This document shows, in pieces, positions 1 through 64,000 of a stretch of 64,000 nucleotides of DNA. The DNA is from Bacteroidota bacterium (lineage in GTDB: Bacteria > Bacteroidota > Bacteroidia > 2-12-FULL-35-15), in the NCBI GenBank assembly GCA_025963725.1, contig JAOQAE010000002.1, forward strand, positions 1,356,411 to 1,420,410. The letters run 5' to 3'. How positions within the stretch are numbered: position 1 is the stretch's first letter; each line of letters begins with the position of its first letter. The notes beneath the pieces were generated by a model. That model searched no databases and was not told the DNA's origin. It worked only from the letters and a program-made list of their open reading frames with translations. A program made the position numbers and the translations under genes.

Positions 1-1954
1 TTGCAACAATGCGCGCCACGGTTGTTTTTCCTGTTCCCGGATTCCCGGTGAAAATACTGTGCAGCGAAAATTTGTTCAGCACATCCCTTCCTGTTTCCTT
101 GTAAAAGCGCACCAGCTTCACCAGCTCGTTGATCTCTTCCTTCACATTGGTCATGCCGGTGAGCGCATTGAGCTCGCCCAGGCCTTCCTTTAATAATTTC
201 TCGTTCACCTCCAGGCTCAGCTTTTTCCTGCCCTGTGATGCGAACACTTTCTGCATGTCGGCAAGCACTATGGTCGACAGCTCTTCATTGCTCATGTCGG
301 CCACATTCGGGTGCCCCATGAGGCGCAAACCGAGGTTCATCTTTGCTTCATCCACCAGCGAAAATACATAGCGCGCATTGCCGAATGAATTATCTCGGGT
401 ACGGTATACTTCCACCAGCATCTCCTGCATAAATGCTTTTGCATCCGGCGTAATGGTCACGCCTTTCTTTGTAGCTGCCAGCTCTGCGATCGCAAACATT
501 TCCTCCGGCATATAATCCTCGAAATGGAAATAATGGCTGAAGCGCGATTTTAACCCCGGGTTTGAATCGATGAAATTTTGCATCTCTTTCGGGTAGCCTG
601 CGCACATGATCGCGATATCGCCTGTTCCGTCGCTCATCTCCTTGATCAGGATCTCCAGCACCTCGTGCCCGAAATCATTGGAATCTTCTTTGGCGCGTGT
701 AAGCGAGTAAGCTTCATCAATAAATAAAATTCCGCCTTTCGCTTCCTCGATGATCTTCTTCACCTTCGGCGCGGTTTGCCCGATGTACTGGGCAACCAGG
801 TCGGAGCGGTCCACTTCCTTCACATGCCCTTTGCTGAGCAGCCCCATTTTCTTATAGAGCTTGCCAAGCATATTCACCACAGTGGTCTTTCCTGTGCCAG
901 GATTGCCGGTGAACACACTGTGCAGCGCGATCTTCCCCGAATCCTCGAAGCCTTTTTCCTTGCGGAGCTTTACGAAGTTGATATAATTGATATGATCCCT
1001 GATGTTCTTTTTCACCGCTTCCATGCCAATGAGCTCATCCAGCTTTGCAAGCAGCTGCTCAATGGTTTCCTCTTCCACTACAACCGCATTTTCCGTTGCT
1101 GTTGCCGGTGTGGCGGTAAATCCTTGTTCCACCGATACGAGCGGCGCAGTCACGCCTTCTTCATTTACGGAACCCATTTCAAAAGGCACCAGGGCTACAA
1201 GCGTATCCATGAACACGATCTCCACCGTGTATTTATCATCCTTCCAGGAGCCTGCAGCATCGCTTCCCCAGCCTGCATCGAAAGTATAGATCAGCTCATT
1301 CTTGTTCTTCTCGATGAAGCCCGTGCGCATTGTTTGTCCTTTCGCCTGCCCGGCATCATCGTAAAAATTAAAGACAAATTCATAGTTCCAGTCGGAAGCG
1401 GTTTTTGTTTTGATCTTGAACTCCACCCAGAGGTAAGGGGTTTCGGCCTTGCTTAATTTCTTAAGATAGGTCCGCTCTTTTATATTCCAGCCATCGAACG
1501 GGCCTGCATATAATTTCACCGATTCCACGCTGAAATACGGGTTGTTGCCGGCTGTTACCTTCCCAACCTCTTCCACGAAGAACTTCTTTGAGCCTACCAG
1601 CTCACCATCAATGTATCCTTCCCATACATAATCGCCGCGGAACCAGTAAGCTCCTTCTGTGGCATTTCCCCAGCCATCGCGCACGTACACAATGTTATCG
1701 TTCATAGAAATGGTCTGCTCCGAATCCAGCGAGCAAAGCTCCTTGCGGGTTTCGCCTGTTACCTCGAAGCATTTCAGGGTGATCTTTGCTTTCCAGTCCT
1801 GCTCATCGAACAGCTTGTTGTAAAAAGAGAATTCGGTCCTTAAATAAGTTGTTTCCGCCCTGTCGAAAACAGTACGGTATTTTTTTGATGCGTTCGCCAT
1901 CCATTCGTCGGATGAATAGACTTTCATGTCTTTGAACTTATAATTTTTTGCCAT
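1..1954 (-). CDS. AAA+ ATPase with tandem AAA modules (CbbX/SpoVK-like) and a ~330-aa N-terminal domain of unknown function; C-terminus runs off the window
   Basis: Minus-strand ORF from the ATG at 1954 is open to position 1. Two Walker A motifs (FTGNPGTGKTTV) lie near positions 870-900 and 40-70. The first module continues KEVDRSDLVAQYIGQTAPKVKKIIEEAKGGILFIDEAYSL, i.e. Walker B and arginine finger. The plus-strand ORFs 776-1456 and 1002-1289 are antisense artifacts. Confidence 0.75.
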   Translation of the reverse strand, partial: MAKNYKFKDMKVYSSDEWMANASKKYRTVFDRAETTYLRTEFSFYNKLFDEQDWKAKITLKCFEVTGETRKELCSLDSEQTISMNDNIVYVRDGWGNATEGAYWFRGDYVWEGYIDGELVGSKKFFVEEVGKVTAGNNPYFSVESVKLYAGPFDGWNIKERTYLKKLSKAETPYLWVEFKIKTKTASDWNYEFVFNFYDDAGQAKGQTMRTGFIEKNKNELIYTFDAGWGSDAAGSWKDDKYTVEIVFMDTLVALVPFEMGSVNEEGVTAPLVSVEQGFTATPATATENAVVVEEETIEQLLAKLDELIGMEAVKKNIRDHINYINFVKLRKEKGFEDSGKIALHSVFTGNPGTGKTTVVNMLGKLYKKMGLLSKGHVKEVDRSDLVAQYIGQTAPKVKKIIEEAKGGILFIDEAYSLTRAKEDSNDFGHEVLEILIKEMSDGTGDIAIMCAGYPKEMQNFIDSNPGLKSRFSHYFHFEDYMPEEMFAIAELAATKKGVTITPDAKAFMQEMLVEVYRTRDNSFGNARYVFSLVDEAKMNLGLRLMGHPNVADMSNEELSTIVLADMQKVFASQGRKKLSLEVNEKLLKEGLGELNALTGMTNVKEEINELVKLVRFYKETGRDVLNKFSLHSIFTGNPGTGKTTVARIVA

Positions 1955-2110
1955 GCCTGTAAAATGTTATATAGAGTAAGAAGAAATCCTGCATCTAATT
2001 TACAAAAAAAAGCAGCGGGACTTACATCGGTTAAAAAAACAGGCTTTTGTTTGTTCCCGGAATATTGACTATAAGCTTTGCCTGTTGTTTTTTACGGTAT
2101 CTTTACATTC

Positions 2111-4114
2111 ATGAAAACGAAGATCTGTTCTGCCTTCCTGGCTTTTTTATTCCTGGGCTATTTCTCAGCTGCACAAACTGCCGGATACCTCTGGGCCCAG
2201 GGCACGGGCAACGGCGGCAATAGTGATAATGCCTACATTGTTGCCAGCGATCCCTGGGGCAATGCCATTGTTACAGGAGCGTTTTCGAGCGCCACCATGA
2301 GCTGCGGCGGCACTACACTTTATAATGCCGACACTGCGGGCGTTGATCCCGATGTTTTTGTTGTAAAATATGATCCGGCCGGAAATGTACTCTGGGCGAG
2401 ATCGGCAGGCGGCAGTTCCCAGGACGAAGGTTTTTGTGTATCAACCGATGCTTCCGGAAATGTGATTGTCTGCGGTTATTTTTCAGGCGCTACTATTACA
2501 TTCGGTAGTGTTACCCTCACGAATACATTTGCAGGCTTAAATGATTTTTTCATCGTAAAATACGACCCGACGGGTACAGTGCTTTGGGCACGCAACGGGG
2601 TAGGCGGCAACGACGAGTATGCACAGGCTGTTTCTGTAGATCCTTCAGGCAATATTTTTGTGACAGGTGGCTTCGGCAGCTCAAGCCTGACCATAGGAAG
2701 TACAACACTTTACAATGCAAGCAGCACCCTGGGTGATATGGACATGTTCATTGCAGGCTATGATCCATCCGGTAATGTGATCTGGGCTTATAGCGCGGGA
2801 GGAGCTGAAACCGACTTCGGCCTGGGCATTGCTGCCGATGTAACCGGTAACATTACAGTGGTGGGATTCTTCTCCAGTTCTTCCATCACGTTTGATACCC
2901 ATACGCTTATAAATGCCGGCAGCCCGGGCACGCAGGATATTTTTGTAGTAAAATATCTGGCATCCGGGAGCATCGGTTTCGCAAAAAGGGCTGGCGGGGC
3001 CGGCGACGATCTTGCGCGAAACGTCAGCACAAATGCAACAGACGATATTTTTGTAACCGGCCATTTCGCGAGCTCCTCTATTACCATTGGTGGAAGCACT
3101 TTGAATAATGCAGGTACCGGAACATCAGACATGTTCCTTGCAAAATATGACAACCTGGGTAATGCGGTATGGGCCAATTCAGCAGGAGGCAGTGCAGAGG
3201 AAATGGGAAAGCGTATCATCGGCGATGATAGCGGAAACGCAACGGTGATCGGTTATTTTATGAGCGACACAATGAATTTTGATTCTGTTTCACTTACAAA
3301 TGCCGGAAGCGGCACTGCCGACATTTATCTTGCAAAATATGATGCGACAGGCAACCGTGAATGGGTGCAGCGAGCAGGATCAACCGGGAATGATTACGGC
3401 TGGGGGATCCGCACAAATGCAAACAACGACACGTATGTGACAGGCTTTTTCAACAGCCCGGGCTTTGCACTGGGCAGCACTATGATAACGAACAGCGATC
3501 CAACCGGCAGCACTTTCGATTACTTTCTCGCGAAATTGATCACCACACCACCCTGCCACGCGTATTATTCAACCGTGTACGATTCTGCCTCCAATACATT
3601 TAACATTACTGTGGATTCTGCTACCGCAGCCGCAGCCGTAACCTATCGCTGGGACTTTGGCGATGGCACAATCTCGGCTTCACCTGCTCCTGTGCATACC
3701 TATGCAGTGGATTCCATTTATTCCGTTTGCATGACAGTTCACACCACCTTTGGCGATTCCTGCTTTTATTGTTCGTTGATCGGGAAGGATACTGCAGGGA
3801 ATATAATCCGTACAACGGGTTTTACTATTAATGTGCACAATCCAACAACCGGAGCACAGGAAATTACATCCGCCGATCCGGAAATAAGCATATACCCAAA
3901 CCCGGGCACAGGAATTTTCAGCATCCGTTCGGGCAAGCCGGTATCTGTTGTTGAAGTACTTAACATACTTGGTGAAAACATCCTGAATGTAAAAGTTCAG
4001 CAATCGGCAGAAACGACAAGCGTTGATCTTTCTGCTGAGCCAAACGGGATCTATTTCATACGGATCATTTCAGGTAAGCAGGAAACAATCAAAAAGATTT
4101 GTATTTCCAGGTAA
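2111..4114 (+). CDS. T9SS-sorted secreted protein with SBBP-type beta-propeller repeats, a PKD-like domain and a Por-secretion C-terminal domain
   Basis: Signal peptide MKTKICSAFLAFLFLGYFSAAQ. Repeated DxSGNVxVTGxF units occur about 12 times. A PKD-like segment reads YRWDFGDGT...HTY. The C-terminus (IYPNPGTGIFSIR...NGIYFIRIISGKQ) matches the T9SS type A sorting domain. I moved the start from the TTG at 2078 to the ATG at 2111, which precedes the signal peptide. Confidence 0.8.
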   Translation: MKTKICSAFLAFLFLGYFSAAQTAGYLWAQGTGNGGNSDNAYIVASDPWGNAIVTGAFSSATMSCGGTTLYNADTAGVDPDVFVVKYDPAGNVLWARSAGGSSQDEGFCVSTDASGNVIVCGYFSGATITFGSVTLTNTFAGLNDFFIVKYDPTGTVLWARNGVGGNDEYAQAVSVDPSGNIFVTGGFGSSSLTIGSTTLYNASSTLGDMDMFIAGYDPSGNVIWAYSAGGAETDFGLGIAADVTGNITVVGFFSSSSITFDTHTLINAGSPGTQDIFVVKYLASGSIGFAKRAGGAGDDLARNVSTNATDDIFVTGHFASSSITIGGSTLNNAGTGTSDMFLAKYDNLGNAVWANSAGGSAEEMGKRIIGDDSGNATVIGYFMSDTMNFDSVSLTNAGSGTADIYLAKYDATGNREWVQRAGSTGNDYGWGIRTNANNDTYVTGFFNSPGFALGSTMITNSDPTGSTFDYFLAKLITTPPCHAYYSTVYDSASNTFNITVDSATAAAAVTYRWDFGDGTISASPAPVHTYAVDSIYSVCMTVHTTFGDSCFYCSLIGKDTAGNIIRTTGFTINVHNPTTGAQEITSADPEISIYPNPGTGIFSIRSGKPVSVVEVLNILGENILNVKVQQSAETTSVDLSAEPNGIYFIRIISGKQETIKKICISR

Positions 4115-4130
4115 CGTAACGGCTTGAAGC

Positions 4131-4166
4131 AATAAAAAACCCGTCCTCTTTGCAGGGGACGGGCAT
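4131..4166. terminator. Bidirectional intrinsic-terminator-like hairpin between convergent genes
   Basis: A 7-bp GC stem (cccgtcc / ggacggg, 4140-4146 and 4157-4163) is preceded by an A-run at 4134-4139, which gives a U-run on the minus strand. It sits between the convergent ends of the 2111-4114 (+) and 4201-4596 (-) genes. Confidence 0.5.
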
Positions 4167-4200
4167 AATTAGATAAATCTCTCTAAACTAAATCTAATTA

Positions 4201-4596
4201 TTAATAATTGCCGGAGGCAATTGCTTTTTGTGAAGGTGAACTGCTGCTGGCTTCCTGGAACAATACGCCGTTGATGTAGATCTGTACATGAACGCTTTTT
4301 CTTGCAGGTGCTGCATTTGAAGCTTCGAGGTAAAAGAACTTTCCTTTGATGCAGGAAAAGCTTACGGAATGAGCTGCCCTTGTAATGGTTTCAGATTTCA
4401 TTTCCAGTTGCCCATCCGCGTTCGGGAACATATAGGATGCTTCTACATCCGCCGATTCGCTTGTGATCTTATATTCAACATTGATCGAAACCGGGGTTGC
4501 CGCAACCGGTGATTGTGGCTGAAGGTCATTCTCCTTTTTGCAGGAAACTGCTGTAATGCTTATTATTACTGCAAAAGCGAGGATTATTCTTTTCAT
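4201..4596 (-). CDS. Small lipoprotein, hypothetical
   Basis: N-terminus MKRIILAFAVIISITAVSCKK is a lipobox-type signal peptide. There is no recognisable domain. Confidence 0.55.
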   Translation of the reverse strand: MKRIILAFAVIISITAVSCKKENDLQPQSPVAATPVSINVEYKITSESADVEASYMFPNADGQLEMKSETITRAAHSVSFSCIKGKFFYLEASNAAPARKSVHVQIYINGVLFQEASSSSPSQKAIASGNY

Positions 4597-4865
4597 TTTG
4601 TGTGTTTCTTAGTTTGAATTCGAGTGCAAAAGTACACTTTTTTAAACACAAAGCAAATATTTGACGATAAATTTATGGTATTGGACGATAAAATTATTCT
4701 GAAAGGGGATAAAGCGGGATTTGGAGCTGCTGAAAAAAGAAGCAAAAGGAATATGGGATATGAGAGATGGTCTACTTCTCGATACGCTTCACTGCGTTAC
4801 GCACTCGAAGTGACCTATAACAATGAGAAACTCAAAATTACAACCAAAGCATTTTTAAGCATTGA

Positions 4866-5864
4866 TTAGAACTGCAAACTCAGCTTCCGGTACCCTTCAT
4901 GCGTTTCAGCTTTCATGCGCTCGATGATCTCATGGCATGATGCTATATCATCGATGAGCTCCACGCTTTGCCCTGCGCACCAAAGGGTTTGGTAATTGCC
5001 CGGGTGAATGGATTTCTCCAGCTTCTTCATTCCGCTCAGCTGCACCCACATCTTAAAATATTTTTTAGTGGTGGAATTGTTCGACAGCATGCGTTCCATC
5101 CAATTCTGCCGGTAGCCGATCTTCTTTGCGAAAGGCGTGTTGATAATGGTGCAGGGCGTGCCCGATATTTTTTCGGTCAGCACAATGTCGCTCATCTTCG
5201 AGCTTACCACCGCATTCTTGTAATCGTTGCTTACACCCGCCTCAATGCTTGCTATAAAGCGTGTGCCCACTGAAACTCCTGCCGCCCCAAGCGCCAGCAT
5301 CGAAAGGATCCCTTCCCCGCCCGCTATTCCACCCGCCGCGATCACGATCTTATCCGGGAAATGATGATGCAATGATGGGATCAGCACCTGCAGTGTATTA
5401 GGCCCTGCGTGCCCGCCGGCGCCCTGTCCCACCGCAATAAATCCATCACAGCCAAGGTCGTTGCACTTCTGCGCATGCTCTATATTGGTAACATCGCAGA
5501 ATACCTTTGCCCCGTACTTATGCGCCTCTTCGATCACCTGCTTCGGATTCCCCAGCGAAGTGATGTAAAAGGGAACTTTCTTCGCAACACAGATCGCAAG
5601 GTGCTTTTCATACAATGGATTTGTTTTCTGAACAATCAGATTAATGCCATACGTGCCTTTTGCGCCAGGGCCTTCCTTTGCCGCATTCAGCGCATCCAGC
5701 AGCTTTTCCAGCTCACCTTCATTCCTGTAGTTCAGGCTCGGGAATGTAGCCGCGATGCCGCTGTTCATGCCCGCTTTTACCATGGCTTCATTGCTGACCA
5801 GGAACATAGGCGCCATGATCATCGGAAAATCAATATTCAGTACTTCAGTGAGCTTTGTTTGCAT
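4866..5864 (-). CDS. Nitronate monooxygenase / NAD(P)H-dependent flavin oxidoreductase (NMO/FabK-like)
   Basis: IDFPMIMAPMFLVSNEAMVKAGMNSGIAATFP plus GAxxGGHxG-like IAVGQGAGGHAG. These are typical of the 2-nitropropane dioxygenase / enoyl-ACP reductase II family. Confidence 0.75.
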   Translation of the reverse strand: MQTKLTEVLNIDFPMIMAPMFLVSNEAMVKAGMNSGIAATFPSLNYRNEGELEKLLDALNAAKEGPGAKGTYGINLIVQKTNPLYEKHLAICVAKKVPFYITSLGNPKQVIEEAHKYGAKVFCDVTNIEHAQKCNDLGCDGFIAVGQGAGGHAGPNTLQVLIPSLHHHFPDKIVIAAGGIAGGEGILSMLALGAAGVSVGTRFIASIEAGVSNDYKNAVVSSKMSDIVLTEKISGTPCTIINTPFAKKIGYRQNWMERMLSNNSTTKKYFKMWVQLSGMKKLEKSIHPGNYQTLWCAGQSVELIDDIASCHEIIERMKAETHEGYRKLSLQF

Positions 5865-5992
5865 TTGGAGACGTTTATGGTTGCGGAACCGCTAAAATAT
5901 TTTATTTTTGGAAATGTAAAGATACGGATAATCGATCGCAACGTCGTATCTCATCCGGTTTAAACACTAACCAATTCACTTATTCAACATTT

Positions 5993-7759
5993 ATGGCTGT
6001 AACACGCATTTTCGACATATTACCACAATTGCTTGAAAAATACAATAAGCCGGATGCGCTTGCATCGAAGGAAAACGGCAAATGGGCCACCGTCTCCACG
6101 CAGCAATTCGTTGACAATGTAAACAACCTGAGCTACGGGCTGTATAACCTCGGACTGCAGCGTGATGACAAGGTCGCGATCATTGCCAACAACCGCCCCG
6201 AATGGAACTTTACCGATTTTGCCATCCAGCAGTGCGGCGCGGTGAGTGTGCCTATTTACCCGACCATCAGCGAGCACGACCTTGCCTTTATCCTGAACGA
6301 TGCGAAAATAAAATATGTGTTCGTTTCCAGCGCCGAACTGTATAAGAAGCTGCAGGCCGCCGCTACAAATGTTCCTTCCATCCAGGGGATTTACACCTAT
6401 AACAAAGTGGAAGGCGCAAAACACTGGTCGGAGCTGGCCACTGAAGGCAAACAAAATCCAAAGGCCGCAGAGATCGAGGCGATCAAAAAGACCATTCAAC
6501 CCAACACGCTGTTCTCCATCCTTTACACTTCCGGCACCACGGGCAACCCGAAAGGCGTTATGCTTTCACACAATAACCTCATCAGCAACTCCATCGCCTG
6601 CCAGGTACTTGCGCCTTTCGAAAGCAACTGGAAAGCGCTGAGCTTCCTTCCGCTCAACCACGTGTACGAACGCATGCTGAGCACGCTCTATTTTTACCTC
6701 GGCGTATCGGTGTATTATGCCGAAAGCATCGACACGATCGGCGAGAACTTAAAAGAGGTGAAGCCGCAGATCTTCGGCACCGTGCCGCGACTGCTTGAAA
6801 AAGTGTACGACCGCATTGTTGCAAAAGGCGATGAGCAAACAGGCATTAAAAAGAAATTATTCTTCTGGGCCCTCGACCTCGGGCTGCGCTATGAAGTGAA
6901 CGGTGCGAACGGCTGGTTCTACGAGATGCAGCTGAAGCTGGCCAACAAGCTCATCTTTTCCAAATGGCGCGAAGCGCTCGGAGGAAACGTGGTGGCAGTA
7001 GCTTCCGGCGGTGCAGCACTGCAGCCAAGGCTTGCACGCGTATTCAACTCCGCAAACATAAAAGTGCTGGAAGGCTACGGCTTAACGGAAACATCGCCGG
7101 TGATCGCGGTGAACAGCTTCCTGCCCGACAGCATCCGCTTCGGAACGGTAGGCCCCGTGATAGAAGGCGTAACCGTGTCATTTGCCGAAGACGGTGAGAT
7201 CCTCGTGAAAGGCCCTAACGTGATGCTCGGCTATTACAACCGTCCGGATGCTACTGCAGAAGCCATCGATGAAAAAGGCTGGTTCCATACCGGCGATATC
7301 GGCGTGATGGTGGAGAACCGCTTCCTGAAGATCACCGACCGCAAGAAAGAGATCTTTAAAACTTCGGGAGGCAAGTACATCGCCCCCGTGATGATCGAAA
7401 ATAAATTAAAGGAATCGCAGTTCATCGAGCAGGTGATGGTGATCGGCGAGAACCAGAAATATGCTTCTGCGCTGATCGTCCCGGCTTTTGCTTTCCTGAA
7501 GGAATACTGCAAGCGCAAAGGGATCCCATACACTACCAACGAGGAGATGATTCAGAATCCCATGATCCGCGCACGTATCCTCCAATCGGTGGAGAAGGTG
7601 AACCAGACACTGGCGCAATACGAGACCATCAAGCGTCCTGAATTCTTAAGCCGCGAATGGAGCATTGAAAAAAATGAGATGACGCCGAAAATGTCGCTGA
7701 AGCGGAAAGTGATCATGGAAGCCAATAAAGCCCTGATCGATAAGATCTACAACGAATAA
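5993..7759 (+). CDS. Long-chain fatty acid-CoA ligase (AMP-dependent synthetase)
   Basis: AMP-binding motif ILYTSGTTGNPKGVMLSHNNL. GYGLTETSP and the FHTGDIG...GEILVKG motifs are also present. The ATG at 5993 (MAVTRIF) fits the family N-terminus better than the upstream TTG at 5855. Confidence 0.85.
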   Translation: MAVTRIFDILPQLLEKYNKPDALASKENGKWATVSTQQFVDNVNNLSYGLYNLGLQRDDKVAIIANNRPEWNFTDFAIQQCGAVSVPIYPTISEHDLAFILNDAKIKYVFVSSAELYKKLQAAATNVPSIQGIYTYNKVEGAKHWSELATEGKQNPKAAEIEAIKKTIQPNTLFSILYTSGTTGNPKGVMLSHNNLISNSIACQVLAPFESNWKALSFLPLNHVYERMLSTLYFYLGVSVYYAESIDTIGENLKEVKPQIFGTVPRLLEKVYDRIVAKGDEQTGIKKKLFFWALDLGLRYEVNGANGWFYEMQLKLANKLIFSKWREALGGNVVAVASGGAALQPRLARVFNSANIKVLEGYGLTETSPVIAVNSFLPDSIRFGTVGPVIEGVTVSFAEDGEILVKGPNVMLGYYNRPDATAEAIDEKGWFHTGDIGVMVENRFLKITDRKKEIFKTSGGKYIAPVMIENKLKESQFIEQVMVIGENQKYASALIVPAFAFLKEYCKRKGIPYTTNEEMIQNPMIRARILQSVEKVNQTLAQYETIKRPEFLSREWSIEKNEMTPKMSLKRKVIMEANKALIDKIYNE

Positions 7760-7771
7760 TCCTTCGCCTGT

Positions 7772-9709
7772 ATGAAAAAGCAAAAGCATGCCGCAAAGCA
7801 GAAGCAAACGGAGGCGCCCATTGTTGAGAAGAAGCTGCTGATCCGCCTTTCGCTCATCATTGCCGTTTTCTCATTCATCCTGTATGCCAATACGCTGCGC
7901 CACGAATTTGTGCTGGATGATAACTCCGTGATCAAGGAGAACACGATGACGCAGGGCGGCGTTTCCTCACTGAAAGCGATCTTCAGCTCCGCTTACCGTG
8001 CCGGCTATCCCAACGCCGAGAACAATCTATACAGGCCCCTTTCCAAAGCCATGTTTGCAGTGGAATGGCAGCTTTCACCCGACAATCCGCACATCCATCA
8101 TTTTGTGAATGTGCTGCTGTATGCGCTTGCCTGTGTGTTGCTTTTTATTGTTTTGAGCCGCTGGACGAAGATCAACATCTACGTGCTGTTCATCACCGCG
8201 CTTATTTTTGCCGCACATCCTATCCACACCGAAGTGGTTGCCAACATCAAAAGCAGGGACGAGATCCTTACCATGCTTTTCCTGTTGCTTTCACTGAATG
8301 CTGCATTGAACCACCTCAGCAATCAAAAAGCGCTTTCGCTGATCGCTTACCTCTTCTGTTTCTTCCTTGCGTTATTATCGAAGGAATCCGCGATCGTATT
8401 CATTGCCATTGTTCCGCTGTTCATTTATTTTTTCACGGAATTCCCTTTAAAGAAAAATTTGCTGCTCACATTCGCTGCGGCGGGTGTCGCCATTATCTAC
8501 CTGCTCATCCACAAAAGCGTGATCGGCAGCATCGGCTTATCGAACATTCCGGCCATCGACAATTCACTGCTGATCACCGACAATATATTCCTTCAAAAGG
8601 CGACTGCTATCATGATCATGGGCCGCTACCTGCTGCTGCTTATTTTCCCTCACCCGCTTTCCAGCGATTACTCCTTCAACACCATTCCCATTGTGAGCGG
8701 CGCCGGCGATCCTGCATTCCTGATTGCGCTGCTGATCCATGTATTCCTGCTTACATACGCGATAAAAAAAATAAAGGGAAAGCACCTGCTCTCTTTCTGC
8801 ATTCTCTTTTACCTCGTCAGCATGTCGATCGCCTCCAACATTTTCATGACCATCGGGACACACCTGGCGGAGCGACTGCTGTTCCTGCCCTCCATCGCAT
8901 ACTGCCTCGCACTGAGCTATCTCGCGTGTAAGCTGTTCAAAATAAATACCGCAACGGCGACAAACCTCAGTGCATTTTTTCGCACAGCAAAGCCGTATTC
9001 ATTTCTTACCGCAGCCCTGCTCCTGCTCTTCACATTCAAAACCACGGCAAGGAATAAGGACTGGAGATCGAACGGGGTGCTTTTCGAAAAGGATCTGCAA
9101 ACCGTTCCCAACAGCGCCCACATGCTGATGTACTATACCGATCACCTGCTCAAAAAAGAGAACCTCGACAAGCTTTCGCCGGAAGCAAGGCAGGCGCAGC
9201 TGATCAAAGCAAAAGGCTATATTGAGAAAGCGCTAAAGATATACGAGCTATTCCCCGACGCGCATTATTTATCCGGCAGGGCACACTATGAGCTGAAAGA
9301 TTACGAAAGCGCCTATAGGGAATATTTCAGGGCATTGTCGCTGAACCCCGGAAAGGCCATGTACCACAACAATGCAGGAACATCCCTTTTCTCACTGGGC
9401 AGGTACCCGGAAGCGGCAAAGGAATTTGAAACGGCCATGCAGCTGAACCCCGCCGATCCCGATCCTCCCTTCAATCTCGGAAGTGCATACGGCGCCATGG
9501 GCGAAGGCTACAGGCAGAAGAACGACATGGAAAATGCAGTCAAAATGTTTAACATCGCCATCCCGAATTTCCAGAAAGCGATCCGCATGAAGCCGGATTA
9601 TAAATCGGCTTACCAGTTCCTTGGCGCCACGTATATGAACATGGGCGATACGGTGAATGGGAAGATCTATTTGGGGAAGGCTGCGCTGGTGGTGGAGAGG
9701 AAGAAGTGA
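7772..9709 (+). CDS. Multi-pass membrane protein with C-terminal TPR repeats (DUF1736/TMTC/PMT-like glycosyltransferase family)
   Basis: At least 10 hydrophobic segments, with the motif YANTLRHEFVLDD near the N-terminus. C-terminal TPR-like repeats read AHYLSGRAHYELKDYESAYREYFRALSLNP... Confidence 0.7.
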   Translation: MKKQKHAAKQKQTEAPIVEKKLLIRLSLIIAVFSFILYANTLRHEFVLDDNSVIKENTMTQGGVSSLKAIFSSAYRAGYPNAENNLYRPLSKAMFAVEWQLSPDNPHIHHFVNVLLYALACVLLFIVLSRWTKINIYVLFITALIFAAHPIHTEVVANIKSRDEILTMLFLLLSLNAALNHLSNQKALSLIAYLFCFFLALLSKESAIVFIAIVPLFIYFFTEFPLKKNLLLTFAAAGVAIIYLLIHKSVIGSIGLSNIPAIDNSLLITDNIFLQKATAIMIMGRYLLLLIFPHPLSSDYSFNTIPIVSGAGDPAFLIALLIHVFLLTYAIKKIKGKHLLSFCILFYLVSMSIASNIFMTIGTHLAERLLFLPSIAYCLALSYLACKLFKINTATATNLSAFFRTAKPYSFLTAALLLLFTFKTTARNKDWRSNGVLFEKDLQTVPNSAHMLMYYTDHLLKKENLDKLSPEARQAQLIKAKGYIEKALKIYELFPDAHYLSGRAHYELKDYESAYREYFRALSLNPGKAMYHNNAGTSLFSLGRYPEAAKEFETAMQLNPADPDPPFNLGSAYGAMGEGYRQKNDMENAVKMFNIAIPNFQKAIRMKPDYKSAYQFLGATYMNMGDTVNGKIYLGKAALVVERKK

Positions 9710-9836
9710 GGGCAAGAGGGCTCTTGCGACACTTGAACATTAATAATTTGATGTAGGAAGACGTTTAACAGTTTCAAAAGCTTCACCCACGCCAAACTCA
9801 AAATCGTAGTAGTAATAATAAATAAAAAACAAGACA

Positions 9837-10985
9837 ATGGCATCATTAAAAGTATTTGTTTCATCTACATGCTATGACCTGAATATAGTTAGAGCACAAC
9901 TACGCTCTTTCTTGATTAATCTAGGTCACGAACCGGTAATGAGTGATTATAATGACGTATTGTTTGATCCTCGATCACATACGCATGAAAGTTGTATCCA
10001 AGAAATAAAAAACGCAGATGTCGTAATATTAATAATTGGTTCTAGATTTGGTGGAATGGCCACGCCAAAAGTTATTACGTCCTTAGATTTAGAAAATTTA
10101 AAAAACTTATCTAAAGGAAATAAGTTGATTGATACCCCTGATAAGATGTCCATAACCCAACTTGAAATATTAAATGCTGTTGAATCTAACATCCCCATTT
10201 TTACATTTATTGATTCTAGAGTATCGTATGATCATTTATTTTACGAAAAAAATAAAAATAAAGGATTTCTAGAAAATCTCGACTTTCCATCTATTGAAAA
10301 AAAAGAAAGTGCGATTTACATTTTCGAATTCATCAATTTTTTACGATTAAGATCAAAAAACAACAGTATTACAGAATTTAGTAAATCGGGTGATATAGAG
10401 GACTTTTTAAAAAAACAATGGTCATCTCTATTACAACGACTCCTGTCTGAACAGAAAAATAAAATTGTTGAAGAAAAACGACTCGATTTCTTATCGAAAC
10501 AGATCGAAGATATAAAAACAGCCATCTTAACTACCATTCCCAGTGACGAATTAAAAGAAACCGCTAAAGGTGCAATTAAGTATAGAGCCATCATAGACTT
10601 TTTGTTAAGTTTTAAAAACATTCCAACTACTGAAGAAATTATTTTAAGCAGGCTCAACTGGGAAGAACTTTTACTAAAATTTGGTATCGTTCGCACAGTG
10701 TTAACCCGAGATATAAAAAGAAAATACACTAAAAGAATGGTGATAGCTTTTATAAGAGCTGACGAGAGATTCTATTTAAGCAGATATGACAATGAGATAA
10801 TCGAAAATTATATTAAAATAGGTTGGATGGAGTTCACTCAACTACCAGATCAAAGAAAAAAAGCAATTTATAACGCTATCAAAGACAATTTTATAGAACG
10901 AGACTTTATCAGAGATTTAGAATTTATTGATAGGAAATTCGAGGACTATGAAATGGATACTAAACAGGAAGAAAAAACAGAATAA
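9837..10985 (+). CDS. DUF4062-like (TIR-superfamily) N-terminal domain protein with a helical C-terminal region; AT-rich islet
   Basis: N-terminus KVFVSSTCYDLNIVRAQLRSFLINLGHEPVMSDY...CIQEIKNADVVILIIGSRFGG matches the DUF4062 signature (VFISST.DL..eR). The gene is markedly AT-rich (about 33% GC), while flanking genes are about 50-55% GC. Confidence 0.6.
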   Translation: MASLKVFVSSTCYDLNIVRAQLRSFLINLGHEPVMSDYNDVLFDPRSHTHESCIQEIKNADVVILIIGSRFGGMATPKVITSLDLENLKNLSKGNKLIDTPDKMSITQLEILNAVESNIPIFTFIDSRVSYDHLFYEKNKNKGFLENLDFPSIEKKESAIYIFEFINFLRLRSKNNSITEFSKSGDIEDFLKKQWSSLLQRLLSEQKNKIVEEKRLDFLSKQIEDIKTAILTTIPSDELKETAKGAIKYRAIIDFLLSFKNIPTTEEIILSRLNWEELLLKFGIVRTVLTRDIKRKYTKRMVIAFIRADERFYLSRYDNEIIENYIKIGWMEFTQLPDQRKKAIYNAIKDNFIERDFIRDLEFIDRKFEDYEMDTKQEEKTE

Positions 10986-11087
10986 CTACTTGACCTGTAA
11001 GACAACAAGAGCAATTGAAAACGGATTTCCAATTGCCTTGGAACGAATTTGCCAACCTACTCTCGTTTAAAATAACTATCCATAAGA

Positions 11088-11618
11088 ATGTTCAACAATG
11101 ACAAACTTTCCAAATTAGTTATTCGTCAGTTTAATAACTCCGATAGTCTCGAAGAGCTCACTTCCTTACTTCATAAATCATATAAGAAGCTGGCTGATCA
11201 AGGTTTTCGCTTTCATGCATCTCACCAAGATATTCATACTACAAAGCAACGCATAGAAAACGCTGAATGCTATGTTATGACCATTGAGAATAAACTTATT
11301 GGCACAATTTCTTACCGTTCTCCAGCAGCCAAGGATGAACATCCCTATTACGATCAACCATTTGTTGCTTCGTTTGGACAATTTGCTGTTGATCCAGAGT
11401 ACCAGGAAATGGGGCTTGGCAGTAAATTAATAGACACGGCTGAAAAATGCGCCGTTCGTGACGGTGCAGAAGAAATTGCAATAGACACCGCAGAAGGAGC
11501 GACAAACCTTATCGAATACTATAATAAACGCGGCTACCGGTTCGTGACATATACGCAATGGGAAGTAACGAATTACCGGAGCGTAATACTTGCGAAAAGG
11601 TTAAAAACTCATCAGTAA
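11088..11618 (+). CDS. GNAT family N-acetyltransferase
   Basis: QFAVDPEYQEMGLGSKLIDTAEKCA matches acetyl-CoA binding motif A (Q/RxxGxG/A). Confidence 0.7.
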   Translation: MFNNDKLSKLVIRQFNNSDSLEELTSLLHKSYKKLADQGFRFHASHQDIHTTKQRIENAECYVMTIENKLIGTISYRSPAAKDEHPYYDQPFVASFGQFAVDPEYQEMGLGSKLIDTAEKCAVRDGAEEIAIDTAEGATNLIEYYNKRGYRFVTYTQWEVTNYRSVILAKRLKTHQ

Positions 11619-11695
11619 ACCCCGGAACGCCAATTACTATTATACTTCTGTAACAAATCTCCCCTTCCACCGTCACAGGATAAAAAATTCAAAAA

Positions 11696-12655
11696 ATGCG
11701 CTCTATCTTCATCACCATTTTCACGATCTTCTCTTTTGTTGCTTTCGCTCAAAATCCAGCGCACGGAACTTTTAAAAGAGACAGCCTGCTTGTTATTAAA
11801 AAGAATCCCGAAAAAGGATTTTACAATGACTACATCCTGTTCATTCCAAAAGGAACGCCCCTCAACAAACAAATCTTCCTGCTGGTGGAGCCGAACAACA
11901 CCGGCAAGCTATCCGACAGCATAGAGGTGCATGAAAAACATGCTGTTTACCTGGCCTCGGTAAGCTCGGTCGGGAACAACATTTCCACCGAGCTCAAAAT
12001 CCCTTTGCTGGTCCCTGTTTTCCCGAGGCCCGCATCCCGGCCGCTGATGTATACTCACGCCTTAGACAGGGATGTAATGGAAGAACGATCACCGGAACTA
12101 AAGCGGCTTGACCTGCAATTACTGGCAATGACAGACAATGTCAGGAGCATCTTGGCTGCGATGAATATCCGGGTTGCCCCTAAATTCTTCATGAGCGGAT
12201 TTTCGGCGTCCGCTACATTCACCAACCGCTTTTCCTTCATGCATCCCGAAAAAATACAGGCACTGGCCATCGGAGGATTCAACGGGGAGCTGATGCTTCC
12301 TCAAAAGGAAATAAACGGCATTAACCTTAATTATCCCCTCGGAACAAACGACTTTCCGGCATTATTCGGTAAAAGCTTTGACATTGATACATACAGGTCT
12401 ATCCCGCAGTTTATTTATATGGGGAAGCTGGATGAAAATGATGCCGTTCAGTATGACGACGCTTATAACGACACTGAACGCAACATTATTAATAATAACA
12501 TAGGAGCAGCTGTACAGAAAAGATATTTGAAATGTCAGGAAATTTACATAACGAATAATATTCAGCCCATCTTCAAAGTTTATGAAAACATTGGCCACTG
12601 GACTACTTCAGGCATGAATTTAGAGGTTATTAAATTCTTCGCGGGCCAAATGTGA
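11696..12655 (+). CDS. Secreted hypothetical protein (alpha/beta-hydrolase-like)
   Basis: Signal peptide MRSIFITIFTIFSFVAFAQ. A GFSAS pentapeptide resembles the nucleophile elbow GxSxG. No confident family assignment. Confidence 0.45.
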   Translation: MRSIFITIFTIFSFVAFAQNPAHGTFKRDSLLVIKKNPEKGFYNDYILFIPKGTPLNKQIFLLVEPNNTGKLSDSIEVHEKHAVYLASVSSVGNNISTELKIPLLVPVFPRPASRPLMYTHALDRDVMEERSPELKRLDLQLLAMTDNVRSILAAMNIRVAPKFFMSGFSASATFTNRFSFMHPEKIQALAIGGFNGELMLPQKEINGINLNYPLGTNDFPALFGKSFDIDTYRSIPQFIYMGKLDENDAVQYDDAYNDTERNIINNNIGAAVQKRYLKCQEIYITNNIQPIFKVYENIGHWTTSGMNLEVIKFFAGQM

Positions 12656-12734
12656 CGTGTCCGCATTTTTGCATTTACAATTCATTTTGTACCTTTAATA
12701 AGGTCAATGAGTAGAAACATATAAACACATTCAC

Positions 12735-13184
12735 ATGCCAGATAACAGCGTAAAATTGCATAAAGTGGTCAAAGCAGATCCTGCAAAAGTATACCGTGCC
12801 TTTACCGAAGCGCTCGCCATTTCATCTTGGCTCCCGCCTTACGGCTTTTTATGTACGGTGCATGAAATGGACGTACGTGTTGGCGGCGGCTATAAAATGT
12901 CCTTCACCAATTTCACTACCGGTAACAGCCATTCCTTTAGCGGAAAATACCTGGAACTAAAGCCGGGAGAATTCCTTAAATACACAGACAAATTTGATGA
13001 TCCCAACCTGCCGGGAGATATGATGACAACAGTACGCCTCAGGAAGGTTTCCTGCGGCACCGAACTGGAAGTTGTCCAGGAGAACATTCCTCCGGCTATA
13101 CCGGCAGAAATGTGCTACCTGGGCTGGCAGGATTCCATTGAAAAGCTGACGAAGCTGGTTGAGCCTCAGATTCCGGATGCCTGA
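12735..13184 (+). CDS. SRPBCC family protein (Aha1/AHSA1 activator-of-Hsp90-like domain)
   Basis: VVKADPAKVYRAFTEALAISSWLPP...GGGYKMSFTNFTTG...GKYLELKPGEFLKYT is typical of AHSA1/SRPBCC. Confidence 0.7.
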   Translation: MPDNSVKLHKVVKADPAKVYRAFTEALAISSWLPPYGFLCTVHEMDVRVGGGYKMSFTNFTTGNSHSFSGKYLELKPGEFLKYTDKFDDPNLPGDMMTTVRLRKVSCGTELEVVQENIPPAIPAEMCYLGWQDSIEKLTKLVEPQIPDA

Positions 13185-13215
13185 GAGACATTCGTTCAAG
13201 TCATAAATCAATTAC

Positions 13216-13485
13216 ATGGAAGAGCACATAAAACGCGACGCTTACCTGAAAGGACTGAAGCTGAAAAACACAGGGCTCGATGAAGAGACTATCTGTATCC
13301 GGCTTGAAAAGCAAGGTATTCCCTATGACCTTGCCCAAGAAGTTGCTAAGAACGTGTTCCTCCAGAGGCAGATCGATGCGGTCAACAATCAGCCTGCACC
13401 TGTTTTTAGTATTCCTAAACGACCCATCATCAGCATTCTGATCGATGAAATACGTCTTTGGTTTCAAATGAGAAAACAGAAATAA
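13216..13485 (+). CDS. Small hypothetical protein
   Basis: An 89-aa ORF in an intergenic gap. No recognisable domain, so it may be non-coding. Confidence 0.3.
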   Translation: MEEHIKRDAYLKGLKLKNTGLDEETICIRLEKQGIPYDLAQEVAKNVFLQRQIDAVNNQPAPVFSIPKRPIISILIDEIRLWFQMRKQK

Positions 13486-13533
13486 TGATGATATGGTTAT
13501 TTATGAACCGGGACATTTAAAATCCCCGGACAA

Positions 13534-14169
13534 TCACACGATCCTGTCCTTGAACGCCTTCGCCACTGCTTCCGACTTGCTGTTCACATGCAGCTTTTCA
13601 TAGATCTTCTTAATGTGGCTCCGCACCGTATCGATCGCGATGAACATATCCGCTGCGATCATTTTATAGGAATAGCCTTTCACTAAATATTCGAGCACTT
13701 CCCGCTCCCTTGCAGTAAGATTATAATTATCCTTTTTCCTCGAATAGATCTCCGAGAACATCTTCAGCACCTGCGTAGCAACGCTGGAGGTCATTGGCGA
13801 GCCGCCGTGGTAAGCGTCGTAAATATGCTCCAGCAGCTTCGAGGGCGCTGTTTTTTTCAGCAGGTAGCCATTCGCTCCCGACTGGATAGCATCAAACACG
13901 CTTTTATCGTCATCAAAAACGGTAAGCATCAGCACTTTTGTTTCGGTGTTCCCGGAAGCCCGCAGCAGCTTCAACCCTTCTATCCCTTTCAGCCCGGGCA
14001 TATCGATATCGAGCAGCAGCACATCTGCCGGATGCTGCATGCAATCGTCCACAATATTGTTGCAGTTGGGGAATGTTCCCACTACGGTAAATCCTTCCGA
14101 GCCATCGATCAGGATCCCGAGGCTTTCGCGCAGCTGGGCATTGTCTTCATAGATTGAAACTGTGATCAT
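13534..14169 (-). CDS. Two-component response regulator, NarL/LuxR family
   Basis: Receiver domain with DVLLLDIDMPGLKG and KVLMLTVFDDD. C-terminal LuxR helix-turn-helix reads LTAREREVLEYLVKGYSYKMIAADMFIAIDTVRSHIKKIYEKL. The start codon abuts the sensor kinase stop at 14171. Confidence 0.9.
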   Translation of the reverse strand: MITVSIYEDNAQLRESLGILIDGSEGFTVVGTFPNCNNIVDDCMQHPADVLLLDIDMPGLKGIEGLKLLRASGNTETKVLMLTVFDDDKSVFDAIQSGANGYLLKKTAPSKLLEHIYDAYHGGSPMTSSVATQVLKMFSEIYSRKKDNYNLTAREREVLEYLVKGYSYKMIAADMFIAIDTVRSHIKKIYEKLHVNSKSEAVAKAFKDRIV

Positions 14170-14170
14170 C

Positions 14171-17100
14171 TTATAACTTTTTTAATGGGATTAACAGTGA
14201 AACGCGTGTGCCCTTCCCCGGTTCTGATTCCACCTTCAGCAATCCTCCTGCATCTTCCGCCCTTTTCTTCATGTTGGTGAGGCCGTTCCCGCCGCGTGTC
14301 TCCTGTGGGTTGAACCCGGCGCCGTCGTCCGTGATGCACAGTGAAAGGCTCCTACTGCTGACGCTGATCCGGATCGTCACATTTTTACATTCCGAATATT
14401 TCGCCGCATTGTTGATCGCCTCCTTGAACACAAGGAAGAAGTCCCTTCGCCATCTCATCTTTGTGCCGATCGCAGGCACGGCATCATCCACCTCAAAGGC
14501 CAGGCTGATGTTGAGCGGCTCGAGAATGCCTGCCGCGAATTCGCGCATCCTCACCACCACCTTCGCCATTGTATCGTTCACGGGGTTGATGCTCCAGATG
14601 ATGTCGTCCATGCTCTGCATCATCTCCTGCGAGATCCTGTTGATCCGCTTTAAATATTCCCTGCTCAGCGGTGCTTCCTGCTCGATCTTATTCTCTGCCA
14701 TTACGCTGAGGATATTGATCGTGCTCAGCGTCGAGCCCATGTCATCGTGCAGGTCCCTCGAAAGATCGAAGCGGATCTTCTCGATGGCCAGCAGCTTGTT
14801 CACCCTGATGCGGTACAACAGGTAAAAGAGCGTGCATACGAACAGCGCCAGCAGCAGGTAGAACCAGGCGGTCTGAAAGAACGGCTTTGCAACGCTGAAG
14901 CCCATTTTTAATTCCTGGATGCTGCTTTTGTTCTCCTGGAAAATGCATTTCAGGCGGAATGTGTAATCGCCGCCCTTGAGGTTATTGTAGGTGACCACCC
15001 TGTTGCTCCCTGCGGGCAGCCATTCCTGGTCGATGCCTTCCAGCATGTAATAGTAATCGATGGAGTTGTAATACTTGAACGTGGAAGAGCCGAACTCGAT
15101 GTTGATGGTATTGTGATCCTTATCAAAATGCAAAAGCTCTTCCTGGTTTTCCTTTAAGAAGAACGACTTGTCGAAGCTGCTCACCGTATAAATGCAGGAG
15201 GCCGGCATCGTCTTTTTTTCAGAGCGGCTTACAGGCAGGCTGTACAAATATTCATCATCCGCGAGCAGCACTTCCTTTCCATTCCTTCTCAGGCAGATGC
15301 CATTGAAACCTTTATAAAGGTTCGCGTTCTTATCGATCCGCTCAAAGCTTTTCAGCTCCCAGTTGATCCGGTACAGGCCGTCGCTGGTGATCGCGATCAT
15401 GGTGTTATCGCCCGCATTTACGAGATCATACACATTGCTGAAAGGAAGCCCGTCATAAAATGTATAAAAGCTGAATTTATTTTTGCCGTAATCAAAATAA
15501 CCCAGCCCGTTGGAAGTGCCTGCAAAATAGCCTTTGCCGGGATCGGGAAGCAGGCCGAAAATATTATTGCTTTTCAATGCGCCCGGGTCGCTGATGCTCA
15601 TTTTATAATGAACGGTTTTTTCATTCTTCAGGTTCACACGGATAATGCCGTCGTAATTTGTAGCGATCAGCAGCTCATTACCATCGCAGAAAATACTGGT
15701 CACCGCTCCGGCTGCGGTCCTTGCTTCGAGCTGTTTTGAGTCATAGACCCGTCTGAAAGAGGGTGAGCCCTTTTCCTTTTTCACCACTGCGCCGCCAATC
15801 GTCCCGAAAAACAAATCCCCATCATTATTTTCCGTGATGCACATTACTGTCTTTTCGCCAAATGCAGGATCATTGTAAAAGCTGAATTCACTCGTAGCGC
15901 GGTCGAAACGGATCAGCCTTCCCTGCTGGCAGCCCATCCATACCTCTTTCCTGTCCTTAGTTTCAGCGATACACCAGAGCATGTTAAAATAATGATCCTT
16001 TATCTTCTTCTCCAGATCAATGACCTTAACCAGCTTCAGATCCTTATCAAGAATGAATAATCCCTGCCCGAATGTACCTGTCCATACCATGCCGTCAGCG
16101 CATTCGTTGATGCAGTTGTAAATGTGCTTCACATATCCCGTTCCATCCGACTCGTTACGGATCCTGAAACCGCGCTCTTTTATATCAAACACAAAAAGCC
16201 CGGCATTGGTGCACAGCCATACATTGTGCTCTCCGTCTTCAAACATCCTGACACATACCGAAAAATCGATGGCCTTTCCTTCCTTCAGATTTTCCTTGAT
16301 CGGAACGATCTCATCGGAACCTGCAGGGATCACATCAAGCCCATCGCCATATACCCAGATGTTGTTATCGGAATCCTTAAAAAAGCGGCGCCCCGCATAC
16401 GATCTTATATCCCATTTCCGGCAGTCACCGCTTTTTTTATTCAGCCGCATCAGGTCATAGTTCAGCTTTTCATCGTTCCATACAAGCGCATACACGTGCT
16501 CACCATCGTCGTACAGGTCATTCACAGCGCCTTTCAGGCAGGAAGCATTCAGCCAGAAAAGGTTCCCCGGAAGCTCGTTCGTCTCCAGCATCCTGTCTTT
16601 TGCGGCATCAAAAACCCCGCATCCGCCCTTATGAAAAACAAGCAGCCTGTTATTTCCCGCAGCCAGGGCTTTCACCTTTTTCAGGAGATGAAAATTCTTA
16701 TCGCCCACCCTTACAAAGGAATTTTTACCGGGGATGTACCTGATCAGCCCAAGCTCGCGTGAAGTTGCCCAGATGATACCGGACCCGTCTTTGAACAGTG
16801 AGCTGAAAGCCAGTGTTTGTTCTGGTGTTTCCTTAGGAACAGGGATGTATTCAAATGTGCGCGAGTAGAGGTTGAACTTCGCGATGCCCTGGTAATGCGC
16901 TACCCAGAGAATGCTGTCGTTTCCCGGCAATAAAAATGAAACTGAATTGGAACCGGCTATGCCATTTTGCGAAAGCGGGAGATGGTACTTTTTGAATGTT
17001 TTTCCATCGAACAGCTGCAATCCGTTCAGTGTGCCGATCCAGTAGAGGTTGCGTGAATCCTGCACCATGGAATTCACAAGCGCGCCGGTGAGCCCTTCGT

Positions 17101-17203
17101 TTTTCCCGATCTTCCGGAAGCCGGGCTGGGTAAACTGGCTGTACAGCGTGCCTGTAACAAGAAGGAATAAGAGTAGCAGAAGCCCGTTCCTGGTGATCTT
17201 CAT
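14171..17203 (-). CDS. Hybrid sensor: two-component-regulator beta-propeller (Y_Y_Y) domain fused to a histidine kinase
   Basis: Signal peptide, about 700 aa of propeller repeats, one TM segment (WFYLLLALFVCTLFYLLY), and a HisKA_3/HATPase_c module (LSRDLHDDMGSTLS ... GGNGLTNMKKRAEDAGG). It is co-directional with the downstream LuxR regulator. Confidence 0.9.
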   Translation of the reverse strand: MKITRNGLLLLLFLLVTGTLYSQFTQPGFRKIGKNEGLTGALVNSMVQDSRNLYWIGTLNGLQLFDGKTFKKYHLPLSQNGIAGSNSVSFLLPGNDSILWVAHYQGIAKFNLYSRTFEYIPVPKETPEQTLAFSSLFKDGSGIIWATSRELGLIRYIPGKNSFVRVGDKNFHLLKKVKALAAGNNRLLVFHKGGCGVFDAAKDRMLETNELPGNLFWLNASCLKGAVNDLYDDGEHVYALVWNDEKLNYDLMRLNKKSGDCRKWDIRSYAGRRFFKDSDNNIWVYGDGLDVIPAGSDEIVPIKENLKEGKAIDFSVCVRMFEDGEHNVWLCTNAGLFVFDIKERGFRIRNESDGTGYVKHIYNCINECADGMVWTGTFGQGLFILDKDLKLVKVIDLEKKIKDHYFNMLWCIAETKDRKEVWMGCQQGRLIRFDRATSEFSFYNDPAFGEKTVMCITENNDGDLFFGTIGGAVVKKEKGSPSFRRVYDSKQLEARTAAGAVTSIFCDGNELLIATNYDGIIRVNLKNEKTVHYKMSISDPGALKSNNIFGLLPDPGKGYFAGTSNGLGYFDYGKNKFSFYTFYDGLPFSNVYDLVNAGDNTMIAITSDGLYRINWELKSFERIDKNANLYKGFNGICLRRNGKEVLLADDEYLYSLPVSRSEKKTMPASCIYTVSSFDKSFFLKENQEELLHFDKDHNTINIEFGSSTFKYYNSIDYYYMLEGIDQEWLPAGSNRVVTYNNLKGGDYTFRLKCIFQENKSSIQELKMGFSVAKPFFQTAWFYLLLALFVCTLFYLLYRIRVNKLLAIEKIRFDLSRDLHDDMGSTLSTINILSVMAENKIEQEAPLSREYLKRINRISQEMMQSMDDIIWSINPVNDTMAKVVVRMREFAAGILEPLNISLAFEVDDAVPAIGTKMRWRRDFFLVFKEAINNAAKYSECKNVTIRISVSSRSLSLCITDDGAGFNPQETRGGNGLTNMKKRAEDAGGLLKVESEPGKGTRVSLLIPLKKL

Positions 17204-17284
17204 ATAAAGTAAATTTACTAAGAATCACCAAGCGGTGTATTGCCGCTTCAAAAAAATAACATATTTATGCGATGAAGGCCCACA

Positions 17285-18616
17285 TCATAATTTCTGGATG
17301 GTATATGTTTTTACCTTTCCCGACGTTGTGTTTATCTTCACAAGAAAGATCCCGGAAGCAAGGCCCGAAAGATCGATCCTGCTTTCCTTTCGGGAGCTCA
17401 TTACCTGTTGCCCCGAGGCGGCATACACGGTTATTTCTGAAATGCGTTCTGTATTCATCAATTGAACATCCCCGTTCCCGGAATTGGATCCGATAAATTC
17501 AGGATCTTCATTCTCAGTTGAATATTCAAGGGAGATCACGGAAGAATAGGATTCATGCCCGTCGCAATCCTGCTGCCTCAGCCTGTAATAATAAACCTGC
17601 CCGGGAACGATCGTAGGATCCGACAGCTGGTAGCTGAGCATCGCGGTAGAATTCACCGCACCGCTTACCGTTCCCACGGAGTTGTAATTCACCGCGTCCT
17701 GTGAGCGCTCCACAAAGAACCGGCAGTTATTTGTTTCCGACATGGTAACCCATTCGAGCAGGGCTGCTTCTCCGTCGATCCGCCCCTCAAAGGAAAGCAG
17801 CTCTATCGGCAACGCAACAAGACAGCCGTTGCAGCCGGTATTCACCGTGGCGCTTCCCCAGTTGGGAATGCCGCTGTAGTTGATGCCCGAGGGCACACAA
17901 ACGCTTAACCCGGGGTCGGGCGATACGGGATAATCATTCGATGCATATTGCCGGATGTTAAGGCAGGCGCTTCCGGAAGGCACAACTACGCTGTTCGTGG
18001 TACGGTTATAAAAATAATTTCCGGTTGTCCAGCTGTTCCCGCCCAGGCACAGGCATCCGGGCGCGCTGGGGATCCATGCCATGAAACCGCCGCAATCCAC
18101 CCGGTAATTATTCACCATCCATGAATTGAGCCCCTGCACAATGATGTAATTAAAAGGAGATGCAAAATACCAGTCGTTGATCACCGTAACATTCGCACTG
18201 AGGATCACATGGCCGGCGAACAGTGAAGTACCCCAGTTATAATAGCTGGTATTCGAGCCGATCACCAGCGCTCCGCCGCCGTTGTAATTAAGCGTGGCGC
18301 CGGTGTTTACCCAGATCACGCCCGAGTTCACCGTAAAGTTGGTGATCGAAAGGTTCCCGCAAACGATGAGCCTGCCGCCGTTTACAGTCACATTCGCGTA
18401 GGTTGCAGTTCCCGAAAAGGTCATAGTGGTGCCGGCGTTGATCACGGCGCCATCGGTAAGCGGAATACTGCCTGCCGGCGTGCAGCCCGGAAATGCAGGG
18501 GCCACGGCACATTGCGAAAAGCTGCTGAAAAAATACAGGAAGAATACGATACAGCATGCAAACCTGTAGAAAAGCACAGGCGGCGCAGCTGCAGGGCGGC
18601 GGTTGTTTTTATTCAT
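17285..18616 (-). CDS. T9SS-sorted secreted protein (beta-helix-like)
   Basis: Start taken at MNKNNRR... before the hydrophobic signal. C-terminal T9SS type A domain reads ITVYAASGQQV...GIFLVKINTTSGKVKTYTIQKL. Confidence 0.65.
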   Translation of the reverse strand: MNKNNRRPAAAPPVLFYRFACCIVFFLYFFSSFSQCAVAPAFPGCTPAGSIPLTDGAVINAGTTMTFSGTATYANVTVNGGRLIVCGNLSITNFTVNSGVIWVNTGATLNYNGGGALVIGSNTSYYNWGTSLFAGHVILSANVTVINDWYFASPFNYIIVQGLNSWMVNNYRVDCGGFMAWIPSAPGCLCLGGNSWTTGNYFYNRTTNSVVVPSGSACLNIRQYASNDYPVSPDPGLSVCVPSGINYSGIPNWGSATVNTGCNGCLVALPIELLSFEGRIDGEAALLEWVTMSETNNCRFFVERSQDAVNYNSVGTVSGAVNSTAMLSYQLSDPTIVPGQVYYYRLRQQDCDGHESYSSVISLEYSTENEDPEFIGSNSGNGDVQLMNTERISEITVYAASGQQVMSSRKESRIDLSGLASGIFLVKINTTSGKVKTYTIQKL

Positions 18617-18687
18617 GATGCTACAGGAGATTTTATCCGGGCGCAAAAGTGGATAAGATGATCCTCACAAAAAATAGCATGAATGTG

Positions 18688-19008
18688 TTAAATGCAGATG
18701 ACAGGCTTGAGATAGCTTAACAGGATCTCCGTATGCCCCGGCTTTAAGATCACAACAGGCTCCGGAACAGCACCGAGGCTGCTGAATGCGCTTTTTTCGG
18801 GAACAGTGATGAAGAAGATGAACTGCGTGCCGGAATGAGATACTGAGCTGTTCTTTTTCAGCTCATCGAGGTAGAACAGCTGCCCGATAATGATGTAATC
18901 GAAAAAGCCCTGCGAGCAGTCGCAGGTAACATCAAGGCCATGCTTCAGCAGCTGCAGCTCTATGTCTTTTCTAACGATCTGTTCTTTCTCAAGAAGTAAT
19001 ATCCTCAT
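18688..19008 (-). CDS. Receiver-like domain protein (possibly a degenerate response regulator)
   Basis: MRILLLEKEQIV...DYIIIG...ITVPE resembles the CheY fold, but the acidic pocket is substituted. Weak call. Confidence 0.3.
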   Translation of the reverse strand: MRILLLEKEQIVRKDIELQLLKHGLDVTCDCSQGFFDYIIIGQLFYLDELKKNSSVSHSGTQFIFFITVPEKSAFSSLGAVPEPVVILKPGHTEILLSYLKPVICI

Positions 19009-19190
19009 TCGCTTGATATACTGAAGGTGTTCTTCTGCAAAATTGGAGCATGCAAAACCCAAAGGAAATCACATAAAGATGTTAAAGTGTAACAATTTGC
19101 GTTTCGGGTGCGTCAATGTACCGCAACACATATTTATGCGATCACATTATTAAAAAAACCTATTTAACTTTGCAAAAAAATTTAATCACC

Positions 19191-20471
19191 ATGAAAAAGA
19201 TCTTACTTACCCTTTCCTCCTTTTTGAGCGTTTTCCTTTGCCAGGCGCAATGGGCCCCGCTAAACTCCACCACTACCGTAAAGCTGAACGATGTGGATTT
19301 CATCGACGAGAATTACGGCGTGATCGTTGGCGACGGCAACACCATTCTCCTCACCACCGATGGCGGGATCACCTGGAACGACGCCAACCATCACAACATT
19401 AGCGGCGATGTAACAAATGTAACACTGATCTCCACCGACACGATGTATGTGAGCACCTACGACTTCAGCAGCGCCACCGGAACAGTTTATTATTCTACCG
19501 ATGCAGGCTTAAGCTGGGCGCCTGTTGCAGCAGACCCGGGGCTCAACCACCGCATCGATCTTGAAATGAACGCTCCTTCCGGGAAGCTGTTCGCATCTTC
19601 AAGCCACCTGATCTCTTCGGATGACCATGGCACAACCTGGGACACGCTATTAAGTAACATTGCAGGAACAACCTCTACCGACCTGCTGCATTTTGCCGAC
19701 AGCCAGACGGGAAGCCTCTCGGGAAACATTTCCGGTTTTATCGGCTATTCAGCATACTTTTTCCGCACGGAAGATGCGGGCGCGCACTGGTATGCAGGCG
19801 ACCCTTTCTCTTTCCCGAATTCCAATGCGCTTACCACCATGTGCTTCGTGAATGCCGACACTGCTTTTGCATTCATGAACCAGTACAGCGGCTGGGCACC
19901 TTCGGCAGTGAACAGGCTGGTGAAGATCTTTAACTTCAACCTTTCCATTCCTTCACCGGGTGATACTTCCTACGTATTCAGCAACCAGATGGTGAACACC
20001 ACCATGCCGGATTATATGAACGATGCGCGTTTCGAGGATTCTTCGAACGGGCTTGCTGTAGGGAACGCAGGAAAGATCTACCGCACCACCAACGGCGGTA
20101 CCTCCTGGACAGTTGATTACACAGATACCTGCAGCAGCTGCCCGATCCTGAAAATGGATTTTGAAAACGGCACTGGCTACGCAGTGGGCGCGAACGGGAT
20201 CCTTGTGAAATACGGTGTTACAACCGGCACTCCTGAAGCTGCTGCCGCAAGCTTCGGCATTTATCCGAACCCCGGACACGATGTATTTTATATTAAGACA
20301 AATTCAGCCAAAGCATCCCTTGAAGTTTACAATGCCATTGGCGAGCTGATCACAGCTGCTGAAACAGGCAATGAATACAGGCTTGACCTTTCGGGATATT
20401 CAAAAGGAATTTATTTTGCGAAGCTGACCGTTAATGGAAAAGCAGTGAGTAAAAAGATAGTGCTGGAATAA
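19191..20471 (+). CDS. T9SS-sorted secreted protein with BNR/Asp-box (Ycf48-like) repeats
   Basis: Signal peptide MKKILLTLSSFLSVFLCQAQ. Repeated S/TxDGGxTW motifs (TTDGGITWN, STDAGLSWA, SDDHGTTWD, TTNGGTSWT). T9SS C-terminal domain IYPNPGHDVFYIK...GIYFAKLTVNGKAVSKKIVLE. Confidence 0.75.
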   Translation: MKKILLTLSSFLSVFLCQAQWAPLNSTTTVKLNDVDFIDENYGVIVGDGNTILLTTDGGITWNDANHHNISGDVTNVTLISTDTMYVSTYDFSSATGTVYYSTDAGLSWAPVAADPGLNHRIDLEMNAPSGKLFASSSHLISSDDHGTTWDTLLSNIAGTTSTDLLHFADSQTGSLSGNISGFIGYSAYFFRTEDAGAHWYAGDPFSFPNSNALTTMCFVNADTAFAFMNQYSGWAPSAVNRLVKIFNFNLSIPSPGDTSYVFSNQMVNTTMPDYMNDARFEDSSNGLAVGNAGKIYRTTNGGTSWTVDYTDTCSSCPILKMDFENGTGYAVGANGILVKYGVTTGTPEAAAASFGIYPNPGHDVFYIKTNSAKASLEVYNAIGELITAAETGNEYRLDLSGYSKGIYFAKLTVNGKAVSKKIVLE

Positions 20472-20493
20472 TTAAAATGAGATTTATAAAATG

Positions 20494-20526
20494 AAAAGAG
20501 CTGCATGATGCGGCTCTTTTTGTTTT
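20494..20526 (+). terminator. Rho-independent terminator
   Basis: A 9-bp stem (agagctgca / tgcggctct) with a 3-nt loop is followed by TTTTTGTTTT. It lies directly after the stop of the 19191-20471 gene. Confidence 0.7.
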
Positions 20527-20649
20527 ATATCAAAGCGGTACCGGGAAAGGAGAAATCAGGGAATTAAAATTTTGTACTATATTAGCTATCACGACTCCTC
20601 TAACGAGCTTTCGGGCCAACAGCAAAACCAAATAACCAAACTATAAATT

Positions 20650-22167
20650 ATGATAACAGAGAACCCGACCAGCTCACTTGAAAAAATATTTTCAGGCGCT
20701 TCCTTTAAAAACCTTGATCAGGCCGCATTGGTAAAACAATTTGACATTTCGCCGCAGCTCCGTAAAAACAATTCAGCGGCAAAGCCTGCAGCCGCATACG
20801 TGCCGCAGGTTGGCCCTGACATAAGCAACATTCCTTCCGGGGGTATTATAATAAATCAGCCGGGACAATACCGGTTCTTAAATGATATAACATGGGCCCC
20901 TGCAGGTGCAGGTGCGGCTATTCTTGTATTAGCCAATGATGTAGTGCTGGACCTGAAGGGGTTCACATTAACGGTAAATGCGCCCGGGCCAAATGCAGGC
21001 ACTCAATACAATGGCATCAGTTTGGGGATCAGTGATAAGGGCGTTACCACTGTAAATGCGGTTACATTGCAAAACGGAACTGTAAACGGAGCCAGTTATT
21101 ACGGAGTAAGCGCAATGCAAACAACTAATCTGCAGATCAGTAATATAACCGTTGGCAATATAAGCTATAATGAAACAGCCACAGCCAATCTAACGGCCTG
21201 TGGAATATTTATCGATTCCTCGGATGTATTTAACGTGCAGAATTGCATCGTGCAAAACATAACGGTAATGGCTCCTTCCTGTGCGGGCATCCAGATCCTT
21301 TCTTCAACCAACGGGAACGTGTCGGGCTGCACAATGAAACAATTCGTTAATTCCGACGGAGGTGTGCAGGGATTCAGCTACCTCAAATCTTCAAACATAA
21401 CTACGAATGCATGCATTTCAGAAAACTTCAGGTCGCACTACAGGGGCCAGACAGATACAACAGGCCATACGGTGATTGGTTATGTGCCGATATTTTGCAA
21501 CGACCTTGAATATAACGACTGTAGTGCCGATGGCATGACGGGCTGCTGCGATGATTGCCATGGCATGTCGGTTTTCCTGAATTCATACGTCCAGGTAAAT
21601 AATTTCAGCGCTACAAATGTGATCGATGGCGCGTGCAGCGTGAACACGGGGGCGAAAGCTACCGGACTGGAAGTTTACGGCGATTATATTACAATAAACA
21701 ATTGCACTTCGAGCAACATTAAAGCTATTGTTCCACAGGACTTACAAAGCGCGGGGTTCAGCGCATGGGGAACAAACATTACATTTAACAACTGCGTGGC
21801 AACGGATGTACTTGTCCTGGATGCCAATCAACAGCCCTCAACCCAGTACGGTTATGGTGTAGGCTTTGGCTGGGCGCCTGATCCCCGTACCGTATTTAAT
21901 TTCAACTCAACACCGGCACACCTTACGCAATACAACAACTGTAACGCAAATAATTGCCAGGTTGGCTTCGATACATGGTTTCATACGAATTCACAATGGA
22001 ACAATGTGATGACACAAGATTGCCCTATTTTTATTCTGGCAGAAAAGTATGGTACGCCGAGAACACTTTCTATGGACAAATGTTCCGAGTCGCCCAGCGG
22101 AGAGCCCGTATCGGTTACTATCACCAACATAGCTGCCGATAATACCTTTCCACAACTTCACGTATAG
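20650..22167 (+). CDS. Hypothetical Cys-rich protein, likely right-handed beta-helix fold
   Basis: Repetitive N/T/G-rich segments (NISYNETATANLTACGIFIDSS, NITVMAPSCAGIQILSS) typical of parallel beta-helix. No signal peptide. Confidence 0.45.
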   Translation: MITENPTSSLEKIFSGASFKNLDQAALVKQFDISPQLRKNNSAAKPAAAYVPQVGPDISNIPSGGIIINQPGQYRFLNDITWAPAGAGAAILVLANDVVLDLKGFTLTVNAPGPNAGTQYNGISLGISDKGVTTVNAVTLQNGTVNGASYYGVSAMQTTNLQISNITVGNISYNETATANLTACGIFIDSSDVFNVQNCIVQNITVMAPSCAGIQILSSTNGNVSGCTMKQFVNSDGGVQGFSYLKSSNITTNACISENFRSHYRGQTDTTGHTVIGYVPIFCNDLEYNDCSADGMTGCCDDCHGMSVFLNSYVQVNNFSATNVIDGACSVNTGAKATGLEVYGDYITINNCTSSNIKAIVPQDLQSAGFSAWGTNITFNNCVATDVLVLDANQQPSTQYGYGVGFGWAPDPRTVFNFNSTPAHLTQYNNCNANNCQVGFDTWFHTNSQWNNVMTQDCPIFILAEKYGTPRTLSMDKCSESPSGEPVSVTITNIAADNTFPQLHV

Positions 22168-22239
22168 TCTTTTAAATTTTCTAAGGGCTATTTTTCTAAA
22201 ATGCCGGACTGATCCAGGAAGCGATCGGTCCGGTATTTA

Positions 22240-23118
22240 TTACAAATACCTTTTTAAGGTCATCTCCACTTCCTTCGCATATCCGCCTCCGAATAAATTC
22301 ACGTGCACCAGCAAAGGATATAAATTACACAGCTCCATACGCTGCTCCCAGCCTTTTTCCATTGGGAAAGCCTCGTTGTATGAGCGGTAAAATGCCGGCG
22401 GGAAGCCTCCGAACAGCCGCGTCATGGCGAGATCCATTTCCCTGTGCCCGTAATACACAGCAGGATCATACATACAGGGATTTCTATCCGCGTCGGTCAT
22501 AAAATTTCCGCTCCAGAGGTCGCCATGCAGTAATGCAGGCTTCTCCTGCGGGAATAGCTGATCCATTTTACCAAAGAGGCGTTCAAATGAAGTGAGGATG
22601 CTCCTGCTTATTTTTCGCTGATCGTAGGCTGGCTGCAATTGCTTCAACAAGCGCTCATGAATAAAGAACTCCGGCCAGGAAGCATGAAAGGAATTTGTTT
22701 GTTTCAATGAGCCGATGTAATTATCGTGACCGAGGCCGAAATGCTCATTGCTGCGCCGGTGCATTTGGGCAAGCAGCCTGCCGAACTCCTCGAAGGAGCG
22801 GTCTGTATTAATGCCGGGCATCAGATATTCAAGCACAAGAAATGCCTGTTCATCAGCAAGCCCGTTTATAATTACAGTCGGAATTTTTATTTCTGAATTT
22901 TTCGCGAGCAGCTCCAGTCCTTTGCATTCCGCTTCGAACATTCCCGGGAATTTTCCGGCATTGTTCAGCTTCATAAAATAATCGGAACCACCGGCCGATA
23001 TTTTATAAGCTTCGTTGATGCTGCCGCCCGAAAGGCTGCTGGCAGCAGTGATCTTCGCAGGCTTTGAAAAATGAAGCGTGAGCGCCTGCTCTATCTGTGA
23101 AACAAGGGAAACATCCAC
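22240..23118 (-). CDS. Fructosamine/ketosamine-3-kinase family protein
   Basis: ALLHGDLWSGN catalytic motif and overall FN3K-like length and order. Confidence 0.8.
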   Translation of the reverse strand: MDVSLVSQIEQALTLHFSKPAKITAASSLSGGSINEAYKISAGGSDYFMKLNNAGKFPGMFEAECKGLELLAKNSEIKIPTVIINGLADEQAFLVLEYLMPGINTDRSFEEFGRLLAQMHRRSNEHFGLGHDNYIGSLKQTNSFHASWPEFFIHERLLKQLQPAYDQRKISRSILTSFERLFGKMDQLFPQEKPALLHGDLWSGNFMTDADRNPCMYDPAVYYGHREMDLAMTRLFGGFPPAFYRSYNEAFPMEKGWEQRMELCNLYPLLVHVNLFGGGYAKEVEMTLKRYL

Positions 23119-23127
23119 AGAATAAGC

Positions 23128-25146
23128 CTATTTGGTTTGTGCGGGGATCAGGCCTAATTTTTCCAGTTCTTCAAGGTACACACGCTTGCCCTGGTAAATT
23201 GCCGTTACGAAAGCATCTGTTTGTCCTGCAGCCCTTACCTTATCCTTGTGCGCAATTGCTTCGTTCAGCGTATTAAATGCGCCACCGATCGTGAAACGCG
23301 TGATGCCGTCATCCAGCAAAAGCTTTTCCACTTTGCCAAGGCCTTTTAAGTGATTGTAATTATAATTCTTTGGCAGGTTATACGCTGCGATCTGCACCTT
23401 GAACTCCAAGCCTTCCTTGGATGAATTCCCAACCCTGTTCACTACTTCCCCGATCGTTGGCTTGCGCGCTACGGTATCTGTTTTTACAGGAGGAATAGAA
23501 TCGGCCTTCGGCAGCGTATCCTTCGGGATCGTAAAATTAATGTTCACTTTCTTTTCGGTGTAAGCGGAGAGCGCGCGCGCTTCTACATTTACTGTCTGCG
23601 AAGGATAATCCTTCAATGAATAGGTTACCTTATAATCCGTGCCCGGTGGCAGGTTCACGAGGTAGCTTCCGCTCTGTAAGTTGGAGGCAAATTCACGGAA
23701 CACCGTATTCCCGCTTGTCGTTTCCACTTTGATCTGTGCTTCCACCGGTTTTGAATCAACAGTTGTGATCCCGCTCAGCATGAATACGGCCGGCGCTTTC
23801 ATCACCTTGCTCACGTCCACGGAATAAATATCCTGCAAACCAAAGCCGCCCGATTTACCGGAAGCATAATATCCTCTTGTTCCGTTTGCAGCCAGCACAA
23901 AGTAAATGTCCTCATCCGGCGTATTGATCGGGTAGCCCATATTTACGGGCGTCGACCAGGATGAATCCTTCGGGTTCAGCTCTGTTTTAAAAATATCGTA
24001 GCCGCCCATGCTGTTCAATCCCTTTGAGCTGTAAAGCATGGTAACGCCATCGGGATGTATGAAAGGCGCATCGTCATCATATACCGTATTCACGGTTGCT
24101 CCCAGGTTTTTGATCTTCCCCCAGGATCCGTCAGGCATAAGGCTTGCCATGTATAAGTCTTTCCCGCCGAAGCCTCCCGGCCATTCGCTTGAAAAGTAAA
24201 GTATTTTTTCATCGGCCGATAAAGAAGCGCTGCCTTCCCATGCGGAAGTGTTCACATCCCCTCTTAGCTTCTCCGGCTCGCTCCAGGTATCTCCGCGCAG
24301 TACGCTTATATAAATGTCGCCGCCATCGTACCCGTTATCGCGGAACACAAATAATTTCTGCCCGTCGTTCGAGATCCCGATCGCAGCATCATGCGCATTG
24401 GTATTGATGTTTGGCCCTATGCTGCCACCGGCAACCCACTTATCACCTTCTTTGTGCGTGATGAACACATCCTCGTAATAGATCCCGAACTCATCGGGCT
24501 GGTTAAATGCGTTCTGCTTTCCGCCGGTGCTTTCATCGCCGCGGTAAGTATAGATCATCACCTGCTCATCGGAAGAGATCACGGGCACATATTCGGAATT
24601 GGTGGTATTCACGATCTCGCCGATGTTCTCGATCTGCGCCTCTACCGGCGAGGCAACAAGGGCCTTCGCATTATTACAATAGGAGGCCAGCTGTTCGGCC
24701 AGCTTCTTTTTCTCAGGGGTGGTGCTTTTTCGCTTTACGTATTTATCAAGCATCGCGAGCGCCTCATCAAATTTATAATTGTAATGATAAGCACGGGCAA
24801 TGTCGTACTCCACATCGGCAGCTTTCTTGTTCTTTTCATAAACCTGCAACAGCAGTTCCAGCGCACGCGCGTGGTAATCGCTGCGGTAAAGCCCGCAGAT
24901 GCCCGTCACATATTTCAGGTAGGTTTCCTTCGGATGGTTTTCCAGCATCTTTTCATAATACGGCAGGGCCATAACAAAGTTCTCTTCCTCGAACATCGTT
25001 TGTGCTTTGGCCAGGGAATCGAGCTCTGTCTTTCGCCATTTCCGGGTTTTCATGCTTCCCTGTGAAAAGGCTGCATGCACCGAGCACAGGATCAGCAACA
25101 GGAGTAGATTTTTTTTCATAACCGTAAAGATTGATTGCCTGCTCAA
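23128..25146 (-). CDS. Periplasmic/OM-associated protein with TPR-like N-terminus, PD40 (TolB-like) beta-propeller repeats and C-terminal SPOR-like domains
   Basis: Signal peptide. PD40-type repeats read SLSADEKILYFSSE...GGKDLY and HPDGVTMLYSSKG..GGYDIF. C-terminal FKVQIAAYNLPKNYN...GITRFTIGGAFNTLNEA resembles a SPOR peptidoglycan-binding domain. It is a paralog of 25384-28203. Confidence 0.65.
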   Translation of the reverse strand: MSRQSIFTVMKKNLLLLLILCSVHAAFSQGSMKTRKWRKTELDSLAKAQTMFEEENFVMALPYYEKMLENHPKETYLKYVTGICGLYRSDYHARALELLLQVYEKNKKAADVEYDIARAYHYNYKFDEALAMLDKYVKRKSTTPEKKKLAEQLASYCNNAKALVASPVEAQIENIGEIVNTTNSEYVPVISSDEQVMIYTYRGDESTGGKQNAFNQPDEFGIYYEDVFITHKEGDKWVAGGSIGPNINTNAHDAAIGISNDGQKLFVFRDNGYDGGDIYISVLRGDTWSEPEKLRGDVNTSAWEGSASLSADEKILYFSSEWPGGFGGKDLYMASLMPDGSWGKIKNLGATVNTVYDDDAPFIHPDGVTMLYSSKGLNSMGGYDIFKTELNPKDSSWSTPVNMGYPINTPDEDIYFVLAANGTRGYYASGKSGGFGLQDIYSVDVSKVMKAPAVFMLSGITTVDSKPVEAQIKVETTSGNTVFREFASNLQSGSYLVNLPPGTDYKVTYSLKDYPSQTVNVEARALSAYTEKKVNINFTIPKDTLPKADSIPPVKTDTVARKPTIGEVVNRVGNSSKEGLEFKVQIAAYNLPKNYNYNHLKGLGKVEKLLLDDGITRFTIGGAFNTLNEAIAHKDKVRAAGQTDAFVTAIYQGKRVYLEELEKLGLIPAQTK

Positions 25147-25171
25147 AAATAGTTAATTTTACACTCGAATT

Positions 25172-25387
25172 ATGAACCTGCAGGCCCCGCATACTCCCAA
25201 CATGTACCGTGAAAATATCCGGCTTGGACTTCTCGTGGACGTTGTATTAAAAAAAGACCAGCGCACCGGTAAGCGAACCAGGGGAAAAGTTCAGGCGATC
25301 CTCACGAGCAGCCCCTTTCACTCACGCGGCATCAAAGTGATGCTCGATACACGGCAGGTGGGCCGCGTCCAGGAAATTATCGGTTAA
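25172..25387 (+). CDS. YwbE family (DUF2196) small protein
   Basis: IRLGLLVDVVLKKDQRTGKRTRGKVQAILTSSPFHSRGIKVMLDTRQVGRVQEI matches the YwbE signature. It is sandwiched between the two paralogs. Confidence 0.65.
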   Translation: MNLQAPHTPNMYRENIRLGLLVDVVLKKDQRTGKRTRGKVQAILTSSPFHSRGIKVMLDTRQVGRVQEIIG

Positions 25388-28203
25388 TTGATCCTCTTAT
25401 TGAAAAAATTGTTGGCGATCAGTTCCTGCAGTAGCATGCGCTTGCCCTGGTACACTGCGGTGATCCACGCATCTTTCGTTCCCAGGCGGATACACTCCTG
25501 GCGGAACGCTTCCGCATCCTTTATCGTAGTGAAATCGCGCATGGTGAAACGCGTGATCCCGTCGGGATACGGCAATACCAGTGTCGGCGGCGGCTCCAGT
25601 GAATTCAGGTTCTTGTGCTTGAAATTCTGCGGATGCCTGTAAGCGCCGATCTGCACGCGGAAGACCAGTCCTTCCGAACAGATGCTTCCCGCCTGCGCGA
25701 TCAGCCTGTCATATACTTCCTTATTATTCAGGTCTTTCCCTACAAAGGCTGTAAAATCGGCATTAGCGCCCGGATCGCATGGATTATTATATTCCTCGAG
25801 GGTTTTACGCGTGCCGAAGAAGAACACCGTAACAATTGATTTGGAAGCATCCGGCTCCTTCTCGATCAGGTTCTTTTTGAATGCATCCGCTTCTGCCAGG
25901 GTTTTAAAAGGGCCGAATGTGTATCTGATCTTTCCGTCAGGATAGGTCTTCTTCTCTATCTTGCCGTATTTGCTTAAGTGATCAAGCTTGAAATCCTCTT
26001 CCTTATCCACCGCCGCGATCTCTACCTTATAGCTCAGCCCGGAGATCTCCGATTTGCCATTGTCCTTTACAAGGTTGTTCACTTCCTCGCCGGTGTTCAG
26101 GCCGACAATCCCGCTTTTCTTCTTGATCACCCGGGTGTCTTTCGGCGCCGTGTAATCCTTGCGTGTGTATTCGCTGGCAAACTCCTGCTGGATGAGCTTG
26201 CGCTGGTTGCAGGAATCAACCGTTACGGTAATGTTCTTCAGCGATGTATCCTTTTCAATGATGCGGTATTTATAGATCTCCGCATCCAATAATGTTTTAA
26301 AGCCCTTCAGGTAAAAGGTTGTATTGCCGTTCGCATCCGTCCTGCTCTTAATGCTGTCAACACCTGTTAATTTTTCAGCGCTGAAATCCGCGGCATTCTC
26401 AAATGTTCCAAGCTCCACATTGTACGTTACGCACTCTTTTTTACGGTCGCCGTATTTTTTCAGGATCTCCTGGTACACCCGCGCTTCGTACACTTCAGCC
26501 TTCTTCTCCTCATTGAACCGCTTGATCTGCTCGTTGATCTGCGTCTGGATCACATTCGATGAATCCTTCACAGCCACCACTTCATTCTGCTTTACGTACG
26601 TTTCAGAGTAGAACTTAAAGTCCTTCTGCACCTGCACATACGTATCAAGGTTCTTTACGTTCACATACTGGTATTGCGATTCATAGCCTTCCACTTCGAT
26701 GGCCACCTTGTAATTATTGCCGGGCGTGAGCGCGATGATGTATTTCCCGGATGATGAATTGGAATGATAAGATCCCTGCTTCTCCCCGGTTTCAGCATTC
26801 GTAACGTTAATGGTAGCATCCACGGGCTTTCCGTCGGCAGTCACAGTTCCCACCACCAGCGCAAGCACGGGAGCCTCACCGAAATAACCGGGAGTTACGG
26901 TATAAAGATCCTGCTGTCCGAAGCCGCCTTTCCTGTCGGAGGAAAAATAGCCGTGCGCTCCATCGGCTGTCAGCACATAAAAGCGCTCATCTTCGGTAGT
27001 GTTGATCGGGTAGCCAAGGTTTACAGATTCATTCCACTTTCCGTCCTTGAACGTAGAATACATAATATCATATCCGCCAATGCTGTTATGTCCTTCGGAG
27101 CTGTAGAACAAAGTGATCCCGTCGGGATGGATAAAAGGGGAATCATCATTATAAGGAGTGTTGATCACAGGGCCCAGGTTTTGTGCCTTGCCCCAAGTGC
27201 CATCCGCCATTTTATCGCTTACATAAATATCCCTTCCGCCCAATCCGCCCGGACGCTCGCTTGCAAAATACAAATGCTTTTCGTCGGCCGACAATGAAAC
27301 GCTTCCTTCCCAGTATTTCGTATTGATCTCAGGGCCCAAGGGCACCGGTGCGCCCCACACTTCACCTGTTAATACGCTCATGTAAATATCGCCGCCATCC
27401 TTCGGCGTGCTGTGGAATATAAACAGCTTTTGCCCGTCGGCTGACAAGGCAATGCTGGCATCATGATTCTTTGTATTGATATTGCTTCCGATGCTTTCCG
27501 GCGTAAGCCATGCATCCCCGAGCCGGTGGGAAACAAAAACATCCTCATAATAATTCCCATTCGGGTCCGGGTTGAAATCATCATCCATTAGTCCACCTGT
27601 GCTGTTCGGGCCGGTATATGTATAGATCAGCACCGATTCATCGGAAGAGATCACGGGCACATATTCCTGGTTCTCCGTATTGATCACTTCCCCCACATTC
27701 TTGATCTCGCATTTCACCTTCAGCTCCACGAAAGCCTTACCGTTCTTGCTGTTCTCGATGTACCGCTCGGTGAGAAGGCGCTGGTTGATCGGCGGTGCAG
27801 TGGCAAGGTATTTCTTAAAATAAGTGATCGCATCATCAAACTTATAGTTCAGGTGATACGAGCGGCCAATATAAAAATCGATGTCGGGCGCATTGGGAGC
27901 AGCCTCTGCCACCTGCAGCAGCAGGTCGGTTGAGCGCTGCTTTTCATCGCTTTTATACAGCAGGCAGATCCCCGAGCGGTATTTGAAATACAATTCGTTC
28001 GGGTAAGTATCCATCAGCTGCATGTACAAAGGAAGTGCGCGGAGATAGCTTTGTTCGCTGTAAAAATATTCGGCGTTTTCCAGCTTTTGCTTATCGTCTT
28101 TGCTCAGGGTTTTCAGGTTGGGGGAAAGATCTTTCTGAGCAACTATGTTTATAGAGCTTATAAACAGGAGCACAAAGGAGATCACAAATATTTGGTTCTT
28201 CAT
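25384..28203 (-). CDS. Paralog of 23128-25146: TPR-like plus PD40 beta-propeller plus multiple SPOR-like repeats
   Basis: Same domain order (SLSADEKHLYFASE..GGRDIY, HPDGITLFYSSEG..GGYDIM), with an expanded C-terminus carrying about three FxVQIxAY SPOR-like units. Confidence 0.65.
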   Translation of the reverse strand: MKNQIFVISFVLLFISSINIVAQKDLSPNLKTLSKDDKQKLENAEYFYSEQSYLRALPLYMQLMDTYPNELYFKYRSGICLLYKSDEKQRSTDLLLQVAEAAPNAPDIDFYIGRSYHLNYKFDDAITYFKKYLATAPPINQRLLTERYIENSKNGKAFVELKVKCEIKNVGEVINTENQEYVPVISSDESVLIYTYTGPNSTGGLMDDDFNPDPNGNYYEDVFVSHRLGDAWLTPESIGSNINTKNHDASIALSADGQKLFIFHSTPKDGGDIYMSVLTGEVWGAPVPLGPEINTKYWEGSVSLSADEKHLYFASERPGGLGGRDIYVSDKMADGTWGKAQNLGPVINTPYNDDSPFIHPDGITLFYSSEGHNSIGGYDIMYSTFKDGKWNESVNLGYPINTTEDERFYVLTADGAHGYFSSDRKGGFGQQDLYTVTPGYFGEAPVLALVVGTVTADGKPVDATINVTNAETGEKQGSYHSNSSSGKYIIALTPGNNYKVAIEVEGYESQYQYVNVKNLDTYVQVQKDFKFYSETYVKQNEVVAVKDSSNVIQTQINEQIKRFNEEKKAEVYEARVYQEILKKYGDRKKECVTYNVELGTFENAADFSAEKLTGVDSIKSRTDANGNTTFYLKGFKTLLDAEIYKYRIIEKDTSLKNITVTVDSCNQRKLIQQEFASEYTRKDYTAPKDTRVIKKKSGIVGLNTGEEVNNLVKDNGKSEISGLSYKVEIAAVDKEEDFKLDHLSKYGKIEKKTYPDGKIRYTFGPFKTLAEADAFKKNLIEKEPDASKSIVTVFFFGTRKTLEEYNNPCDPGANADFTAFVGKDLNNKEVYDRLIAQAGSICSEGLVFRVQIGAYRHPQNFKHKNLNSLEPPPTLVLPYPDGITRFTMRDFTTIKDAEAFRQECIRLGTKDAWITAVYQGKRMLLQELIANNFFNKRIN

Positions 28204-28443
28204 AAATATTTTTTTACCAGCCTGGAGGATAAGCCCCGGGAATAGGATGCACTAAATTGAATATAAATGAAAAAGAATCCACTGCTGTACATTCAAACTT
28301 ATAAACAGCGAGGGGTTAATAAAGGCGATAGTTATTGAAACCAGACCTCCCGCAGGCCCAATGGAATCAAATCATCCGGCTGACCGCAAATCCGATTTCA
28401 ATCAATTGATATTATTCCGTATTTTCGTTCAAAACCCAAACAA

Positions 28444-29085
28444 ATGGAATTTTTAGAAAAAGGAATTGAAGATTATTCGCTGGCGCATTCGCAGCAGGAA
28501 AGTGAGATCTTAAAAAAGGTGAACAGGGAAACGCATGCAAAAGTGATGCAGCCGAGAATGCTCTCAGGGCACATGCAGGGAAATTTCCTTTCCATGCTCA
28601 GCCACATGATCCGCCCGAAGCAGGTGCTCGAGATCGGCACTTACACAGGCTACTCTGCCATCTGCCTTGCACAGGGATTGCAGGAGGGCGGGAAGCTGCG
28701 TACCATCGATGTGAATGAGGAGCTTGAAAAAAGAGTGCGCGGTTACTTTAAGGAAGCCGGGATGGAAAACCGCATCAGCTATTATGTAGGCGACGCTATG
28801 AAGATCATTCCTTCCATCAGCGAAAAGCTCGACCTTGTATTCATTGACGCGGATAAAAAAAATTACAGCAATTATTACGATCTTGTGTTCGACAAAGTAA
28901 ACAGCGGCGGCTTTATCATTGCCGATAACGTGCTTTGGAGCGGCAAGGTGCTCGACCTGGAGAAGAACAGGGATGCAGACACACAATTGATCGATGCGTA
29001 CAATAAAAAGATCCACAACGACCCGAGAGTTGAGCATATGCTCTTACCTTTGCGCGACGGATTGATGATCGCGAGGAAATTATAG
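28444..29085 (+). CDS. Class I SAM-dependent O-methyltransferase (caffeoyl-CoA OMT-like)
   Basis: VLEIGTYTGYSAICLA (SAM motif I), DLVFIDADKKNY and IIADNVLW are typical of the OMT3 family. Confidence 0.85.
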   Translation: MEFLEKGIEDYSLAHSQQESEILKKVNRETHAKVMQPRMLSGHMQGNFLSMLSHMIRPKQVLEIGTYTGYSAICLAQGLQEGGKLRTIDVNEELEKRVRGYFKEAGMENRISYYVGDAMKIIPSISEKLDLVFIDADKKNYSNYYDLVFDKVNSGGFIIADNVLWSGKVLDLEKNRDADTQLIDAYNKKIHNDPRVEHMLLPLRDGLMIARKL

Positions 29086-29119
29086 TTGGGAGGTTGGAGT
29101 TGGTTGATGTAATGACTGT

Positions 29120-29263
29120 AGCGTCAGTTCGAGTAGTGAGGCACGAGCGTATCGAGAACAAGCCCACGCGCTTTCTCGATACTCTCCCTTCGGTCGATCC
29201 CGATAGCTATCGGGACGAAATGACAACACACAGATTCGTACATTAGTAAAAATTCGTAATTCG
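29120..29263 (+). repeat. Composite intergenic repeat: a palindromic element plus a promoter-proximal shared motif
   Basis: CGTCAGTTCGAGT (29122-29134), a 10-bp inverted repeat GTATCGAGAA / TTCTCGATAC (29149-29158 and 29174-29183), and the palindrome TCCCGATAGCTATCGGGA (29198-29215). A CACAGATTCGTACATTAGTAAAAATTCGTAATTCG block (29229-29263) recurs inverted at 39542-39576. The palindromic element recurs inverted at 35597-35655. Confidence 0.5.
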
Positions 29264-29296
29264 CAGGAATAAAAATTATAATCGATATAAAGTAAC

Positions 29297-30313
29297 ATGA
29301 TAGTAGATCTAAGAAGCGACACAGTAACCAAGCCCTCAAAGGAAATGCTGGAGGCGATGTTCAATGCGGAAGTAGGCGACGATGTTTTTGCCGAAGAGCC
29401 CACAGTGAATGCGCTGGAAGAAAAAACCGCGAAGCTGTTCGGCAAGGAAGCCGCGCTGTTTTGTCCATCGGGCACCATGACCAACCAGATCGCGATCAAA
29501 GTGCATACACAGCCCGGCGATGAGCTGCTCTGCGATTCCACTGCGCATATCTATAATTATGAAGGCGGCGGGATCTCTTTCAACTCGGGCGTGCAGGCAA
29601 AATTGTTACCCGGCGAGCGCGGGCGCATTTCCGCAAAGCAACTAGAGGAAAGCATCAACCCTTCCTTCGACTGGCTCACGCGGACAAGCCTTGTATGTGT
29701 TGAGAATACAGCCAACCGTGCAGGAGGCAGCTATTATTCGCTGCAGCAGATGCAGGAGCTGGCGGATGTTTGCAAGAAGCACCAGCTGCGCTATCACCTC
29801 GATGGCGCGCGGATCTTCAACGCGATCGTGGAGAATGATTATACGCCTGCCGACCTTGGGAAGATCTTTGACTCCATCTCTGTATGCCTTTCAAAGGGCC
29901 TCGGCGCGCCTGTAGGTTCCCTGCTTGTAGGAAACAAGGAGCTGGTGCGGCAGGCACGCAGGATCCGCAAAGTTTTCGGAGGCGGAATGCGCCAGGCCGG
30001 ATACCTTGCCGCTGCGGGGATCTACGCGCTCGACAATAATGTGAACAGGCTAAAGGATGACCATGCACGCGCAAAGCAGCTTGCATCTACCATGAGCAAG
30101 CTCGGCTTTATCGACAACGTGTTGCCTGTTGATACCAACATCATTATTTTTAACCTCAATGAAAAGCTGAAGCCGGAAGAGTTCGTGAAAAAGCTGGCAT
30201 CCCACGATATTAAAGCGACCGGGTTCGGCAAGCAGGCTATCCGCTTTGTAACGCATCTCGATTTCAACGATGCCATGCTTGAAAAAACGGAAAAGGTTCT
30301 AAAAACACTGTAA
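29297..30313 (+). CDS. ltaE: Low-specificity L-threonine aldolase
   Basis: MIVDLRSDTVTKPS...FCPSGTMTNQIAI... and the PLP-lysine region SVCLSKGLGAPVGS are typical of threonine aldolase. Confidence 0.85.
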   Translation: MIVDLRSDTVTKPSKEMLEAMFNAEVGDDVFAEEPTVNALEEKTAKLFGKEAALFCPSGTMTNQIAIKVHTQPGDELLCDSTAHIYNYEGGGISFNSGVQAKLLPGERGRISAKQLEESINPSFDWLTRTSLVCVENTANRAGGSYYSLQQMQELADVCKKHQLRYHLDGARIFNAIVENDYTPADLGKIFDSISVCLSKGLGAPVGSLLVGNKELVRQARRIRKVFGGGMRQAGYLAAAGIYALDNNVNRLKDDHARAKQLASTMSKLGFIDNVLPVDTNIIIFNLNEKLKPEEFVKKLASHDIKATGFGKQAIRFVTHLDFNDAMLEKTEKVLKTL

Positions 30314-30314
30314 C

Positions 30315-30980
30315 ATGAAAAAATTATTTTTTTTGATCTGCCTGACGTGTGCGATCCAGGTGCAGGCGCAAACTACCCAACCGGAAAATGATGTATTAAC
30401 CATCGCAGAAAAAATGCCTGCCTTCCCCGGAGGCGACCAGGCAATGACGCAATTTGTCCAGAAAAACCTGCAATACCCGGCAGTTGAAAGGGAATACGGC
30501 ATTTCAGGCACTGTGTATGTTACCTTTGTAGTTGAAAAAGACGGCAGCCTTTCCGGCATCCGCTGCCTGCGGGGAGTTAATGCAGGGCCCGGACTGAACA
30601 AGGAAGCGCTGCGCATAATAAGCAGCATGCCTAACTGGATACCCGGATCACAGAACGGCCGGTTGGTAAGAATTCAGTATAATTTTCCCATCAAGTTCAG
30701 GCTGGAAGTGAAGCCGCTGAATGAAAAAGACATGAAGGAAACTGCGGACAAGCATTACAAAAAAGGGCTGGCACTTGCAAAGCAGGAGAAATATAAAGAA
30801 GCCATTGCAGAATTTGATTATACGGTGTTCTATCTTCCGGCCGATGTTGATGTGCTTTACCAACGCGGGCTTGCCTTTCACAACTTAAAGAATAATAAAG
30901 CGGCCTGCGATGAATGGAACAAAATAAAATTTGCCGGAAGCAACGCGGCAGACAAAATGCTTGATAAATACTGTAAATAA
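30315..30980 (+). CDS. TonB C-terminal domain protein with a TPR-like tail
   Basis: Signal peptide. PAFPGGDQAMTQFVQKNLQYPAVEREYGISGTVYVTFVVEKDGSLS is the TonB_C fold signature. Confidence 0.7.
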   Translation: MKKLFFLICLTCAIQVQAQTTQPENDVLTIAEKMPAFPGGDQAMTQFVQKNLQYPAVEREYGISGTVYVTFVVEKDGSLSGIRCLRGVNAGPGLNKEALRIISSMPNWIPGSQNGRLVRIQYNFPIKFRLEVKPLNEKDMKETADKHYKKGLALAKQEKYKEAIAEFDYTVFYLPADVDVLYQRGLAFHNLKNNKAACDEWNKIKFAGSNAADKMLDKYCK

Positions 30981-30982
30981 AT

Positions 30983-31537
30983 ATGTATAAGATCGCTATC
31001 ATTTCAGGAAGCGTGCGCACAGGACGGAAAAGCCACCATGTAGCACATTACTTCAACAACTACATCAACGGGAACAAGCTGGGCACTGCGGAGATCCTCG
31101 ACCTGAAGGAATTTAACTTTCCCGTGCTGGAAGAGCGCCTGTCGATGACACCGGAGCCGGATGCATCCTCGCTCCTCTTCTCTGAAAAAATAAAAACTGC
31201 CGACATCGTTATTGTCGTATTCCCCGAATACAACGGCGGGTACCCGGCAAGCGTGAAGAACGCGATCGACCTGCTGTACAGCGAATGGTATCACAAACCT
31301 GTGGGACTTGTAAGCGTATCGTCGGGCAATTTTGGCGGCGTGAATGCAATGTCGCTGCTGCAGACCATCTTCTTAAAGATCAAGGCGGTTCCGGCTGCAA
31401 GCTTCCCGGTTCCAAACGTGGAAAGCAGCTTCGATGAGAATGGCAATGCCCTGAACAAAGAGGCCACCGATAAAAGGGCAGCAGCCTTCCTGAAGGAGCT
31501 GCTGTGGTTTGCAGAAGCATTTAACAAAATGAAATAA
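30983..31537 (+). CDS. NADPH-dependent FMN reductase family oxidoreductase
   Basis: MYKIAIISGSVRTGRKSHHVAHYF...ADIVIVVFPEYNGGYPASVKNAID is the flavodoxin-like NADPH:FMN reductase signature. Confidence 0.8.
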   Translation: MYKIAIISGSVRTGRKSHHVAHYFNNYINGNKLGTAEILDLKEFNFPVLEERLSMTPEPDASSLLFSEKIKTADIVIVVFPEYNGGYPASVKNAIDLLYSEWYHKPVGLVSVSSGNFGGVNAMSLLQTIFLKIKAVPAASFPVPNVESSFDENGNALNKEATDKRAAAFLKELLWFAEAFNKMK

Positions 31538-31539
31538 CA

Positions 31540-31821
31540 ATGGAAATACAACATTCGCTCACAGGCACTAACGGCGTTTTCTTTATCGAGGAGAACGGCG
31601 AAAGGCTCGCAGAAATGACCTATAGAGTGTCGGGCCCCACAAAAATGATCATCGACCATACCGAAGTAAGCAAGAAGCTTGCAGGCAAAGGCATCGGGAA
31701 ACAGCTGGTGGCAAAGGGAGTTGAGCATGCGCGTGAAAACGGCATGAAGGTCCTTCCGCTCTGCTCCTTCGCCAAATCATTGTTTGATAAGGTGCCGGAG
31801 TTTTCAGACGTGCTGTTTTAG
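31540..31821 (+). CDS. Small GNAT-fold N-acetyltransferase (YjdJ-like)
   Basis: 93 aa; LAGKGIGKQLVAKGVEHARENGMKVLPLCSFA matches the minimal GNAT_acetyltran_2 family. Confidence 0.65.
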   Translation: MEIQHSLTGTNGVFFIEENGERLAEMTYRVSGPTKMIIDHTEVSKKLAGKGIGKQLVAKGVEHARENGMKVLPLCSFAKSLFDKVPEFSDVLF

Positions 31822-32663
31822 GCCTTCGGCTTTTTCCTGCTTGCCCTATCAATCTCCTGCATCCAGTGCTTCGCTTTCGCTGAATTATCGGAATTGGCCT
31901 GCCTGCGCTTGTCCGAAGCTTCCTTACGGGAGCCGGAGCTTACCTGGATCTCTCTTCTTTTTATAATGCTCAGGCGGTCCATTTTAGAGCGAACTGTAGA
32001 ACCTCTCATTCTTTCCGTATCACTTGTGATGTTCTCGAATTTCACTTTTTTTCCAAAATACGAAGCCTGCCACCATTCATCCTTTGCAGGCAAATACCAG
32101 CTCAGGTAACCGCCCTTCAGGATCTGCTTCGGCTCCTTGATAAAGCCGGTATAGCTGTAACGTGTGCCCGTAGTTTTTACCGGGTCAAAATACTCAGGCG
32201 TGTAGAAATCGGAAACACGCTCGCCGTTGATGCTGTACCCGAAACGGTCGTCCTCAGAAGGATCACAAACCTCCACGAGGTATTGCGCACGGCCCTGTCC
32301 TTTAATGATGCTGTCGGAAGTAAACAGGCGGTTGCCGAACGGATCAACAAGCATCTCGAGCATTTCATGGCTCACAGTGATCGACCAGTCTTCCGTATAG
32401 GCCACAAGCGAAAAAGGCTGTCCGTGCTTATCGGTATGATAACCGGCAGCAGTCTCATCGTCGATCTTATCCTTGATGATGATCGGCCAATAGCCTACCG
32501 GAACACTGTTCACGTGCGGGAAAACATCCACGGTAGCCTTAATGCCCCAGATAGGGCCAAGGTCGCGGATCGCCTGTTTTTGCAGGGCAGCGCCGACAGA
32601 AGCTAAACGCTCCGGCTTAATTTTTTTGCTGAGGCTCACAAGAGCGATGTGGTGAAGGATCAT
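31818..32663 (-). CDS. Hypothetical protein with a basic C-terminal tail
   Basis: 281-aa ORF. The HEMLEML segment is HExxE-like, not a clean HExxH motif. The C-terminus is K/R-rich. No confident family. Confidence 0.45.
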   Translation of the reverse strand: MILHHIALVSLSKKIKPERLASVGAALQKQAIRDLGPIWGIKATVDVFPHVNSVPVGYWPIIIKDKIDDETAAGYHTDKHGQPFSLVAYTEDWSITVSHEMLEMLVDPFGNRLFTSDSIIKGQGRAQYLVEVCDPSEDDRFGYSINGERVSDFYTPEYFDPVKTTGTRYSYTGFIKEPKQILKGGYLSWYLPAKDEWWQASYFGKKVKFENITSDTERMRGSTVRSKMDRLSIIKRREIQVSSGSRKEASDKRRQANSDNSAKAKHWMQEIDRASRKKPKA

Positions 32664-32758
32664 GATAAATAGCTTTTGTTTGTATCACAAACCTAAACCA
32701 TTTTTACAATGTTTCCATGGACACTTTTTGGGTTTTGTGACATGGAACCGATGAGAGA

Positions 32759-33924
32759 TTATTCCTTTTGCTTTACCAGGTAAACGATCACTACCACTAC
32801 TCCAGCCGCAGAGACCAGGAACATTGCAGAAGCATTGAACATTACCCAGATCAACCCGGCAAGCGAGCTGGAGATCATCGTAACTATGCTGGTGCAGCTT
32901 GCATGGAACCCGATGGCTGTAGCAGTTCCGCTGAAGGCACTGTATTGGCGATCCAGGCTTTTGAAACGCCATCGGTGGCAGCTGCATAAATTCCATAGAT
33001 AAAAAAAAGAACATACATCATCCATTCATTCTGCAGGAATGCCATCCCGGTGTACACGATCACAAAAAGCATCAGGCCGGCAATGAACATTTTTTTCATC
33101 CCGATCCTGTCGGCCACCGAGCCCAGCGGATACGCAAACAATGCGTAGACAAGATTATAGAACACATATACCCCGATCACATGAAGGTCGTCCATGCCAG
33201 CTGATTTCGCCATCAGTAAAAGGAAGACATCCGAGCTGTTGAAAAGCGTAAAAAGCAGCAAGCCGGTGACCAGCTTTTTGAATTCGGCAGGAGCAACCTT
33301 CCAGTACAGGAAGAACGAAAAGAAATTTCCTTTTTTGAGATTGACAACCGGTGCCAGCTTTTTTTCTTTGATAAAGAAAGTCAGCGCCACAACAGCCGCT
33401 CCGGGAATGAAGGTCAGGAGGAACAGCGTTTTGTATTCGCCGGGATAATAATACAGGAACAGGATCGCGAGCACCGGGCCGATGGCAGCACCCACCGTAT
33501 CCATGGCACGGTGCAGTCCGAACACTTTTCCTTTGTTCTCTTTTGAGCATTCATCGGAAAGCATTGCATCACGCGCACCTGTGCGTAAGCCTTTGCCGAG
33601 CCTGTCGCCGGTGCGGATCAGCAGCACCCATGCGGGATATGCGAACAGCGCCATCAGCGGCTTCGATAAAGCGCTCAGGGCATACCCCCACTGAACAAAA
33701 GGAAGCCTCCTGCCCCGTTCATCCGATAATTTTCCGAAATAGCCTTTTGAAATGCCTGCAATGGCTTCCGCGATGCCTTCAAGGACCCCGATCCACAGGG
33801 CGGTGAAGCCGATGGTTTTGAGATAGATCGGCATTACCGGGATCAGGATCTCGCTGCCAATATCATTGAAGAGGCTGATAAAGGACAGCATCCAGATGGT
33901 ACGGGTGAAGATCTTAGACCTCAT
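32759..33924 (-). pseudogene. MFS transporter gene interrupted by a frameshift (pseudogene or assembly error)
   Basis: Frame A (32884-33924) encodes about 10 TM helices and ends ...KAWIANTV then PSAELLQPSGSMQAAPA*. Frame B (32759-33025) continues with MFS-like ...SGTATAIGFHASCTSIVTMISSSLAGLIWVMF... plus the last TM segment. The two frames overlap on the same nucleotides near 32925-32945, so a 1-nt indel lies there. Confidence 0.55.
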
Positions 33925-33928
33925 GTTC

Positions 33929-35563
33929 TTACTTTACCAAAAACGGGATCGGCTTGCCGGTGCAGCCATTCGGAAACTGGATGTTCAGCATCATGGCAAG
34001 CGTGGCGGCGACATCTGTAATATACACCTGCTCAGCCGAGCTTCCCTGCTTGATGTTCCATCCGTAAAAGATCAGCGGCACATGCGTATCATAGCTGTAT
34101 GGCGAGCCATGCGTAGTGCCTGTTTTCTGGTAATCGACCCAGGCCGGAAGGTAATTGATCAGCACATCGCCGGAACGCTTTGCATGGTAGCCCTTCTGCA
34201 TAAGATAACGCGAGCCTTCCACAAAAGAGGTATTGTTCATGGTTGCAGCGGTGATCACTTCCGATACGCCTTCCATTTTCCTCAAAAACACGGCAGCATC
34301 TTCCTGCACCTGCTCCAGCATTAGCTTTTTATCGTCGATCACTTTGTGGTTGAGGAACACCTGCTGGTTCGACATCGACAATACCAGCGTATCGCCGTAC
34401 ATCTGCTTTAAATAATTCTTGAGGTCGGCGTTCAGCTTTCCTTCATCCACATATCCCGCAGGCACTTTCAGGTCCATCAGATATGAAGGCACTTCTGGCG
34501 CGGCATGATCTGCTGTAAGGAACACCAGCACGTTCTCTTTTCCAAGCTGTGTGTCAATGAACTTCAGTAATTCTGCAAGGTCCCTGTCGAGCCTTAAATA
34601 ATCATCCTCCTGCTCCACAGAATTCGGCCCCCAGGTATGCCCGATGTAATCAGGCGAAGAAAAGGAGATCGCTAAAAAATCCGTGGCTGCAGACTTTCCA
34701 AGGTTCTCATTTTTGATCACTTCGATGGCAAAATCCTTCGTAAGCGAATTCCCGAAAGGCGTGCTCCTGATCATGTTCAATCCGCCATTTGCAGCCATCA
34801 GCTTCGGAAGGTCATGAGGGAATACCGGCTTTGCTTCTCCTTTTGCAAGGCCTTCATATTTGTTGTCGTCCTGGATGCTTTCCGTATACTGATCGATCGG
34901 CAGCAATGTATTCCAGGGCTGCGACATGTATTGTTTCGGCAGCTCTTTTTTATTGAACTCCTGCACCCATGCAGGAAGCGCGGTCATATAATACGTACTG
35001 GAAATAAAGCTCCCGATACTGCCATCGTACCAATACGCTGCATTTGCAACGTGCCCGGCGGGCATGATCGCGCTGCGATCTTTCAGGGCGATGCCGATCA
35101 CCTTTGATTTCATATTGGAAGAAATGCGCAGCTCATCGGTGATGGTAGTGGTAAGGTTGTTTGCCGGCGAGCGCCTGCCTTCCCCGGATGTTGTTCCAAC
35201 CCCGCTTACAGCATTGTCTTCCGCGCAATACATATACTTACCCGTTTTCCGGTCGAACCACTCGTTCGCAATGATCCCGTGCACCGCAGGCGTGGTGCCT
35301 GTATAGATAGAGGTATGGCCCGGGCCGGTGTAGGTCGGAACATAATTATAATTCGTATTCCTGCAGAAAAAACCTTCATTAACAAGGCGCTTGAAACCAT
35401 CGTTGCCGAACTTGTCCCAATAGCGGTAAATGTAATCATAGCGCATCTGGTCGACCACGATGCCCACAACGAGCTTTGGCTTTGAAGGTGCGGCAGGAGG
35501 AACTTTTCCGGCTATAAGAGTGAATGATAAAAAACTGCAGGTGATGGCTACTGTATATTTCAT
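33929..35563 (-). CDS. Alkaline phosphatase family protein (PafA-type / nucleotide pyrophosphatase superfamily)
   Basis: Signal peptide. VVGIVVDQMRYDYI (metal-binding Asp region), TPAVHGIIANEW, and the typical AP-superfamily length and order. Confidence 0.8.
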   Translation of the reverse strand: MKYTVAITCSFLSFTLIAGKVPPAAPSKPKLVVGIVVDQMRYDYIYRYWDKFGNDGFKRLVNEGFFCRNTNYNYVPTYTGPGHTSIYTGTTPAVHGIIANEWFDRKTGKYMYCAEDNAVSGVGTTSGEGRRSPANNLTTTITDELRISSNMKSKVIGIALKDRSAIMPAGHVANAAYWYDGSIGSFISSTYYMTALPAWVQEFNKKELPKQYMSQPWNTLLPIDQYTESIQDDNKYEGLAKGEAKPVFPHDLPKLMAANGGLNMIRSTPFGNSLTKDFAIEVIKNENLGKSAATDFLAISFSSPDYIGHTWGPNSVEQEDDYLRLDRDLAELLKFIDTQLGKENVLVFLTADHAAPEVPSYLMDLKVPAGYVDEGKLNADLKNYLKQMYGDTLVLSMSNQQVFLNHKVIDDKKLMLEQVQEDAAVFLRKMEGVSEVITAATMNNTSFVEGSRYLMQKGYHAKRSGDVLINYLPAWVDYQKTGTTHGSPYSYDTHVPLIFYGWNIKQGSSAEQVYITDVAATLAMMLNIQFPNGCTGKPIPFLVK

Positions 35564-35596
35564 AGTGTTTTTAATTATTAAATCATTATGTAATTA

Positions 35597-35655
35597 GCGC
35601 CGCCTGTTCTCGATACATCCTTCCTGAAGAGGGAAGGACACTCGAACTGACGGCG
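35597..35655 (-). repeat. Palindromic intergenic element, inverted copy of the 29120-29185 element
   Basis: Reverse complement reads CGCCGTCAGTTCGAGTG-[TCCTTCC CTCTTCA GGAAGGA]-TGTATCGAGAACAGGCGGCGC. It shares CGTCAGTTCGAGT and GTATCGAGAACA.GC with 29122-29165. Imperfect long arms suggest a REP/MITE-like hairpin. It lies between the ends of two minus-strand genes. Confidence 0.5.
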
Positions 35656-35658
35656 TTA

Positions 35659-36663
35659 TTAAAATTCCTTATCACTTTCCACGCCAAATAATTTTCCTTT
35701 TTGCCAGAGCTTTATTTCCTTTTTCAGCGATTTGCTATTTTGCTTTGTCAGTTCTTCAGAATCGATCTTGCTGAGGTCCGGCTTGCCCGCATTTACCCAT
35801 GCAGTATACCAGAAACTTGCAGTGGCCAGCACCGATGCCCGCATCTGCTTTTCCACCATTCCCTTTAAGGCGGTGTGCAATTGCGTTGCATATTCGTCGG
35901 AATAAACGGTTTGCCCGTATTTGTTCTTCATCACTTTCCCGTTCTCCATTTTAAAGATCTTATCTTCCGTCAAGCCTTTTCTTAATCCCAGGTCAACCGC
36001 AAGCAAGGTATCCTTTAGCTTATGGGAATTAAAGATAATATTCCAGATCTCTTTATTTACATCCTCGATATACTTCGCATCGCCGGTATGATAATTATAG
36101 TCCTTCCCGAACATCTCCGGCAGGCGCGATTCCCATAATGCATGAATGCCTTTCTGGTTGCTTTGCTGCCCGTCGTAATTCGCGGATGTGTGCAGGGGCA
36201 TGTGCGCATCGCCAAGGTAATGCCCGAGGTCGGCGGCAATGAACAGGATCTCCGTTTTCTTTTTTTCCCTGAATGCTTTTGTGAGCTTCTCCATCAGGTC
36301 CTGCATGTACCATGGAAGGATACCGTTCGATTGTAAAAACTTATCGTCGTATTTCTTTTTGGTTTCTTCCATGTTCTTCGGCAGACTGTCCGCTGAGCCG
36401 AAGTTCTCGAGGTCGACAAAATGGCGCGGGCCTTCGGCCTTATCATTGATGGTGTATTTGCGAAGGTCGGGCACTGTGGATTCCTGGGTAATAAAATCGA
36501 TGTGGTTGTAAAAGAAAGGGCGCATCGGTTCCGGCAATGCGAATACGGCGGCCCTGTCGATGTGCTCATGGCCGAATGCCCCCCAGGAGATGATAAGGGG
36601 TGCGACAGCCAAGAGGCTGGCGATTGCTATAATATGCAGCTTACGTTTGTTGTTGATCTTCAT
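35659..36663 (-). CDS. S1/P1 nuclease family protein (zinc-dependent phospholipase C/nuclease superfamily)
   Basis: Signal peptide then WGAFGHEHIDRAAVFAL, ...PRHFVDLE..., and LGHYLGDAHMPLHTS...ALWESRL, which are the metal-ligand motifs of the S1-P1/PLC-Zn fold. Confidence 0.6.
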   Translation of the reverse strand: MKINNKRKLHIIAIASLLAVAPLIISWGAFGHEHIDRAAVFALPEPMRPFFYNHIDFITQESTVPDLRKYTINDKAEGPRHFVDLENFGSADSLPKNMEETKKKYDDKFLQSNGILPWYMQDLMEKLTKAFREKKKTEILFIAADLGHYLGDAHMPLHTSANYDGQQSNQKGIHALWESRLPEMFGKDYNYHTGDAKYIEDVNKEIWNIIFNSHKLKDTLLAVDLGLRKGLTEDKIFKMENGKVMKNKYGQTVYSDEYATQLHTALKGMVEKQMRASVLATASFWYTAWVNAGKPDLSKIDSEELTKQNSKSLKKEIKLWQKGKLFGVESDKEF

Positions 36664-36702
36664 TTTGAAATTCTTTGTTTGTATTACCGATTTAAATTTT
36701 GT

Positions 36703-36727
36703 TTTTTACACACCCCTTGCCCCTCTT
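36703..36727 (+). repeat. Short GC-rich repeat motif TTTTTTACACACCCCTTGCCCCTCT
   Basis: 24 of 25 nt identical to the reverse complement of 39597-39621. A related CACCCAGCCCTCTCC is at 42113-42129. All three sit at gene 3' ends or intergenic boundaries. Confidence 0.5.
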
Positions 36728-36824
36728 CCTTCGACTTCGCTCAGGATAAACCGGGGAATTGATCCTGCACGACTTATGATTAAGGTCAACGAGAATCACA
36801 TCGTCGATGATCCACATTCTATTC

Positions 36825-37193
36825 CTACGCAGTTTGCTTCGCAAGGAACCAGATCAGCACAACACATACGCTTACGCTGATGAGGATATTTGCGATCGCC
36901 ATGAGCATATTTCCCGAGCGCATCAGCTCCACCGTTTCGTAACTGAAGGTAGAAAAAGTGCTGAAGCCTCCGCAAAAGCCAACAATGATCAGGGTTCTCA
37001 GCGCAGGATTCCCTTCCGCCTTCCCGTTGAAATAAGCGATCGTTAATGCAAGAATGATGCAACTAAGCACATTCGAGCAAAAGGTTGCAAGCGGAAACGA
37101 GGATCTGAAATTTGTGCGTACAAGCTCCGAGATCCCAAACCTGGCAAGGCTTCCCAATCCACCACCTAAAAAGATCAAAAGCAGGTTATTCAT
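36825..37193 (-). CDS. crcB: Fluoride ion channel CrcB
   Basis: 122 aa with four TM segments and the signature GGxxGSLARF...FCGGFSTFSTF. Confidence 0.85.
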   Translation of the reverse strand: MNNLLLIFLGGGLGSLARFGISELVRTNFRSSFPLATFCSNVLSCIILALTIAYFNGKAEGNPALRTLIIVGFCGGFSTFSTFSYETVELMRSGNMLMAIANILISVSVCVVLIWFLAKQTA

Positions 37194-37223
37194 GCGTTTA
37201 GCTTAGTTTAACAAATCATCCAC

Positions 37224-37814
37224 TTATTTTCTTCGCTTCTGAAGCCACAGGTTCGCCTTGTAGCAAACAAATGCGGAACCTGCGCCAATCACTGCGCCGC
37301 CGAGCACATCGCCCGGATAATGAACCCCGAGGTGCATCCTTGAATAACCGACAGAGCAGGCCCAAAGATACGAAGGAACCGCCACATACCATTCCGGAAA
37401 AGCAAGGCTCATGGAGGTGGCTGTGGCAAATGCATCGGAAGTATGTCCCGATGGAAATGAAGGGCTCCCGCCGCTGGTAGCCTTTTCAATAAAGGGATAG
37501 GTGACGTAAGGGCGCGTGCGCCTGACACTGTATTTGAGGCCTGTGGAAATCCCCGCTGCAAGCAGCAATGAGCCGGCAATGTAAAAGCCTTTATTCTTTA
37601 TTGCGCTGTCGTGCTTTATGAAGCCTGTGGCAAGAACCGTGACGGGAAGCGCAATGCTGAGCGGGGTCACTGTATTTGTGACCACCTTAAATGTACCGTC
37701 GAGGTTTTTGTTCCTTCCTTTGTTGATGCTTTTTAACAGGTTGATGTCGGGATTCTGAGACAGAACGGAAATGCATGTAAGGCATAATATGAGCACCGCA
37801 GAAAGCTGCTTCAT
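37224..37814 (-). CDS. PAP2 superfamily phosphatase
   Basis: Acid phosphatase motifs KxxxxxxRP (KYSVRRTRP), PSGH (SFPSGHTS) and SRxxxxxHxxxD (SRMHLGVHYPGDV). Confidence 0.7.
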   Translation of the reverse strand: MKQLSAVLILCLTCISVLSQNPDINLLKSINKGRNKNLDGTFKVVTNTVTPLSIALPVTVLATGFIKHDSAIKNKGFYIAGSLLLAAGISTGLKYSVRRTRPYVTYPFIEKATSGGSPSFPSGHTSDAFATATSMSLAFPEWYVAVPSYLWACSVGYSRMHLGVHYPGDVLGGAVIGAGSAFVCYKANLWLQKRRK

Positions 37815-38386
37815 TCCGTTCTTATTTTTGAGGCCGCGTAAAAAAACAGTTTGTAAACCACGATGCCGATGCCCATCCCGACAATGGCTCCTCCAAGCAC
37901 ATCCGCAGGATAATGAACGCCATTATAGATCCTGCTGTAGGAAACAAAGGTTGCCCAGATAAAAACAAAGAGCCCGAAATATTTTATTTTTCCCCTAAAG
38001 AGGAGACAGAGAAACATGGCCAGCGCGAATGTATTTGCAGCATGCGAGGAGATGAAGCCGTACATCCCACCGCGGCCATCGTTCAGATGCACCTGATCCT
38101 GTATAACAAGGTTGTGGCAGGGACGGTAACGCAGGAAAACATTTTTAAAGGCATGAACGGAGATCTGGTCGGAAAGCACAATGAGCAACACAGCGGCCAG
38201 CGCAACCAGCCAGACCTTTTTACCATAATGTTTCCAGGCAAGGGCAAAGAAAAGAACATACAGCGGGATCCAGAAATACCGGTGGCTGGCCCAGAACATG
38301 ATGGGGTCGAAAAAGGAATTGTGCCTGCTGTTGAGGAACAGGAAGAGCTGGGTATCGAGGCCTTTTATTGTATCGATAATGTTCAT
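37811..38386 (-). CDS. PAP2 superfamily phosphatase (second, tandem)
   Basis: KNVFLRYRPCH..., SFISSHAAN, SRIYNGVHYPADVLGG. The stop overlaps the start of the downstream PAP2 gene, giving a PAP2-PAP2-crcB operon. Confidence 0.7.
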   Translation of the reverse strand: MNIIDTIKGLDTQLFLFLNSRHNSFFDPIMFWASHRYFWIPLYVLFFALAWKHYGKKVWLVALAAVLLIVLSDQISVHAFKNVFLRYRPCHNLVIQDQVHLNDGRGGMYGFISSHAANTFALAMFLCLLFRGKIKYFGLFVFIWATFVSYSRIYNGVHYPADVLGGAIVGMGIGIVVYKLFFYAASKIRTE

Positions 38387-38452
38387 TGCAAGCTTTTATA
38401 GGATTCTTCGCTATACCATCTTCCGCTCAGAATGACAACACCGTTATCTTCC

Positions 38453-39481
38453 TTAATAATCAAACGAATTTTCCTTGCTGTTGAGCTGCTTCCAGATCTC
38501 ATCCTTCAGCTCCACAATTCCTTGTCCTGACTGGGCAGAAATATAATGCAGCGGAACCGTTTTCTTTTCCTTAAAGCGCTTGTTGAGGTCTTTCTTCATT
38601 TCAGTGAGCAGCTCCTCATCCAGCATATCGCATTTGGAGATCGCGAGGATCCTTTTTTTATGAAGGAGCTCCGGGTTGAACTGATCCAGCTCATTCAGCA
38701 GGATCTTGTATTCTTTTATAATGTCATCCGAATCGGCGGGAATCAGGAACAGCAATGTGGAATTGCGCTCGATGTGCCTTAAAAAGCGCAGCCCGATCCC
38801 TTTCCCTTCATGCGCTCCCTCAATGATCCCGGGAATATCGGCCATCACGAACGATTTATAATCGCGGTATTTTACAATTCCAAGATTAGGAACGAGTGTA
38901 GTAAACGGATAATTGGCGATCTCCGGCTTTGCTGCCGAGACCACGGATAACAACGTTGATTTACCGGCATTCGGGAAGCCAACCAGTCCTACATCAGCCA
39001 GCACTTTCAACTCAAGGATCTTCCACTCCATTCTTCCATCCTCTCCCGGCTGCGCATAACGCGGCGTTTGATTGGTGGATGATTTGAAATGGTCATTTCC
39101 CAAACCGCCTCTTCCGCCCGGAACAATAATGATCTCTTGTCCTTCTTCCGTTATTTCGGCTTCTATCTCGCCTGTTTCAGCATCCTTAACAATAGTGCCC
39201 AGCGGCACATCCAGGATCTCATCCTTTCCCTCCTTGCCGGTCATGCGCGCGCTTCCGCCGCTGCCGCCATCTTCAGCGATCACATGCTTCCTGTATTTCA
39301 GGTGGATCAGCGTCCAGAACTGCTTGTTCCCGCGGAGAATAATATGTCCGCCCCGGCCGCCATCGCCGCCATCCGGGCCGCCTTTGGAGGTAAGCTTGCT
39401 CCTGTGCAGGTGCACGGAGCCGCCGCCGCCTTTGCCTGAGCGGCAACAGATCTTCACATAATCAACAAAATTTGTATCCAT
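38453..39481 (-). CDS. obg: GTPase Obg
   Basis: Glycine-rich Obg fold ([13 protein letters not shown]...[12 protein letters not shown]) followed by a G domain ([25 protein letters not shown]). Confidence 0.95.
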
Positions 39482-39541
39482 ACCCTGCTACTAATTACGA
39501 ATCTATACTAATCCTACTAAATACTAATCTATACGAATTTA

Positions 39542-39621
39542 CCAATTACGAATTTGTTCGAATTTACAAATCTGTGCACTATCTATTCCCCTCTTGAGAG
39601 GGGCTAGGGGTGTGTTTTTTT
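39542..39621 (-). repeat. Composite intergenic repeat (promoter-proximal motif plus GC-rich hairpin motif)
   Basis: Minus-strand reading gives AAAAAAACACACCCCTAGCCCCTCT (39597-39621) with hairpin CCCCTC-tcaa-GAGGGG (39588-39603). CACAGATTTGTAAATTCGAACAAATTCGTAATTGG (39542-39576) follows. It is located 60-140 nt upstream of the obg start and downstream of the adk stop. Confidence 0.5.
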
Positions 39622-39626
39622 CTGCT

Positions 39627-40907
39627 TTATCTCCTCGCTTTCTTCGCAGCTTTTTTAATTACCTTTTTTGCAGAGGCTTTTTTCGCAGCAACCTTCTTCA
39701 CAACCTTTTTAGGAGCTGTTTTCTTTGAAGCTTTTTTAACAATCTTCTTAGGAGCCACTTTCTTCACTGCCTTTTTTACAGGCTTCCTGTTAGCTACCTT
39801 CTTCACTGTTTTCTTAACCACTTTCTTTGCTACTTTTTTAGCAACAGGCCTTTTTGCCGCCACTTTCTTAGCAACCTTCTTCGCTGCTTTTTTAACTGTC
39901 TTTTTTGCAAGCGGTTTTTTTGCAGCTACTTTTTTAGCCACATTCTTTTTCAGGGCAGTTTTCTTAGCCGCTACTTTCTTAACCGTTGGCTTTTTAGCTA
40001 TTGGCTTTTTAGCTGCAACTTTTTTAGCAGCGATCTTTTTTGCTGCTGCTTTTTTAACGGGCGCCACTTTCTTACCAGCGGGCTTCACTGCTTTTGCAGC
40101 TGTTTTTATTGTCTTTTGAGCGATCGCTTTTTTTGCGGCAGGCTTCACCTGGTTCCTGGCTGCAGGCTTAGTTTCCTTTTTAGCAGCGGGCTTCGAAGCT
40201 ACTTTTACTTTTTTCGGCGCAGCCTTTTTCACAGGAGCATCTTCATTTTTAGAGAACACCTTTCTCACCATGTCAACCACTTTCGCAACAACACCTTGTT
40301 CGGCAGCAGGCTGCGCCTTTGGTGTTTTTTCGCTTTGTGAAAAATTGATCGCATTGCAAAGCCCTTCAAAGATCTCATCGATAGTTCCGATGCCGTGCAC
40401 TGCGCGGTATTTATTCTGCGCCATGTAGTAATCCTTTAAAGGCGCAGTCTTAGAGTTGTATTCATCGATGCGCTTGCGGATCACTTCCTCATCGCGGTCA
40501 TCGGCACGGCCGCTGTTCTCGCCGCGGAGCAGCAAGCGTTTAGTAAGCTCCTCATTGCTTACTTCCAGCGCCAGCATCATGGAAATGCCGGTATTGTTCT
40601 CTTTCAGAAGGCTGTCGAGCGCTTCTGCCTGTGCAACGGTACGCGGAAAGCCGTCAAAAATAAAGCCTTTCGCATCTTTGTTCTGTGCAAGCTTTGAGCG
40701 GATCATGCCGATCACCACTTCATCCGGAACAAGAATCCCTTGGTCCATTAACTTTTTCGCTTCCATTCCAAGCTCTGTACCCTCAGCGATCTCGCCGCGT
40801 AAAAGATCACCTGTAGAAAGATGCACCAATTGGTATGCTGCAATTAATTTTTCGGATTGAGTTCCTTTTCCTGCACCCGGAGGGCCGAATAATACGATGT
40901 TTAACAT
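39627..40907 (-). CDS. adk: Adenylate kinase fused to a ~235-aa Lys/Ala/Pro-rich histone-H1-like C-terminal tail
   Basis: N-terminal 190 aa is a canonical short-LID adenylate kinase ([17 protein letters not shown]...[10 protein letters not shown]...[17 protein letters not shown]). The reading frame continues without a stop into [24 protein letters not shown]...KKVAAKK repeats. The repeat DNA spans about 39630-40340. Confidence 0.85.
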
Positions 40908-40937
40908 AGGATTGAGTTATTGGTTTGGGGTTAAGTT

Positions 40938-41474
40938 TTAATTATCTAAGACATAAATATCAGGCAGGTTCCTTCCTAATCCGTCGTAATCCAGCCCATA
41001 CCCTACAAGGAAATCATTTGGTACCACAATGGCCACATAATCGAGCTCGATGCGCTTGCGGTATGCTTCAGGCTTGTACAATAATGTAGCGATCTTTATT
41101 TCCGCAGGCTCCATCGCTTCCAGCTGCTTCACCACCGCTTCAATGGTAAGCCCGGTATCCACAATGTCCTCAACGATCACCACCGTGCGGCCTTTAATAT
41201 TTTCATTCAGCCCGATCAGCTGCTTTACCGATCCGCTGGTTTCGGTGCCGTGATAGGATGATACTTTAACGAAGGAGATCTCACAATCGATGGTGAGCTT
41301 TTTCATGAGGTCGGAAGCGAACATGAACGAGCCGTTGAGCACAGCAAGGAACAAAGGCTTTTTATCTTTCAGCTCGGTGTTGATCCTGTGGGCCACTTCA
41401 CCAACAGCCTTGTTTATATCCCCGGCAGGGATATTCACCCTGAATGTTTTATCTTTTAATGTTACTTTGCCCAT
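40938..41474 (-). CDS. hpt: Hypoxanthine phosphoribosyltransferase
   Basis: PRPP-binding motif VVIVEDIVDTGLT and overall HPRT similarity. The start is at MGKVTLKDK (41474). The longer ORF reaching 41759 has a non-homologous N-terminal extension. Confidence 0.85.
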   Translation of the reverse strand: MGKVTLKDKTFRVNIPAGDINKAVGEVAHRINTELKDKKPLFLAVLNGSFMFASDLMKKLTIDCEISFVKVSSYHGTETSGSVKQLIGLNENIKGRTVVIVEDIVDTGLTIEAVVKQLEAMEPAEIKIATLLYKPEAYRKRIELDYVAIVVPNDFLVGYGLDYDGLGRNLPDIYVLDN

Positions 41475-41597
41475 ACACCGTATTTGAACTGCGAATTTAC
41501 GTAAAATATACCGACAAAAAACGGGTGGTTTTATTTTATTGTTAAGTTCAAAAAAGGTATTTTTACGGCCTAACCATAGCAAACCAAGCGTATAATT

Positions 41598-42110
41598 ATG
41601 ACACCAAAAGTAAGCATTATTATGGGCAGCACTTCTGACATGCCCATCATGCAGGAAGCTGCAAAAATCCTTAATGAATTCAAGATCCCCTTTGAGATCA
41701 ATGCACTGAGCGCACACAGGGTGCCTGAACAGGTAGCCGAGTTTGCCAAGAACGCACATTCAAAAGGGATCCGTGTGATCATTGCCGGCGCCGGCGGAGC
41801 TGCCCACCTTCCGGGCGTTGTGGCTGCGTTTACCCCGCTGCCTGTGATCGGCGTTCCCTGCCGCTCTTCCATCTCTATCGATGGCTGGGATTCGGTGCTT
41901 TCCATCCTGCAGATGCCTCCGGGAATTCCTGTTGCTACAGTAGCGCTGGATGGCGGACAGAATGCCGGGATCCTTGCCGTACAGGTGCTTGCAGCAGGCG
42001 ATGATGCATTGCTGCAAAAAGTGGTCGAGTTCAAGGAAAACCTGAAGAACAAGATCCTGAAGGCAAATAAAGAGCTGTCGGAGATCAAGTTTGATTACAA
42101 GACGAATTAA
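41598..42110 (+). CDS. purE: 5-(carboxyamino)imidazole ribonucleotide mutase
   Basis: VSIIMGSTSDMPIM...SAHRVPE...VIIAGAGGAAHLPGVVAA is the classic PurE signature. Confidence 0.9.
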   Translation: MTPKVSIIMGSTSDMPIMQEAAKILNEFKIPFEINALSAHRVPEQVAEFAKNAHSKGIRVIIAGAGGAAHLPGVVAAFTPLPVIGVPCRSSISIDGWDSVLSILQMPPGIPVATVALDGGQNAGILAVQVLAAGDDALLQKVVEFKENLKNKILKANKELSEIKFDYKTN

Positions 42111-42121
42111 ACCTCACCCAG

Positions 42122-42140
42122 CCCTCTCCAAAGGAGAGGG
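42122..42140 (+). terminator. GC-rich hairpin downstream of purE (terminator-like, no clear U-tract)
   Basis: CCCTCTCC-aaa-GGAGAGGG, an 8-bp stem with a 3-nt loop, starts 12 nt after the purE stop. It belongs to the CCCTCT...AGAGGG motif family also seen at 36703-36727 and 39588-39621. Confidence 0.4.
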
Positions 42141-42181
42141 AGTTGGCATCCTGTTAATTAAAAAATGACCACGTAGAGGAA

Positions 42182-43513
42182 ATGGCACTGGAAAATGTAA
42201 GAAAGGCGGAGCTTCTGAAAGAGGAGCTGGACGGCCTGCGGCCCTTAAACGGCGAGCAGGAAGCCCGGATCATGCAGAAGTTCCGCCTCGACTGGAACTA
42301 CCACTCCAACCACCTGGAGGGGAACAGCCTTACATTCGGTGAGACAAAAGCGCTTATCCTGCACGGTATTACCGCGCAGGGTAAGCCTTTAAAAGACCAT
42401 TTCGAGATCACCGGCCATGATGAAGCCATCAAATGGATCGATGAGGTTATTAAGGATGAACGGCCGCTTACTGAGAATTTCATCCGGGAATTGCATACGC
42501 TCTTACTAAAGGAATCTTCCGAAAAAAAAGCCATCACTCCCGATGGAAAAGCCACTACAAGAGTTATTGCGGTTGGGAAATACAAAACAAGCCCCAACCA
42601 TGTGCTGACCAGCACGGGCGAAACATTTTATTTCGCCACACCGGAGGAAACACCGGCAAAAATGCATGATCTGCTGGAATGGTACCACAGGCAGAAAGAG
42701 AATAAAAATGTTAATCCGATCCTGTTAGCTGCAGAGTTCCATTATGAATTTATCCGCATCCATCCCTTTGATGATGGAAACGGAAGAACCGCCAGGATAT
42801 TAATGAATTTCATACTGATGCAGTTCCATTATCCTCCTGTGATCATTAAAACAGAGGATAAGGAAAATTACTTTATCGCCTTGCGGCAGGCCGATGCCGG
42901 AATGATAGAGCCTTTTATTGACTATATCGCAAACAACTTGATTCGATCATTGGAAATTATGATCAAAGGTGCAAAGGGTGGAAATATTGATGAGGAGGAT
43001 GATATTGATAAAGAGCTTCTTTTATTAGATCAGAAAATAAACTACATAAGTAAAAAAGCGCAACCATTAAAAAATCAGGATTCTATTAAACAAATCTATG
43101 AGAATTCGATTCTTCCATTAGCTAAACAATTGTCAGCTTCCGGTAAAAGGTTTGAACGATTTTACTCAAATTACATTTCGGCTCTTCAAATTAATGACGA
43201 CACGAGTGTTTACGACATAAACTCCGCGTTTAAATCAATTATCAAAAGCAACACAGATCAAATATATTTGATCCATAATTATAAGCAGTTTAATTGTCCG
43301 GGCATTGAAAAATTTGACTTTGATATAGTCATCACATTTGAATTCGCACCCAAAAAATTTACTGTTAAGACCACTTCCCAAAAGCTGGTTTATTCGAAAT
43401 ACTATAATGAATTTTTAAGTCTAAATGAAATCAAAGAAATTGCAGATTACTATACAAAACTCCATTTATCTGTACTTAAAATCGTAGTCGATAGCGCAGA
43501 AACAGAAGAATAA
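42182..43513 (+). CDS. Fic family protein (class II, N-terminal inhibitory helix) with an AT-rich C-terminal extension
   Basis: Fic active-site motif HPFDDGNGRTAR. Inhibitory motif SNHLEG ([S/T]xxxE[G/N]) sits in the N-terminal helix. The last 190 aa or so (nt ~42950-43513) are markedly AT-rich with no recognisable domain. Confidence 0.85.
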   Translation: MALENVRKAELLKEELDGLRPLNGEQEARIMQKFRLDWNYHSNHLEGNSLTFGETKALILHGITAQGKPLKDHFEITGHDEAIKWIDEVIKDERPLTENFIRELHTLLLKESSEKKAITPDGKATTRVIAVGKYKTSPNHVLTSTGETFYFATPEETPAKMHDLLEWYHRQKENKNVNPILLAAEFHYEFIRIHPFDDGNGRTARILMNFILMQFHYPPVIIKTEDKENYFIALRQADAGMIEPFIDYIANNLIRSLEIMIKGAKGGNIDEEDDIDKELLLLDQKINYISKKAQPLKNQDSIKQIYENSILPLAKQLSASGKRFERFYSNYISALQINDDTSVYDINSAFKSIIKSNTDQIYLIHNYKQFNCPGIEKFDFDIVITFEFAPKKFTVKTTSQKLVYSKYYNEFLSLNEIKEIADYYTKLHLSVLKIVVDSAETEE

Positions 43514-43560
43514 TTATTTATTAAGCAATATTTATTGCATCATTGTTTAAGCACCAGCAA

Positions 43561-44415
43561 ATGAAAAAATTATACGCGTCTCTTTTTGCTTCCATGCTGC
43601 TCCTTACTGCATTTGCCGGTAACGAAGATTACCCCATCGGCGCCCGCTCAGCTGCATTGGGAAATGCTTCCGTATCGCTGAGCGATCTGTGGAGCGCGCA
43701 TCATAACCAGGCGGGGCTCGGCTTTGTGCGTGACATTTCCGCAGGCGTATCCTATGAGAACCGCTTTTTATTAAAAGAGATCAGCGTGAGAGGCGGCGCC
43801 GTTGCATTGCCGATCAAGGCAGGCACCTTCGGGCTCTGCATCACCAATTTCGGATATTCACAATACAGCGAGAACAAATACAGCCTTTCCTTCGCAAAAG
43901 CTTTCAGCAATAAGTTCTCCGCAGGCATCGCGATGGATTACCTGAACACGAAGATCGCGGAAGGCTACGGCAGCAGAGGCGCGCTGGCAGCGGAAGCAGG
44001 CATCATTGCAAAGCCCATTAAAGGTTTAACGATCGGTGCACATGTGTTCAACCCTACGCGCGCAAAAATTTCCGCTTACGACGATGAACGCTTGCCTACC
44101 ATCATCCGCCTCGGCGGCGATTATTTATTTTCTGATAAGGTGCGGCTCGCAGTTGAAGCACAAAAAGATATTAAATACAAAGCCGAGTTCAAGGCGGGGC
44201 TTGAATACCTTCCCGTGAAAGAGCTGTACCTGCGCATCGGTATTTCCACGAACCCAACATTAAGCACATTCGGCTTCGGCCTCAACCTCAATAATTTCAA
44301 GATCGACCTTTCCGCAAGCTATCATCAAACGCTGGGGATCAGTCCGCAGCTCGGACTGAGCTATTCTTTCAAAAAAGCAAAAAAAGAGCTCCACGAATCC
44401 GAAGACGTTTTTTGA
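43561..44415 (+). CDS. Outer-membrane beta-barrel-like protein, hypothetical
   Basis: Signal peptide MKKLYASLFASMLLLTAFAG. Alternating amphipathic beta strands; C-terminal residue F. Its stop overlaps the TTG start of the downstream helix-hairpin-helix (HhH) protein. Confidence 0.5.
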   Translation: MKKLYASLFASMLLLTAFAGNEDYPIGARSAALGNASVSLSDLWSAHHNQAGLGFVRDISAGVSYENRFLLKEISVRGGAVALPIKAGTFGLCITNFGYSQYSENKYSLSFAKAFSNKFSAGIAMDYLNTKIAEGYGSRGALAAEAGIIAKPIKGLTIGAHVFNPTRAKISAYDDERLPTIIRLGGDYLFSDKVRLAVEAQKDIKYKAEFKAGLEYLPVKELYLRIGISTNPTLSTFGFGLNLNNFKIDLSASYHQTLGISPQLGLSYSFKKAKKELHESEDVF

Positions 44416-46565
44416 GAACATTTTTTTCATACCTCTCTTTCTGCGCAGCCCTTCTCCTGCTGCTGACGGGCTCCCCCCTGCGGGCCCAGGATACGATCGC
44501 GCCCAAAACCGATGAAAGCGATATCCAGCAGCAGCTGGAAACCATTACAGAGAACAGCCAGAACGAAGATGCCGATTATACCACCCTGCTCGATGCGCTG
44601 AACCAATATAAAGAACACCCGATCAATCTTAATAATACCAGCAGGGAAGAATTACGTCAGCTGCAGCTGCTGACCGACATCCAGATCAACAACCTGTTCA
44701 ACCATATTAAAAAGAACGGAAAGCTGATCACCATCTATGAGCTTCAGGGGATCAGCGGCTTCGACCTGCAGACGATCCAGAAGATCCTGCCGTATGTACG
44801 CGTTTCCGACAAATTCAATTCCTCGCATTTTGGGATGAAGGAGATGTTCAAGAATGGCTCTCATGCAGTGCTGCTACGCTACGGAAGGAACATTGAAGAC
44901 CAGGCAGGATTTTCCGAGATCGATAGCGCAAAACTATACAGTAGCCAGAACTCGCGGTATATCGGCAGTCCCGATAAGCTGTATGCACGCTACCGCTTTA
45001 CCTATAGCAATAAGGTGAGCTGGGGCGTAACCGCGGAAAAGGACCAGGGTGAATTATTCTTCAAGAACAAACAGCGCTTTAATTACGACTGGTACGAACA
45101 GGGCTTAAAAGGAAAGCAGAAAAGCGGATTTGATTTTTATTCCGCGCACTTTTACCTGCACAACACCCGCTTCATTAAATCGCTGGCGCTGGGCGATTAC
45201 CAGGCTACGTTCGGACAAGGGCTCACCATGTGGAGCGGCTATTCCTTCGGCAAAAGCTCGGACATCATGGGCACAAAAAAATCGGCCATGGGAATTAAGC
45301 CATACGCCTCGGTGGATGAAAATAAATTTTTGCGGGGCGCTGCTACCACCATCGGGTTCAAAAAAATGGAGGCTACCGCTTTTTATTCGCAGAAGCACAT
45401 CGATGCAAATATCACGGATACATTGCCGGATGGCGAAGCGGCTGCGATCTCCTCCCTGCAGGAAACGGGCTACCATACCACACTGAGCGAGATCGCCGAC
45501 AAGCATGCGATCCTGCAGACGATCTACGGCGGAAATGTAGCGTACAAGGGAAGCCAGTTCAGTGTCGGCATCACGGGGATGCATTATGAGCTGAATGCCG
45601 ACCTGAGGCGAAGTCTCGACATTTACAGCCAGTTTGAATATACCTCAAGGCAAAATACCAACATCGGCATTGATTATAATTTCATTCTCCGCAATTTTAA
45701 TTTCTTCGGCGAGGAGGCCATGAGCGCAAACGGCGGAAGGGCGTTCCTGAACGGCGTTCTCGTGAGCCTCGATCCGCGCCTGTCGCTCACGGTATTGCAC
45801 CGCTACTACCAGCGCAACTTCCAGAACCTCCTCAGCAATGGCTTTGCAGAGAACACCGCTGCGGCTAATGAAAAAGGATTGTACGCCGGCATTGTTGCAA
45901 AGCCAAGCCCGAAGTTCACGCTTACCGCGTATTACGACCGCTTTGAATTCCCATGGCTGAAATACCAGGTAAATGCGCCTTCACAGGGAACCGATTACAT
46001 GGCGCAGCTGAATTATACGCCTTCGAAAAGGTTTGATGCGTATGTGAAGATTCGCAGCCGCAGCAAGTACAAGAACACCAGCGCAACGATCGACGATATT
46101 GATTTTATTGTTCCCTATGCGCAAACGAATTACCGGATCAATACTTCCTTCACGGTCCTTCCTTCTGTGAAGCTGAAGAACAGGATCGAGATGGTAGACT
46201 ACCAGGTGGATAATGGCAAAACACAAAAGGGCTTCCTCATTTACCAGGACATCACCTACAGTAAGCTCGGAAGTAAATTCTCTGCGAGCATGCGCTATGC
46301 GCTGTTCCAGACCGATTCTTACGATGCCCGCCTGTATGCTTATGAAAATGACATGCCGGGCGCCTACTCTATTCCTGCTTACTATGACCGCGGCTCGCGC
46401 TTTTACCTGCTGCTCGATTACAATGTGACAAGAAGGATCGAAGTGTGGCTGCGTTACGCGCAAACTGTTTACGATAATAAAAAGGTGATCTCCGAAGGAT
46501 CGCTCACGGAGATCAAAGGCAATACAAAGTCGGAGATCAAGGCCCAGGTGCGTTTTAAATTCTGA
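44412..46565 (+). CDS. Secreted helix-hairpin-helix (ComEA-like) domain protein with a large beta-rich C-terminal domain
   Basis: Probable TTG start with signal peptide RTFFSYLSFCAALLLLLTGSPLRAQ. Tandem HhH units read INLNNTSREELRQL...ITIYELQGISGFDLQTIQKILPYV. The C-terminus ends ...VRFKF, which is beta-barrel-like. Confidence 0.6.
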   Translation: MRTFFSYLSFCAALLLLLTGSPLRAQDTIAPKTDESDIQQQLETITENSQNEDADYTTLLDALNQYKEHPINLNNTSREELRQLQLLTDIQINNLFNHIKKNGKLITIYELQGISGFDLQTIQKILPYVRVSDKFNSSHFGMKEMFKNGSHAVLLRYGRNIEDQAGFSEIDSAKLYSSQNSRYIGSPDKLYARYRFTYSNKVSWGVTAEKDQGELFFKNKQRFNYDWYEQGLKGKQKSGFDFYSAHFYLHNTRFIKSLALGDYQATFGQGLTMWSGYSFGKSSDIMGTKKSAMGIKPYASVDENKFLRGAATTIGFKKMEATAFYSQKHIDANITDTLPDGEAAAISSLQETGYHTTLSEIADKHAILQTIYGGNVAYKGSQFSVGITGMHYELNADLRRSLDIYSQFEYTSRQNTNIGIDYNFILRNFNFFGEEAMSANGGRAFLNGVLVSLDPRLSLTVLHRYYQRNFQNLLSNGFAENTAAANEKGLYAGIVAKPSPKFTLTAYYDRFEFPWLKYQVNAPSQGTDYMAQLNYTPSKRFDAYVKIRSRSKYKNTSATIDDIDFIVPYAQTNYRINTSFTVLPSVKLKNRIEMVDYQVDNGKTQKGFLIYQDITYSKLGSKFSASMRYALFQTDSYDARLYAYENDMPGAYSIPAYYDRGSRFYLLLDYNVTRRIEVWLRYAQTVYDNKKVISEGSLTEIKGNTKSEIKAQVRFKF

Positions 46566-46579
46566 TAATTATTTTAACT

Positions 46580-47959
46580 ATGAGTCCGAAGCTCAAAAAA
46601 ATTCGTCTTGCGTTAAAATGGACCGGCTTTTACATCCCGTTCACATTTTACTGTGCGCTGTTCTGCATCGCCTGCGGCATCGGCTATGCATGGCTGCACA
46701 GCAAGGCCGGCATCCCGGATTCGGCGTACAAAGACATCTTCACGCTCCTGCTTCGCTTCTCTGCCGGCTTTTGCCTCATCTTTCTTTCCACGGGATTTAT
46801 CACGGTGGCACTTCCCTTCGTTTATTTCCTGATCAGGCGGAAAAGCAACGAGGTGGATTTCAGCATCTCCACTCCTTCCCGCACCGATAATGAACAGGCG
46901 CGGCAGGCGATCGACATTCACCTGCATCCTGTTTTAAAGCCGCTGCTCGGATTTGTGAAGATCCGCCTGAAATATGGCGATGCACAATTTTCCGATAAGT
47001 TTTCGCTGGTGAAGCGCTCCGATAAAAAATTATTTTCCACCAGCCTCGACGGCACCTATTACTGGGAGCTTCCCGAGATCAAAGAATACCGCATCGACAA
47101 AGCGATCATTTATTTCGAAGATTTTTTCCAGTTCTTCTCCTTTGCAATGCCGCTGGAAACAAGCAGCGGATTTCATACTTACCCGCTGTCGCGGCCTTCG
47201 AAAGCCCTCAATGCCTTTCCGCGGAAAACGGAGGAAACCAGCATGCGCATCGAGGAAATAAAGCGCGTGGAAGGCGAGCTGATCAATTACAAGAACTTTG
47301 AAAGCAATGATGACGTGCGCAGGATCGTCTGGAAAATATATGCAAAGAACAAGGAGCTGGTGGTGCGCATTCCCGAGGTCATGGATCCCTACGCATCGCA
47401 CATGTACCTCTATCCATCCTTCTTTTCTTCCTTTGATGTGAAAGACAATGAAGTGATCGGCATACCTTTTCTCAACTATTATAAAACGGTGTGCTGGTCG
47501 GTTTACCGGCAGCTTGTTTCCAAAGGATTTGATGTGCGTTACGTTGCCGACCAGGACATCCCGCAAAATAAGCTTGAGAATGATGCCGAGCAGGTGCGCT
47601 ATGCGATCAGCGTAAGCAAATGGCATTCGGAAAAAGAGCTGCGCGATTTTGTAAAGCTGAAGGATGCATCAGTGGTGATCATCTCTTCGCTGAGCGATCC
47701 CGAGCAGGTGAAACAATTGCTGGAAGCGAGCGGGAATGAAATTTCATTTGTGTTTATTCCGCTTACGGAAGGGCTCAATAAGCAGCACCTTGGCGACTGG
47801 CTGCAATGGCTGTTCCTGCAGCGTGAAAAAGATTCGATGGCGGTGCATAAAACAAACTGGAGCCTTTCGCTGCTGCGCTTAAAGCTGTCGAAAAATGAAA
47901 AGGCATTGAAGCAATTGCTGGATGCCTATGAGCGTTCATCGGTATTGGAAAAGAAATGA
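46580..47959 (+). CDS. DUF58 domain membrane protein (MoxR-associated)
   Basis: Two N-terminal TM helices. DDVRRIVWKIYAKNKELVVRIPE matches the DUF58 core (D.R.IdWka.Ar...l.vre). It is in an operon with transglutaminase-like and MoxR genes. Confidence 0.6.
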   Translation: MSPKLKKIRLALKWTGFYIPFTFYCALFCIACGIGYAWLHSKAGIPDSAYKDIFTLLLRFSAGFCLIFLSTGFITVALPFVYFLIRRKSNEVDFSISTPSRTDNEQARQAIDIHLHPVLKPLLGFVKIRLKYGDAQFSDKFSLVKRSDKKLFSTSLDGTYYWELPEIKEYRIDKAIIYFEDFFQFFSFAMPLETSSGFHTYPLSRPSKALNAFPRKTEETSMRIEEIKRVEGELINYKNFESNDDVRRIVWKIYAKNKELVVRIPEVMDPYASHMYLYPSFFSSFDVKDNEVIGIPFLNYYKTVCWSVYRQLVSKGFDVRYVADQDIPQNKLENDAEQVRYAISVSKWHSEKELRDFVKLKDASVVIISSLSDPEQVKQLLEASGNEISFVFIPLTEGLNKQHLGDWLQWLFLQREKDSMAVHKTNWSLSLLRLKLSKNEKALKQLLDAYERSSVLEKK

Positions 47960-48005
47960 TTCAGTGGTTCACCACAGATTACACGGATAGCACAGATAAA
48001 GCAAC

Positions 48006-50624
48006 ATGAGCATAGGAAAAGTACATAGCATAAAAAAGATGATCGCGCAGCTGTTGCTGTTAGCTGCTCCTACGGCCATCCTGTTCTTTTATCTCTTATG
48101 GGATGTTAACCGCTTTTACGACATCCTCGAGAACAACTGGATCAGACAGGGAATTTATTTTACATCAGGGATCGTCGCCGCGATCATATTCTATGCGTTC
48201 CGCTTCCGATTCTTCACAACGGCTGCCATCGTTTTCCTGTTTTGCTATTCCTGCTATAAGCTATTGGGCAGCGTTTCGTTCGGGGAGTTCGATGCGTTTT
48301 ATTTTTCCATCCAGTTCCTCATTTTCACTTTCCTCTTCTCCGTAGGATGGCTTGCCGGCTTCGGCTTCAGCAGGTCGCGGTACTTTACGGTTGCATGGAG
48401 CGTGCTGCTGCTGGTGGCGCAGATCGTGGTGGTGAGCAAAACAACCGACATCAAGGTGAATGTGCTCATCAATGCTTTTGTGCCCATTCTTGCTTACGCT
48501 TTTTACATCATCTATACAGCAGAGCTGATCCGTAACATGAACGATGATGAGCCGAAATTCAGCTGGTTCATCCTGAAGCGCCTTTCCGGATTTGCCGTGG
48601 TGGCAATGCTGCTCTTTCTCCTCGTCTTCACTTTCTTTAAGAACGATTTCATGGCTGTAGAGCGTGAATGGGGCGGTTCCCAGCCGCAATCTGAGAAAGG
48701 AAAGGACAAGAGCGAGAACATGAATAAGAAGGACGGCAAAGGCAATGTGAGCAACAAGGACCAGACAAAGCTTACCGGCTCCTTGAGCAAGGACAAGCAG
48801 CTCGTGTTTGTTGCCAAGCTCGATAACTATTTCGATGATAACATAACGCCAAATCCTCTTTACTTCACCGCTTTCTATTACGGAAAGTTTGATACGCTTA
48901 CGCAGACCTTTGAACAGGATAGCCTCATGCCTTACAACGACCTGTTCAGTCCGGACCCATCGAAGATCCCTCTGTATTTTTCGAAATCCGACTCTTCCGT
49001 CCTTAAGAACAGCTTCGCTACAAAGAACCGTAAAGTGGTGACTGCCGACATTTACAAAGTGGTGCTTTCGCCGGACGTGTACCTTGCGCCTTCAACGGCT
49101 TTCTTCTGCCAGCCGATGTCGGTGCCGAAAGAATTCAAGGACCAGTACAAAAGCTCCTACCGCGCCAAAATGTGGGTAAGCGACCTGAACAGCGCCTACT
49201 TCATCTACAACCCGGCTGGTAACAAACAGCTCGCCGCTTTCCAGGAGCTCCGCTTCAACAAATTAAGAGAGATCAAAAAGGTAACTGGCCCCGATAAAAA
49301 ATTCATGGATTATTACACCTTCATGCCGAAGGATGAAGAATACAAAAAGATCGGCGAGCTGGCAAAAGAGGTTACAGCGAATGCTTCAACGCAGATCGAC
49401 AAGATGATCGCGATCCGCGATTATTTTTTAAGCAAAGATGAATTCGGCCAGCCGCTTTTCAAATACTCCGATAATCCCGGCATCCCCGGGCTGCCAAGCG
49501 CCAACAAGCTTACGTATTTCCTTCTGGAGAACAGGAAAGGCTACTGCGCGTATTTCGCGGGGGCAACATTATTCATGCTGCGTTCGCTCGGCATTCCTTC
49601 ACGCGTTGCGGCAGGTTATCTCACAGTCGACCGCAGCAGCAAAAACCCCGGCTGGTACTGGTACTATGCCGACCAGGCACATGCATGGGTGCAGGTGTAT
49701 TTCCCTGAATACGGCTGGATCGATTTTGATACTACAGTGCCTGATGTAAATACACAGCAATCGCCGCAGCCGGATGGCACGCCCCCGATGAACATCCCGC
49801 AGACGTACATGGTCGCTGATGGGGAGATAAAATCGGTGGATGTAAAAGCAAAGAAGATCAGCATGACGATCACCAAGCTGCTCTACCATGATAAGGATTA
49901 TGAAACAAAGATCGCCAAAGAGCTGAGCATCGATGTATCGATCGCAACCATATCGGCTGATACAGGCGCCGTGCAGCTTTCTGCGCTCACACCGGGATTG
50001 CACATTACAGCCGTTTCCTATTCCGAAGCACTGAAAAATATTCTTGCTGAACAAGATGACAGCCTGGCTTCCATCCTGGAAAAACTCCCGGTACCAACTC
50101 CGGTGGACGAAGTGAAGCTGCTTTTAAAAGATGAACTGAAGGAGCAGCAAAAGAAAAAAGAGGACCAGGCAAAAGCGCCTGTCGACTGGGCAAAAACAAT
50201 CCTCTATTTGCTAACCGCCCTCGCCGGCCTGCTTGTATTGTTGTTCCTGAGCCCGTGGTTCATCTGGATCTTCCTCAATGCAAAAGCGAAAGGCAAAGGC
50301 AATTCCAAAGCCTACAACAGCTACAGGGCATCGCTTTATTACCTGAACCAGCTTGGCTTTGAGCGGCAGAACATGGGCCCGCAGGAATATGCATACAGCA
50401 TCGACAACCGTTTCGGAAGCTCATTCAATACGTTCAACACTGCGTACCAGAAAGCGAAATACAGCTCTGTGCCGCTTACTGCGGCGGAAAAAGAAGTGCT
50501 GAACAATTCCTACAACAGCTTCATTAAAAAAGTAAGATCGCAGGTGCCGCTGAAAACACGCATCAGCAGGTTCCTTAATATTTACAACACAATTCATTTT
50601 TTCACGCAACCTAAAATAAAGTAA
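48006..50624 (+). CDS. Transglutaminase-like domain membrane protein
   Basis: Multiple N-terminal TM helices. TGase core Cys-His-Asp: GYCAYFAGATLFMLRSLGIPSRVAAGY ... HAWVQVYFPEYGWIDFDTT. One further TM helix after the core. Confidence 0.75.
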   Translation: MSIGKVHSIKKMIAQLLLLAAPTAILFFYLLWDVNRFYDILENNWIRQGIYFTSGIVAAIIFYAFRFRFFTTAAIVFLFCYSCYKLLGSVSFGEFDAFYFSIQFLIFTFLFSVGWLAGFGFSRSRYFTVAWSVLLLVAQIVVVSKTTDIKVNVLINAFVPILAYAFYIIYTAELIRNMNDDEPKFSWFILKRLSGFAVVAMLLFLLVFTFFKNDFMAVEREWGGSQPQSEKGKDKSENMNKKDGKGNVSNKDQTKLTGSLSKDKQLVFVAKLDNYFDDNITPNPLYFTAFYYGKFDTLTQTFEQDSLMPYNDLFSPDPSKIPLYFSKSDSSVLKNSFATKNRKVVTADIYKVVLSPDVYLAPSTAFFCQPMSVPKEFKDQYKSSYRAKMWVSDLNSAYFIYNPAGNKQLAAFQELRFNKLREIKKVTGPDKKFMDYYTFMPKDEEYKKIGELAKEVTANASTQIDKMIAIRDYFLSKDEFGQPLFKYSDNPGIPGLPSANKLTYFLLENRKGYCAYFAGATLFMLRSLGIPSRVAAGYLTVDRSSKNPGWYWYYADQAHAWVQVYFPEYGWIDFDTTVPDVNTQQSPQPDGTPPMNIPQTYMVADGEIKSVDVKAKKISMTITKLLYHDKDYETKIAKELSIDVSIATISADTGAVQLSALTPGLHITAVSYSEALKNILAEQDDSLASILEKLPVPTPVDEVKLLLKDELKEQQKKKEDQAKAPVDWAKTILYLLTALAGLLVLLFLSPWFIWIFLNAKAKGKGNSKAYNSYRASLYYLNQLGFERQNMGPQEYAYSIDNRFGSSFNTFNTAYQKAKYSSVPLTAAEKEVLNNSYNSFIKKVRSQVPLKTRISRFLNIYNTIHFFTQPKIK

Positions 50625-50625
50625 A

Positions 50626-51645
50626 ATGGAAGAGAACATTCAAATAGAGCAAGCCCTCGCCAATATCGGGAAGCTGGTTGACAACATCGAAACGGTGATC
50701 CGCGGCAAGCGCCAGCAGATTCAGTTCGTGCTCACCGCCCTTCTTGCAAAAGGGCATATCCTCATGGAAGATAATCCCGGCACAGGAAAAACGGTGATGG
50801 CAAAAACGCTGGCGAAAAGCATCTCGGGTGCGGAAGGCTCTTCGGGCGCCAATTTCAAGCGCATCCAGTTCACTCCCGACCTTCTCCCGATGGACCTGAT
50901 CGGCTCGCACATTTTCGACGATGTGAAAAAAGAGTTCGTGTTCAAGAAAGGGCCGTTATTCTGCAATGTGCTGCTGGCGGATGAGATCAACCGCGCCTCG
51001 CCGAAAGTGCAGTCGGCGCTGCTCGAGTGCATGGCAGAGCACCAGATCACCATGGGTGAAACCACCTACCCGCTCGAAAAATTATTCTTCACCATCGCCA
51101 CGCAAAACCCCGTGGAGATGGAAGGAACTTACCCGCTGCCGGCAGCGCAGCTCGACCGATTCTTCATCAAGATCTACTTCGGCTATGTTGACGAAGCCAC
51201 AGAGCTCAATATCTACAAGGATTACCTCGGCATCCAGAACAACCAGGACAACCTTCAGCAGGTGCTGAGTATGAAGGAGATCTTATTCCTGCAGGAAGAA
51301 ACTGAAAAGGTATTTATCCACGAAGAGCTGATCAACGCCGTGAAAAATATTGTGCGTGATACAAGAAGCCACCCCGATATTGTACTCGGCGCTTCCATCC
51401 GCAGCGGGATCACCTTTTTAAAATGCCTCAAAGCATTTGCTCTGGTGAACGGAAGAACCTTTGTAACAGAGGACGACATCCGCGGGATCACCTTTGCCGT
51501 GCTGGATCACAGGCTGATCTACCGCAACAGGGACGCCCGCCAGAAAGCGCTGCCGCTGATCATCGGCAGGGAGCTCGACCGTTTAAGCAAGTTGAACATC
51601 ACCACTAACAGAACAGCCTTTGCAGCCCCTGTACAAAATATCTAA
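50626..51645 (+). CDS. MoxR family AAA+ ATPase
   Basis: GHILMEDNPGTGKT (Walker A), LLADEINRASPKVQSALLE (Walker B / sensor) and the typical 320-340 aa length. Confidence 0.9.
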   Translation: MEENIQIEQALANIGKLVDNIETVIRGKRQQIQFVLTALLAKGHILMEDNPGTGKTVMAKTLAKSISGAEGSSGANFKRIQFTPDLLPMDLIGSHIFDDVKKEFVFKKGPLFCNVLLADEINRASPKVQSALLECMAEHQITMGETTYPLEKLFFTIATQNPVEMEGTYPLPAAQLDRFFIKIYFGYVDEATELNIYKDYLGIQNNQDNLQQVLSMKEILFLQEETEKVFIHEELINAVKNIVRDTRSHPDIVLGASIRSGITFLKCLKAFALVNGRTFVTEDDIRGITFAVLDHRLIYRNRDARQKALPLIIGRELDRLSKLNITTNRTAFAAPVQNI

Positions 51646-53677
51646 AACCCGGTTTCTCTTGCCCGCGCTGCTGTGCATGAGCCTGTTCCTCCACAAAAGT
51701 GCGGGAGCGCAGGGCAATGCATCGGCGCGCTATGAGATCGATGCAAAGCGCATCGGCGTATCTCCTACCGATAAGGACGCGCTGCCGCGGAGCCGCGAGT
51801 TCCTCCGCCTCGACAGCACCTATTATGTTGGCTGGATGTACGAAGGGCTTTATAAATTTGAACGCAGCGCCGATTATTTAGGATATAAGTATGCAGCAGT
51901 GCCTTTGCAGAAAGCATTCGACCTGCTCGACAAAGATTACGGCAACCGGCTGAGGAATATCTACTCCTCCTTCATGTATTACGAGCAGAACAGGAACCGC
52001 ATGAGCGACCTGTTCGAGATCGCCTATGCGCTGCAGAACTGCTACAACAGCATCGAGATGCCTGATTCCACGATGGCGCTCCTCGACAGGATAGAAAGCT
52101 ACCGTTTTCAAAAAGACTATTTCGGCGTTTACAACGAGCGCGCATGGATCTACCACCGTAACCGCTTTTTCACTTCCGAAAAATTCAGCTTCCTGAAAAA
52201 TTCCGTGGAAGAGAATGAAGACATGGCCTTCCGCTGCTGCTACCACCAGCTCGACCTGATCCAGCAGAACAGGAGCATCAACGATTACTGGTACGGGCCG
52301 CAGCAAAGCGAAGATGATATTTTAAGCGTGGAGCATAACCTCGCGCTGCTGCATTGCTACAATAAAAATTACGACAGCGCCGAATATCATTACCAGCACC
52401 TCATCGCCGGCAACCGCGTGGTATGGGGAAATTATGCGAACATGCAGCATGAGATGGGGAACATCGACAGCGCGATCACCTACTACTCCATGCCGCAAGG
52501 TGTAAGAGAACACGCGCTGAGCGAGCCCGATTATTATCTGCCGGAGATCTTTGTGTACGGCGGGCGCACAAAAGAGGCGATCACGATGGTGCGTGAAAAG
52601 ATCGAATCGAGCGGCTCCACTCCCGGTTTCGGATGGTACAACATTGCGCTGGCACGCAGCTACCTGTACGACGGACAGCTCGACAGCGCGGGCTTCTTCC
52701 TCGATAAAGCGCAAAACTTCAAAGAGCTTCACCTGCATACTACGCTAACACAATCACAGTATGAATTCACCATCAACCTGCTGAGGGTGCAGCTGCTCGA
52801 TAAAAAAATGGATGAAGTGAAGTTCCTCAACAAAGGATGGTGGTATTCGCCGGGCAGCCTGTACGACCTGCTTTCGCTGAAGGTTCAGAAGATGATGATG
52901 GAGTATGTAGTTGTGAACGAGCTTGCCGCGAATCCCGAGCGGCAGCGGATCATCTACGACCTGTTCTGCGGCGAATCAACCGTAAGCTACGATGAGATCA
53001 TGTACCTGCTGAAGGACTTTAATTCCCCCTACTTCCGCAAGCGCTGCGATTACAGCAAGGGCAACGACAAGCGGATGCGGATCCGGAAATACTTCAAGCT
53101 GTTCTCCGCAAAATTAAAGCTGGAAGACGGTGATGACGAAGATGCAAACATGGAAGCGGATTCACTGCTACAGGAAGTATACGCACAGGAAGGCATCCAG
53201 CTCGATACGGCCAATGAAAAGCTTTTCCTCGCAAGGGCCTATGAAATCCTCTCCAATACAAGCGATGATGAGGACAAGCAGGCGGAGCACGACCGTTACC
53301 AGAACAGCTTCCTTGAAGAATACCCACAGCTGGTTCCCTTTTCGAACCTGCGGATGAAAATGAAATTAACAGTCGCAGGAAATGATGATGCCATCACCGC
53401 ACAGGTAATAGAAGATCTTAAAGACTGCAACATTGAATGGCTGGAAGAAGGCGACAACGTTGCAGAAGCCAGCATCAGCTTTGTAAAGAAAGGAAAGAAC
53501 TACCAGGTGCTTTTCAACGTGGTGAGCGCCAGCGGAAAAGCGATCGTTTCCGGCGGCGAGATGATCTTTAAGGATGCGGAGAAAACCGGGAAGGAGCTGG
53601 CATTGCGGCTGTTTGCAAAGGGCGGAGGATTGGAATTTGAAGCGGTGAAGGAAGAAGCGGCGGAGCAGTTACCATAA
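51620..53677 (+). CDS. Secreted hypothetical protein (operon partner of MoxR/DUF58/TGase)
   Basis: Likely TTG start overlapping the MoxR 3' end. Hydrophobic signal-like N-terminus LLPALLCMSLFLHKSAGAQ. TPR-like helical content. No assigned family. Confidence 0.5.
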   Translation: MQPLYKISKTRFLLPALLCMSLFLHKSAGAQGNASARYEIDAKRIGVSPTDKDALPRSREFLRLDSTYYVGWMYEGLYKFERSADYLGYKYAAVPLQKAFDLLDKDYGNRLRNIYSSFMYYEQNRNRMSDLFEIAYALQNCYNSIEMPDSTMALLDRIESYRFQKDYFGVYNERAWIYHRNRFFTSEKFSFLKNSVEENEDMAFRCCYHQLDLIQQNRSINDYWYGPQQSEDDILSVEHNLALLHCYNKNYDSAEYHYQHLIAGNRVVWGNYANMQHEMGNIDSAITYYSMPQGVREHALSEPDYYLPEIFVYGGRTKEAITMVREKIESSGSTPGFGWYNIALARSYLYDGQLDSAGFFLDKAQNFKELHLHTTLTQSQYEFTINLLRVQLLDKKMDEVKFLNKGWWYSPGSLYDLLSLKVQKMMMEYVVVNELAANPERQRIIYDLFCGESTVSYDEIMYLLKDFNSPYFRKRCDYSKGNDKRMRIRKYFKLFSAKLKLEDGDDEDANMEADSLLQEVYAQEGIQLDTANEKLFLARAYEILSNTSDDEDKQAEHDRYQNSFLEEYPQLVPFSNLRMKMKLTVAGNDDAITAQVIEDLKDCNIEWLEEGDNVAEASISFVKKGKNYQVLFNVVSASGKAIVSGGEMIFKDAEKTGKELALRLFAKGGGLEFEAVKEEAAEQLP

Positions 53678-53843
53678 TACAGATAATAGATATTTACGAA
53701 TAATCTGTGTGAATAGCCAGCTTAGGATAAGCTATTGACTATTTATTAAATAATTAATAGATTTGTTAACTACCATACAACAGGCTCATTGTTAATATAG
53801 TGAATTAGAAACCACTAGAGAAATTAATTACAAACAACGAAAT

Positions 53844-55301
53844 ATGACTATAAAAAATCTTGAAGATGTATTTGTTACGGAAGGTGTTCCCCTTTATACC
53901 TTCGTAAAACCACCAAACTATAATGATATACTTTTAGACATTCGTAAAATTGGTAAGCCGGTTATTATTGAAGGGCAATCTGGGACTGGAAAAACAACCA
54001 CAGTGAAAAAAGTTCTTGAACAACTTGCTGAGAGGATTCAAATCAACTATTTGTCAGCAAGAAAAGCGATTGACGTAGAACAAATAGTGAAAATTGCTTC
54101 CACATCAATGTCCGGTTTTTTTGTCATCGACGATTTTCATAGGTTATCAAGCGAATTGCAGGAAAACCTCGCCAACATTGCTAAAGTTGCCGCGGAAGAA
54201 GGAAATGAAACACAACTTCCTAAGCTTATTTTTATTGGAATTAATCAAATTGGGTCGGAACTGATTCAATTAGTTCCTGACATTGCTAAACGATTTGGTA
54301 TACATAGAATTGATGCTGGAAGAAGCGATGATATTAAAAAGCTTATTGACAGCGGCTGCGCCGAATTAAATATTTCAATTACCAATCTAGAAGAAATTTA
54401 TTCTGAGTCCAAAGGTGATTATTGGCTAACTCAAATACTATGTCAGTCAATTTGTGGTTTGAATGACGTCACTGAAACCCAACAAAAAAAACGGCAAATA
54501 CATTATGATATTGACAAAACGCGCGCAAAAGTTGTTGGTAAGCTAGAAGCTTCTTATCACATTCCAGTGAAGGACTTTTGCCGGGGAAAGCGATTTCGAA
54601 AATCAAATGATCCGTATTTTAAGCTTCTTCGAGTTATCGGACAACAAGATTCGTCCATAGTTGACCTCAACAAACTTGCCAATCAGCATGAGGATGTCAA
54701 AGGTTCGATTAATAACATTAAGGAGCGACGTCTTGACATTTTGTTGGAGACTAAAGAATCATTAGTTAGATACTTTTATTATAACAGTGATACAAAAAAT
54801 TTCGCCATCGAAGATCCCGCACTATTTTATTACATAAAGCACTTAAATTGGGAGAAATTAAGAGATGATTGTGGCTTCAATGATGGAGAACGAAATTACG
54901 AATTTGAGATTGCTATCTCCTTCGCTGGGGAAAACCGTGAACTTGCAAGAAAATTCACTGAAAAACTAGAGATTTTTGATGTAAGCGTGTTTTTTGATGA
55001 ATTATACGAATCTAATCTATTAGGAAAGGCTTTAACGAAGCAATTTACTAGAATATTTAATGAAGGAAGCAAGTTTGTATTATGCCTGTTAGACCATCAT
55101 CATCATGAAAAAATATGGCCAACATTCGAGAGAGAAACTTTCCGCGTACGCGTTCAAGAAGAAGCTATCATACCTACTTATCTTGACAATACTAAGTTTC
55201 TTGGAATTCCAGAAGATTTGTATGGTTTTGATATGAAAAATGGATATTCTGAAGATGATATAGATAACGCGGTTATTAAATTGGTAGAAAGAATTAGTTG
55301 A
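53844..55301 (+). CDS. P-loop NTPase with C-terminal TIR domain (defense-like); AT-rich
   Basis: Walker A PVIIEGQSGTGKTTTV and Walker B FFVIDDFH in the first 110 aa or so. C-terminal EFEIAISFAGENRELARKFTEKLEIFDVSVFFDE...SKFVLCLLDHHHHEKIWPTFE matches TIR secondary-structure motifs (FISY/FAGED..., αC SxWCxxEL-like). GC is about 36%, against about 50% in neighbours. Confidence 0.65.
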   Translation: MTIKNLEDVFVTEGVPLYTFVKPPNYNDILLDIRKIGKPVIIEGQSGTGKTTTVKKVLEQLAERIQINYLSARKAIDVEQIVKIASTSMSGFFVIDDFHRLSSELQENLANIAKVAAEEGNETQLPKLIFIGINQIGSELIQLVPDIAKRFGIHRIDAGRSDDIKKLIDSGCAELNISITNLEEIYSESKGDYWLTQILCQSICGLNDVTETQQKKRQIHYDIDKTRAKVVGKLEASYHIPVKDFCRGKRFRKSNDPYFKLLRVIGQQDSSIVDLNKLANQHEDVKGSINNIKERRLDILLETKESLVRYFYYNSDTKNFAIEDPALFYYIKHLNWEKLRDDCGFNDGERNYEFEIAISFAGENRELARKFTEKLEIFDVSVFFDELYESNLLGKALTKQFTRIFNEGSKFVLCLLDHHHHEKIWPTFERETFRVRVQEEAIIPTYLDNTKFLGIPEDLYGFDMKNGYSEDDIDNAVIKLVERIS

Positions 55302-55503
55302 AAGTTTTCAGCGGTGTGACACCAGCTAGTCCTTTTTCAATCATTTATTTCTTCCACTTCCCCAGAGATGTGATTGATGTGCAGAACACCAAGCAAGGAA
55401 CTATTATTCGGTTCCAAAACCTCTCCAATCGTAGCTGTATTTCTCTCTTTTCCCCCACCGGATAAATTCCGTATTTTTAGATACTCATTCCAACACCGCG
55501 TTT

Positions 55504-56706
55504 ATGCTCAAACCATTCGAATTTCAGTTCCGGTTAAGGGATCATTTCAAAAAGCAGGAAAAAACCTGGAAATGGTTCTCGGAAGTAAAAGTTAAGAACG
55601 AACAAAGCGAGGAGTTCAAAGCCGAGCTTTTACAAAACACCTATCGCCTCGACCCTATCTCCGAAGCCGGCATTTATACATTGCTGGAGGAAGCCAAAAC
55701 AAAGCTGGGCATCATCATCCCGGTCACCATCTATCAGTCGCAATCTTCACAGGCAAGCAACGCGGGGATCATCTTCATCGGGAACGAAGCGCACCTTGTG
55801 CTTTCAGGCCCTGTCATAAAATTACTCGAAGAAAAGGAATTGCTGGCGCTGATCGCGCACGAGCTCTCGCATGTGCTGCTGTATACAATTGATAATGGCG
55901 ATTTTGAGGTGACCAGCAGGATCATCACAGCGATCGGCAACGATCACCGCAGCGAAGAAGCATTCATGGAAACGTCAAGGCTGTTCAGTCTTTTCACTGA
56001 ATTATACTGCGACATCGGGGCTTACCAGGTTTGCGGAAGCATGGATACGGTGATCTCGACGCTTGTGAAAATTGAAACAGGCCTTGATAAGATCTCCGCG
56101 GAAAATTACCTGAAACAGGCGGATGAGATCCTGGAAAAAATTGAAAAAGGCTCGCTTGGCGACTCGCATCCCGAATCATTTATCCGCGCAAAATGCATTG
56201 CCCTCTACGCTGAAAAAGGCGCGGAATCAGTAAAAGAAGTAAGCGCCCTTATTCTTGGGAAACAAGGTATTTTCAGCCTGAATATTTTTTCAAGGGATGA
56301 GATCTATGAAACAACACGCGAGCTGATCCACCTTATCATGAAGCCTAAATGGATGCAGAGCGAGCACAACAAAGCGCATTACAGGCAGTATTTCAGGGAC
56401 TTCAAAACCGACAGCAATGCCATGCTCACACCTGAGCTGAAAGCCAAGCTGGTCAGCGGCAATAATTCGCTGAAAGATTATTACGCGTATGTTATGCTTG
56501 ATTTTGCGCTGAGCGATACAGAGATCAGTGAACCCGCTTCCGGCCTTGTGCTCGACCTTGCAGAGCAGATGGAGCTACAGGAGCCGCTTGCAAAGGTCTT
56601 CAAAAAGGAGCTAAACCTGAGCGATAAGAAATTCAACGAGTACTCAAGAAATGCAGCAACAGCCTTAAATAATATCCTGGAATCGGAGCAGGAAAAATCA
56701 TATTGA
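55504..56706 (+). CDS. Soluble M48-like zinc metallopeptidase (HExxH...E...HPxxxxR)
   Basis: LLALIAHELSHVLLY (HExxH), a downstream Glu in ELYCD, and LGDSHPESFIRAKC. No TM segments. Its stop (56704-56706) is 1 nt before the ATG of the giant helicase gene, so the two are translationally coupled. Confidence 0.55.
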   Translation: MLKPFEFQFRLRDHFKKQEKTWKWFSEVKVKNEQSEEFKAELLQNTYRLDPISEAGIYTLLEEAKTKLGIIIPVTIYQSQSSQASNAGIIFIGNEAHLVLSGPVIKLLEEKELLALIAHELSHVLLYTIDNGDFEVTSRIITAIGNDHRSEEAFMETSRLFSLFTELYCDIGAYQVCGSMDTVISTLVKIETGLDKISAENYLKQADEILEKIEKGSLGDSHPESFIRAKCIALYAEKGAESVKEVSALILGKQGIFSLNIFSRDEIYETTRELIHLIMKPKWMQSEHNKAHYRQYFRDFKTDSNAMLTPELKAKLVSGNNSLKDYYAYVMLDFALSDTEISEPASGLVLDLAEQMELQEPLAKVFKKELNLSDKKFNEYSRNAATALNNILESEQEKSY

Positions 56707-56707
56707 T

Positions 56708-59700
56708 ATGCTTACAATAAAAGAAACGGAATTTTACAGCTTCCTCAGCGAAGGGATCGGCAAGGGCGGGTTTACCAATGATGATGTGGTTGCTGTTATA
56801 ATGCCATTGCTGGAAGAAGTGCATTCATTTCATCTTTCGGGAAAGGTGGCCCCGCTGGATAAGCTCAGCTCGATACTTGTAACAAACGAAAAGCTCGATA
56901 TTGATGAGTCGCTTGCGGGAAGCCCCTGCAATAACGTTGACAAGGTAACAGCCATCCTGCCAAAGAAAAATGAGGTGTTCGAGATCAGCGGCCACCTGAA
57001 GCAATCGACAGAGATCGGCGAATACAATTCCACCGAAGTAAAGAACCGCGAGATACAATCTGATGCGAATGCGGACATCCTGATGCCGGTGTACCTGCCC
57101 AATTATAAATGCTACGAGGTGTCGCTCGGCCATCACGATGCTGCTACCGACATTTACATCCTGGGGATGATCCTCGCGAGCCTAGCGCTGGGGCTTGACT
57201 TCACGCAGGAAGATGACCTTGCAGGCTTCGCGGAGAACAGGGGAAGCATGATCTTCCTGAATCACAAGATCCATCCTTCGATCGCGAACATCATTTTCGG
57301 GATGACCGAGCTCGACCGCCGCAAACGCTGGAAAGACCTTGGCGAGATCATCGATAATTTAAAGAACTACCGCGATTACAACCCGGAAACCGAGCACGAC
57401 CTTGCCACTATCGCCAATGCAAAGAACAAGGACAAAAGCAACAGGCAGCACTACATCCAGGGCAAGCTGCGCAACAGGCTGTTCGACATCAGCCGCCGCA
57501 ACAGGCTCTTGTATTTCAAGCCCAATCTTAAATTTTTAAATCTTTCCGTGTCTTCCGTTCCTGCGGTCCTTAATTACAAAAACATCGATCCTGAATCGTT
57601 GTTCTTCTGGAACAGGGATGTTTCCGAAAAGGTGATAAAAGGAAAAGACATTTCCCTTTCGAAATACATCCGCTTTGAAGACAATCCTTACATCGCGCCT
57701 TCCCTCGACAAGATCAGGCTGGAAGCGAACAGGGATGTGAATGAATATGGCTTCAGCCAGCTTAAGCTTGTGATCAGCTTCCTCAACTGGTACAATACAA
57801 AGGAGCAAACAACCGAAAAGATCTGCTCACCGCTCATACTTGTACCGGTAAACCTCGTTAAGAAAAAAGGCGTGAAAGACCAGTACATCCTGGAAATTGT
57901 GGACAATGAAGCGGAAATAAACCCGGTGCTTTCATTCATGCTGAAAGACCTGTACGACATCCGCCTGCCGGAAAGCATACAGCTTTCGGAGAGCAGCCTC
58001 GATGAGCTTTTCCGGAATTTAAAGACACAGATAGAAAAGGCGCGCTCGGGGATCGTGCTCGAAATGATCAACAAACCAAAGATCAAGCTGATCCATGCGC
58101 AGGCCAGGCAAACGCTGTCGCAATACAAAAGAAGGGTGAACAGGAACAGGAAAGTACAAACCTTTCACAACCTTGATTATTCGTACAATGCAGATAATTT
58201 CCAGCCTTTAGGCCTGCAGCTTTTCCGCAATTATGTGAAGCCGGAGCATTCCTCGCTCGAGTTCCTTATCAACAGCGACATAAAAGCGAATCCCTCCTAC
58301 TTCAGCGACAGCAGCATGTCGGAAACAACCCGCGAACTGTACCAGCTCGATGGGGGAAATACAAATCCTTTCAAATGGGAGTTCGATACCTGCAACATGG
58401 TGCTGGGGAATTTCAATTATAAAAAGATGTCGCTGGTGCGCGATTACAATTCCATCATCGACGAGAACATTCAAAGCAGCGTGTTCGAATCGCTGTTCAG
58501 CAGCCTTCCGAAAAAGGCCCGGCCGGAACAGGAAACGGAAAGCAGGATCGAAGAGCAGTTCAATGTGATCCAGTCGGACCCGACACAAAACAAGTCAGTA
58601 ATATATTCCCGCAAAGGGGAAAGCTATATCATCCAGGGCCCTCCGGGCACAGGGAAATCGCAGACCATTTCCAACCTTATTGCAGATTATGTGGCAAGAG
58701 GAAAAAAAGTGCTGTTCGTTTGTGAGAAAAGGGCCGCTATCGATGTGGTGTATTACAGGCTGAAGCAGCAGCAGCTCGATCAGCTGTGCTGTCTCATACA
58801 CGATTCCCAAACCGACAAGAAAGAGTTCATCCAGAACCTGAAAGCTACCTTCGGAACATTTACAACGAAGCCGCTTTCCGCAAAGGAAGCAGAAAAGGAA
58901 CGGAACGCTATCGTTGCGCAGATCAATTCGGAGCTCAGCGTCATCAAAGAATTTCACTCCTCCATGCAGCATTACCTTGATCATGCGCAGCTGAAAATAA
59001 GGGAGCTGATGGAAGTGTTGATCCAGAGTAAGCAGCATATTCCGGAAGGCAAAGAAATACCGGGAAGCATTGGCTATAAAGACTGGCTTGCCTACGGCGG
59101 GCTGATTCAGAAGATCTCCCGGACAAGCAACGAGCTGGAGGGAAGCCCTTTTTATTCGAAACATCCATTCAGGTACTTGGGTGAAAAAGCGATCTATAAC
59201 GAGAAGCCGGGAACTGAGCTGAAGGCAGAGCTTATAAGATCGATGGAGCTGGTCGGCGAGATCGCTGAGAGGCTTGAAATGGCCGACGTTCCGGAATCAT
59301 GCATAGGCAGCATTACAGCGCTCCGGGAATTCCTGGAACAGGTGGAAATGCTTCTTCCGTTCAAAGAGCAGGACCGGGCCGGGCTGCTTACCGTCAACAG
59401 CGAACTTCATAAAAAGCTTTCCGATGCAGTGACCAACCTCGAAACGATGCATGCGAAAGTGGAAGAAGCCGCAGGAAAGAATAAGTTCTGGCTTCAGAAG
59501 TTTTCGGAGACCGATGCGGAAAATGCGCTTGAGATCGTGCAAAAACATGAAAGATCATTTTTCTCATTCTTCAATTCCAGCTTCAGGAAGATCAAAAAAG
59601 CGATCCATCAATCCTATAATTTTTCCATGCACCAGGTAAAGCCGCCGCTCACACAGGTGGTTTCCAACCTCAAGGCGGAATACGATGTGCGCAATAGCTT

Positions 59701-62170
59701 CAATAAAGAAAAGCAAAGCACGGAGCAGTTCTTCAGGCTGGGCGATCTGTTCAGCCTTGCTAAAAAGCTGAAAGAGATAGAACCGAGATCAGGCACGCCG
59801 GCCTTTGCCTATGTGAAGAATGAAGAAACCGGCCTTGGCAAGCTAAAAGACCTTGCGGAGATCAGGATCCTCTTCGGCCAGCTGGATGCTTCCCTGCAGG
59901 AAAACCTGCGTGATACTTCCCGCCAAACACTGGAAAGCCTTTCTGAGATCATGCAGGCGATCATCGCGCGCACAAAGGACCTTTCCGCCTTTGCACCGCT
60001 GATGCGCGAACTGAATAGCGCAGATGCCGCGCTGAAGCAGATCGTGCTGGAGGAAAACCTGCTTCCCTCGCAGGTTAAAGGGCTTCTTGCAAAAGCGAGC
60101 ATTGATAAGTTCTACAGCACAAACCGCGATGCCCGGAAGATCGAAGGAGAAAAGATCCTGCACCAGGTAGCAAAGATCAAAAAGCTCTACCAAAAATTCT
60201 TAGCTGTCAACTCGGGATACATCATTGCGAAACAGCAGGAGCGCTTTAATAAGCTGATCCAGAAATCGGAAATGTCGATGGCAGGGAAAAGCAACCAGGA
60301 AAAAGAAGAAAAAAGATCACTGGTGGAAGGAAGAAAGATCCTTGACAATGAATTCGGGAAAAGCATGCGGTATAAATCGATCCGCGAAATGGCAACCTCC
60401 GAATCGGGACAGATCATCCGCGAGCTAAAACCTGTGTGGCTGATGAGCCCACTCAGCGTTTCGGATACGCTTCCGCTGCGCACCGATTATTTCGATGTGG
60501 TGATCTTTGATGAGGCCAGCCAGATCACGCTTGAAGAAGGTGTGCCGCCGGTTTACCGCGCCTCGCAGATCATCATCGTGGGTGACGAGATGCAGATGCC
60601 GCCGAGCAATTATTTCAGCAGCTCCTCCTCCGACCCCGACGATCTTTGGGAAGAGGACGATGAAGATTCGAAGCTGCTTTCACTCGATGCCGACAGCTTC
60701 CTCACGCAGGGCGCACGAAAATTTCCTTCTGTAATGCTTGGCTGGCACTACCGCAGCAGGCATGAATCGCTGATCGGCTTTTCCAATGCATCTTTCTATA
60801 AAAATGAATTGCTCACGATCCCGGATAATCTAGACAATCAGAATGAGCTGAACGAAATAACAGCAGAAAATAAAAACGATGCTGTAACCAATGCGGCTGC
60901 ATTGCTCGAACGCCCCATCAGCTATCATTTTCTGAAGCATGGCGTTTATGAGAGCCGCAGCAACATTGCCGAAGCGGAGTATATCGCGGAGATGATCCGC
61001 ACATTGCTCCTGCAGAAAAAAGGGCTAAGCATCGGCGTGGTTGCCTTCTCCATGGAACAGCAGGGAGAGATCGAAAGCGCGGTGACGAACCTTGCCAGGG
61101 AGGACAAGGAATTTGAAAAGGCGATAGAGGAAGAATACAAGCGCATGGAAGACAACCAGTTTGTGGGGATCTTCTTTAAAAATTTAGAGAATGTGCAGGG
61201 CGACGAGCGCGATATCATTATCATGAGCACCTGCTACGGGTACGACCCTAAAGGCAAGATGATCATGAACTTCGGGCCGATCAACAGGCGCGGCGGCGAA
61301 AAAAGGCTGAACGTTATTTTTTCACGCGCGAAAAAAAGGATGTGCGTAGTAAGCTCCATTAAGTATACCGACATTAAAAATGAATACAATGAAGGCGCGA
61401 ACTACTTCCGGAAATATTTGCAGTATGCGGAACATGCAAGCAAAGGCAATATGGAAATGGCGAACCTGGTGCTTCAATCCGTGATTGCGGAGGAAAAGAA
61501 AATAAAGCAGGAGCTATACAATACGGTGGTGATCGGCCAGCTGGTGAAAATGCTGGAAGATAACGGCTACAGCACCACAAAGCTGATCGGGCAATCGTAT
61601 TTCAAATGCCATATCGGGGTCAAAAGATCAGCCTCCGATACTTCCTATACTGCGGGCATTCTCGTGGACGACATGTTTCATTATTCGAACAGCGACCTTC
61701 TTGAGCAATACCTGTTCAAGCCGGAGATCCTTCGCTCCAGCGGATGGAAAGTGATGCAGGTGTACTCAAAGGATTGGTACGATGACCCGGATAAATTAAC
61801 AAAGCGCATCCTTGGCTTTATTGAAAGCGATGCGCTTGCTGAACCAAGGGATGAAGCCCCGGAAGAGGAAACGGGATTTACTGAAGAACAACCAAATGAT
61901 GAAACATTTCCGGAGTCTCCCGCAGAAGAAGCAGGAGATGATAATTCCCTGAGCACCGGCGCTGTTCGCCTGCTCAACAGTGAGAACAACAGCAACAAGT
62001 TCTGGGAGATCCATGCAGAAGAAAATAATTTAGTGATCCGCTATGGCAAAGCCGGTACGAAAGGGCAAAGGATCATCAAATCATTCGATACAAAAGCAAT
62101 GGCGGAAAATGAAATGCAGAAGCTGATCAGGCAGAAGCTTGCCAAAGGATATAAAGCCAGCGAAGGCTGA
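56708..62170 (+). CDS. 1820-aa multidomain protein: kinase-like N-terminal remnant, DUF4011, Upf1/DNA2-like SF1 helicase, Vsr/DUF559-like endonuclease fold, and a C-terminal WGR domain
   Basis: N-terminus: LLEEVHSFHLSGKV...ILVTNEKLDIDESLAG and YEVSLGHHDAATDIYILGMILASLALGLDF resemble kinase subdomains VIb-IX without an N-lobe. DUF4011-like segment: DISRRNRLLYFKPNLKFLNLS. Helicase motif I: QGPPGTGKSQT. Motif II: VIFDEASQ. Further motifs: VGDEMQMPP, WHYRSRHESL and RLNVIFSRAKKR (motif VI). Endonuclease-like region: CHIGVKRSASD...AGILVDDMFHYS...GWKVMQVYSKDWYDDP (DUF559/Vsr-like). Terminal WGR: NKFWEIHAEENNLVIRYGKAGTKGQ...KLAKGYKA. Confidence 0.8.
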   Translation: MLTIKETEFYSFLSEGIGKGGFTNDDVVAVIMPLLEEVHSFHLSGKVAPLDKLSSILVTNEKLDIDESLAGSPCNNVDKVTAILPKKNEVFEISGHLKQSTEIGEYNSTEVKNREIQSDANADILMPVYLPNYKCYEVSLGHHDAATDIYILGMILASLALGLDFTQEDDLAGFAENRGSMIFLNHKIHPSIANIIFGMTELDRRKRWKDLGEIIDNLKNYRDYNPETEHDLATIANAKNKDKSNRQHYIQGKLRNRLFDISRRNRLLYFKPNLKFLNLSVSSVPAVLNYKNIDPESLFFWNRDVSEKVIKGKDISLSKYIRFEDNPYIAPSLDKIRLEANRDVNEYGFSQLKLVISFLNWYNTKEQTTEKICSPLILVPVNLVKKKGVKDQYILEIVDNEAEINPVLSFMLKDLYDIRLPESIQLSESSLDELFRNLKTQIEKARSGIVLEMINKPKIKLIHAQARQTLSQYKRRVNRNRKVQTFHNLDYSYNADNFQPLGLQLFRNYVKPEHSSLEFLINSDIKANPSYFSDSSMSETTRELYQLDGGNTNPFKWEFDTCNMVLGNFNYKKMSLVRDYNSIIDENIQSSVFESLFSSLPKKARPEQETESRIEEQFNVIQSDPTQNKSVIYSRKGESYIIQGPPGTGKSQTISNLIADYVARGKKVLFVCEKRAAIDVVYYRLKQQQLDQLCCLIHDSQTDKKEFIQNLKATFGTFTTKPLSAKEAEKERNAIVAQINSELSVIKEFHSSMQHYLDHAQLKIRELMEVLIQSKQHIPEGKEIPGSIGYKDWLAYGGLIQKISRTSNELEGSPFYSKHPFRYLGEKAIYNEKPGTELKAELIRSMELVGEIAERLEMADVPESCIGSITALREFLEQVEMLLPFKEQDRAGLLTVNSELHKKLSDAVTNLETMHAKVEEAAGKNKFWLQKFSETDAENALEIVQKHERSFFSFFNSSFRKIKKAIHQSYNFSMHQVKPPLTQVVSNLKAEYDVRNSFNKEKQSTEQFFRLGDLFSLAKKLKEIEPRSGTPAFAYVKNEETGLGKLKDLAEIRILFGQLDASLQENLRDTSRQTLESLSEIMQAIIARTKDLSAFAPLMRELNSADAALKQIVLEENLLPSQVKGLLAKASIDKFYSTNRDARKIEGEKILHQVAKIKKLYQKFLAVNSGYIIAKQQERFNKLIQKSEMSMAGKSNQEKEEKRSLVEGRKILDNEFGKSMRYKSIREMATSESGQIIRELKPVWLMSPLSVSDTLPLRTDYFDVVIFDEASQITLEEGVPPVYRASQIIIVGDEMQMPPSNYFSSSSSDPDDLWEEDDEDSKLLSLDADSFLTQGARKFPSVMLGWHYRSRHESLIGFSNASFYKNELLTIPDNLDNQNELNEITAENKNDAVTNAAALLERPISYHFLKHGVYESRSNIAEAEYIAEMIRTLLLQKKGLSIGVVAFSMEQQGEIESAVTNLAREDKEFEKAIEEEYKRMEDNQFVGIFFKNLENVQGDERDIIIMSTCYGYDPKGKMIMNFGPINRRGGEKRLNVIFSRAKKRMCVVSSIKYTDIKNEYNEGANYFRKYLQYAEHASKGNMEMANLVLQSVIAEEKKIKQELYNTVVIGQLVKMLEDNGYSTTKLIGQSYFKCHIGVKRSASDTSYTAGILVDDMFHYSNSDLLEQYLFKPEILRSSGWKVMQVYSKDWYDDPDKLTKRILGFIESDALAEPRDEAPEEETGFTEEQPNDETFPESPAEEAGDDNSLSTGAVRLLNSENNSNKFWEIHAEENNLVIRYGKAGTKGQRIIKSFDTKAMAENEMQKLIRQKLAKGYKASEG

Positions 62171-62200
62171 CATTGAATACGATGTCAACACCTCAGCTGT

Positions 62201-62659
62201 TCACGCGATGATCTTTTCCATTTTTATATTCGCCCGCTCATAATGTCCGGCCTCAAGCGGTATCTCATAAAACCCGTACTTTTCATACAGGTGGATCGCG
62301 GGGCCCAGCTGGCGGTTGGAGTACAGCACAAGCTTTTTAATATCATGCCGCTTTGCAAAGCCGATGCAATGTTCCATTAATATTTTGCCGAGCTTCAATC
62401 CCTGGTACTTTTCAGTCACCGCCATCTTTGCAAGCTCGAATGTTCCTTCATTTATTTTCAGCAGGGCTATCACACCCACTATCTCATCGTTGTAAGCGGC
62501 ATAAAAAATAAAGCCGCCTTTATCAATGATCTGCCCTTTCGGATCTGCCAGCGAGATCACGTCATTCGGCTCCACCTTAAAATATTTCTGCAGCCATTCA
62601 TAATTAAGGATGCGGATGTGTTCTTTCAGCTCCTCCCTGTATTCGATGATATTTACCAT
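62201..62659 (-). CDS. GNAT family N-acetyltransferase
   Basis: IVGVIALLKINEGTFELAKMAVTEKYQGLKLGKILMEH matches GNAT motif A. Confidence 0.8.
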   Translation of the reverse strand: MVNIIEYREELKEHIRILNYEWLQKYFKVEPNDVISLADPKGQIIDKGGFIFYAAYNDEIVGVIALLKINEGTFELAKMAVTEKYQGLKLGKILMEHCIGFAKRHDIKKLVLYSNRQLGPAIHLYEKYGFYEIPLEAGHYERANIKMEKIIA

Positions 62660-62713
62660 ATATTATGCGCTTTGTGCAGCGTTCCGAAAATTACTAAACA
62701 TTTATTCTTTCAA

Positions 62714-62751
62714 CAAAAACGCCCTGTTCAAAAGAACAAGGCGTTTTTTTA
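62714..62751 (-). terminator. Rho-independent terminator (hairpin flanked by A-run and T-run, bidirectional-looking)
   Basis: Stem ACGCCCTGTTC / GAACAAGGCGT (one mismatch), loop AAAA, then T7 on the plus strand, with A5 before it giving a U-run on the minus strand. It lies just downstream of the minus-strand gene ending at 62771. Confidence 0.65.
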
Positions 62752-62770
62752 AAATATACTTACTTATCTT

Positions 62771-64000
62771 TTAATTATTAAAGATGTGGACAAATCCATA
62801 TTTCGGCTCCTTCAGCTCCGGCCCGTCGAGTATAAAATAATACACGCCATCCGAATGTCCGCCGCCGTTCCAGTCGTTATGATAATCGGAGCTGCTGTAG
62901 ATCTTGCTGCCCCAGCGGTTGTAAACGGTTAAGGCCGTGTTCGGGAAATACTCGATGTTCCTGAATGCAAGGTAATCGTTCTTGCCATCATTGTTCGGCG
63001 TAAACACATTCGGCACCTCCAGCTCGGAGATGATCACGTAATCATGCTGGATGGTATCCCAGCAGCCGTTGTTCGACTGAACAGCCAGCGTTACATGATA
63101 GATCCCGTTTGCAGGGAAGATGTGCGAAGGATTCTGCAGCGGTGAAAAGCTTGTTGCGCTGTCGCCGAAGTTCCAGTACCAGCTTACGATGCTTCCCGGC
63201 GTAACCTGCGACTGGTCCATGAACTGCGTCACTGTTCCAAGGAACGCGGAGCCTGACGGAGAGCTGGAGAACGCCGCAATTGGCTGTCCGTACTGCGTTA
63301 CAGTTACCGTATCTGCCGTGGAGCAGCCGTTCGAATAGTTCACGGTAACAATGTAGGTGCCGTTCGAATTTACATTGATCGAAGAGCTTGTTTCCGTAGT
63401 AGACCATGTATAGCTCGCTCCGGAAGGCAGGTTCAGGTTTGCAACCAACGAGGTGCTGTCGCCCGGACAAAAGTTAAGGTTCCCGGTTATGTTCACCAGT
63501 GGATTTGCGTTCACCACCGTTACGGGAGGCGATGTGGCAGTACATCCGTTTTGCGTTACGGTAACAGTGTAGGTTCCGCTGTTGGTTGTTACGGAATCGC
63601 CGGTGCTTGCATCCGACCAGGTAATGCCTGTGTACAGGGAAGCCGAATCAAGATAAATAGTGGTGGAATTGCTGCTGCAGGTGAACAATGGCCCCGCGAT
63701 AGCCGGTGTTGGTGCAGGATTCGGAGCAGGCACATTGAGTGTTGTATCCATCGAGCAGCCGTTTGCATAGCTCAGCGTTACTGTTACAGGCCCGCCTGAA
63801 CTGATGTACGAAGAAGCGGTGTTATCGCCGTTCGACCATGAATAGCTTGCGCCGGCAGCAGGTGTGCCCGATGCGGTAAGCAGGATGCTGTCGTTAGAGC
63901 AGAACGGAACTACACCGCCGGCCGTAAGTGAATAATTGAAGGGGAACACCGAGAATGGCGCCGATGTGATCGTACATCCGTTGATATCCACACAGGTAAC
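62771..64000 (-). CDS. Secreted protein with Ig/PKD-like repeats and a T9SS type B (gliding-motility CHU_C) C-terminal domain; N-terminus beyond the window
   Basis: C-terminus NVFTPNNDGKNDYLAFRNIEYFPNTALTVYNRWGSKIYSS...GVYYFILD matches the T9SS type B sorting domain. Upstream are S/T/N-rich beta-sandwich repeats. The ORF is still open at position 64000. Confidence 0.7.
   Translation of the reverse strand, partial: VTCVDINGCTITSAPFSVFPFNYSLTAGGVVPFCSNDSILLTASGTPAAGASYSWSNGDNTASSYISSGGPVTVTLSYANGCSMDTTLNVPAPNPAPTPAIAGPLFTCSSNSTTIYLDSASLYTGITWSDASTGDSVTTNSGTYTVTVTQNGCTATSPPVTVVNANPLVNITGNLNFCPGDSTSLVANLNLPSGASYTWSTTETSSSINVNSNGTYIVTVNYSNGCSTADTVTVTQYGQPIAAFSSSPSGSAFLGTVTQFMDQSQVTPGSIVSWYWNFGDSATSFSPLQNPSHIFPANGIYHVTLAVQSNNGCWDTIQHDYVIISELEVPNVFTPNNDGKNDYLAFRNIEYFPNTALTVYNRWGSKIYSSSDYHNDWNGGGHSDGVYYFILDGPELKEPKYGFVHIFNN

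Follow-up and report, generated by a model that had tools for sequence, protein, structure and literature searches.

The gene under study is an intact ORF with an ATG start that occupies exactly the interval given in Table 1 and encodes a protein of 382 aa. In the 64-kb window, that is, the whole stretch of DNA analysed, it is preceded by a gene for a TPR membrane protein and followed by genes for a GNAT acetyltransferase and a 319-aa protein. A profile search against Pfam matches aa 5-76 to PF13271 (DUF4062) with E=2e-17 and 63.6 bits, the gathering cutoff being 24.7 bits, and a protein identical to the product (P0001) is annotated with PF13271 and PF26934. The N-terminal sequence is as quoted in the initial annotation, and the DUF4062 signature of the TIR superfamily that had been read from it is borne out both by this match and by the TIR-like fold obtained with AF2 and Foldseek.

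Table 1. Features of the DUF4062 locus, in positions of the window
Feature	Position	Strand	Basis or remark
Conserved left flank, TPR/TMTC-like membrane protein	7772..9709	+	Pfam TPR, TMTC_DUF1736
Variable cargo segment with DUF4062 and GNAT genes	~9717..11647		Homology break vs L085, L086
DUF4062(NIR)-stalk-DUF8285 gene, candidate single-gene NADase-type abortive-infection defence	9837..10985	+	ORF, PF13271 match
TIR-like alpha/beta catalytic domain (predicted), aa 1-181	9837..10379	+	AF2, Foldseek
Invariant H48-T49-H50 motif, BB-loop-like region	9978..9986	+	Alignment
Lineage-specific insertion, aa ~74-103, between strand C and catalytic helix	10056..10145	+	Alignments
Codon GAA, E110, predicted catalytic glutamate (S105-x-T107-Q108-x-E110)	10164..10166	+	Conservation, alignment to Eva01 E87
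Long single helix (stalk), aa 184-233, with conserved Q194-W195	10386..10535	+	AF2 helix H184-233
C-terminal alpha+beta domain including Pfam DUF8285, aa 234-382, putative sensor	10536..10982	+	Separate AF2 model
Possible terminator hairpin (weak)	11006..11040	+	21 nt past DUF4062 stop; -11.9 kcal/mol, z=-1.77
GNAT acetyltransferase gene, co-cargo	11088..11618	+	PF00583, E=7e-14
Conserved right flank, 319-aa protein	11696..12655	+	Position in L085, L086

Base composition sets the gene apart from its surroundings. In 300-nt windows, GC falls to 0.27-0.34 from ~9750 to ~11100; the 1-kb bin 10001-11000 (GC 0.300) is the minimum of the window, whose mean is 0.474, and the gene itself has the lowest GC among the genes there (0.307). 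This AT bias is located at synonymous sites: the GC3 of 0.264 compares with an average of 0.573 (sd 0.095) over 36 long ORFs, lies 3.3 sd below it and is again the window minimum. The AT-rich islet described in the initial annotation is thus real, but its picture of housekeeping flanks with about 52% GC on both sides is only partly accurate: the TPR flank gene has a GC of 0.496, whereas the GNAT gene is at 0.403 (GC3 0.356) and lies inside the variable segment.

The immediate neighbours of the gene in the window are housekeeping genes and not a defence island, which counts against a defensive role. Together with a sequence rich in Lys, Asn and Ile, such surroundings might suggest that the product serves housekeeping or regulation, or that it is a relic without function, and that amino-acid composition alone accounts for the low GC. 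The GC3 outlier argues against this explanation, as do the patchy distribution of the family across phyla, the fact that two close relatives lack the gene at this site and the retention of every family-invariant residue, making it very improbable.

Scans for promoters and terminators, which used a sigma-70 consensus ill-suited to Bacteroidota, remained at background level. The hairpin downstream of the gene is not significant against shuffled sequences, and the consensus scan gives a palindrome on the minus strand only. The spacers beside the gene hold no credible small ORF and, according to Rfam, no RNA element.

A variable slot between two conserved genes

The initial annotation had proposed a comparison with close relatives, and two of these (L085 and L086) carry the same flanks but neither the DUF4062 nor the GNAT gene between them. 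The left-flank TPR protein has 92% identical counterparts in both. Nucleotide homology (83-92%) ends ~8 nt past the TPR stop codon and restarts at window position 11648, and counterparts of the right-flank gene stand directly past the variable segment (4564-5523 in L085, 2901-3860 in L086); the 319-aa protein encoded there has no Pfam or PADLOC match. The sequence between the flanks is different in each case, with 1887 bp in L085, whose cargo is a PDC-S06-type AAA_13 ATPase, and 1295 bp in L086.

Because two close relatives carry other cargo between the same flanks, the segment with the DUF4062 and GNAT genes is one allele of a small hotspot without an integrase. Searches for signs of site-specific insertion found no flanking direct repeats, no tRNA in the window and no integrase nearby. 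This speaks against an integrase-mediated island, which was rejected, and for an exchange by way of the flanks; the cargo segment probably arrived by recombination through these conserved sequences. That the GNAT gene might regularly accompany the DUF4062 gene was considered and dismissed, since it has no homolog beside 80 family loci and is absent in both relatives. With three cargoes between shared flanks in three close relatives, the locus can be regarded as a clean, minimal, integrase-less defence hotspot.

Several lines of evidence support the earlier suggestion of a small horizontally acquired cassette, namely the GC3 outlier, the other cargo in relatives, the unrelated contexts of homologs and the composition of homolog loci: in 74/74 of these the flanks are less AT-rich than the DUF4062 gene, members of the family being AT-shifted relative to their hosts throughout. 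The PF13271 match is significant, and the gene is neither conserved in position nor free of a GC anomaly.

Domain architecture and predicted active site

Where a single helical region of about 300 aa had been supposed to follow aa 75, structure prediction gives a TIR-like fold to about aa 181, a helix of about 50 aa and a 149-aa alpha+beta domain (PF26934/DUF8285); the full-length AF2 model has a pLDDT of 80.6 and places the alpha/beta domain at aa 5-181 and the C-terminal domain at aa 237-382. The N-terminal domain contains five strands (aa 5-10, 32-35, 62-67, 121-126 and 176-181) and, with its helices, fits the TIR-like flavodoxin fold. The top PDB matches of the model in Foldseek are the TIR domains of RPS4, SARM1, L6 and ThsB, followed by DNPH1 and BcmB; the TIR matches have a probability of 1.0 but marginal E-values of only ~1e-3. 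Canonical TIR NADases (SARM1, plant TIRs, ThsB, TIR-APAZ) share with the protein the flavodoxin-like five-strand fold and the placement of the catalytic glutamate, here predicted, on the helix past strand C. At 10-17% identity to them, DUF4062 is nevertheless a separate family, and a Pfam search of the protein gives no TIR or TIR_2 match, no NTPase domain and, at E<=0.1, no HEAT or other repeat.

Neither the family nor five divergent DUF4062 lineages show any variation at residues F7, S9-S10-T11, D14, R19, G68, G72, S105 and E110. The last of these, unchanged in 55 family members and aligned to E87 of the staphylococcal protein Eva01, is the predicted catalytic glutamate, and through Eva01 it would also be equivalent to KpSwz E97 and PsAvs2 E108. 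The motif H48-T49-H50, likewise unchanged in 55 family members, occupies the place of Q-W-E ('SQWE') in Eva01, and the loop preceding and running into it (aa 39-48) is modelled with a pLDDT below 50. The insertion before the catalytic helix (~24-30 aa) is, with an entropy of 1.77, more variable than the core; Eva01, the Enterococcus pXD5 DUF4062 protein and P0248 do without it, and a relative from A. baumannii has it. Clusters of relatives without it comprise environmental sequences such as Peredibacter. Since this insertion is combined with H-T-H in place of Q-W-E, regulation or substrate could differ.

One such possibility is an enzyme with the same fold and defence logic that depletes a nucleotide pool instead of NAD+, acting as a nucleotide or nucleoside N-glycosidase (e.g., a CMP, dNMP or NADP+ hydrolase). 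By TM-score, the CMP N-glycosidase BcmB (0.70, target-normalised) and DNPH1/Rcl (0.59-0.65) match the model no worse than TIR domains do (0.57), and the predicted pocket has both the insertion and the H-T-H motif in its vicinity. Moreover, as cited in 10.64898/2026.09.04.749371, Gao et al. first annotated the DUF4062 domain of Avs2 as a CMP hydrolase. However, neither the predicted catalytic Glu nor the S-x-T motif is altered relative to other DUF4062 lineages, and all DUF4062 proteins with measured chemistry convert NAD+ to ADPR and nicotinamide (TEP1 also accepts NADP+), so that a different substrate is unlikely.

In the stalk, Q194 is invariant and W195 is conserved in at least 90% of the family alignment, and relatives with other C-termini stay homologous to about aa 205-232. 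The C-terminal domain, modelled alone, consists of helices followed by a beta-hairpin (149 aa; pLDDT 90.3, pTM 0.83). Foldseek detects no structural relative of it in the PDB (best E=0.63) or BFVD (best E=0.26), and a TINF2 profile match (E=0.22) was dismissed as noise. Entropy along the family alignment increases from ~0.8 in the TIR-like core, the most conserved part, to 1.9-2.6 in the C-terminal domain, the most variable one.

Distribution and genomic company of the family

The architecture, initially taken to be unusual, belongs to a large conserved DUF4062-DUF8285 family (1606 matches; 159 clusters at 50% identity, E<=1e-30), which is patchy across phyla and common in Bacteroidota, Bacillota and Proteobacteria. 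The nearest homologs of the gene are placed in unrelated contexts, and an identical homolog adjoins GmrSD, with two different left flanks. Family genes often adjoin defence genes: around the family loci, 155 PADLOC models are matched by immediate neighbours versus 25 by distal genes, a crude measure that counts models, not proteins. Members are sometimes found on prophage- or satellite-like contigs, including ten IMG/VR contigs with integrase, repressor and primase genes. Among the 72,556 plasmids of PLSDB, tblastn detects no full-length member, the 8 matching records all being N-terminal-only with a coverage of <=39%, and two tblastn queries give no enterobacterial match in plasmids.

The modularity of the protein is evident from its relatives, in which the N-terminal module and stalk are also fused to other C-termini, including NACHT+WD40 in a distant relative (P0233). 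The A. baumannii relative, whose record is labelled 'Acinetobacter phage MD-2021a', is 47% identical over aa 1-288, beyond which it diverges. Its C-terminal region retrieves Acinetobacter proteins only, and a weak Phage_GPO match in the Acinetobacter protein was set aside as noise.

Foreign composition and mobility are also compatible with a selfish toxin or addiction gene of a mobile element, i.e., a constitutively toxic NADase or other effector that stabilises the island or serves interbacterial conflict and senses no phage. A toxin was among the roles considered in the initial annotation, and DUF4062 activation is toxic once triggered, according to preprints of 2026. Yet the family has neither a cognate antitoxin nor an immunity gene as a conserved neighbour, and neither a secretion signal nor a secretion-system neighbourhood of the gene was seen; in neighbour clustering, neighbour families of whatever kind are each confined to at most 7 of 81 loci, which leaves no conserved partner gene. 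Furthermore, the ORF is intact, stable in the chromosome and widely maintained, which argues that the protein is non-toxic at rest, and the variable C-terminus suits a sensor. A constitutive toxin is therefore quite unlikely, and a triggered defence protein is preferred.

Relation to published DUF4062 systems

Only since 2026 have DUF4062/NIR NADases been known as a widespread immune effector. Three preprints demonstrate by experiment that DUF4062 proteins are NAD+-depleting abortive-infection defences, which kill phage-infected bacteria (10.64898/2026.05.01.722283; 10.64898/2026.06.25.731849; 10.64898/2026.09.04.749371) and thereby support the earlier idea of a minimal effector, toxin or defence gene. 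In KpSwz, PsAvs2, Vulcan, Vesta and TEP1, NAD+ is depleted or hydrolysed via the equivalent glutamate (10.64898/2026.05.01.722283; 10.64898/2026.09.04.749371), and mutation of E87 or F11, which correspond to E110 and F7 here, abolishes defence by Eva01 (10.64898/2026.06.25.731849). Counting against a defensive role, Eva02 gave no protection, and NWD1, NWD2 and NPHP3 are without NADase activity in the 2026 preprints. Going by what has been published on other DUF4062 proteins, the product may be expected to act as an NADase, to be autoinhibited, to sense a trigger and to confer a defence phenotype, and the gene most likely represents a candidate lineage of the NAD+-depleting defences.

A TIR-like fold, which in Foldseek also matches ThsB, could equally belong to a signal-generating enzyme whose products, cADPR isomers or similar molecules, switch on an effector encoded elsewhere, in the manner of Thoeris. 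However, the neighbourhood contains no conserved effector gene, and KpSwz and TEP1 yield ADPR as the sole product, with no cyclic products (10.64898/2026.05.01.722283); a signalling role is accordingly highly improbable. The preferred reading, which is likely to be correct, is that the gene by itself encodes a complete abortive-infection defence against phage, of the DUF4062/NIR class, and was acquired horizontally together with the GNAT gene.

Swarozyc (KpSwz, Klebsiella pneumoniae; Osinski et al. 2026), compared by description, has a similar layout, with a DUF4062 TIR-like domain bearing the catalytic Glu, a stalk and a compact C-terminal AUX, and like the gene here it is a horizontally mobile single protein. 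Its expected logic leads from an autoinhibited oligomer through binding of the trigger by AUX to NAD+ hydrolysis and abortive infection (10.64898/2026.05.01.722283), the trigger of KpSwz being the phage portal protein. The residue numbers of KpSwz (E97, 15-aa leader, W176) indicate that it does not share the ~24-30-aa insertion of the protein described here (E110, W195). The AUX of KpSwz (WP_202404386) is, by description, an HTH/winged fold with a W238/Y239 portal-binding hairpin; the C-terminal domain here also leads from helices to a beta-hairpin, but has no WY motif and no winged-helix or other match in the PDB copies searched, which do not include KpSwz.

Evangelion Eva01 (S. aureus pMW2, WP_000072390.1; Ibarra-Chavez et al. 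2026) likewise combines a DUF4062 core and a diversified AUX in a single gene and is also found on mobile DNA. BLASTP aligns it only to aa 5-130, at 27% identity, and the C-terminal halves are dissimilar, with no conserved C-terminal columns in MAFFT. Besides the exchange of Q-W-E for the invariant H-T-H(E), E87-Y88 is replaced by E-I/V; W195 of the Q-W motif is a plausible counterpart of Eva01 W162, at a position where the alignment is unreliable. Eva01 resides on a plasmid and is associated with resistance genes, unlike the family here, which has no full-length member among the plasmids of PLSDB; the trigger of Eva01 is linked to phage recombination proteins (10.64898/2026.06.25.731849). In a broad sense, the gene fits the layout of Evangelion as a single gene with a DUF4062 core, variable or swapped C-termini and no conserved partner. 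Le Mouellic et al. 2026 (10.64898/2026.09.04.749371) report the NIR (=DUF4062) effector, with its catalytic Glu, NAD+ depletion and abortive infection, in Vulcan, Vesta and NIR-Avs (PsAvs2). Vulcan is a single protein as well, but has C-terminal HEAT repeats, absent here; Vesta is a small NIR protein in a two-gene operon with an alkaline phosphatase, whereas the downstream gene here encodes a GNAT; and NIR-Avs contains a STAND NTPase and TPRs, neither of which occurs in the protein. The gene is not Eva01, Vulcan, Vesta or Avs.

On the model of these systems, the N-terminal TIR-like domain would act as an NAD+ glycohydrolase with E110 as its catalytic residue. In the uninfected cell, the enzyme would be kept inactive, probably as an oligomer, via the stalk and the H48-T49-H50 loop, until the variable DUF8285 domain recognises a phage-derived protein or a replication intermediate. 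Both cargo genes would have been acquired horizontally into the integrase-less hotspot between the TPR-membrane and 319-aa genes. It is possible, though doubtful, that DUF4062-DUF8285 proteins constitute a distinct defence type, in which a new C-terminal fold senses a new trigger, and the insertion and H-T-H motif bring about different regulation or a non-NAD+ substrate.

The DUF4062 systems assayed to date come from Enterobacteria, Pseudomonas and Staphylococcus, and characterisation of the DUF4062-DUF8285 family would widen the trigger and host range of this effector class and assign a function to Pfam DUF8285. It also has a practical side for annotation, as current defence finders overlook the gene: neither PADLOC 2023 nor NCBIfam 2026 contains a model for the lineage. 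On a larger scale, the DUF4062/NIR NADases connect immunity in bacteria with human TEP1 and the vault; in phmmer and profile searches of the PDB, TEP1 (11gz_A) is the sole match, albeit a weak one.

Domain structure and composition of the DUF4062 protein

The DUF4062 gene of the window probably encodes a single-gene abortive-infection defence protein, in which a sensor would act through a stalk on an NADase with E110 as catalytic residue, leading to NAD+ depletion. Overall, the initial annotation, which had suggested a horizontally acquired cassette and a possible effector, toxin or defence gene, pointed to a real finding and read it soundly. Its DUF4062 assignment is confirmed by a Pfam profile search (PF13271, aa 5-76, E=2e-17, 63.6 bits against a cutoff of 24.7); no other Pfam family is matched at E<=0.1, nor is any profile of PADLOC-DB 2023 or NCBIfam 2026. 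The proposed AT-rich islet is equally evident, with GC of 0.27-0.34 across about 9750-11100 against a window mean of 0.474 and the lowest 1-kb bin of the window at 10001-11000 (0.300). The AT shift is located at synonymous sites (GC3 0.264 versus 0.573 +/- 0.095 for 36 long ORFs of the window), so that amino-acid composition alone does not explain the low GC. The GNAT gene, initially counted as a flank of about 52% GC, has a measured GC of 0.403 and GC3 of 0.356.

Coordinates of genes and protein parts
Feature	Position	Strand	Description
TPR protein gene	window 7772-9709	+	left flank of variable slot
DUF4062 gene	window 9837-10985	+	intact ORF, 382 aa; N-terminus as quoted in the initial annotation
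Alpha/beta domain, five strands	aa 5-10, 32-35, 62-67, 121-126, 176-181		AlphaFold2 model
Single helix of ~50 residues (stalk)	aa 184-233		AlphaFold2 model
C-terminal alpha+beta domain	aa 237-382		AlphaFold2 model
GNAT gene	window 11088-11618		
Right-flank gene	window 11696-12655	+	319 aa, probable signal peptide, conserved; no Pfam/PADLOC match
Cluster gene 1	within window 53844-62170	+	485-aa P-loop NTPase (nSTAND3/AAA_22), C-terminal TIR_2
Cluster gene 2	within window 53844-62170	+	400-aa M48/SprT-like metallopeptidase
Cluster gene 3	within window 53844-62170	+	1820 aa; DUF4011, helicase, REase_MTES_1575, WGR

The AlphaFold2 model was built on a 55-sequence family alignment (mean pLDDT 80.6). 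In Foldseek searches of the PDB, TIR domains rank top (RPS4, SARM1, L6, TIR-1, ThsB; probability 1.0, E only ~1e-3); DNPH1/Rcl and the CMP N-glycosidase BcmB come next. Across the 55 sequences S9-S10-T11, Y13-D14, R19, H48-T49-H50, G68, R70, G72-G73, S105, T107, Q108, E110 and Q194 are invariant, and F7 and W195 are kept in at least 90%. Pairwise and multiple alignments place E110 at E87 and F7 at F11 of Eva01, the Evangelion protein of S. aureus pMW2. By profile, catalytic glutamate and fold, the window protein is thus a member of the DUF4062/NIR family. The main rival to NAD+ depletion, action of the same scaffold on a different substrate, is unlikely, and a signal-generating TIR is far less probable than that.

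In the lineage of the window protein, ~24-30 aa are inserted after strand C and before the catalytic helix; the insertion is missing from Eva01, from a DUF4062 protein of an Enterococcus plasmid and from the Peredibacter relative P0248. An H-T-H motif (aa 48-50, nt 9978-9986), common to the window-protein family and its A. baumannii and Peredibacter relatives, sits where Eva01 has Q-W-E and adjoins a low-confidence loop of the model (aa 39-48), whose counterpart in TIR domains would be the regulatory BB loop. A separate model of the C-terminal domain (aa 234-382) reaches pLDDT 90.3 and pTM 0.83; no meaningful structural match was obtained for it, the best hits having E=0.63 (probability 0.12) in the PDB and E=0.26 in BFVD. 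Precomputed annotations label this region PF26934/DUF8285, a family named in none of the papers searched.

A modular family and its mobile settings

The full-length architecture is common, with 1606 matches among 90%-identity clusters and, among 50%-identity representatives, 159 at E<=1e-30 and 2047 at E<=1e-3. The 80 family loci come from a wide range of taxa, among them Bacteroidota, Pseudomonadota, Bacillota, Verrucomicrobiota, Acidobacteriota, spirochaetes, Planctomycetota and Zixibacteria. Variability grows along the protein, column entropy being ~0.8 in the catalytic core and 2.3-2.6 in the distal C-terminus. Many relatives resemble the window protein only up to aa ~215 or ~288 and have unrelated C-termini; one of them (P0233, 1921 aa) carries NACHT and WD40 propellers. 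Such a layout matches a conserved effector whose sensors can be swapped. When 1311 neighbouring ORFs were clustered, no neighbour family occurred in more than 7 of 81 loci, and the window spacers hold neither a credible small ORF nor an Rfam match; the gene thus forms a unit by itself, GNAT being no conserved partner. A pure toxin or addiction role for this gene is somewhat less likely than the substrate alternative.

A 417-aa A. baumannii-type DUF4062 protein has aa 1-288, with the insertion, in common with the window protein, but not the remainder; upstream of its gene, in divergent orientation, lie three uncharacterised genes without Pfam/PADLOC match. Two phage-collection records coding for it, CAKLQF020000019.1 and CAKLQH020000040.1 ('Acinetobacter phage MD-2021a'), resemble A. 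baumannii chromosomal contigs (garK, fabG, acrR, entF and similar genes).

Comparison with close relatives supports the proposed horizontal acquisition. Two metagenome contigs (L085, L086) share the window's flanks at 83-92% nucleotide identity, with a TPR protein 92% identical; they match the window until ~9717 and again from 11648, and other sequence replaces the DUF4062 gene between. The L085 slot (2632-4518) holds a 123-aa protein and a 481-aa AAA_13 ATPase, which hits the PADLOC candidate system PDC-S06 at E=9e-35 and also gives PrrC-, AriA- and LmuB-like matches; the L086 slot (1561-2855) holds a DUF4279(+DUF1579-like) protein and the same 123-aa protein. The window cargo (DUF4062 gene and GNAT, ~9717-11647) is thus one allele of a small hotspot. 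The slot shows no flanking repeats, tRNA or integrase, and the simplest inference is therefore that cargoes are swapped through homologous recombination between the flanks. That the gene product is a housekeeping protein or relic is very improbable, much more so than the substrate alternative. The small 123-aa protein, with its hydrophobic C-terminus, is common to both contigs and absent from the window. At the 3' end of the right-flank gene and in the next spacer (12300-12750), GC dips to 0.35-0.37.

Across the family, the DUF4062 gene lies below its flanks in GC in 74/74 loci longer than 6 kb (mean difference -0.10), and the surroundings of the closest homologs (72-77% identity) are unrelated. 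A tyrosine integrase gene stands ~4.5 kb upstream of P0007; P0021 (72% identical to the window protein) occurs unchanged at two loci, L099 and L100, with different left flanks and a common right-hand block of ~7 kb (small unannotated genes, a GmrSD (DUF262/DUF1524) type IV restriction enzyme, an HTH gene), an arrangement suggestive of a larger mobile defence island with its left edge just upstream of the DUF4062 gene; P0013 has a third, unrelated setting. Members also occur on ten IMG/VR contigs, whose other ORFs include phage primase, helicase, repressor, CII, anti-repressor, integrase, excisionase and small terminase families. PADLOC models matched at E<=1e-10 number 155 from 140 immediate neighbours (including PtuA, AriA, GajA, mad3, NsnB and AbiLi) versus 25 from 140 distal ORFs, a measure crude because the models are redundant, and consistent in direction. 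In Fibrella musci (L007), one of two ORFs (>=100 aa) upstream of a family member codes for a TnpB/Cas12f-like protein (7908-9287, PADLOC Cas12f model E=3e-75), pointing to an adjoining IS200/IS605-type element.

Relation to known DUF4062 systems and proposed mechanism

Three 2026 preprints show that DUF4062 is a TIR-like NADase of anti-phage defence (10.64898/2026.05.01.722283, 10.64898/2026.06.25.731849, 10.64898/2026.09.04.749371). In them, DUF4062 genes are enriched in the vicinity of defence genes: about 20% lie in defence islands according to one, and the figure is 20.0% versus an expected 3.9% according to another. Swarozyc (KpSwz) combines E97 as catalytic residue with a helical stalk and an AUX of HTH/winged type; it is activated by phage portal and hydrolyses NAD+ to ADPR and nicotinamide (10.64898/2026.05.01.722283). 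Eva01 requires F11, E87, W162 and AUX; in Evangelion NAD+ drops upon infection, and escaper mutations fall in phage recombination genes (10.64898/2026.06.25.731849). NIR systems include PsAvs2 (E108), Vulcan (NIR with HEAT) and Vesta (NIR with alkaline phosphatase) (10.64898/2026.09.04.749371).

The window protein fits the wider idea of a lone gene that joins a DUF4062 core to a diversified AUX. The Eva01 lineage is ruled out by absent C-terminal similarity, differing motifs and the lack of any full-length relative among 72,556 plasmids, Vulcan by the absence of HEAT repeats, Vesta by that of a phosphatase partner, and Avs by that of an NTPase. A relation to Swarozyc is possible: the three-part architecture agrees with its published description, but KpSwz, judged by residue numbering, lacks the insertion, and no HTH/winged fold is recognisable in the DUF8285 domain.

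The sequence-level and context-level steps of the favoured explanation, a defence NADase, are observed directly; by analogy with other DUF4062 lineages, which suggest its chemistry, autoinhibition, trigger and phenotype, detection of a phage component would fall to the DUF8285 domain, the stalk would relay the signal and release the autoinhibited TIR-like NADase, and the latter, through E110, would deplete NAD+. Because the defence role of DUF4062 is now published, this kind of system is already known; what remains new is a putative sensor domain, uncharacterised and lacking known structural relatives, and the lineage-specific insertion near the active site.

Second probable defence cluster in the window

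About 44 kb from the DUF4062 gene lies a second probable defence cluster of three genes. The NTPase-TIR_2 gene has the second lowest GC3 in the window (0.282) and matches PADLOC PDC-S59 (E=5e-14); the 1820-aa protein matches PDC-S37 (E=2e-203) and Hhe (1e-97). Mild GC dips occur at 4001-5000 (0.413) and 43001-44000 (0.400), and GC3 is below average in the ORFs at 2078-4114 (0.475) and 42182-43513 (0.445).

Follow-up and report, generated by a model that had tools for sequence, protein, structure and literature searches.

Three co-directional genes stand side by side in the window, i.e., the whole 64,000-nucleotide stretch of DNA from a Bacteroidota bacterium that was analyzed. They raise two questions: which of the three belong together, and what do those that belong together do? 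A sequence-only reading had placed three open reading frames here, exactly as we find them, and had joined them in a single defense locus. Our analysis divides the region into two independent units, a stand-alone NTPase-TIR gene and a conserved operon of a peptidase gene and a helicase gene, as follows.

53844–55301, + strand: NTPase-TIR gene, 485 residues, a unit separate from the operon
55504–56706, + strand: gene for a predicted soluble M48-type zinc metallopeptidase, 400 residues, first gene of the operon
56708–62170, + strand: gene for a multidomain helicase, 1820 residues, second gene of the operon

The TGA codon of the peptidase gene ends at bp 56706, a single T follows, and the ATG of the helicase gene begins at bp 56708. 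The translational coupling proposed for the two genes on the basis of this 1-nt spacing is upheld by its conservation across loci, the junctions being 1–4 nt gaps or ATGA overlaps. The helicase gene lies directly downstream of the peptidase gene at loci L001–L007, L011–L013, and L014–L017, and on a Ralstonia megaplasmid. Seen from the helicase side, of the 78 metagenomic loci that could be tested, 74 have the peptidase gene just upstream; seen from the peptidase side, every full-length locus that was read far enough has the helicase. Four helicase loci lack the peptidase gene, and at two of them, L089 and L097, the helicase gene is intact. No gene besides these two is conserved across all loci. 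That is, the pair is robustly a conserved, tightly coupled two-gene operon. It is found in Bacteroidota and in Beta- and Gammaproteobacteria, with cultured carriers that include Ralstonia solanacearum, several Flavobacterium species, and Hufsiella ginkgonis. The peptidase family is discrete, its members falling into 269 clusters at 50% identity in a set of 1.84 billion representatives; almost all are of about 400 residues, and the distribution of the family is sparse and patchy. A literature search found no paper on the peptidase–helicase family.

The assignment of the peptidase to the M48 type is confirmed by a match to Pfam Peptidase_M48 (PF01435; 29.7 bits against a cut-off of 20.3), by its motifs, and by an M48 fold. 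HELSH (residues 119–123), E166, and HPE..R (residues 222–228) are invariant in 22 homologs, the first of these being located as follows.

55858–55872, + strand: HELSH zinc-binding and catalytic motif of the peptidase, with H119, E120, and H123 invariant

With its invariant motifs and M48 fold, the protease looks active. It is also predicted to be soluble, as had been claimed, and cytoplasmic: neither a transmembrane segment, an N-terminal hydrophobic segment, nor a signal peptide is predicted, and the maximum 19-residue Kyte-Doolittle value, 1.4, falls in a predicted β-strand. Two familiar kinds of protease were considered and rejected. A membrane or periplasmic M48 enzyme of the HtpX/Ste24 type does not fit, as there is no hydrophobic segment and the NCBIfam HtpX models give 21–22 bits against cut-offs of 245–369. 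Nor does a SprT/Wss1-like protease of DNA–protein crosslinks, as the fold search ranks M48 first, with SPRTN a weak match only. What distinguishes the peptidase from HtpX, Ste24/ZMPSTE24, BepA, Oma1, and the minigluzincins is that it is a putatively soluble protein, genetically locked to a helicase, with a helical C-terminal half of its own. To that half, fold searches gave no confident full-length match.

The helicase is a chain of distinct modules, and the domain series originally described for it is reproduced by Pfam and by structure prediction, as follows.

56708–57373, + strand: predicted kinase-fold head (residues 1–222), from the AF2 model, Foldseek, and conservation
57476–57943, + strand: DUF4011 (residues 257–412), Pfam 1.3e-15, aligned by hhalign to the DUF4011 of ProA at 94–96% probability
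58595–58966, + strand: N-terminal RecA-like part of the SF1 helicase, AAA_11 (residues 630–753), from Pfam, with Walker A GPPGTGKS at residue 644
60719–61357, + strand: C-terminal part of the SF1 helicase, AAA_12 (residues 1338–1550), Pfam 6.7e-18
61541–61816, + strand: REase-fold domain MTES_1575 (residues 1612–1703), Pfam 42.6 bits against 38.2
61973–62161, + strand: C-terminal WGR domain (residues 1756–1818), Pfam 2.2e-16

The helicase motifs are also as described, with DEAS at residue 1268, VGDEMQ at 1291, and QGDERD at 1497 in addition to the Walker A sequence. An insert of about 500 residues separates the AAA_11 and AAA_12 halves, DEAS and VGDEMQ lying just before AAA_12, and a phmmer search of the PDB matches the helicase to IGHMBP2 and Upf1. 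The WGR domain (PF05406) scores 60.2 bits against a cut-off of 22 and matches the WGR of PDB 2ra8. By BLAST, WGR is present in 69 of 74 full-length homologs, and the kinase-like head is present in all 74.

The head had been called pseudokinase-like, and this is supported by an AF2 model in which residues 1–222 are confidently predicted and take up a protein-kinase fold. Foldseek matches it over about 218 columns to AMPK α, PknB, SIK3, and Stk1 (E 1e-5 to 1e-3, probability 1.0). Neither the Gly-rich loop, the VAIK Lys, the HRD Asp, nor the Asn is found among the invariant or near-invariant columns, and Pfam gives no kinase match. Two helixes take the place of the kinase N-lobe, and the conserved residues are GHHD 141–144 and D148. 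Judged from sequence and model, then, the head is a kinase fold without the catalytic motifs, i.e., a predicted pseudokinase.

The REase-fold domain has diverged at a telling position. Where ProA-type domains keep an Asp, the window protein has a His, and across the family this position is S in 45 members, D in 10, H in 8, T in 4, and N in 2, whereas a later D, an E, and a KDW motif are kept. Because the first acidic position is His, catalytic competence is doubtful, and the nuclease module looks degenerate.

DUF4011 helicases include the validated anti-phage proteins Hhe and ProA; how such helicases work is, to our knowledge, poorly understood. The proposed homology of the window helicase to Hhe-type DUF4011 helicase-nucleases holds: PADLOC matches Hhe at 1e-97 and PDC-S37 at 2e-203, and both the ProA and the Hhe models of NCBIfam are hit. 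However, the scores stop far short of membership. Against ProA (NF058533) the helicase reaches 657.6 bits, aligned over residues 557–1765 only, where the cut-off is 1500; against Hhe (NF042953) it reaches 438.6 bits, where the equivalog cut-off is 2000. Its homologs from Ralstonia and from locus L046 (468 and 462 bits, respectively, for Hhe) are likewise below the ProA and Hhe cut-offs. By these scores the helicase belongs to a family that is sister to the anti-phage proteins ProA and Hhe but lies below both curated cut-offs.

Two relatives score above the ProA cut-off, end to end: an Acinetobacter plasmid protein (L022, WP_243793640.1; 1769 bits) and a Bacteroides finegoldii protein (L023, WP_237924679.1; 2197 bits). 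These ProA proteins and the window helicase have in common DUF4011, an SF1 helicase of the Upf1 type interrupted by a long insert, and an MTES_1575 REase-fold domain. The DUF4011 parts align, whereas the N-terminal 245 residues of the window helicase, which hold the predicted kinase fold, are unalignable to the N-termini of the two proteins. At the C-terminus, WGR is replaced by DUF3320 in the B. finegoldii protein, and the Acinetobacter protein is shorter and has neither domain. Both have D as the first acidic residue of their REase fold, a position at which most members of the window helicase's family have S, H, T, or N. No M48 gene is annotated alongside either ProA gene, and a literature search found no paper naming ProA. 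Of the features put forward as new by the sequence-only reading, three are indeed absent from the two ProA-scoring relatives, namely a peptidase as partner, a kinase-like head, and a C-terminal WGR domain. The adjacent TIR-NTPase is not a partner.

Hhe is reportedly a single-gene anti-phage system described by Gao and colleagues in 2020. The window helicase shares with Hhe (PADLOC PDLC02194) the succession of DUF4011, SF1 helicase, and Vsr/REase-like C-terminal domain, and its DUF4011, AAA_11, AAA_12, and MTES_1575 domains all exceed the Pfam gathering cut-offs. The best stretch of the match, however, is only the C-terminal helicase/nuclease portion, residues 1175–1727. Also, the helicase gene is paired in an operon with a protease gene, in contrast to the one-gene Hhe, and the window helicase has kinase-fold and WGR domains beyond those of Hhe. 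The strongest PADLOC match is PDC-S37 (677 bits), for which there is no curated PADLOC cut-off; it falls into three stretches, the best covering positions 756–1368 of the 1550-position profile. PDC candidates were nominated by their embedding in BREX, DISARM, or RM loci and are untested (bioRxiv 10.1101/2024.01.29.577857). A literature search found no mention of PDC-S37.

What, then, does the pair do? We prefer, tentatively and with confidence just short of even, a protease-coupled DNA-surveillance module of the defense type over a role in genome maintenance. In the preferred scheme, the helicase would be an ATP-driven, Upf1-like SF1 translocase acting on DNA, which the WGR domain and the degenerate REase-fold module would direct to ends, nicks, or otherwise unusual DNA. 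The kinase-fold head, without its catalytic motifs, would serve as a docking or regulatory surface. The peptidase, made in step with the helicase through translational coupling, would act with it, presumably in physical contact, as a proteolytic output or activator. The result would be defense-type DNA surveillance that is now fixed in the chromosome.

A less likely alternative is a genome-maintenance module acting on damaged or blocked DNA. Here the helicase would translocate, the WGR domain would recognize nicks or breaks, and the M48 peptidase would degrade protein roadblocks or DNA–protein crosslinks. The analogues would be SPRTN/Wss1 working with helicases, or the Upf1/Sen1-like removal of R-loops and transcription–replication conflicts. 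What the pair would have in common with the eukaryotic SPRTN/Wss1 systems is a concept only, i.e., a zinc protease and a DNA helicase acting on DNA; the peptidase fold is M48, not SprT, and the helicases are without homology. The maintenance reading gains some support from a near-threshold match of the peptidase to the SprT-like family (PF10263; 24.4 bits) and from the weak Foldseek match to SPRTN, but the score is under the cut-off of 25.6 bits and the fold again argues for M48.

The evidence bearing on these two readings comes from kinship, evolution, and surroundings. The nearest named kin, by PADLOC and NCBIfam, are PDC-S37, Hhe, and ProA, which speaks for defense and against maintenance; it must be set against this that the family falls short of both the ProA and the Hhe curated model and that PDC-S37 is a guilt-by-embedding candidate. 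The apparent activity of the protease also favors defense. On the other side, the REase fold is without its first acidic residue in most members, and so the helicase-nuclease effector logic of Hhe may not apply. Likewise, the four helicase loci without a peptidase gene indicate that the protease is not strictly required to keep the helicase gene. Maintenance is favored by a large and putatively related DUF4011 gene that is reported as a core gene of Pseudomonas aeruginosa (PMC10250203).

The evolutionary evidence cuts both ways. The peptidase and helicase, with median identities of 54% and 67%, respectively, against 88% for UvrD, evolve faster than their housekeeping neighbors. This fast evolution and the sparse, patchy peptidase family hint at conflict and fit a repair pathway poorly. 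But helicase divergence tracks UvrD divergence (r = 0.85). In a clade of about 19 loci, the pair sits at one chromosomal site beside uvrD with conserved flanks, even where helicase identity is down to 61%, and is inherited vertically. Vertical inheritance is unusual for defense systems; it counts against defense and for maintenance, as do contexts that are mostly housekeeping (e.g., ribosomal operon, SecY, uvrD). A scan of viral contigs with the peptidase profile found no homolog, and the only full-length homologs on plasmids are those of the Ralstonia megaplasmid. These results led us to reject a phage- or plasmid-borne element, and they too weigh against the defense reading.

Accessory or defense genes beside the pair in some genomes are a further hint of conflict: the NTPase-TIR gene in the window, a full-length IetS at L084, and patatin and HipA_2 at L013. 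A defense scan of neighbors, covering 10 proteins only, gave one clear IetS and one ambiguous exonuclease, the rest being weak or domain-level matches. DNA-repair genes also recur near the pair, in independent arrangements, and these favor maintenance over defense. uvrD/pcrA adjoins the pair in 22 loci, 18 divergent and 4 co-directional, and at L033 a gene for an Fpg/Nei glycosylase lies between uvrD and the peptidase gene. In Hufsiella (L012), an imuA-like gene, imuB, and dnaE2 are directly upstream and co-directional with the pair; in Ralstonia, a 1945-residue UvrA-like gene is found 224 bp downstream; and at L057, a gene for an RNase_T plus GIY-YIG exonuclease is upstream. Yet most of the loci with uvrD alongside belong to a single syntenic clade, and UvrA2, ImuA/B, and DnaE2 were found near the pair in 0 of 80 metagenomic loci, on which ground a general linkage of the pair to UvrA2 or to imuA-imuB-dnaE2 was rejected.

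Regulation was considered as well. The SOS operators of Bacteroidetes are CTAA-N5-TTAG and GGA-N5-TCC (PMC8565304). The Hufsiella imuA-like cassette carries a perfect CTAA-N5-TTAG box at −42, a point for maintenance and also a positive control for the search. Upstream of the peptidase gene in 76 loci, CTAA-N5-TTAG occurs 0 times (0.46 expected), GGA-N5-TCC 7 times (3.4 expected), and CTGT-N8-ACAG not at all. SOS boxes are not enriched and, therefore, SOS control of the pair is not general. E. coli-type, Bacteroidetes-type, and variant boxes were all rejected in this way, and the absence of enrichment tells against maintenance.

A further proposal, which we regard as rather unlikely, is that the pair is an undescribed protease-coupled nucleic-acid sensor, in which the helicase would license the M48 protease on meeting foreign or aberrant DNA. 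The sensor would consist of a Upf1-like helicase whose nuclease is largely lost, with a pseudokinase head at one end and a WGR tail of the PARP type at the other. If true, this would mean either a new chromosome-fixed form of protease-effector immunity or a bacterial counterpart of helicase-assisted proteolysis of DNA–protein crosslinks.

It is improbable that the pair serves neither defense nor repair proper, with the peptidase purely regulating or maturing the helicase, e.g., by clipping or removing either the pseudokinase head or the acidic linker that precedes WGR, or with the pair being a selfish module of the toxin-antitoxin kind. Such schemes would accommodate the tight translational coupling, the family-specific head domain, the peptidase being the fastest-evolving partner, and the persistence of the helicase at loci without the peptidase. 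The last observation also speaks against a toxin-antitoxin arrangement, since loss of a peptidase acting as antitoxin should be lethal where the helicase is intact, as at L089 and L097. Nor does the vertically inherited clade give any sign of mobility or addiction.

The third gene of the region is the NTPase-TIR gene, whose principal features are as follows.

53678–55463, no strand: variable segment carrying the NTPase-TIR gene, bounded by blastn synteny breakpoints against locus L014
53973–53999, + strand: Walker A motif GQSGTGKTT (residues 44–52), invariant in 18 homologs
54909–55259, + strand: TIR domain (residues 356–472) with SFAGENR and W425..E429, from Pfam TIR_2 and alignment

The gene does encode a P-loop NTPase fused to a C-terminal TIR domain, with Pfam AAA_22/nSTAND3 at its N-terminus and TIR_2 at residues 356–472. 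The nSTAND3 match (28.4 bits against 27.2) covers the Walker A region only, and the TIR_2 match (PF13676; 28.9 bits against 28) is borderline. Like Walker A, the Walker B motif (DD96-97), SFAGENR, and W425/E429 are invariant across the 18 homologs, in keeping with a TIR domain. The protein has in common with TIR-STAND, Thoeris, PDC-S59, and PDC-S66 a P-loop NTPase and a TIR domain in which a Glu is conserved. It differs in its length of just 485 residues, its C-terminal TIR, and its lack of sensor repeats, and a STAND/Avs-type NTPase was rejected on these features. Thoeris was rejected since PADLOC finds no ThsA or ThsB on this gene or the flanking genes scanned. PADLOC matches are weak (PDC-S59 at 5e-14, PDC-S66 at 4e-6), and the NCBIfam anti-phage models, matched at E 3e-4 to 4e-4, are far under their cut-offs. 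The NTPase switch probably controls a TIR domain that would cleave NAD+ or make a signal.

The gene is AT-rich, as originally noted, its GC content being 0.353, compared with 0.474 across the whole window. The 202 bp that separate it from the peptidase gene had been called promoter-like, a description that finds no support: sigma-70-like sites between 53600 and 56800 number 10, against 8.5 ± 3.4 in shuffles. Promoter and terminator consensus sequences are not above chance in the same segment, in a scan that did not include Bacteroidota-type promoters. At the closest syntenic relative, L014, the flanks are 86–87% identical to the window at the nucleotide level and the NTPase-TIR gene is missing. 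In its place is an unrelated segment of 759 bp (L014 positions 7997–8755) with no convincing open reading frame: inside are only short overlapping ones of ≤71 residues, and a 137-residue reverse-strand frame runs over the final part of the gene upstream. A search for target-site duplications and terminal repeats around the NTPase-TIR gene gave just short, chance-like matches.

Searches for the gene at pair loci gave 0 matches in 80 metagenomic and 7 genome loci, and the genes called at L011–L017 and on the Ralstonia megaplasmid do not include it; in all, about 100 related loci have none beside the pair. Its homologs, 57–87% identical, are spread across phyla. Three of their contexts were read, and the pair adjoins none of them: in Algoriphagus the homolog stands alone; in Salinimicrobium it is among AAA_13, putAbiC, RVT_1, IS110, and Fic; and in Bradyrhizobium it is near ThsB_TIR. 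One context of the homologs is a clear defense island. A viral contig carries one homolog.

The independence of the NTPase-TIR gene follows from its absence at L014, the lack of matches at pair loci, and the presence of its homologs elsewhere. Judged from its sequence and these comparisons, it is a horizontally acquired, stand-alone gene of a candidate defense type. The sequence-only reading had itself named an unrelated mobile insertion of the gene among the outcomes that would refute it, and synteny and co-occurrence bear this out. Thus, despite the adjacency and shared direction of the three genes and the defense-like type of the first, a single three-gene defense system, with the TIR-NTPase working with the protease and helicase, is so improbable in view of synteny, co-occurrence, foreign base composition, and the intergenic gap that we reject it.

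It follows that a TIR gene lying next to other genes is not, by itself, evidence of partnership. The peptidase–helicase family should ease the dissection of mechanism, as it combines a zinc protease partner that appears active, a predicted kinase-fold head without catalytic motifs, and a WGR domain, a reader of DNA breaks known from PARPs. If the pair is a defense system, it would exemplify a vertically fixed kind that is linked to a protease. If it acts in repair, it would offer a new bacterial route for clearing protein–DNA obstacles. Because the pair occurs in culturable organisms, the defense and repair readings are both directly testable.

The three co-directional genes lie exactly where the sequence-only reading had placed them, and their products are JWO09_1224 to JWO09_1226 of a Bacteroidota MAG:

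53844-55301, + strand: g1, P-loop NTPase head (AAA_22, nSTAND3) with a C-terminal TIR_2 domain (all Pfam)
55504-56706, + strand: g2, M48 peptidase, above the Pfam M48 cut-off
56708-62170, + strand: g3, DUF4011, AAA_11/AAA_12, MTES_1575 and a terminal WGR domain

g1 is AT-rich, as described (GC 0.353 versus 0.474 for the window). The TGA of g2 ends at 56706 and is followed by a single T and then the g3 ATG, which confirms the 1-nt spacing. The gap between g1 and g2 had been called promoter-like; sigma-70-type matches in 53600-56800 are at chance level, Bacteroidota promoters lying outside the coverage of that scan. The original observation is thus confirmed, and its interpretation is partly supported.

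g2 and g3 form a real, conserved, widespread and uncharacterized operon, a variant of the helicase theme of two DUF4011 anti-phage families, the single-gene helicase-nuclease Hhe and NCBIfam's ProA (DUF4011/DUF3320). Approached from the peptidase, the helicase gene is directly downstream in all seven full-length genome loci (Flavobacterium, Ferruginibacter, Nonlabens, Aquimarina, Pseudoduganella, Lysobacter and a Rhodocyclaceae member), one being cut by its contig end, and these loci have no other gene in common. At the junction of the two genes they show a gap of a few to ~40 nt in Bacteroidota and a 4-nt overlap in Proteobacteria. The same pair occurs in three more loci reached from the peptidase, in three reached from the helicase, and on the Ralstonia solanacearum megaplasmid, where it is annotated as 'M48 family metalloprotease' and 'WGR domain-containing protein'. 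When metagenomes were scanned with the N-terminal 600 aa of the helicase, a family-specific stretch, 80 loci were returned; the peptidase is just upstream in 74 of the 78 that include the upstream region, and the helicase is alone in four. The tight pairing proposed from one locus therefore holds broadly. In one locus (L016), on a 3.97-Mb contig, a tRNA-like sequence, judged by eye, immediately precedes the peptidase gene (~8500-8600).

The g2 product is a soluble M48 peptidase, as proposed: all 22 homologs compared keep HELSH, E166 and HPE..R, and a search for a hydrophobic segment found none. The family is discrete rather than large: at E <= 1e-30, 1.84 billion representatives yield 269 clusters (50% identity), nearly all of ~400 aa. 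Two unrelated loci have, just upstream of the pair and divergent from it, a gene for a second, much bigger M48-domain protein:

L006 (Lysobacter) 5635-9672, - strand: large M48-domain protein, 1345 aa
L093 (metagenomic contig) 6259-8589, - strand: large M48-domain protein, 776 aa

All the domains attributed to g3 were found, the helicase being of the Upf1/IGHMBP2 SF1 type. The suspected pseudokinase-like N-terminus was also borne out. Residues 1-222 are modeled confidently and match the protein-kinase domains of AMPK alpha, PknB, SIK3 and Stk1 (Foldseek, E 1e-5 to 1e-3), but no kinase catalytic motif is conserved among homologs; conservation falls instead on a GHHD motif (141-144) and on D148. 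The domain plan is stable, as BLAST finds the kinase-fold head in 74/74 and WGR in 69/74 full-length homologs. In MTES_1575 (61541-61816), the window protein has His where the ProA examples share a conserved Asp. Across the family, 59 of 74 members carry Ser (45), His (8), Thr (4) or Asn (2) at this position and 10 carry Asp; the later Asp, Glu and KDW motif are retained. Because the conserved Asp is replaced in most members, nuclease competence of this restriction endonuclease (REase)-fold domain is doubtful, and its sequence suggests a non-catalytic DNA-binding remnant.

The likeness of g3 to Hhe, noted earlier, stands as homology with a shared domain core; it does not extend to membership. 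The best PADLOC matches are the candidate PDC-S37 (2e-203) and Hhe (1e-97), where PDC systems are candidates nominated for being embedded in BREX, DISARM or RM loci. The best NCBIfam scores, 657.6 bits for ProA (cut-off 1500) and 438.6 bits for Hhe (cut-off 2000), fall far short, as do those of the Ralstonia homolog and a soil-clade member (~708 bits for ProA and 462-468 bits for Hhe). In contrast, two DUF4011/DUF3320 proteins from a plasmid collection exceed the ProA cut-off end to end (1769 and 2197 bits). In profile comparison, alignment of the g3 N-terminal region to these ProA members is confined to DUF4011 and leaves out the kinase-fold head; the full-length one of the two has DUF3320 at its end in place of the WGR of the g3 family, and neither of the two ProA-scoring proteins has an M48 gene annotated beside it. 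Given the sub-threshold scores and the differing head and tail, g2-g3 stands as a family sister to ProA and Hhe and belongs to neither. A literature search found no paper on the g2-g3 family, PDC-S37 or the origin of the ProA name.

What the pair does can be argued in several ways. We tentatively favor a chromosomally fixed, defense-type surveillance role, which we hold plausible though a little short of probable. The nearest named relatives of g3 are anti-phage proteins, and accessory or defense genes at times abut the pair: g1 in the window, patatin and HipA_2 in L013, and IetS in L084. The last, immediately downstream of the pair (15601-18096, - strand), is full length (PADLOC 2.6e-292); IetS is the serine-protease subunit of the Ietes defense system. 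The neighbor scan covered 10 proteins, a sample too small to judge enrichment.

A role in genome maintenance, either clearing protein roadblocks or crosslinks or resolving conflicts, is possible but somewhat unlikely. The pair can look like housekeeping: in a clade of ~19 metagenomic loci, synteny extends on both sides (a divergent uvrD/pcrA upstream; a Na+/H+ exchanger and a hybrid histidine kinase downstream) while the helicase diverges to 61% identity, and this divergence follows that of UvrD (r = 0.85). Further loci adjoin ribosomal-protein/SecY or polysaccharide-utilization genes. Repair genes are also found nearby: uvrD in 22 loci, in two orientations; an Fpg/Nei gene in L033; and an RNase_T/GIY-YIG exonuclease gene upstream in L057. 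In Ralstonia solanacearum CFBP 8695 (megaplasmid locus L021, 13678-19515), a co-directional gene 224 bp downstream encodes a UvrA-like protein (UvrA_inter, UvrA_DNA-bind) of 1945 aa, about twice the usual UvrA length. In Hufsiella ginkgonis (locus L012, 4472-16677), the pair directly follows an imuA-like gene, imuB (IMS) and dnaE2, all co-directional with it, with a gap of 92 nt between dnaE2 and g2. At -42 of the first gene of this cassette stands a perfect Bacteroidetes SOS box, CTAAAAATATTAG, so the pair may be transcribed there by read-through under SOS control. Against a general repair role, however, UvrA2 and imu genes are near the pair in 0/80 metagenomic loci, and the phylogenetic distribution of the family across phyla is sparse and patchy. 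g2 and g3 far outpace their neighbors in divergence: their median identities are 54% and 67%, while UvrD stands at 88% and the exchanger at 75%. Neither of the Bacteroidetes SOS operators taken from PMC8565304 is enriched in front of g2: CTAA-N5-TTAG has 0 sites (0.46 expected) and GGA-N5-TCC has 7 (3.4 expected) in 76 upstream regions. On the housekeeping side again, a large DUF4011 gene of P. aeruginosa, a candidate relative of g3, is reported to be core and to flank a defense hotspot (PMC10250203).

A purely regulatory or selfish arrangement is improbable; its selfish form, with g2 as antitoxin of a toxic g3, is disfavored because loci L089 and L097 keep g3 without g2.

g1 had been proposed as a partner of the pair. 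The closest relative of the window locus, L014 (helicase 90% identical), has the same flanks: upstream a transglutaminase-like gene, a MoxR ATPase and a 685-686-aa gene, and downstream of the pair GNAT and a CHU_C/PKD protein. By blastn, window segments 47001-53677 and 55464-62669 align to L014 at 86-87% identity, and the intervening g1-bearing segment, 53678-55463, is swapped for an unrelated 759 bp. This stretch (L014 7997-8755, GC ~0.51) has no gene called in the locus table and contains only short overlapping ORFs, none convincing; on the reverse strand, an ORF of 137 aa runs into the end of the upstream gene. No g1 match was found by tblastn in 7 genome and 80 metagenomic loci of the pair, nor among the called genes of the remaining pair loci read. 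g1 homologs were solitary in 3/3 contexts read: between sulfatase and efflux genes (Algoriphagus), in an evident defense island with AAA_13, putAbiC, RVT_1, DUF5677, IS110 and Fic (Salinimicrobium), and near a ThsB-type TIR gene (Bradyrhizobium). An IMG/VR contig carries one homolog. The family is very uniform (485-495 aa, 57-87% identity across phyla) and spans Bacteroidota, Nitrospirota, Nitrospinota and Alpha/Gammaproteobacteria; 18 homologs show no variation in Walker A, Walker B, SFAGENR or the candidate catalytic Glu, E429. Since L014 and the other pair loci searched or read lack g1, and its homologs stand alone in the contexts read, g1 is best read as an ordinary, independently mobile, single-gene NTPase-TIR candidate defense gene outside the pair. 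PADLOC relates it weakly to PDC-S59 and PDC-S66, themselves only candidates; assignment to Thoeris or to classical STAND/Avs proteins was rejected. A single three-gene defense system is rejected on the L014 synteny and the lack of co-occurrence, and we give it almost no credence.

The cluster at window 48006-53677, syntenic in L014, is unrelated to the pair; its products are a transglutaminase-like protein (872 aa), a MoxR AAA+ ATPase (AAA_3, bpMoxR matches) and a 685-aa protein with a sub-threshold TPR match alone. A second AT-rich gene (9837-10985, + strand; GC ~0.30 versus 0.47), whose 382-aa product has an N-terminal DUF4062 (Pfam 2e-17), is also unrelated, probably horizontally acquired and perhaps conflict-related. 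In Flavobacterium L001 (9293-19008), an NrtR-type Nudix/wHTH regulator gene lies 16 nt upstream of the pair, and a PRPP-synthetase-like gene and then a 482-aa gene lie on its other side. This pair may sit in an NAD-salvage context; a tie to the PARP-type WGR is probably coincidence.

In the mechanism that we propose, g3 would be an ATP-driven SF1 translocase; the WGR tail, together with the degenerate REase-fold module, would guide it to DNA ends, nicks or unusual DNA, with the dead-kinase head as a docking or regulatory surface. g2 would be made in step with g3 through translational coupling, and its proteolytic activity would either be deployed by the complex or activate it. Although the pair does not amount to a new category, its two genes make a clean and conserved module with several distinctive features, one that lends itself to experiment.

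Follow-up and report, generated by a model that had tools for sequence, protein, structure and literature searches.

Bacteria, plants and animals all make central use of scaffold-controlled TIR NADases in immunity, and the known TIR scaffolds include STAND NTPases, SAVED, STING, Argonaute and SAM domains. An AT-rich gene within a 64,000-nt stretch of bacterial DNA, the whole of which we call the window, encodes a protein of 485 aa that joins a P-loop NTPase to a TIR domain. The initial annotation of this gene, made from its sequence, described an apparently recent acquisition whose domain order is inverted relative to TIR-STAND proteins, and pointed to the link of bacterial TIR domains with anti-phage defence. 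Here we ask how the gene came to its locus, what kind of ATPase it carries, and what biological function so compact a protein might serve.

The gene and its locus

The features of the locus are as follows.

53678..53843, + strand, AT-rich intergenic region of 166 bp, GC 0.265 (composition and sequence reading)
53844..55301, + strand, coding sequence of the AAA+/winged-helix/TIR protein (open reading frame with ATG start, 485 aa)
53681..62200, no strand assigned, 8,520-bp variable insert, flanked by a conserved TPR-like gene and by a GNAT gene (blastn against the related locus L077)
55504..56706, M48-like gene with an HExxH motif, in the insert
56708..62170, gene for an 1820-aa DUF4011/SF1-helicase/MTES_1575/WGR protein, Hhe/ProA-like, in the insert

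No competing open reading frame of at least 60 aa lies inside 53844..55301, and the 485-aa product is identical to the NCBI entry "hypothetical protein JWO09_1224" of a Bacteroidetes bacterium MAG (exact database match P0001). The gene has a GC content of 0.353, the whole window one of 0.474 and the flanks one of about 0.48, and windowed GC thus bears out the initial estimate of about 36% against about 50%. Across non-overlapping windows of 1458 bp the mean is 0.477 and the sd 0.031, which puts the gene 4.0 sd under the mean; just one other patch of the whole window, at about 9.8-11 kb, is equally low. The deficit is located at silent sites: GC3 is 0.282 here and 0.58-0.69 in the five genes nearby, with nothing unusual in GC1 or GC2. 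Amino-acid composition was rejected as the source of the low GC because it is the third codon positions that carry the deficit. Codon-position identity to an 86%-identical copy from Algoriphagus is 0.866/0.951/0.473, and this preponderance of third-position substitutions indicates strong purifying selection on the gene.

Comparison with the closest relative, L077, shows recent horizontal acquisition directly, because that genome lacks positions 53681-62200. Nucleotide identity of 90.6% between the window and L077 ends at 53680 and resumes at 62201 (blastn), and in place of the insert L077 has 564 bp that include a 137-aa RraB-like gene. Two further loci, L078 and L080, have yet other genes there. 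The recent acquisition that the initial annotation had supposed is borne out, and the gene stands on its own as a newly inserted cassette at a variable hotspot of the chromosome. The earlier argument, from low GC to acquisition, fares less well: the foreign GC3 agrees with acquisition, but low GC is no specific evidence on this copy, as at 71 of 71 loci the family gene is richer in AT than the host flanks (GC3 is lower in 66 of 68 genomes). A search for features that could mark the boundaries of a mobile cassette gave no tRNA in the window, no Rfam match in 53300-56000 and no repeats of more than 8 nt at the junctions. Copies of the family are homologous only within the coding sequence, with similarity ending at either edge of it.

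Both other genes of the insert were considered as functional partners. The helicase matches the PADLOC model PDC-S37 (2e-203), and its scores against NCBIfam ProA and Hhe, though under the cut-offs, show a relationship to both. A functional link of the AAA+-TIR gene to the M48-like and helicase genes was rejected because neither recurs next to homologues. Their GC3 of 0.58-0.62, against 0.28 for the AAA+-TIR gene, suggests that they were acquired separately.

The AT-rich stretch upstream, put earlier at about 165 bp, proved to be 166 bp long. It had also been called promoter-like, and candidate boxes are indeed present: the intergenic region has TTGACT-17-TAGATT at 53735-53763, and a Bacteroidetes-type -7 box of the form TAnnTTTG, TAGATTTG, lies at 53758-53765, so that TTGACT (53735-53740) and this box make up a candidate promoter. 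Because the promoter-like matches of a sigma-70-type scan in 53678-53843 number 9, against 6.3 +/- 2.9 in shuffles, there is no enrichment, and the description is plausible without statistical support. The region shows no homology to the sequence upstream of the Algoriphagus copy (identity 0.465, shuffle mean 0.472). A scan detected no intrinsic terminator for the gene. By eye, an imperfect hairpin and T-run can be seen 3' of the stop codon.

An ORC/Cdc6-like ATPase module

The N-terminal part of the protein contains the following features, all on the + strand.

53922..54323, + strand, AAA+ alpha/beta core, about aa 27-160 (Pfam, invariant columns, strand order in the AF2 model, Foldseek)
53973-53999, + strand, Walker A, GQSGTGKTT (invariant columns)
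54117-54134, + strand, Walker B, FFVIDD, with DD and no catalytic Glu
within 54234-54248, + strand, sensor-1 candidate N134
within 54279-54305, + strand, conserved R150/H154
54324..54878, + strand, helical lid (about aa 161-206) and helical, winged-helix-like region (about aa 223-345) of the AF2 model
54414-54428, + strand, GDYWL in the helical lid
54582-54599, + strand, invariant basic motif RGxRFR
54606-54617, + strand, invariant motif NDPY, listed with the basic motifs
54702-54734, + strand, invariant motif GSINNIKERRL, listed with the basic motifs
within 54828-54851, + strand, invariant H333/W336, listed with the basic motifs

Pfam identifies the N-terminal P-loop NTPase through AAA_22 (35.2 bits) and nSTAND3 (28.4 bits), with AAA also matched, and places TIR_2 at aa 356-472, so the order of NTPase and TIR first proposed is confirmed. 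The NTPase part is not short, as had been thought, but a 345-aa module of AAA+ core, lid and winged helix. Its nSTAND3 match passes the cut-off of 27.2 and spans aa 35-98 only, while nSTAND5 (28.2 bits, cut-off 34) and NACHT (20.4 bits, cut-off 26.7) stay below threshold. The DD of Walker B is STAND-like. No STAND structure occurs among the top 50 Foldseek matches of the ATPase, all of which are RFC, ORC, Cdc6, RuvB, ClpC or MgsA, the best being RFC, ORC2/Cdc6 and RuvB.

In the AF2 model (pLDDT 86.4) the module has a three-domain layout of AAA+ core, lid and predicted winged helix that can be aligned over its whole length to ORC2 (1w5t_A, E 1.5e-8 over 417 columns) and Cdc6 (1fnn_A, 2.9e-8 over 423 columns). 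TM values against ORC2/Cdc6 are 0.37-0.44, low probably because of inter-domain orientation. From the model, which includes a beta-hairpin at aa 311-322, and the match to ORC/Cdc6, we infer that about aa 223-345 form a winged helix. The whole region is not strongly basic, with 18 K+R against 15 D+E in aa 247-345. The protein does not belong to the Orc1/Cdc6 family of replication initiators, since it scores below the cut-offs of the family profiles (TIGR02928, 19.6 bits, cut-off 181.3; PRK00411, 15.2 bits, cut-off 354).

The tripartite STAND layout is also absent, as the effector is C-terminal and neither Pfam nor the model detects a repeat or extra domain in the 485 aa. To view the protein as an inverted TIR-STAND was therefore to use the wrong frame, its ATPase being ORC/Cdc6-, RFC- and RuvB-like, with a winged helix and no repeat sensor.

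The TIR domain

54900..55298, + strand, TIR domain, about aa 353-485 (Pfam TIR_2, profile against the PDB, domain model)
54918-54938, + strand, SFAGENR
55116-55133, + strand, WPTFER, in which E429 (55128-55130) is the candidate catalytic residue

The TIR_2 match is a marginal pass, at 28.9 bits with a cut-off of 28. A family profile searched against PDB sequences retrieved AbTir (1.7e-4), BtpA (6.3e-4), TcpB (0.0099) and RPS4 (0.038), and a separate model of the domain (pLDDT 79.4) found TIR domains in all of its top 50 Foldseek matches in the PDB. The best of these, 7uxu_A, is the active filament form of AbTir (E 4.6e-6, TM 0.67-0.69). The flavodoxin-like TIR fold first proposed for the C-terminal 140 aa stands, because the Pfam cut-off is passed, the family profile hits TIR proteins and the top 50 structure matches are all TIR domains. 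In the motif W425-P-T-F-E429, E429 is aligned to the residue that ends "W..YE" of AbTir and "WPARE" of BtpA, the WxxxE Glu of helix alpha-C that we take to be catalytic in these enzymes, and the domain is thus a predicted NADase that would act through E429.

Distribution and relatives

A database search retrieved 967 homologues as 90%-identity clusters, with 55-87% identity and from at least 13 phyla; one MAG of Gracilibacteria and one of Micrarchaeota are among the sources. The window copy is intact, full length and collinear with its homologues from start to stop, and the catalytic and nucleotide-binding residues (Walker A, D96-D97, N134, R150 and E429) do not vary in any of 25 diverse homologues. 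Clustering of crude ORF calls, all against all, at 74 loci gave no conserved partner gene, the largest neighbour cluster covering 9 loci, and no Pfam family recurs in more than 2 of 124 adjacent proteins (Pfam and PADLOC scan). Immediate neighbours are mixed and many are housekeeping genes, such as those for RNR, CPSase, AcrB and topoisomerase I. Full-length matches numbered 0 in 50,697 phage records, a single family locus was found in 2.9 million viral contigs, and plasmid carriage is rare (9 near-full-length matches in 72,556 records). By these comparisons of sequence the family is large, horizontally mobile and strongly constrained, with no conserved partner gene.

The ATPase module extends beyond this family, with 1295 representatives, 253 of them at E <= 1e-30. 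Fusions of the module, which bear the signature of conflict systems, include DUF4062-NACHT(-HEAT), TIR-NB-ARC-TPR, HsdM methylase-HTH, REC, HD-CE, EAD1 and PNP_UDP_1. Among 62 longer forms, TIR_2 occurs in 57 and Metallophos in 8. In most of those inspected the TIR is C-terminal, and relatives of about 490 aa share the layout of the window protein, so the domain order is not the oddity it first seemed. Metallophos sits C-terminal after the module in some relatives, some with an N-terminal TIR as well, and is matched by the PADLOC "Endonuclease" effector model. Module and STAND are distinct units, because some relatives fuse a complete NACHT or NB-ARC STAND upstream of the module.

Relation to known systems

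Single-gene STANDs such as bNACHT, Avs-type and "TIR-NLR" proteins also place a P-loop NTPase and a TIR effector in one polypeptide, and the expected course of nucleotide-dependent oligomerisation, TIR NADase activity and aborted infection would be shared with the STAND TIR proteins. The hhhhDD form of Walker B and the marginal nSTAND3 and nSTAND5 Pfam matches are further likenesses to many STANDs. Unlike STAND or NLR-like TIR proteins, the window protein has its TIR at the C-terminus rather than the N-terminus, has no repeat or sensor domain and is only 485 aa long.

[quoted passage not shown] The likeness to these proteins, and to BrxC of BREX and SspC, is one of layout, with an AAA+ core, a lid and a C-terminal winged helix. 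They are encoded in operons with HerA/FtsK, REases, a second, inactive Orc/CDC6 or a KAP NTPase (PMC10853773), unlike the solitary AAA+-TIR family.

The NADases AbTir, BtpA/TcpB and PdTIR give the closest TIR matches in sequence and structure and share the Glu of WxxxE. They are secreted, virulence-type or stand-alone enzymes with an N-terminal coiled coil or short region, whereas the TIR here is tethered to an ATPase switch and is 17-21% identical to theirs. The TIR domains of SARM1, TIR-SAVED, TIR-STING and SPARTA are also among the structural matches (Foldseek). These resemble the present protein by proposal, in that a non-TIR module would govern oligomerisation and hence NADase activity; their control modules (ARM-SAM, SAVED, STING and Argonaute-APAZ) are unrelated and include no AAA+ ATPase.

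Neither PADLOC v2 nor NCBIfam (June 2026) gave the family a strong match to an anti-phage model, the weak ones being PDC-S59, PDC-S66 and Retron-TIR. For the Retron-TIR reverse transcriptase, NF042941, the 19.7 bits (cut-off 600) come from the TIR part only. PDC-S59, itself a candidate system, is the sole defence-library model to match the lid and winged-helix part of the module (50.1 bits, 5.2e-14, aa 80-335, profile positions 143-404 of 428, with no curated threshold). Every module relative tested matched it, yet with just 23-62 bits for a model of 428 positions any relationship to PDC-S59 can only be distant. We found no curated model for the AAA+-TIR family, no published description of PDC-S59 and no characterisation of the family in the literature; our search had limited reach into subscription papers, so absence is unproven.

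Proposed function

We consider it probable that the gene is a self-contained, single-protein abortive-infection module against phages or other invading DNA, in which ATP-driven oligomerisation activates a TIR NADase. The active site of TIR NADases is formed by TIR-TIR assembly, so the resting protein would be monomeric, with an inactive TIR domain. An infection cue would then trigger ATP-dependent oligomerisation of the AAA+ module into a ring or a filament, much as ORC, Cdc6, DnaA, TnsC or MuB assemble. Walker B with DD rather than DE suggests a slowly hydrolysing nucleotide switch and not a motor. A dedicated sensor or repeat is absent, and the sequence varies too little to suit an arms race with variable phage proteins, so the cue may most plausibly be some feature of nucleic acids that conserved basic surfaces of the winged helix and AAA+ domain would recognise. 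DNA sensing by the winged helix is suggested by the predicted model and the conserved basic residues. Clustering of the C-terminal TIR domains by the oligomer would lead to NAD+ hydrolysis via E429, and NAD+ depletion would stop growth before the invader completes its cycle.

Several observations sit awkwardly with an abortive-infection module. Immune sensors seldom keep as much as 55-60% identity from phylum to phylum, many homologues lie alone between housekeeping genes, strong matches to defence models are lacking, the TIR_2 score of the window protein is marginal, and its winged-helix-like region is not strongly basic overall.

The defence role suggested at the outset is plausible. The variable hotspot, the adjoining Hhe/ProA/PDC-S37-like helicase and the neighbours of some plasmid copies speak for it, as homologues on two plasmids lie among CBASS, TIR and toxin-antitoxin genes, the one on a Pantoea plasmid beside other TIR and macro-domain genes. 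The neighbours of homologues are otherwise mixed, many of them housekeeping genes, and the defence context is suggestive rather than consistent.

A bolder form of the abortive-infection reading, which we regard as unlikely though worth stating, is that the protein is a sensor-less "proto-NLR". Here the AAA+/winged-helix switch would polymerise with ATP on a generic nucleic-acid feature of the invader and assemble an active TIR NADase filament, and the AAA+-TIR cassette would also serve larger NACHT/NB-ARC proteins.

Some bacterial TIR domains, as in Thoeris, are producers of signals, and the TIR domain could be a ThsB-like generator of a cyclic ADP-ribose-type or related messenger that activates an effector encoded elsewhere. 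Weak TIR scores of relatives against ThsB-type and Retron-TIR models, and the TIR and macro-domain genes adjoining the Pantoea plasmid homologue, fit this possibility. A mobile pair would be expected to stay linked, yet no ThsA-like or other conserved partner was found in 74 loci, ThsB_TIR occurs in 2 of 124 adjacent proteins, ThsA families are not among the top neighbour families, and none is present in the 64,000-nt window (Pfam, PADLOC). The C-terminal Metallophos of some relatives also suits a position for effectors more than one for signalling, and we judge a signalling role to be improbable.

We give a similarly low chance to a non-immune gene, whether a toxin carried as selfish or competitive cargo or one that regulates the metabolism of NAD or nucleotides, whose spread is unrelated to phage defence. 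Many homologues are solitary insertions among housekeeping genes, outside recognised defence islands, their conservation is unlike that of typical fast-evolving immune sensors, and curated defence models are unmatched. An adjoining antitoxin or immunity gene is nonetheless absent, the family is nearly absent from phage and viral collections and rare on plasmids, and relatives are fused to domains that are hallmarks of immunity, such as NACHT, NB-ARC-TPR, EAD1, DUF4062 and a restriction-type methylase. The window copy and plasmid copies also lie amid defence genes.

Some plant TIR domains have been reported as 2',3'-cNMP synthetases or nucleases, and a TIR domain of this kind might be loaded onto invading DNA or RNA by the AAA+ and winged-helix domains. 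An ORC/Cdc6-like AAA+ with a winged helix is typical of DNA-loading proteins, the winged-helix region contains invariant basic motifs, and a Metallophos phosphoesterase occupies the C-terminal position in some relatives. Against this, the closest TIR matches are the bacterial NADases AbTir, BtpA/TcpB and PdTIR, the sequence holds no mark of nuclease-type activity, and to our knowledge such activity, nuclease or 2',3'-cNMP synthetase, is established for no bacterial TIR protein. Action on nucleic acids strikes us as very unlikely.

That what remains of a transferred gene is here decaying or no longer functional, an idea prompted by its foreign codon usage (GC3 0.282) and variable hotspot, is effectively refuted by the intact full-length frame, invariant motif residues and third-position-biased substitutions, and deserves next to no credence.

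Biological significance

If the gene is a single-protein abortive-infection module, a compact ORC/Cdc6-like AAA+/winged-helix scaffold with a C-terminal TIR would add another solution to those already known for controlling TIR NADases, in a family of about 1,000 close homologues (90%-identity clusters) that is found in many phyla with no partner gene or separate sensor. Silent sites that are AT-rich family-wide raise the question of whether the gene is perpetually a new arrival or under selection for AT. The occurrence of the module behind complete NACHT and NB-ARC receptors suggests a reusable amplifier-effector cassette. Should the trigger be a nucleic-acid feature, the 485-aa protein would offer a simple model for AAA+ gating of TIR and could bear on the origin of NLR-type receptors from ORC/Cdc6-like ATPases. 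Were the tentative proto-NLR reading true, the family would represent a new class of nucleic-acid-sensing, single-protein immune receptor, conserved at 55-60% identity across more than 12 phyla, including CPR bacteria and DPANN archaea.

Domain architecture of the protein

The AAA+-TIR gene most likely encodes an NTPase-gated TIR protein of abortive infection, built here on an ORC/Cdc6-like AAA+/winged-helix scaffold. The six-frame list contains the reading frame below and no competing frame of at least 60 aa within its span.

53844..55301, + strand: AAA+-TIR gene, ATG start, 485 aa

The 485-aa product is identical to an NCBI 'hypothetical protein' from a Bacteroidetes MAG. The initial annotation had described a short N-terminal P-loop NTPase followed by a TIR domain. 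Pfam P-loop matches fall at aa 35-133 (AAA_22, 35.2 bits; nSTAND3, 28.4 bits and barely over its cut-off; AAA, 25.7 bits) and a TIR_2 match at aa 356-472 (28.9 bits, cut-off 28). AlphaFold2 modelled the full-length protein with good confidence (pLDDT 86.4, pTM 0.71). In this model the AAA+ core region (aa 40-156) contains five strands, and after it come a lid made of helices, one long helix, a bundle of helices with a beta-hairpin (aa 311-322), and finally a beta-alpha-beta domain. Foldseek matched the whole model to RFC subunits, ORC2, Cdc6, RuvB, MgsA and ORC1 in the PDB (E about 1e-8 to 1e-6), with alignments of 417 columns to archaeal ORC2 (1w5t) and 423 columns to Cdc6 (1fnn); the best 50 matches included no STAND receptors. 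These matches indicate that the N-terminal 345 aa are a predicted ORC/Cdc6-like module of three parts, AAA+ core, lid and winged helix, and not a short P-loop NTPase. The following features are invariant in an alignment of 25 diverse homologues with a mean column identity of 67%:

aa 44-52: Walker A, GQSGTGKTT
D96 and D97: Walker B, hhhhDD, without Glu
N134, R150 and H154
GDYWL motif, presumably at the position of the sensor-2 region of ORC/Cdc6 proteins
aa 247-252: basic motif RGxRFR
K293/R296: basic motif in the GSINNIKERRL helix
H333 and W336
aa 359-365: TIR motif SFAGENR
W425-P-T-F-E429-R: TIR motif

The winged-helix region carries conserved basic motifs, yet taken as a whole it is not strongly basic (18 K+R vs 15 D+E).

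The C-terminal 140 aa proved to be a TIR domain as annotated. When aa 346-485 were modelled alone (pLDDT 79.4), all 50 of the best PDB matches found by Foldseek were TIR domains, led by the AbTir filament 7uxu_A (E 4.6e-6, TM 0.67/0.69) and followed by RUN1, PdTIR, TcpB/BtpA, TIR-STING, SPARTA, MyD88, SpbK and SARM1. The family profile likewise matched PDB sequences of AbTir (1.7e-4) and BtpA (6.3e-4), as well as TcpB and RPS4, and in these alignments E429 pairs with the WxxxE Glu, the catalytic residue of these TIR NADases. Profile, fold and catalytic Glu agree, so that the TIR assignment stands, with its active-site Glu conserved. The domain composition is established, and the nucleotide-binding and TIR active-site residues are intact.

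The module in other proteins

When 1.84 billion cluster representatives were screened with a profile of aa 1-345, 1295 proteins matched at E <= 1e-3, 253 of them at E <= 1e-30, and many contain the entire module embedded in a longer protein. Pfam scans gave the following architectures:

module + TIR
REC + module + TIR
HD-CE + module + TIR
HsdM methylase + HTH + module + TIR
TIR + NB-ARC + TPR + module
DUF4062 + NACHT (+ HEAT) + module + TIR
TIR + module + Metallophos

Among 62 longer representatives, TIR_2 occurs in 57, Metallophos in 8, EAD1 in 3, and DUF4062 and PNP_UDP_1 in 2 each; nSTAND1, N6_Mtase, protein kinase, WD40 and HD-CE occur in one each. A TIR domain following the module is therefore the family norm and not an inversion unique to the window gene, and the earlier framing as an inverted STAND protein needs correcting. 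The C-terminal slot behaves as an exchangeable effector position, occupied by TIR or a phosphoesterase, and the fusion partners are domains typical of prokaryotic conflict systems, which supports the general defence reading put forward at the outset. Behind a complete STAND receptor, module and TIR look like a downstream effector cassette. Three close relatives with a REC fusion (P0051, P0075 and P0161) are 634-666 aa long and about 60% identical, with the response-regulator receiver (REC) domain at the N-terminus, and hint that some versions are under phosphorylation or pseudo-receiver control.

Distribution and gene neighbourhood

A search for homologues gave 967 proteins with E <= 0.001. 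Among the 120 matches listed, nearly all are full length (484-506 aa) and 57-87% identical, and any source annotation is solely 'TIR domain-containing protein'. A scan of one genome per species yielded 74 homologue loci, found in Bacteroidota, Alpha-, Beta- and Gammaproteobacteria, Nitrospirota, Binatota, Myxococcota, Desulfobacterota, Acidobacteriota, Chlorobiota, Kiritimatiellia, Leptospira and Brocadiaceae, in a Gracilibacteria MAG and, at 39% identity, in a Micrarchaeota MAG.

The gene is solitary in habit. Neighbour clustering within 8 kb found no conserved partner (largest family in at most 9 of 75 loci), and among the 124 proteins encoded directly next to the gene, no Pfam family is present in more than two. 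The cognate partner sought in homologue neighbourhoods thus does not recur, and the contexts are mixed: adjoining genes include housekeeping functions (ribonucleotide reductase, carbamoyl-phosphate synthase, AcrB, topoisomerase I, sulfatase) and defence-type genes (MmeI/DrmMI-type IIG restriction enzymes, reverse transcriptases, ThsB-type TIR proteins, PIN domains). A Pantoea plasmid homologue (51% identity) has a RelE/Phd pair on one side and TIR, CBASS-phospholipase, TIR and macro-domain genes on the other. This locus (6872-15915 of Pantoea agglomerans plasmid pNBBC01-2) is a dense island comprising the Phd/RelE pair, the homologue, a 162-aa TIR protein, a CBASS-type phospholipase, two more TIRs and a macro-domain protein. 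A relative on a Gloeothece plasmid (30% identity) has a CBASS phospholipase and a TIR gene nearby.

The family is practically missing from the phage genomes searched, and viral contigs held one locus. This sole viral-collection match (IMG/VR UViG_2630968564_000002, 4369-5817, 55% identity) sits close to an end of a predicted prophage of 43.9 kb and could be prophage cargo or the result of a mis-set prophage boundary.

Base composition and acquisition

The gene is AT-rich relative to its flanks, as had been proposed. Its GC is 0.353 vs 0.474 for the whole window, 4.0 sd below the mean of non-overlapping 1458-bp windows (mean 0.477, sd 0.031), and elsewhere in the 64 kb comparable AT-richness occurs just once, at about 9.8-11 kb. 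GC1/GC2/GC3 are 0.477/0.298/0.282, whereas five neighbouring genes have a GC3 of 0.58-0.69, with GC1 and GC2 close to those of the AAA+-TIR gene. Because the deficit sits nearly all at third codon positions, the low GC is a codon-usage signal, and amino-acid composition is ruled out as its source.

The other low-GC patch (about 9800-11400) holds a second solitary gene, 9837..10985 (+), with a GC of about 0.29-0.32 vs about 0.50 in its flanks. Its 382-aa product has no PADLOC match and an N-terminal DUF4062 (2e-17), presumably of TIR-like fold, a domain that also heads the NACHT + module + TIR fusions.

The region upstream of the AAA+-TIR gene contains the following:

53678-53843: intergenic region, 166 bp, GC 0.265
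53735-53763: candidate promoter TTGACT-17-TAGATT
53758-53765: candidate -7 box TAGATTTG

The box agrees with the Bacteroidetes -7 consensus, TAnnTTTG. The region is AT-rich as claimed; its promoter-like character is plausible, but sigma-70-type matches are not enriched over shuffles (9 vs 6.3 +/- 2.9). The scan found no consensus terminator.

As a clue to acquisition, the low GC is real but not specific to this copy. In all 71 loci whose flanks were long enough, the AAA+-TIR gene has a lower GC than its flanks (mean -0.119), and in 66 of 68 its GC3 is below that of its surroundings (mean -0.19), still following host GC3 (r = 0.74). AT-richness is therefore a family trait. It is consistent either with brief residence, in line with the AT bias seen across the mobilome, or with selection that favours AT-rich codons.

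Horizontal acquisition is nevertheless upheld by synteny, and the gene is mobile. Metagenome contig L077 (32 kb) encodes a 96% identical homologue of the upstream 685-aa TPR-like protein and aligns with window 43602-53680 at 90.6% nucleotide identity (blastn). Homology ends three bases past the TPR gene stop codon and restarts at 62201, where a minus-strand GNAT gene ends; these anchors are 564 bp apart in L077 vs 8,520 bp in the window. Between them L077 carries a 137-aa RraB-like gene, and the window carries the AAA+-TIR gene and two others:

55504..56706, + strand: M48/SprT-like HExxH gene, 400 aa
56708..62170, + strand: DUF4011, SF1-helicase, MTES_1575 nuclease and WGR gene, 1820 aa

A single base separates these two genes. 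The helicase protein matches PADLOC PDC-S37 (2e-203) and is related to NCBIfam ProA and Hhe, although its scores of 657.6 and 438.6 bits fall short of the respective cut-offs of 1500 and 2000. The M48/SprT-like protein has no PADLOC match, and the pair may form a so far undescribed protease + helicase type within the Hhe/ProA group. The same site holds 237-aa and 67-aa genes in syntenic contig L078 and a NUDIX gene in L080, and this differing cargo marks it as a variable hotspot; the window cargo (53681-62200) looks like a small defence island. Since its GC3 (0.28) is far from those of its island neighbours (0.58 and 0.62), the AAA+-TIR gene probably arrived separately and later than they did, from a donor of low GC. 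There is no tRNA in the window, no Rfam element in 53300-56000 and no repeat of >8 nt flanking the insert. Similarity to an 86%-identical Algoriphagus copy stops at the start and stop codons, upstream identity (0.465) equalling the shuffle mean (0.472).

A 1.47-kb segment (42132-43601), missing from the three closest syntenic contigs L077, L078 and L080, holds a 443-aa Fic-domain gene, 42182..43513 (+), whose product matches PADLOC PDC-S04 (9e-38) and SoFic (8.1e-28). It looks like a further small defence-type insertion in the same genome.

Proposed function

TIR NADase activity needs TIR-TIR assembly, as in SARM1, AbTir, TIR-SAVED, TIR-STING, SPARTA and plant TNLs. With the AAA+ module as the sole plausible assembly device, we propose that it would oligomerise in an ATP-dependent manner and bring the TIR domains together, and that the clustered TIRs would deplete NAD+ and cause abortive infection; the protein should then work like STAND-TIR and scaffold-TIR immune proteins. 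The Walker B sequence DD suggests a slow switch and no motor. A generic cue is favoured as the trigger because the protein has no separate sensor domain and its sequence shows far more conservation than an arms race against variable phage proteins would allow. Most plausibly the winged helix and the surfaces of the AAA+ domain would recognise some feature of nucleic acids, in the manner of ORC, Cdc6, DnaA, TnsC and MuB; this is the weakest step of the model.

The protein is no canonical STAND/NLR, since it lacks the tripartite layout and its profile and fold evidence is mixed, with nSTAND3 barely over its cut-off and no STAND receptor among the best 50 Foldseek matches. It belongs neither to the Orc1/Cdc6 replication proteins (19.6 bits vs cut-off 181) nor to Retron-TIR (19.7 bits vs 600). 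The uncharacterised PADLOC candidate PDC-S59 is the sole defence-library model touching the module (23-62 bits). Conflict-system ORC/Cdc6-clade ATPases occur in operons with HerA/FtsK, REase or KAP partners (PMC10853773), which have no counterpart in the solitary AAA+-TIR family.

The gene differs from Thoeris in being without ThsA, and a Thoeris-like signalling role would call for an unlinked receptor, which we consider improbable. A non-immune selfish or metabolic role, for a gene found beside housekeeping and defence-type genes alike and with a module that elsewhere is fused to conflict-system domains, is about as doubtful. TIR activity aimed at nucleic acids, in a domain whose E429 aligns with the Glu of NADases, has a low probability, around one chance in ten. 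Decay is effectively excluded, because the motif residues are invariant among the 25 homologues and divergence from the Algoriphagus copy is biased to third positions (identity 0.866, 0.951 and 0.473 at positions 1, 2 and 3); the gene is constrained, and this pattern points to strong purifying selection.

The AAA+-TIR family is large and unstudied, and our incomplete coverage of the literature turned up no experimental or dedicated computational account of it. NTPase-gated TIR abortive infection is already known as a concept, of which the ORC/Cdc6-like scaffold is the variant, and the AAA+-TIR gene is a good candidate for experimental validation.
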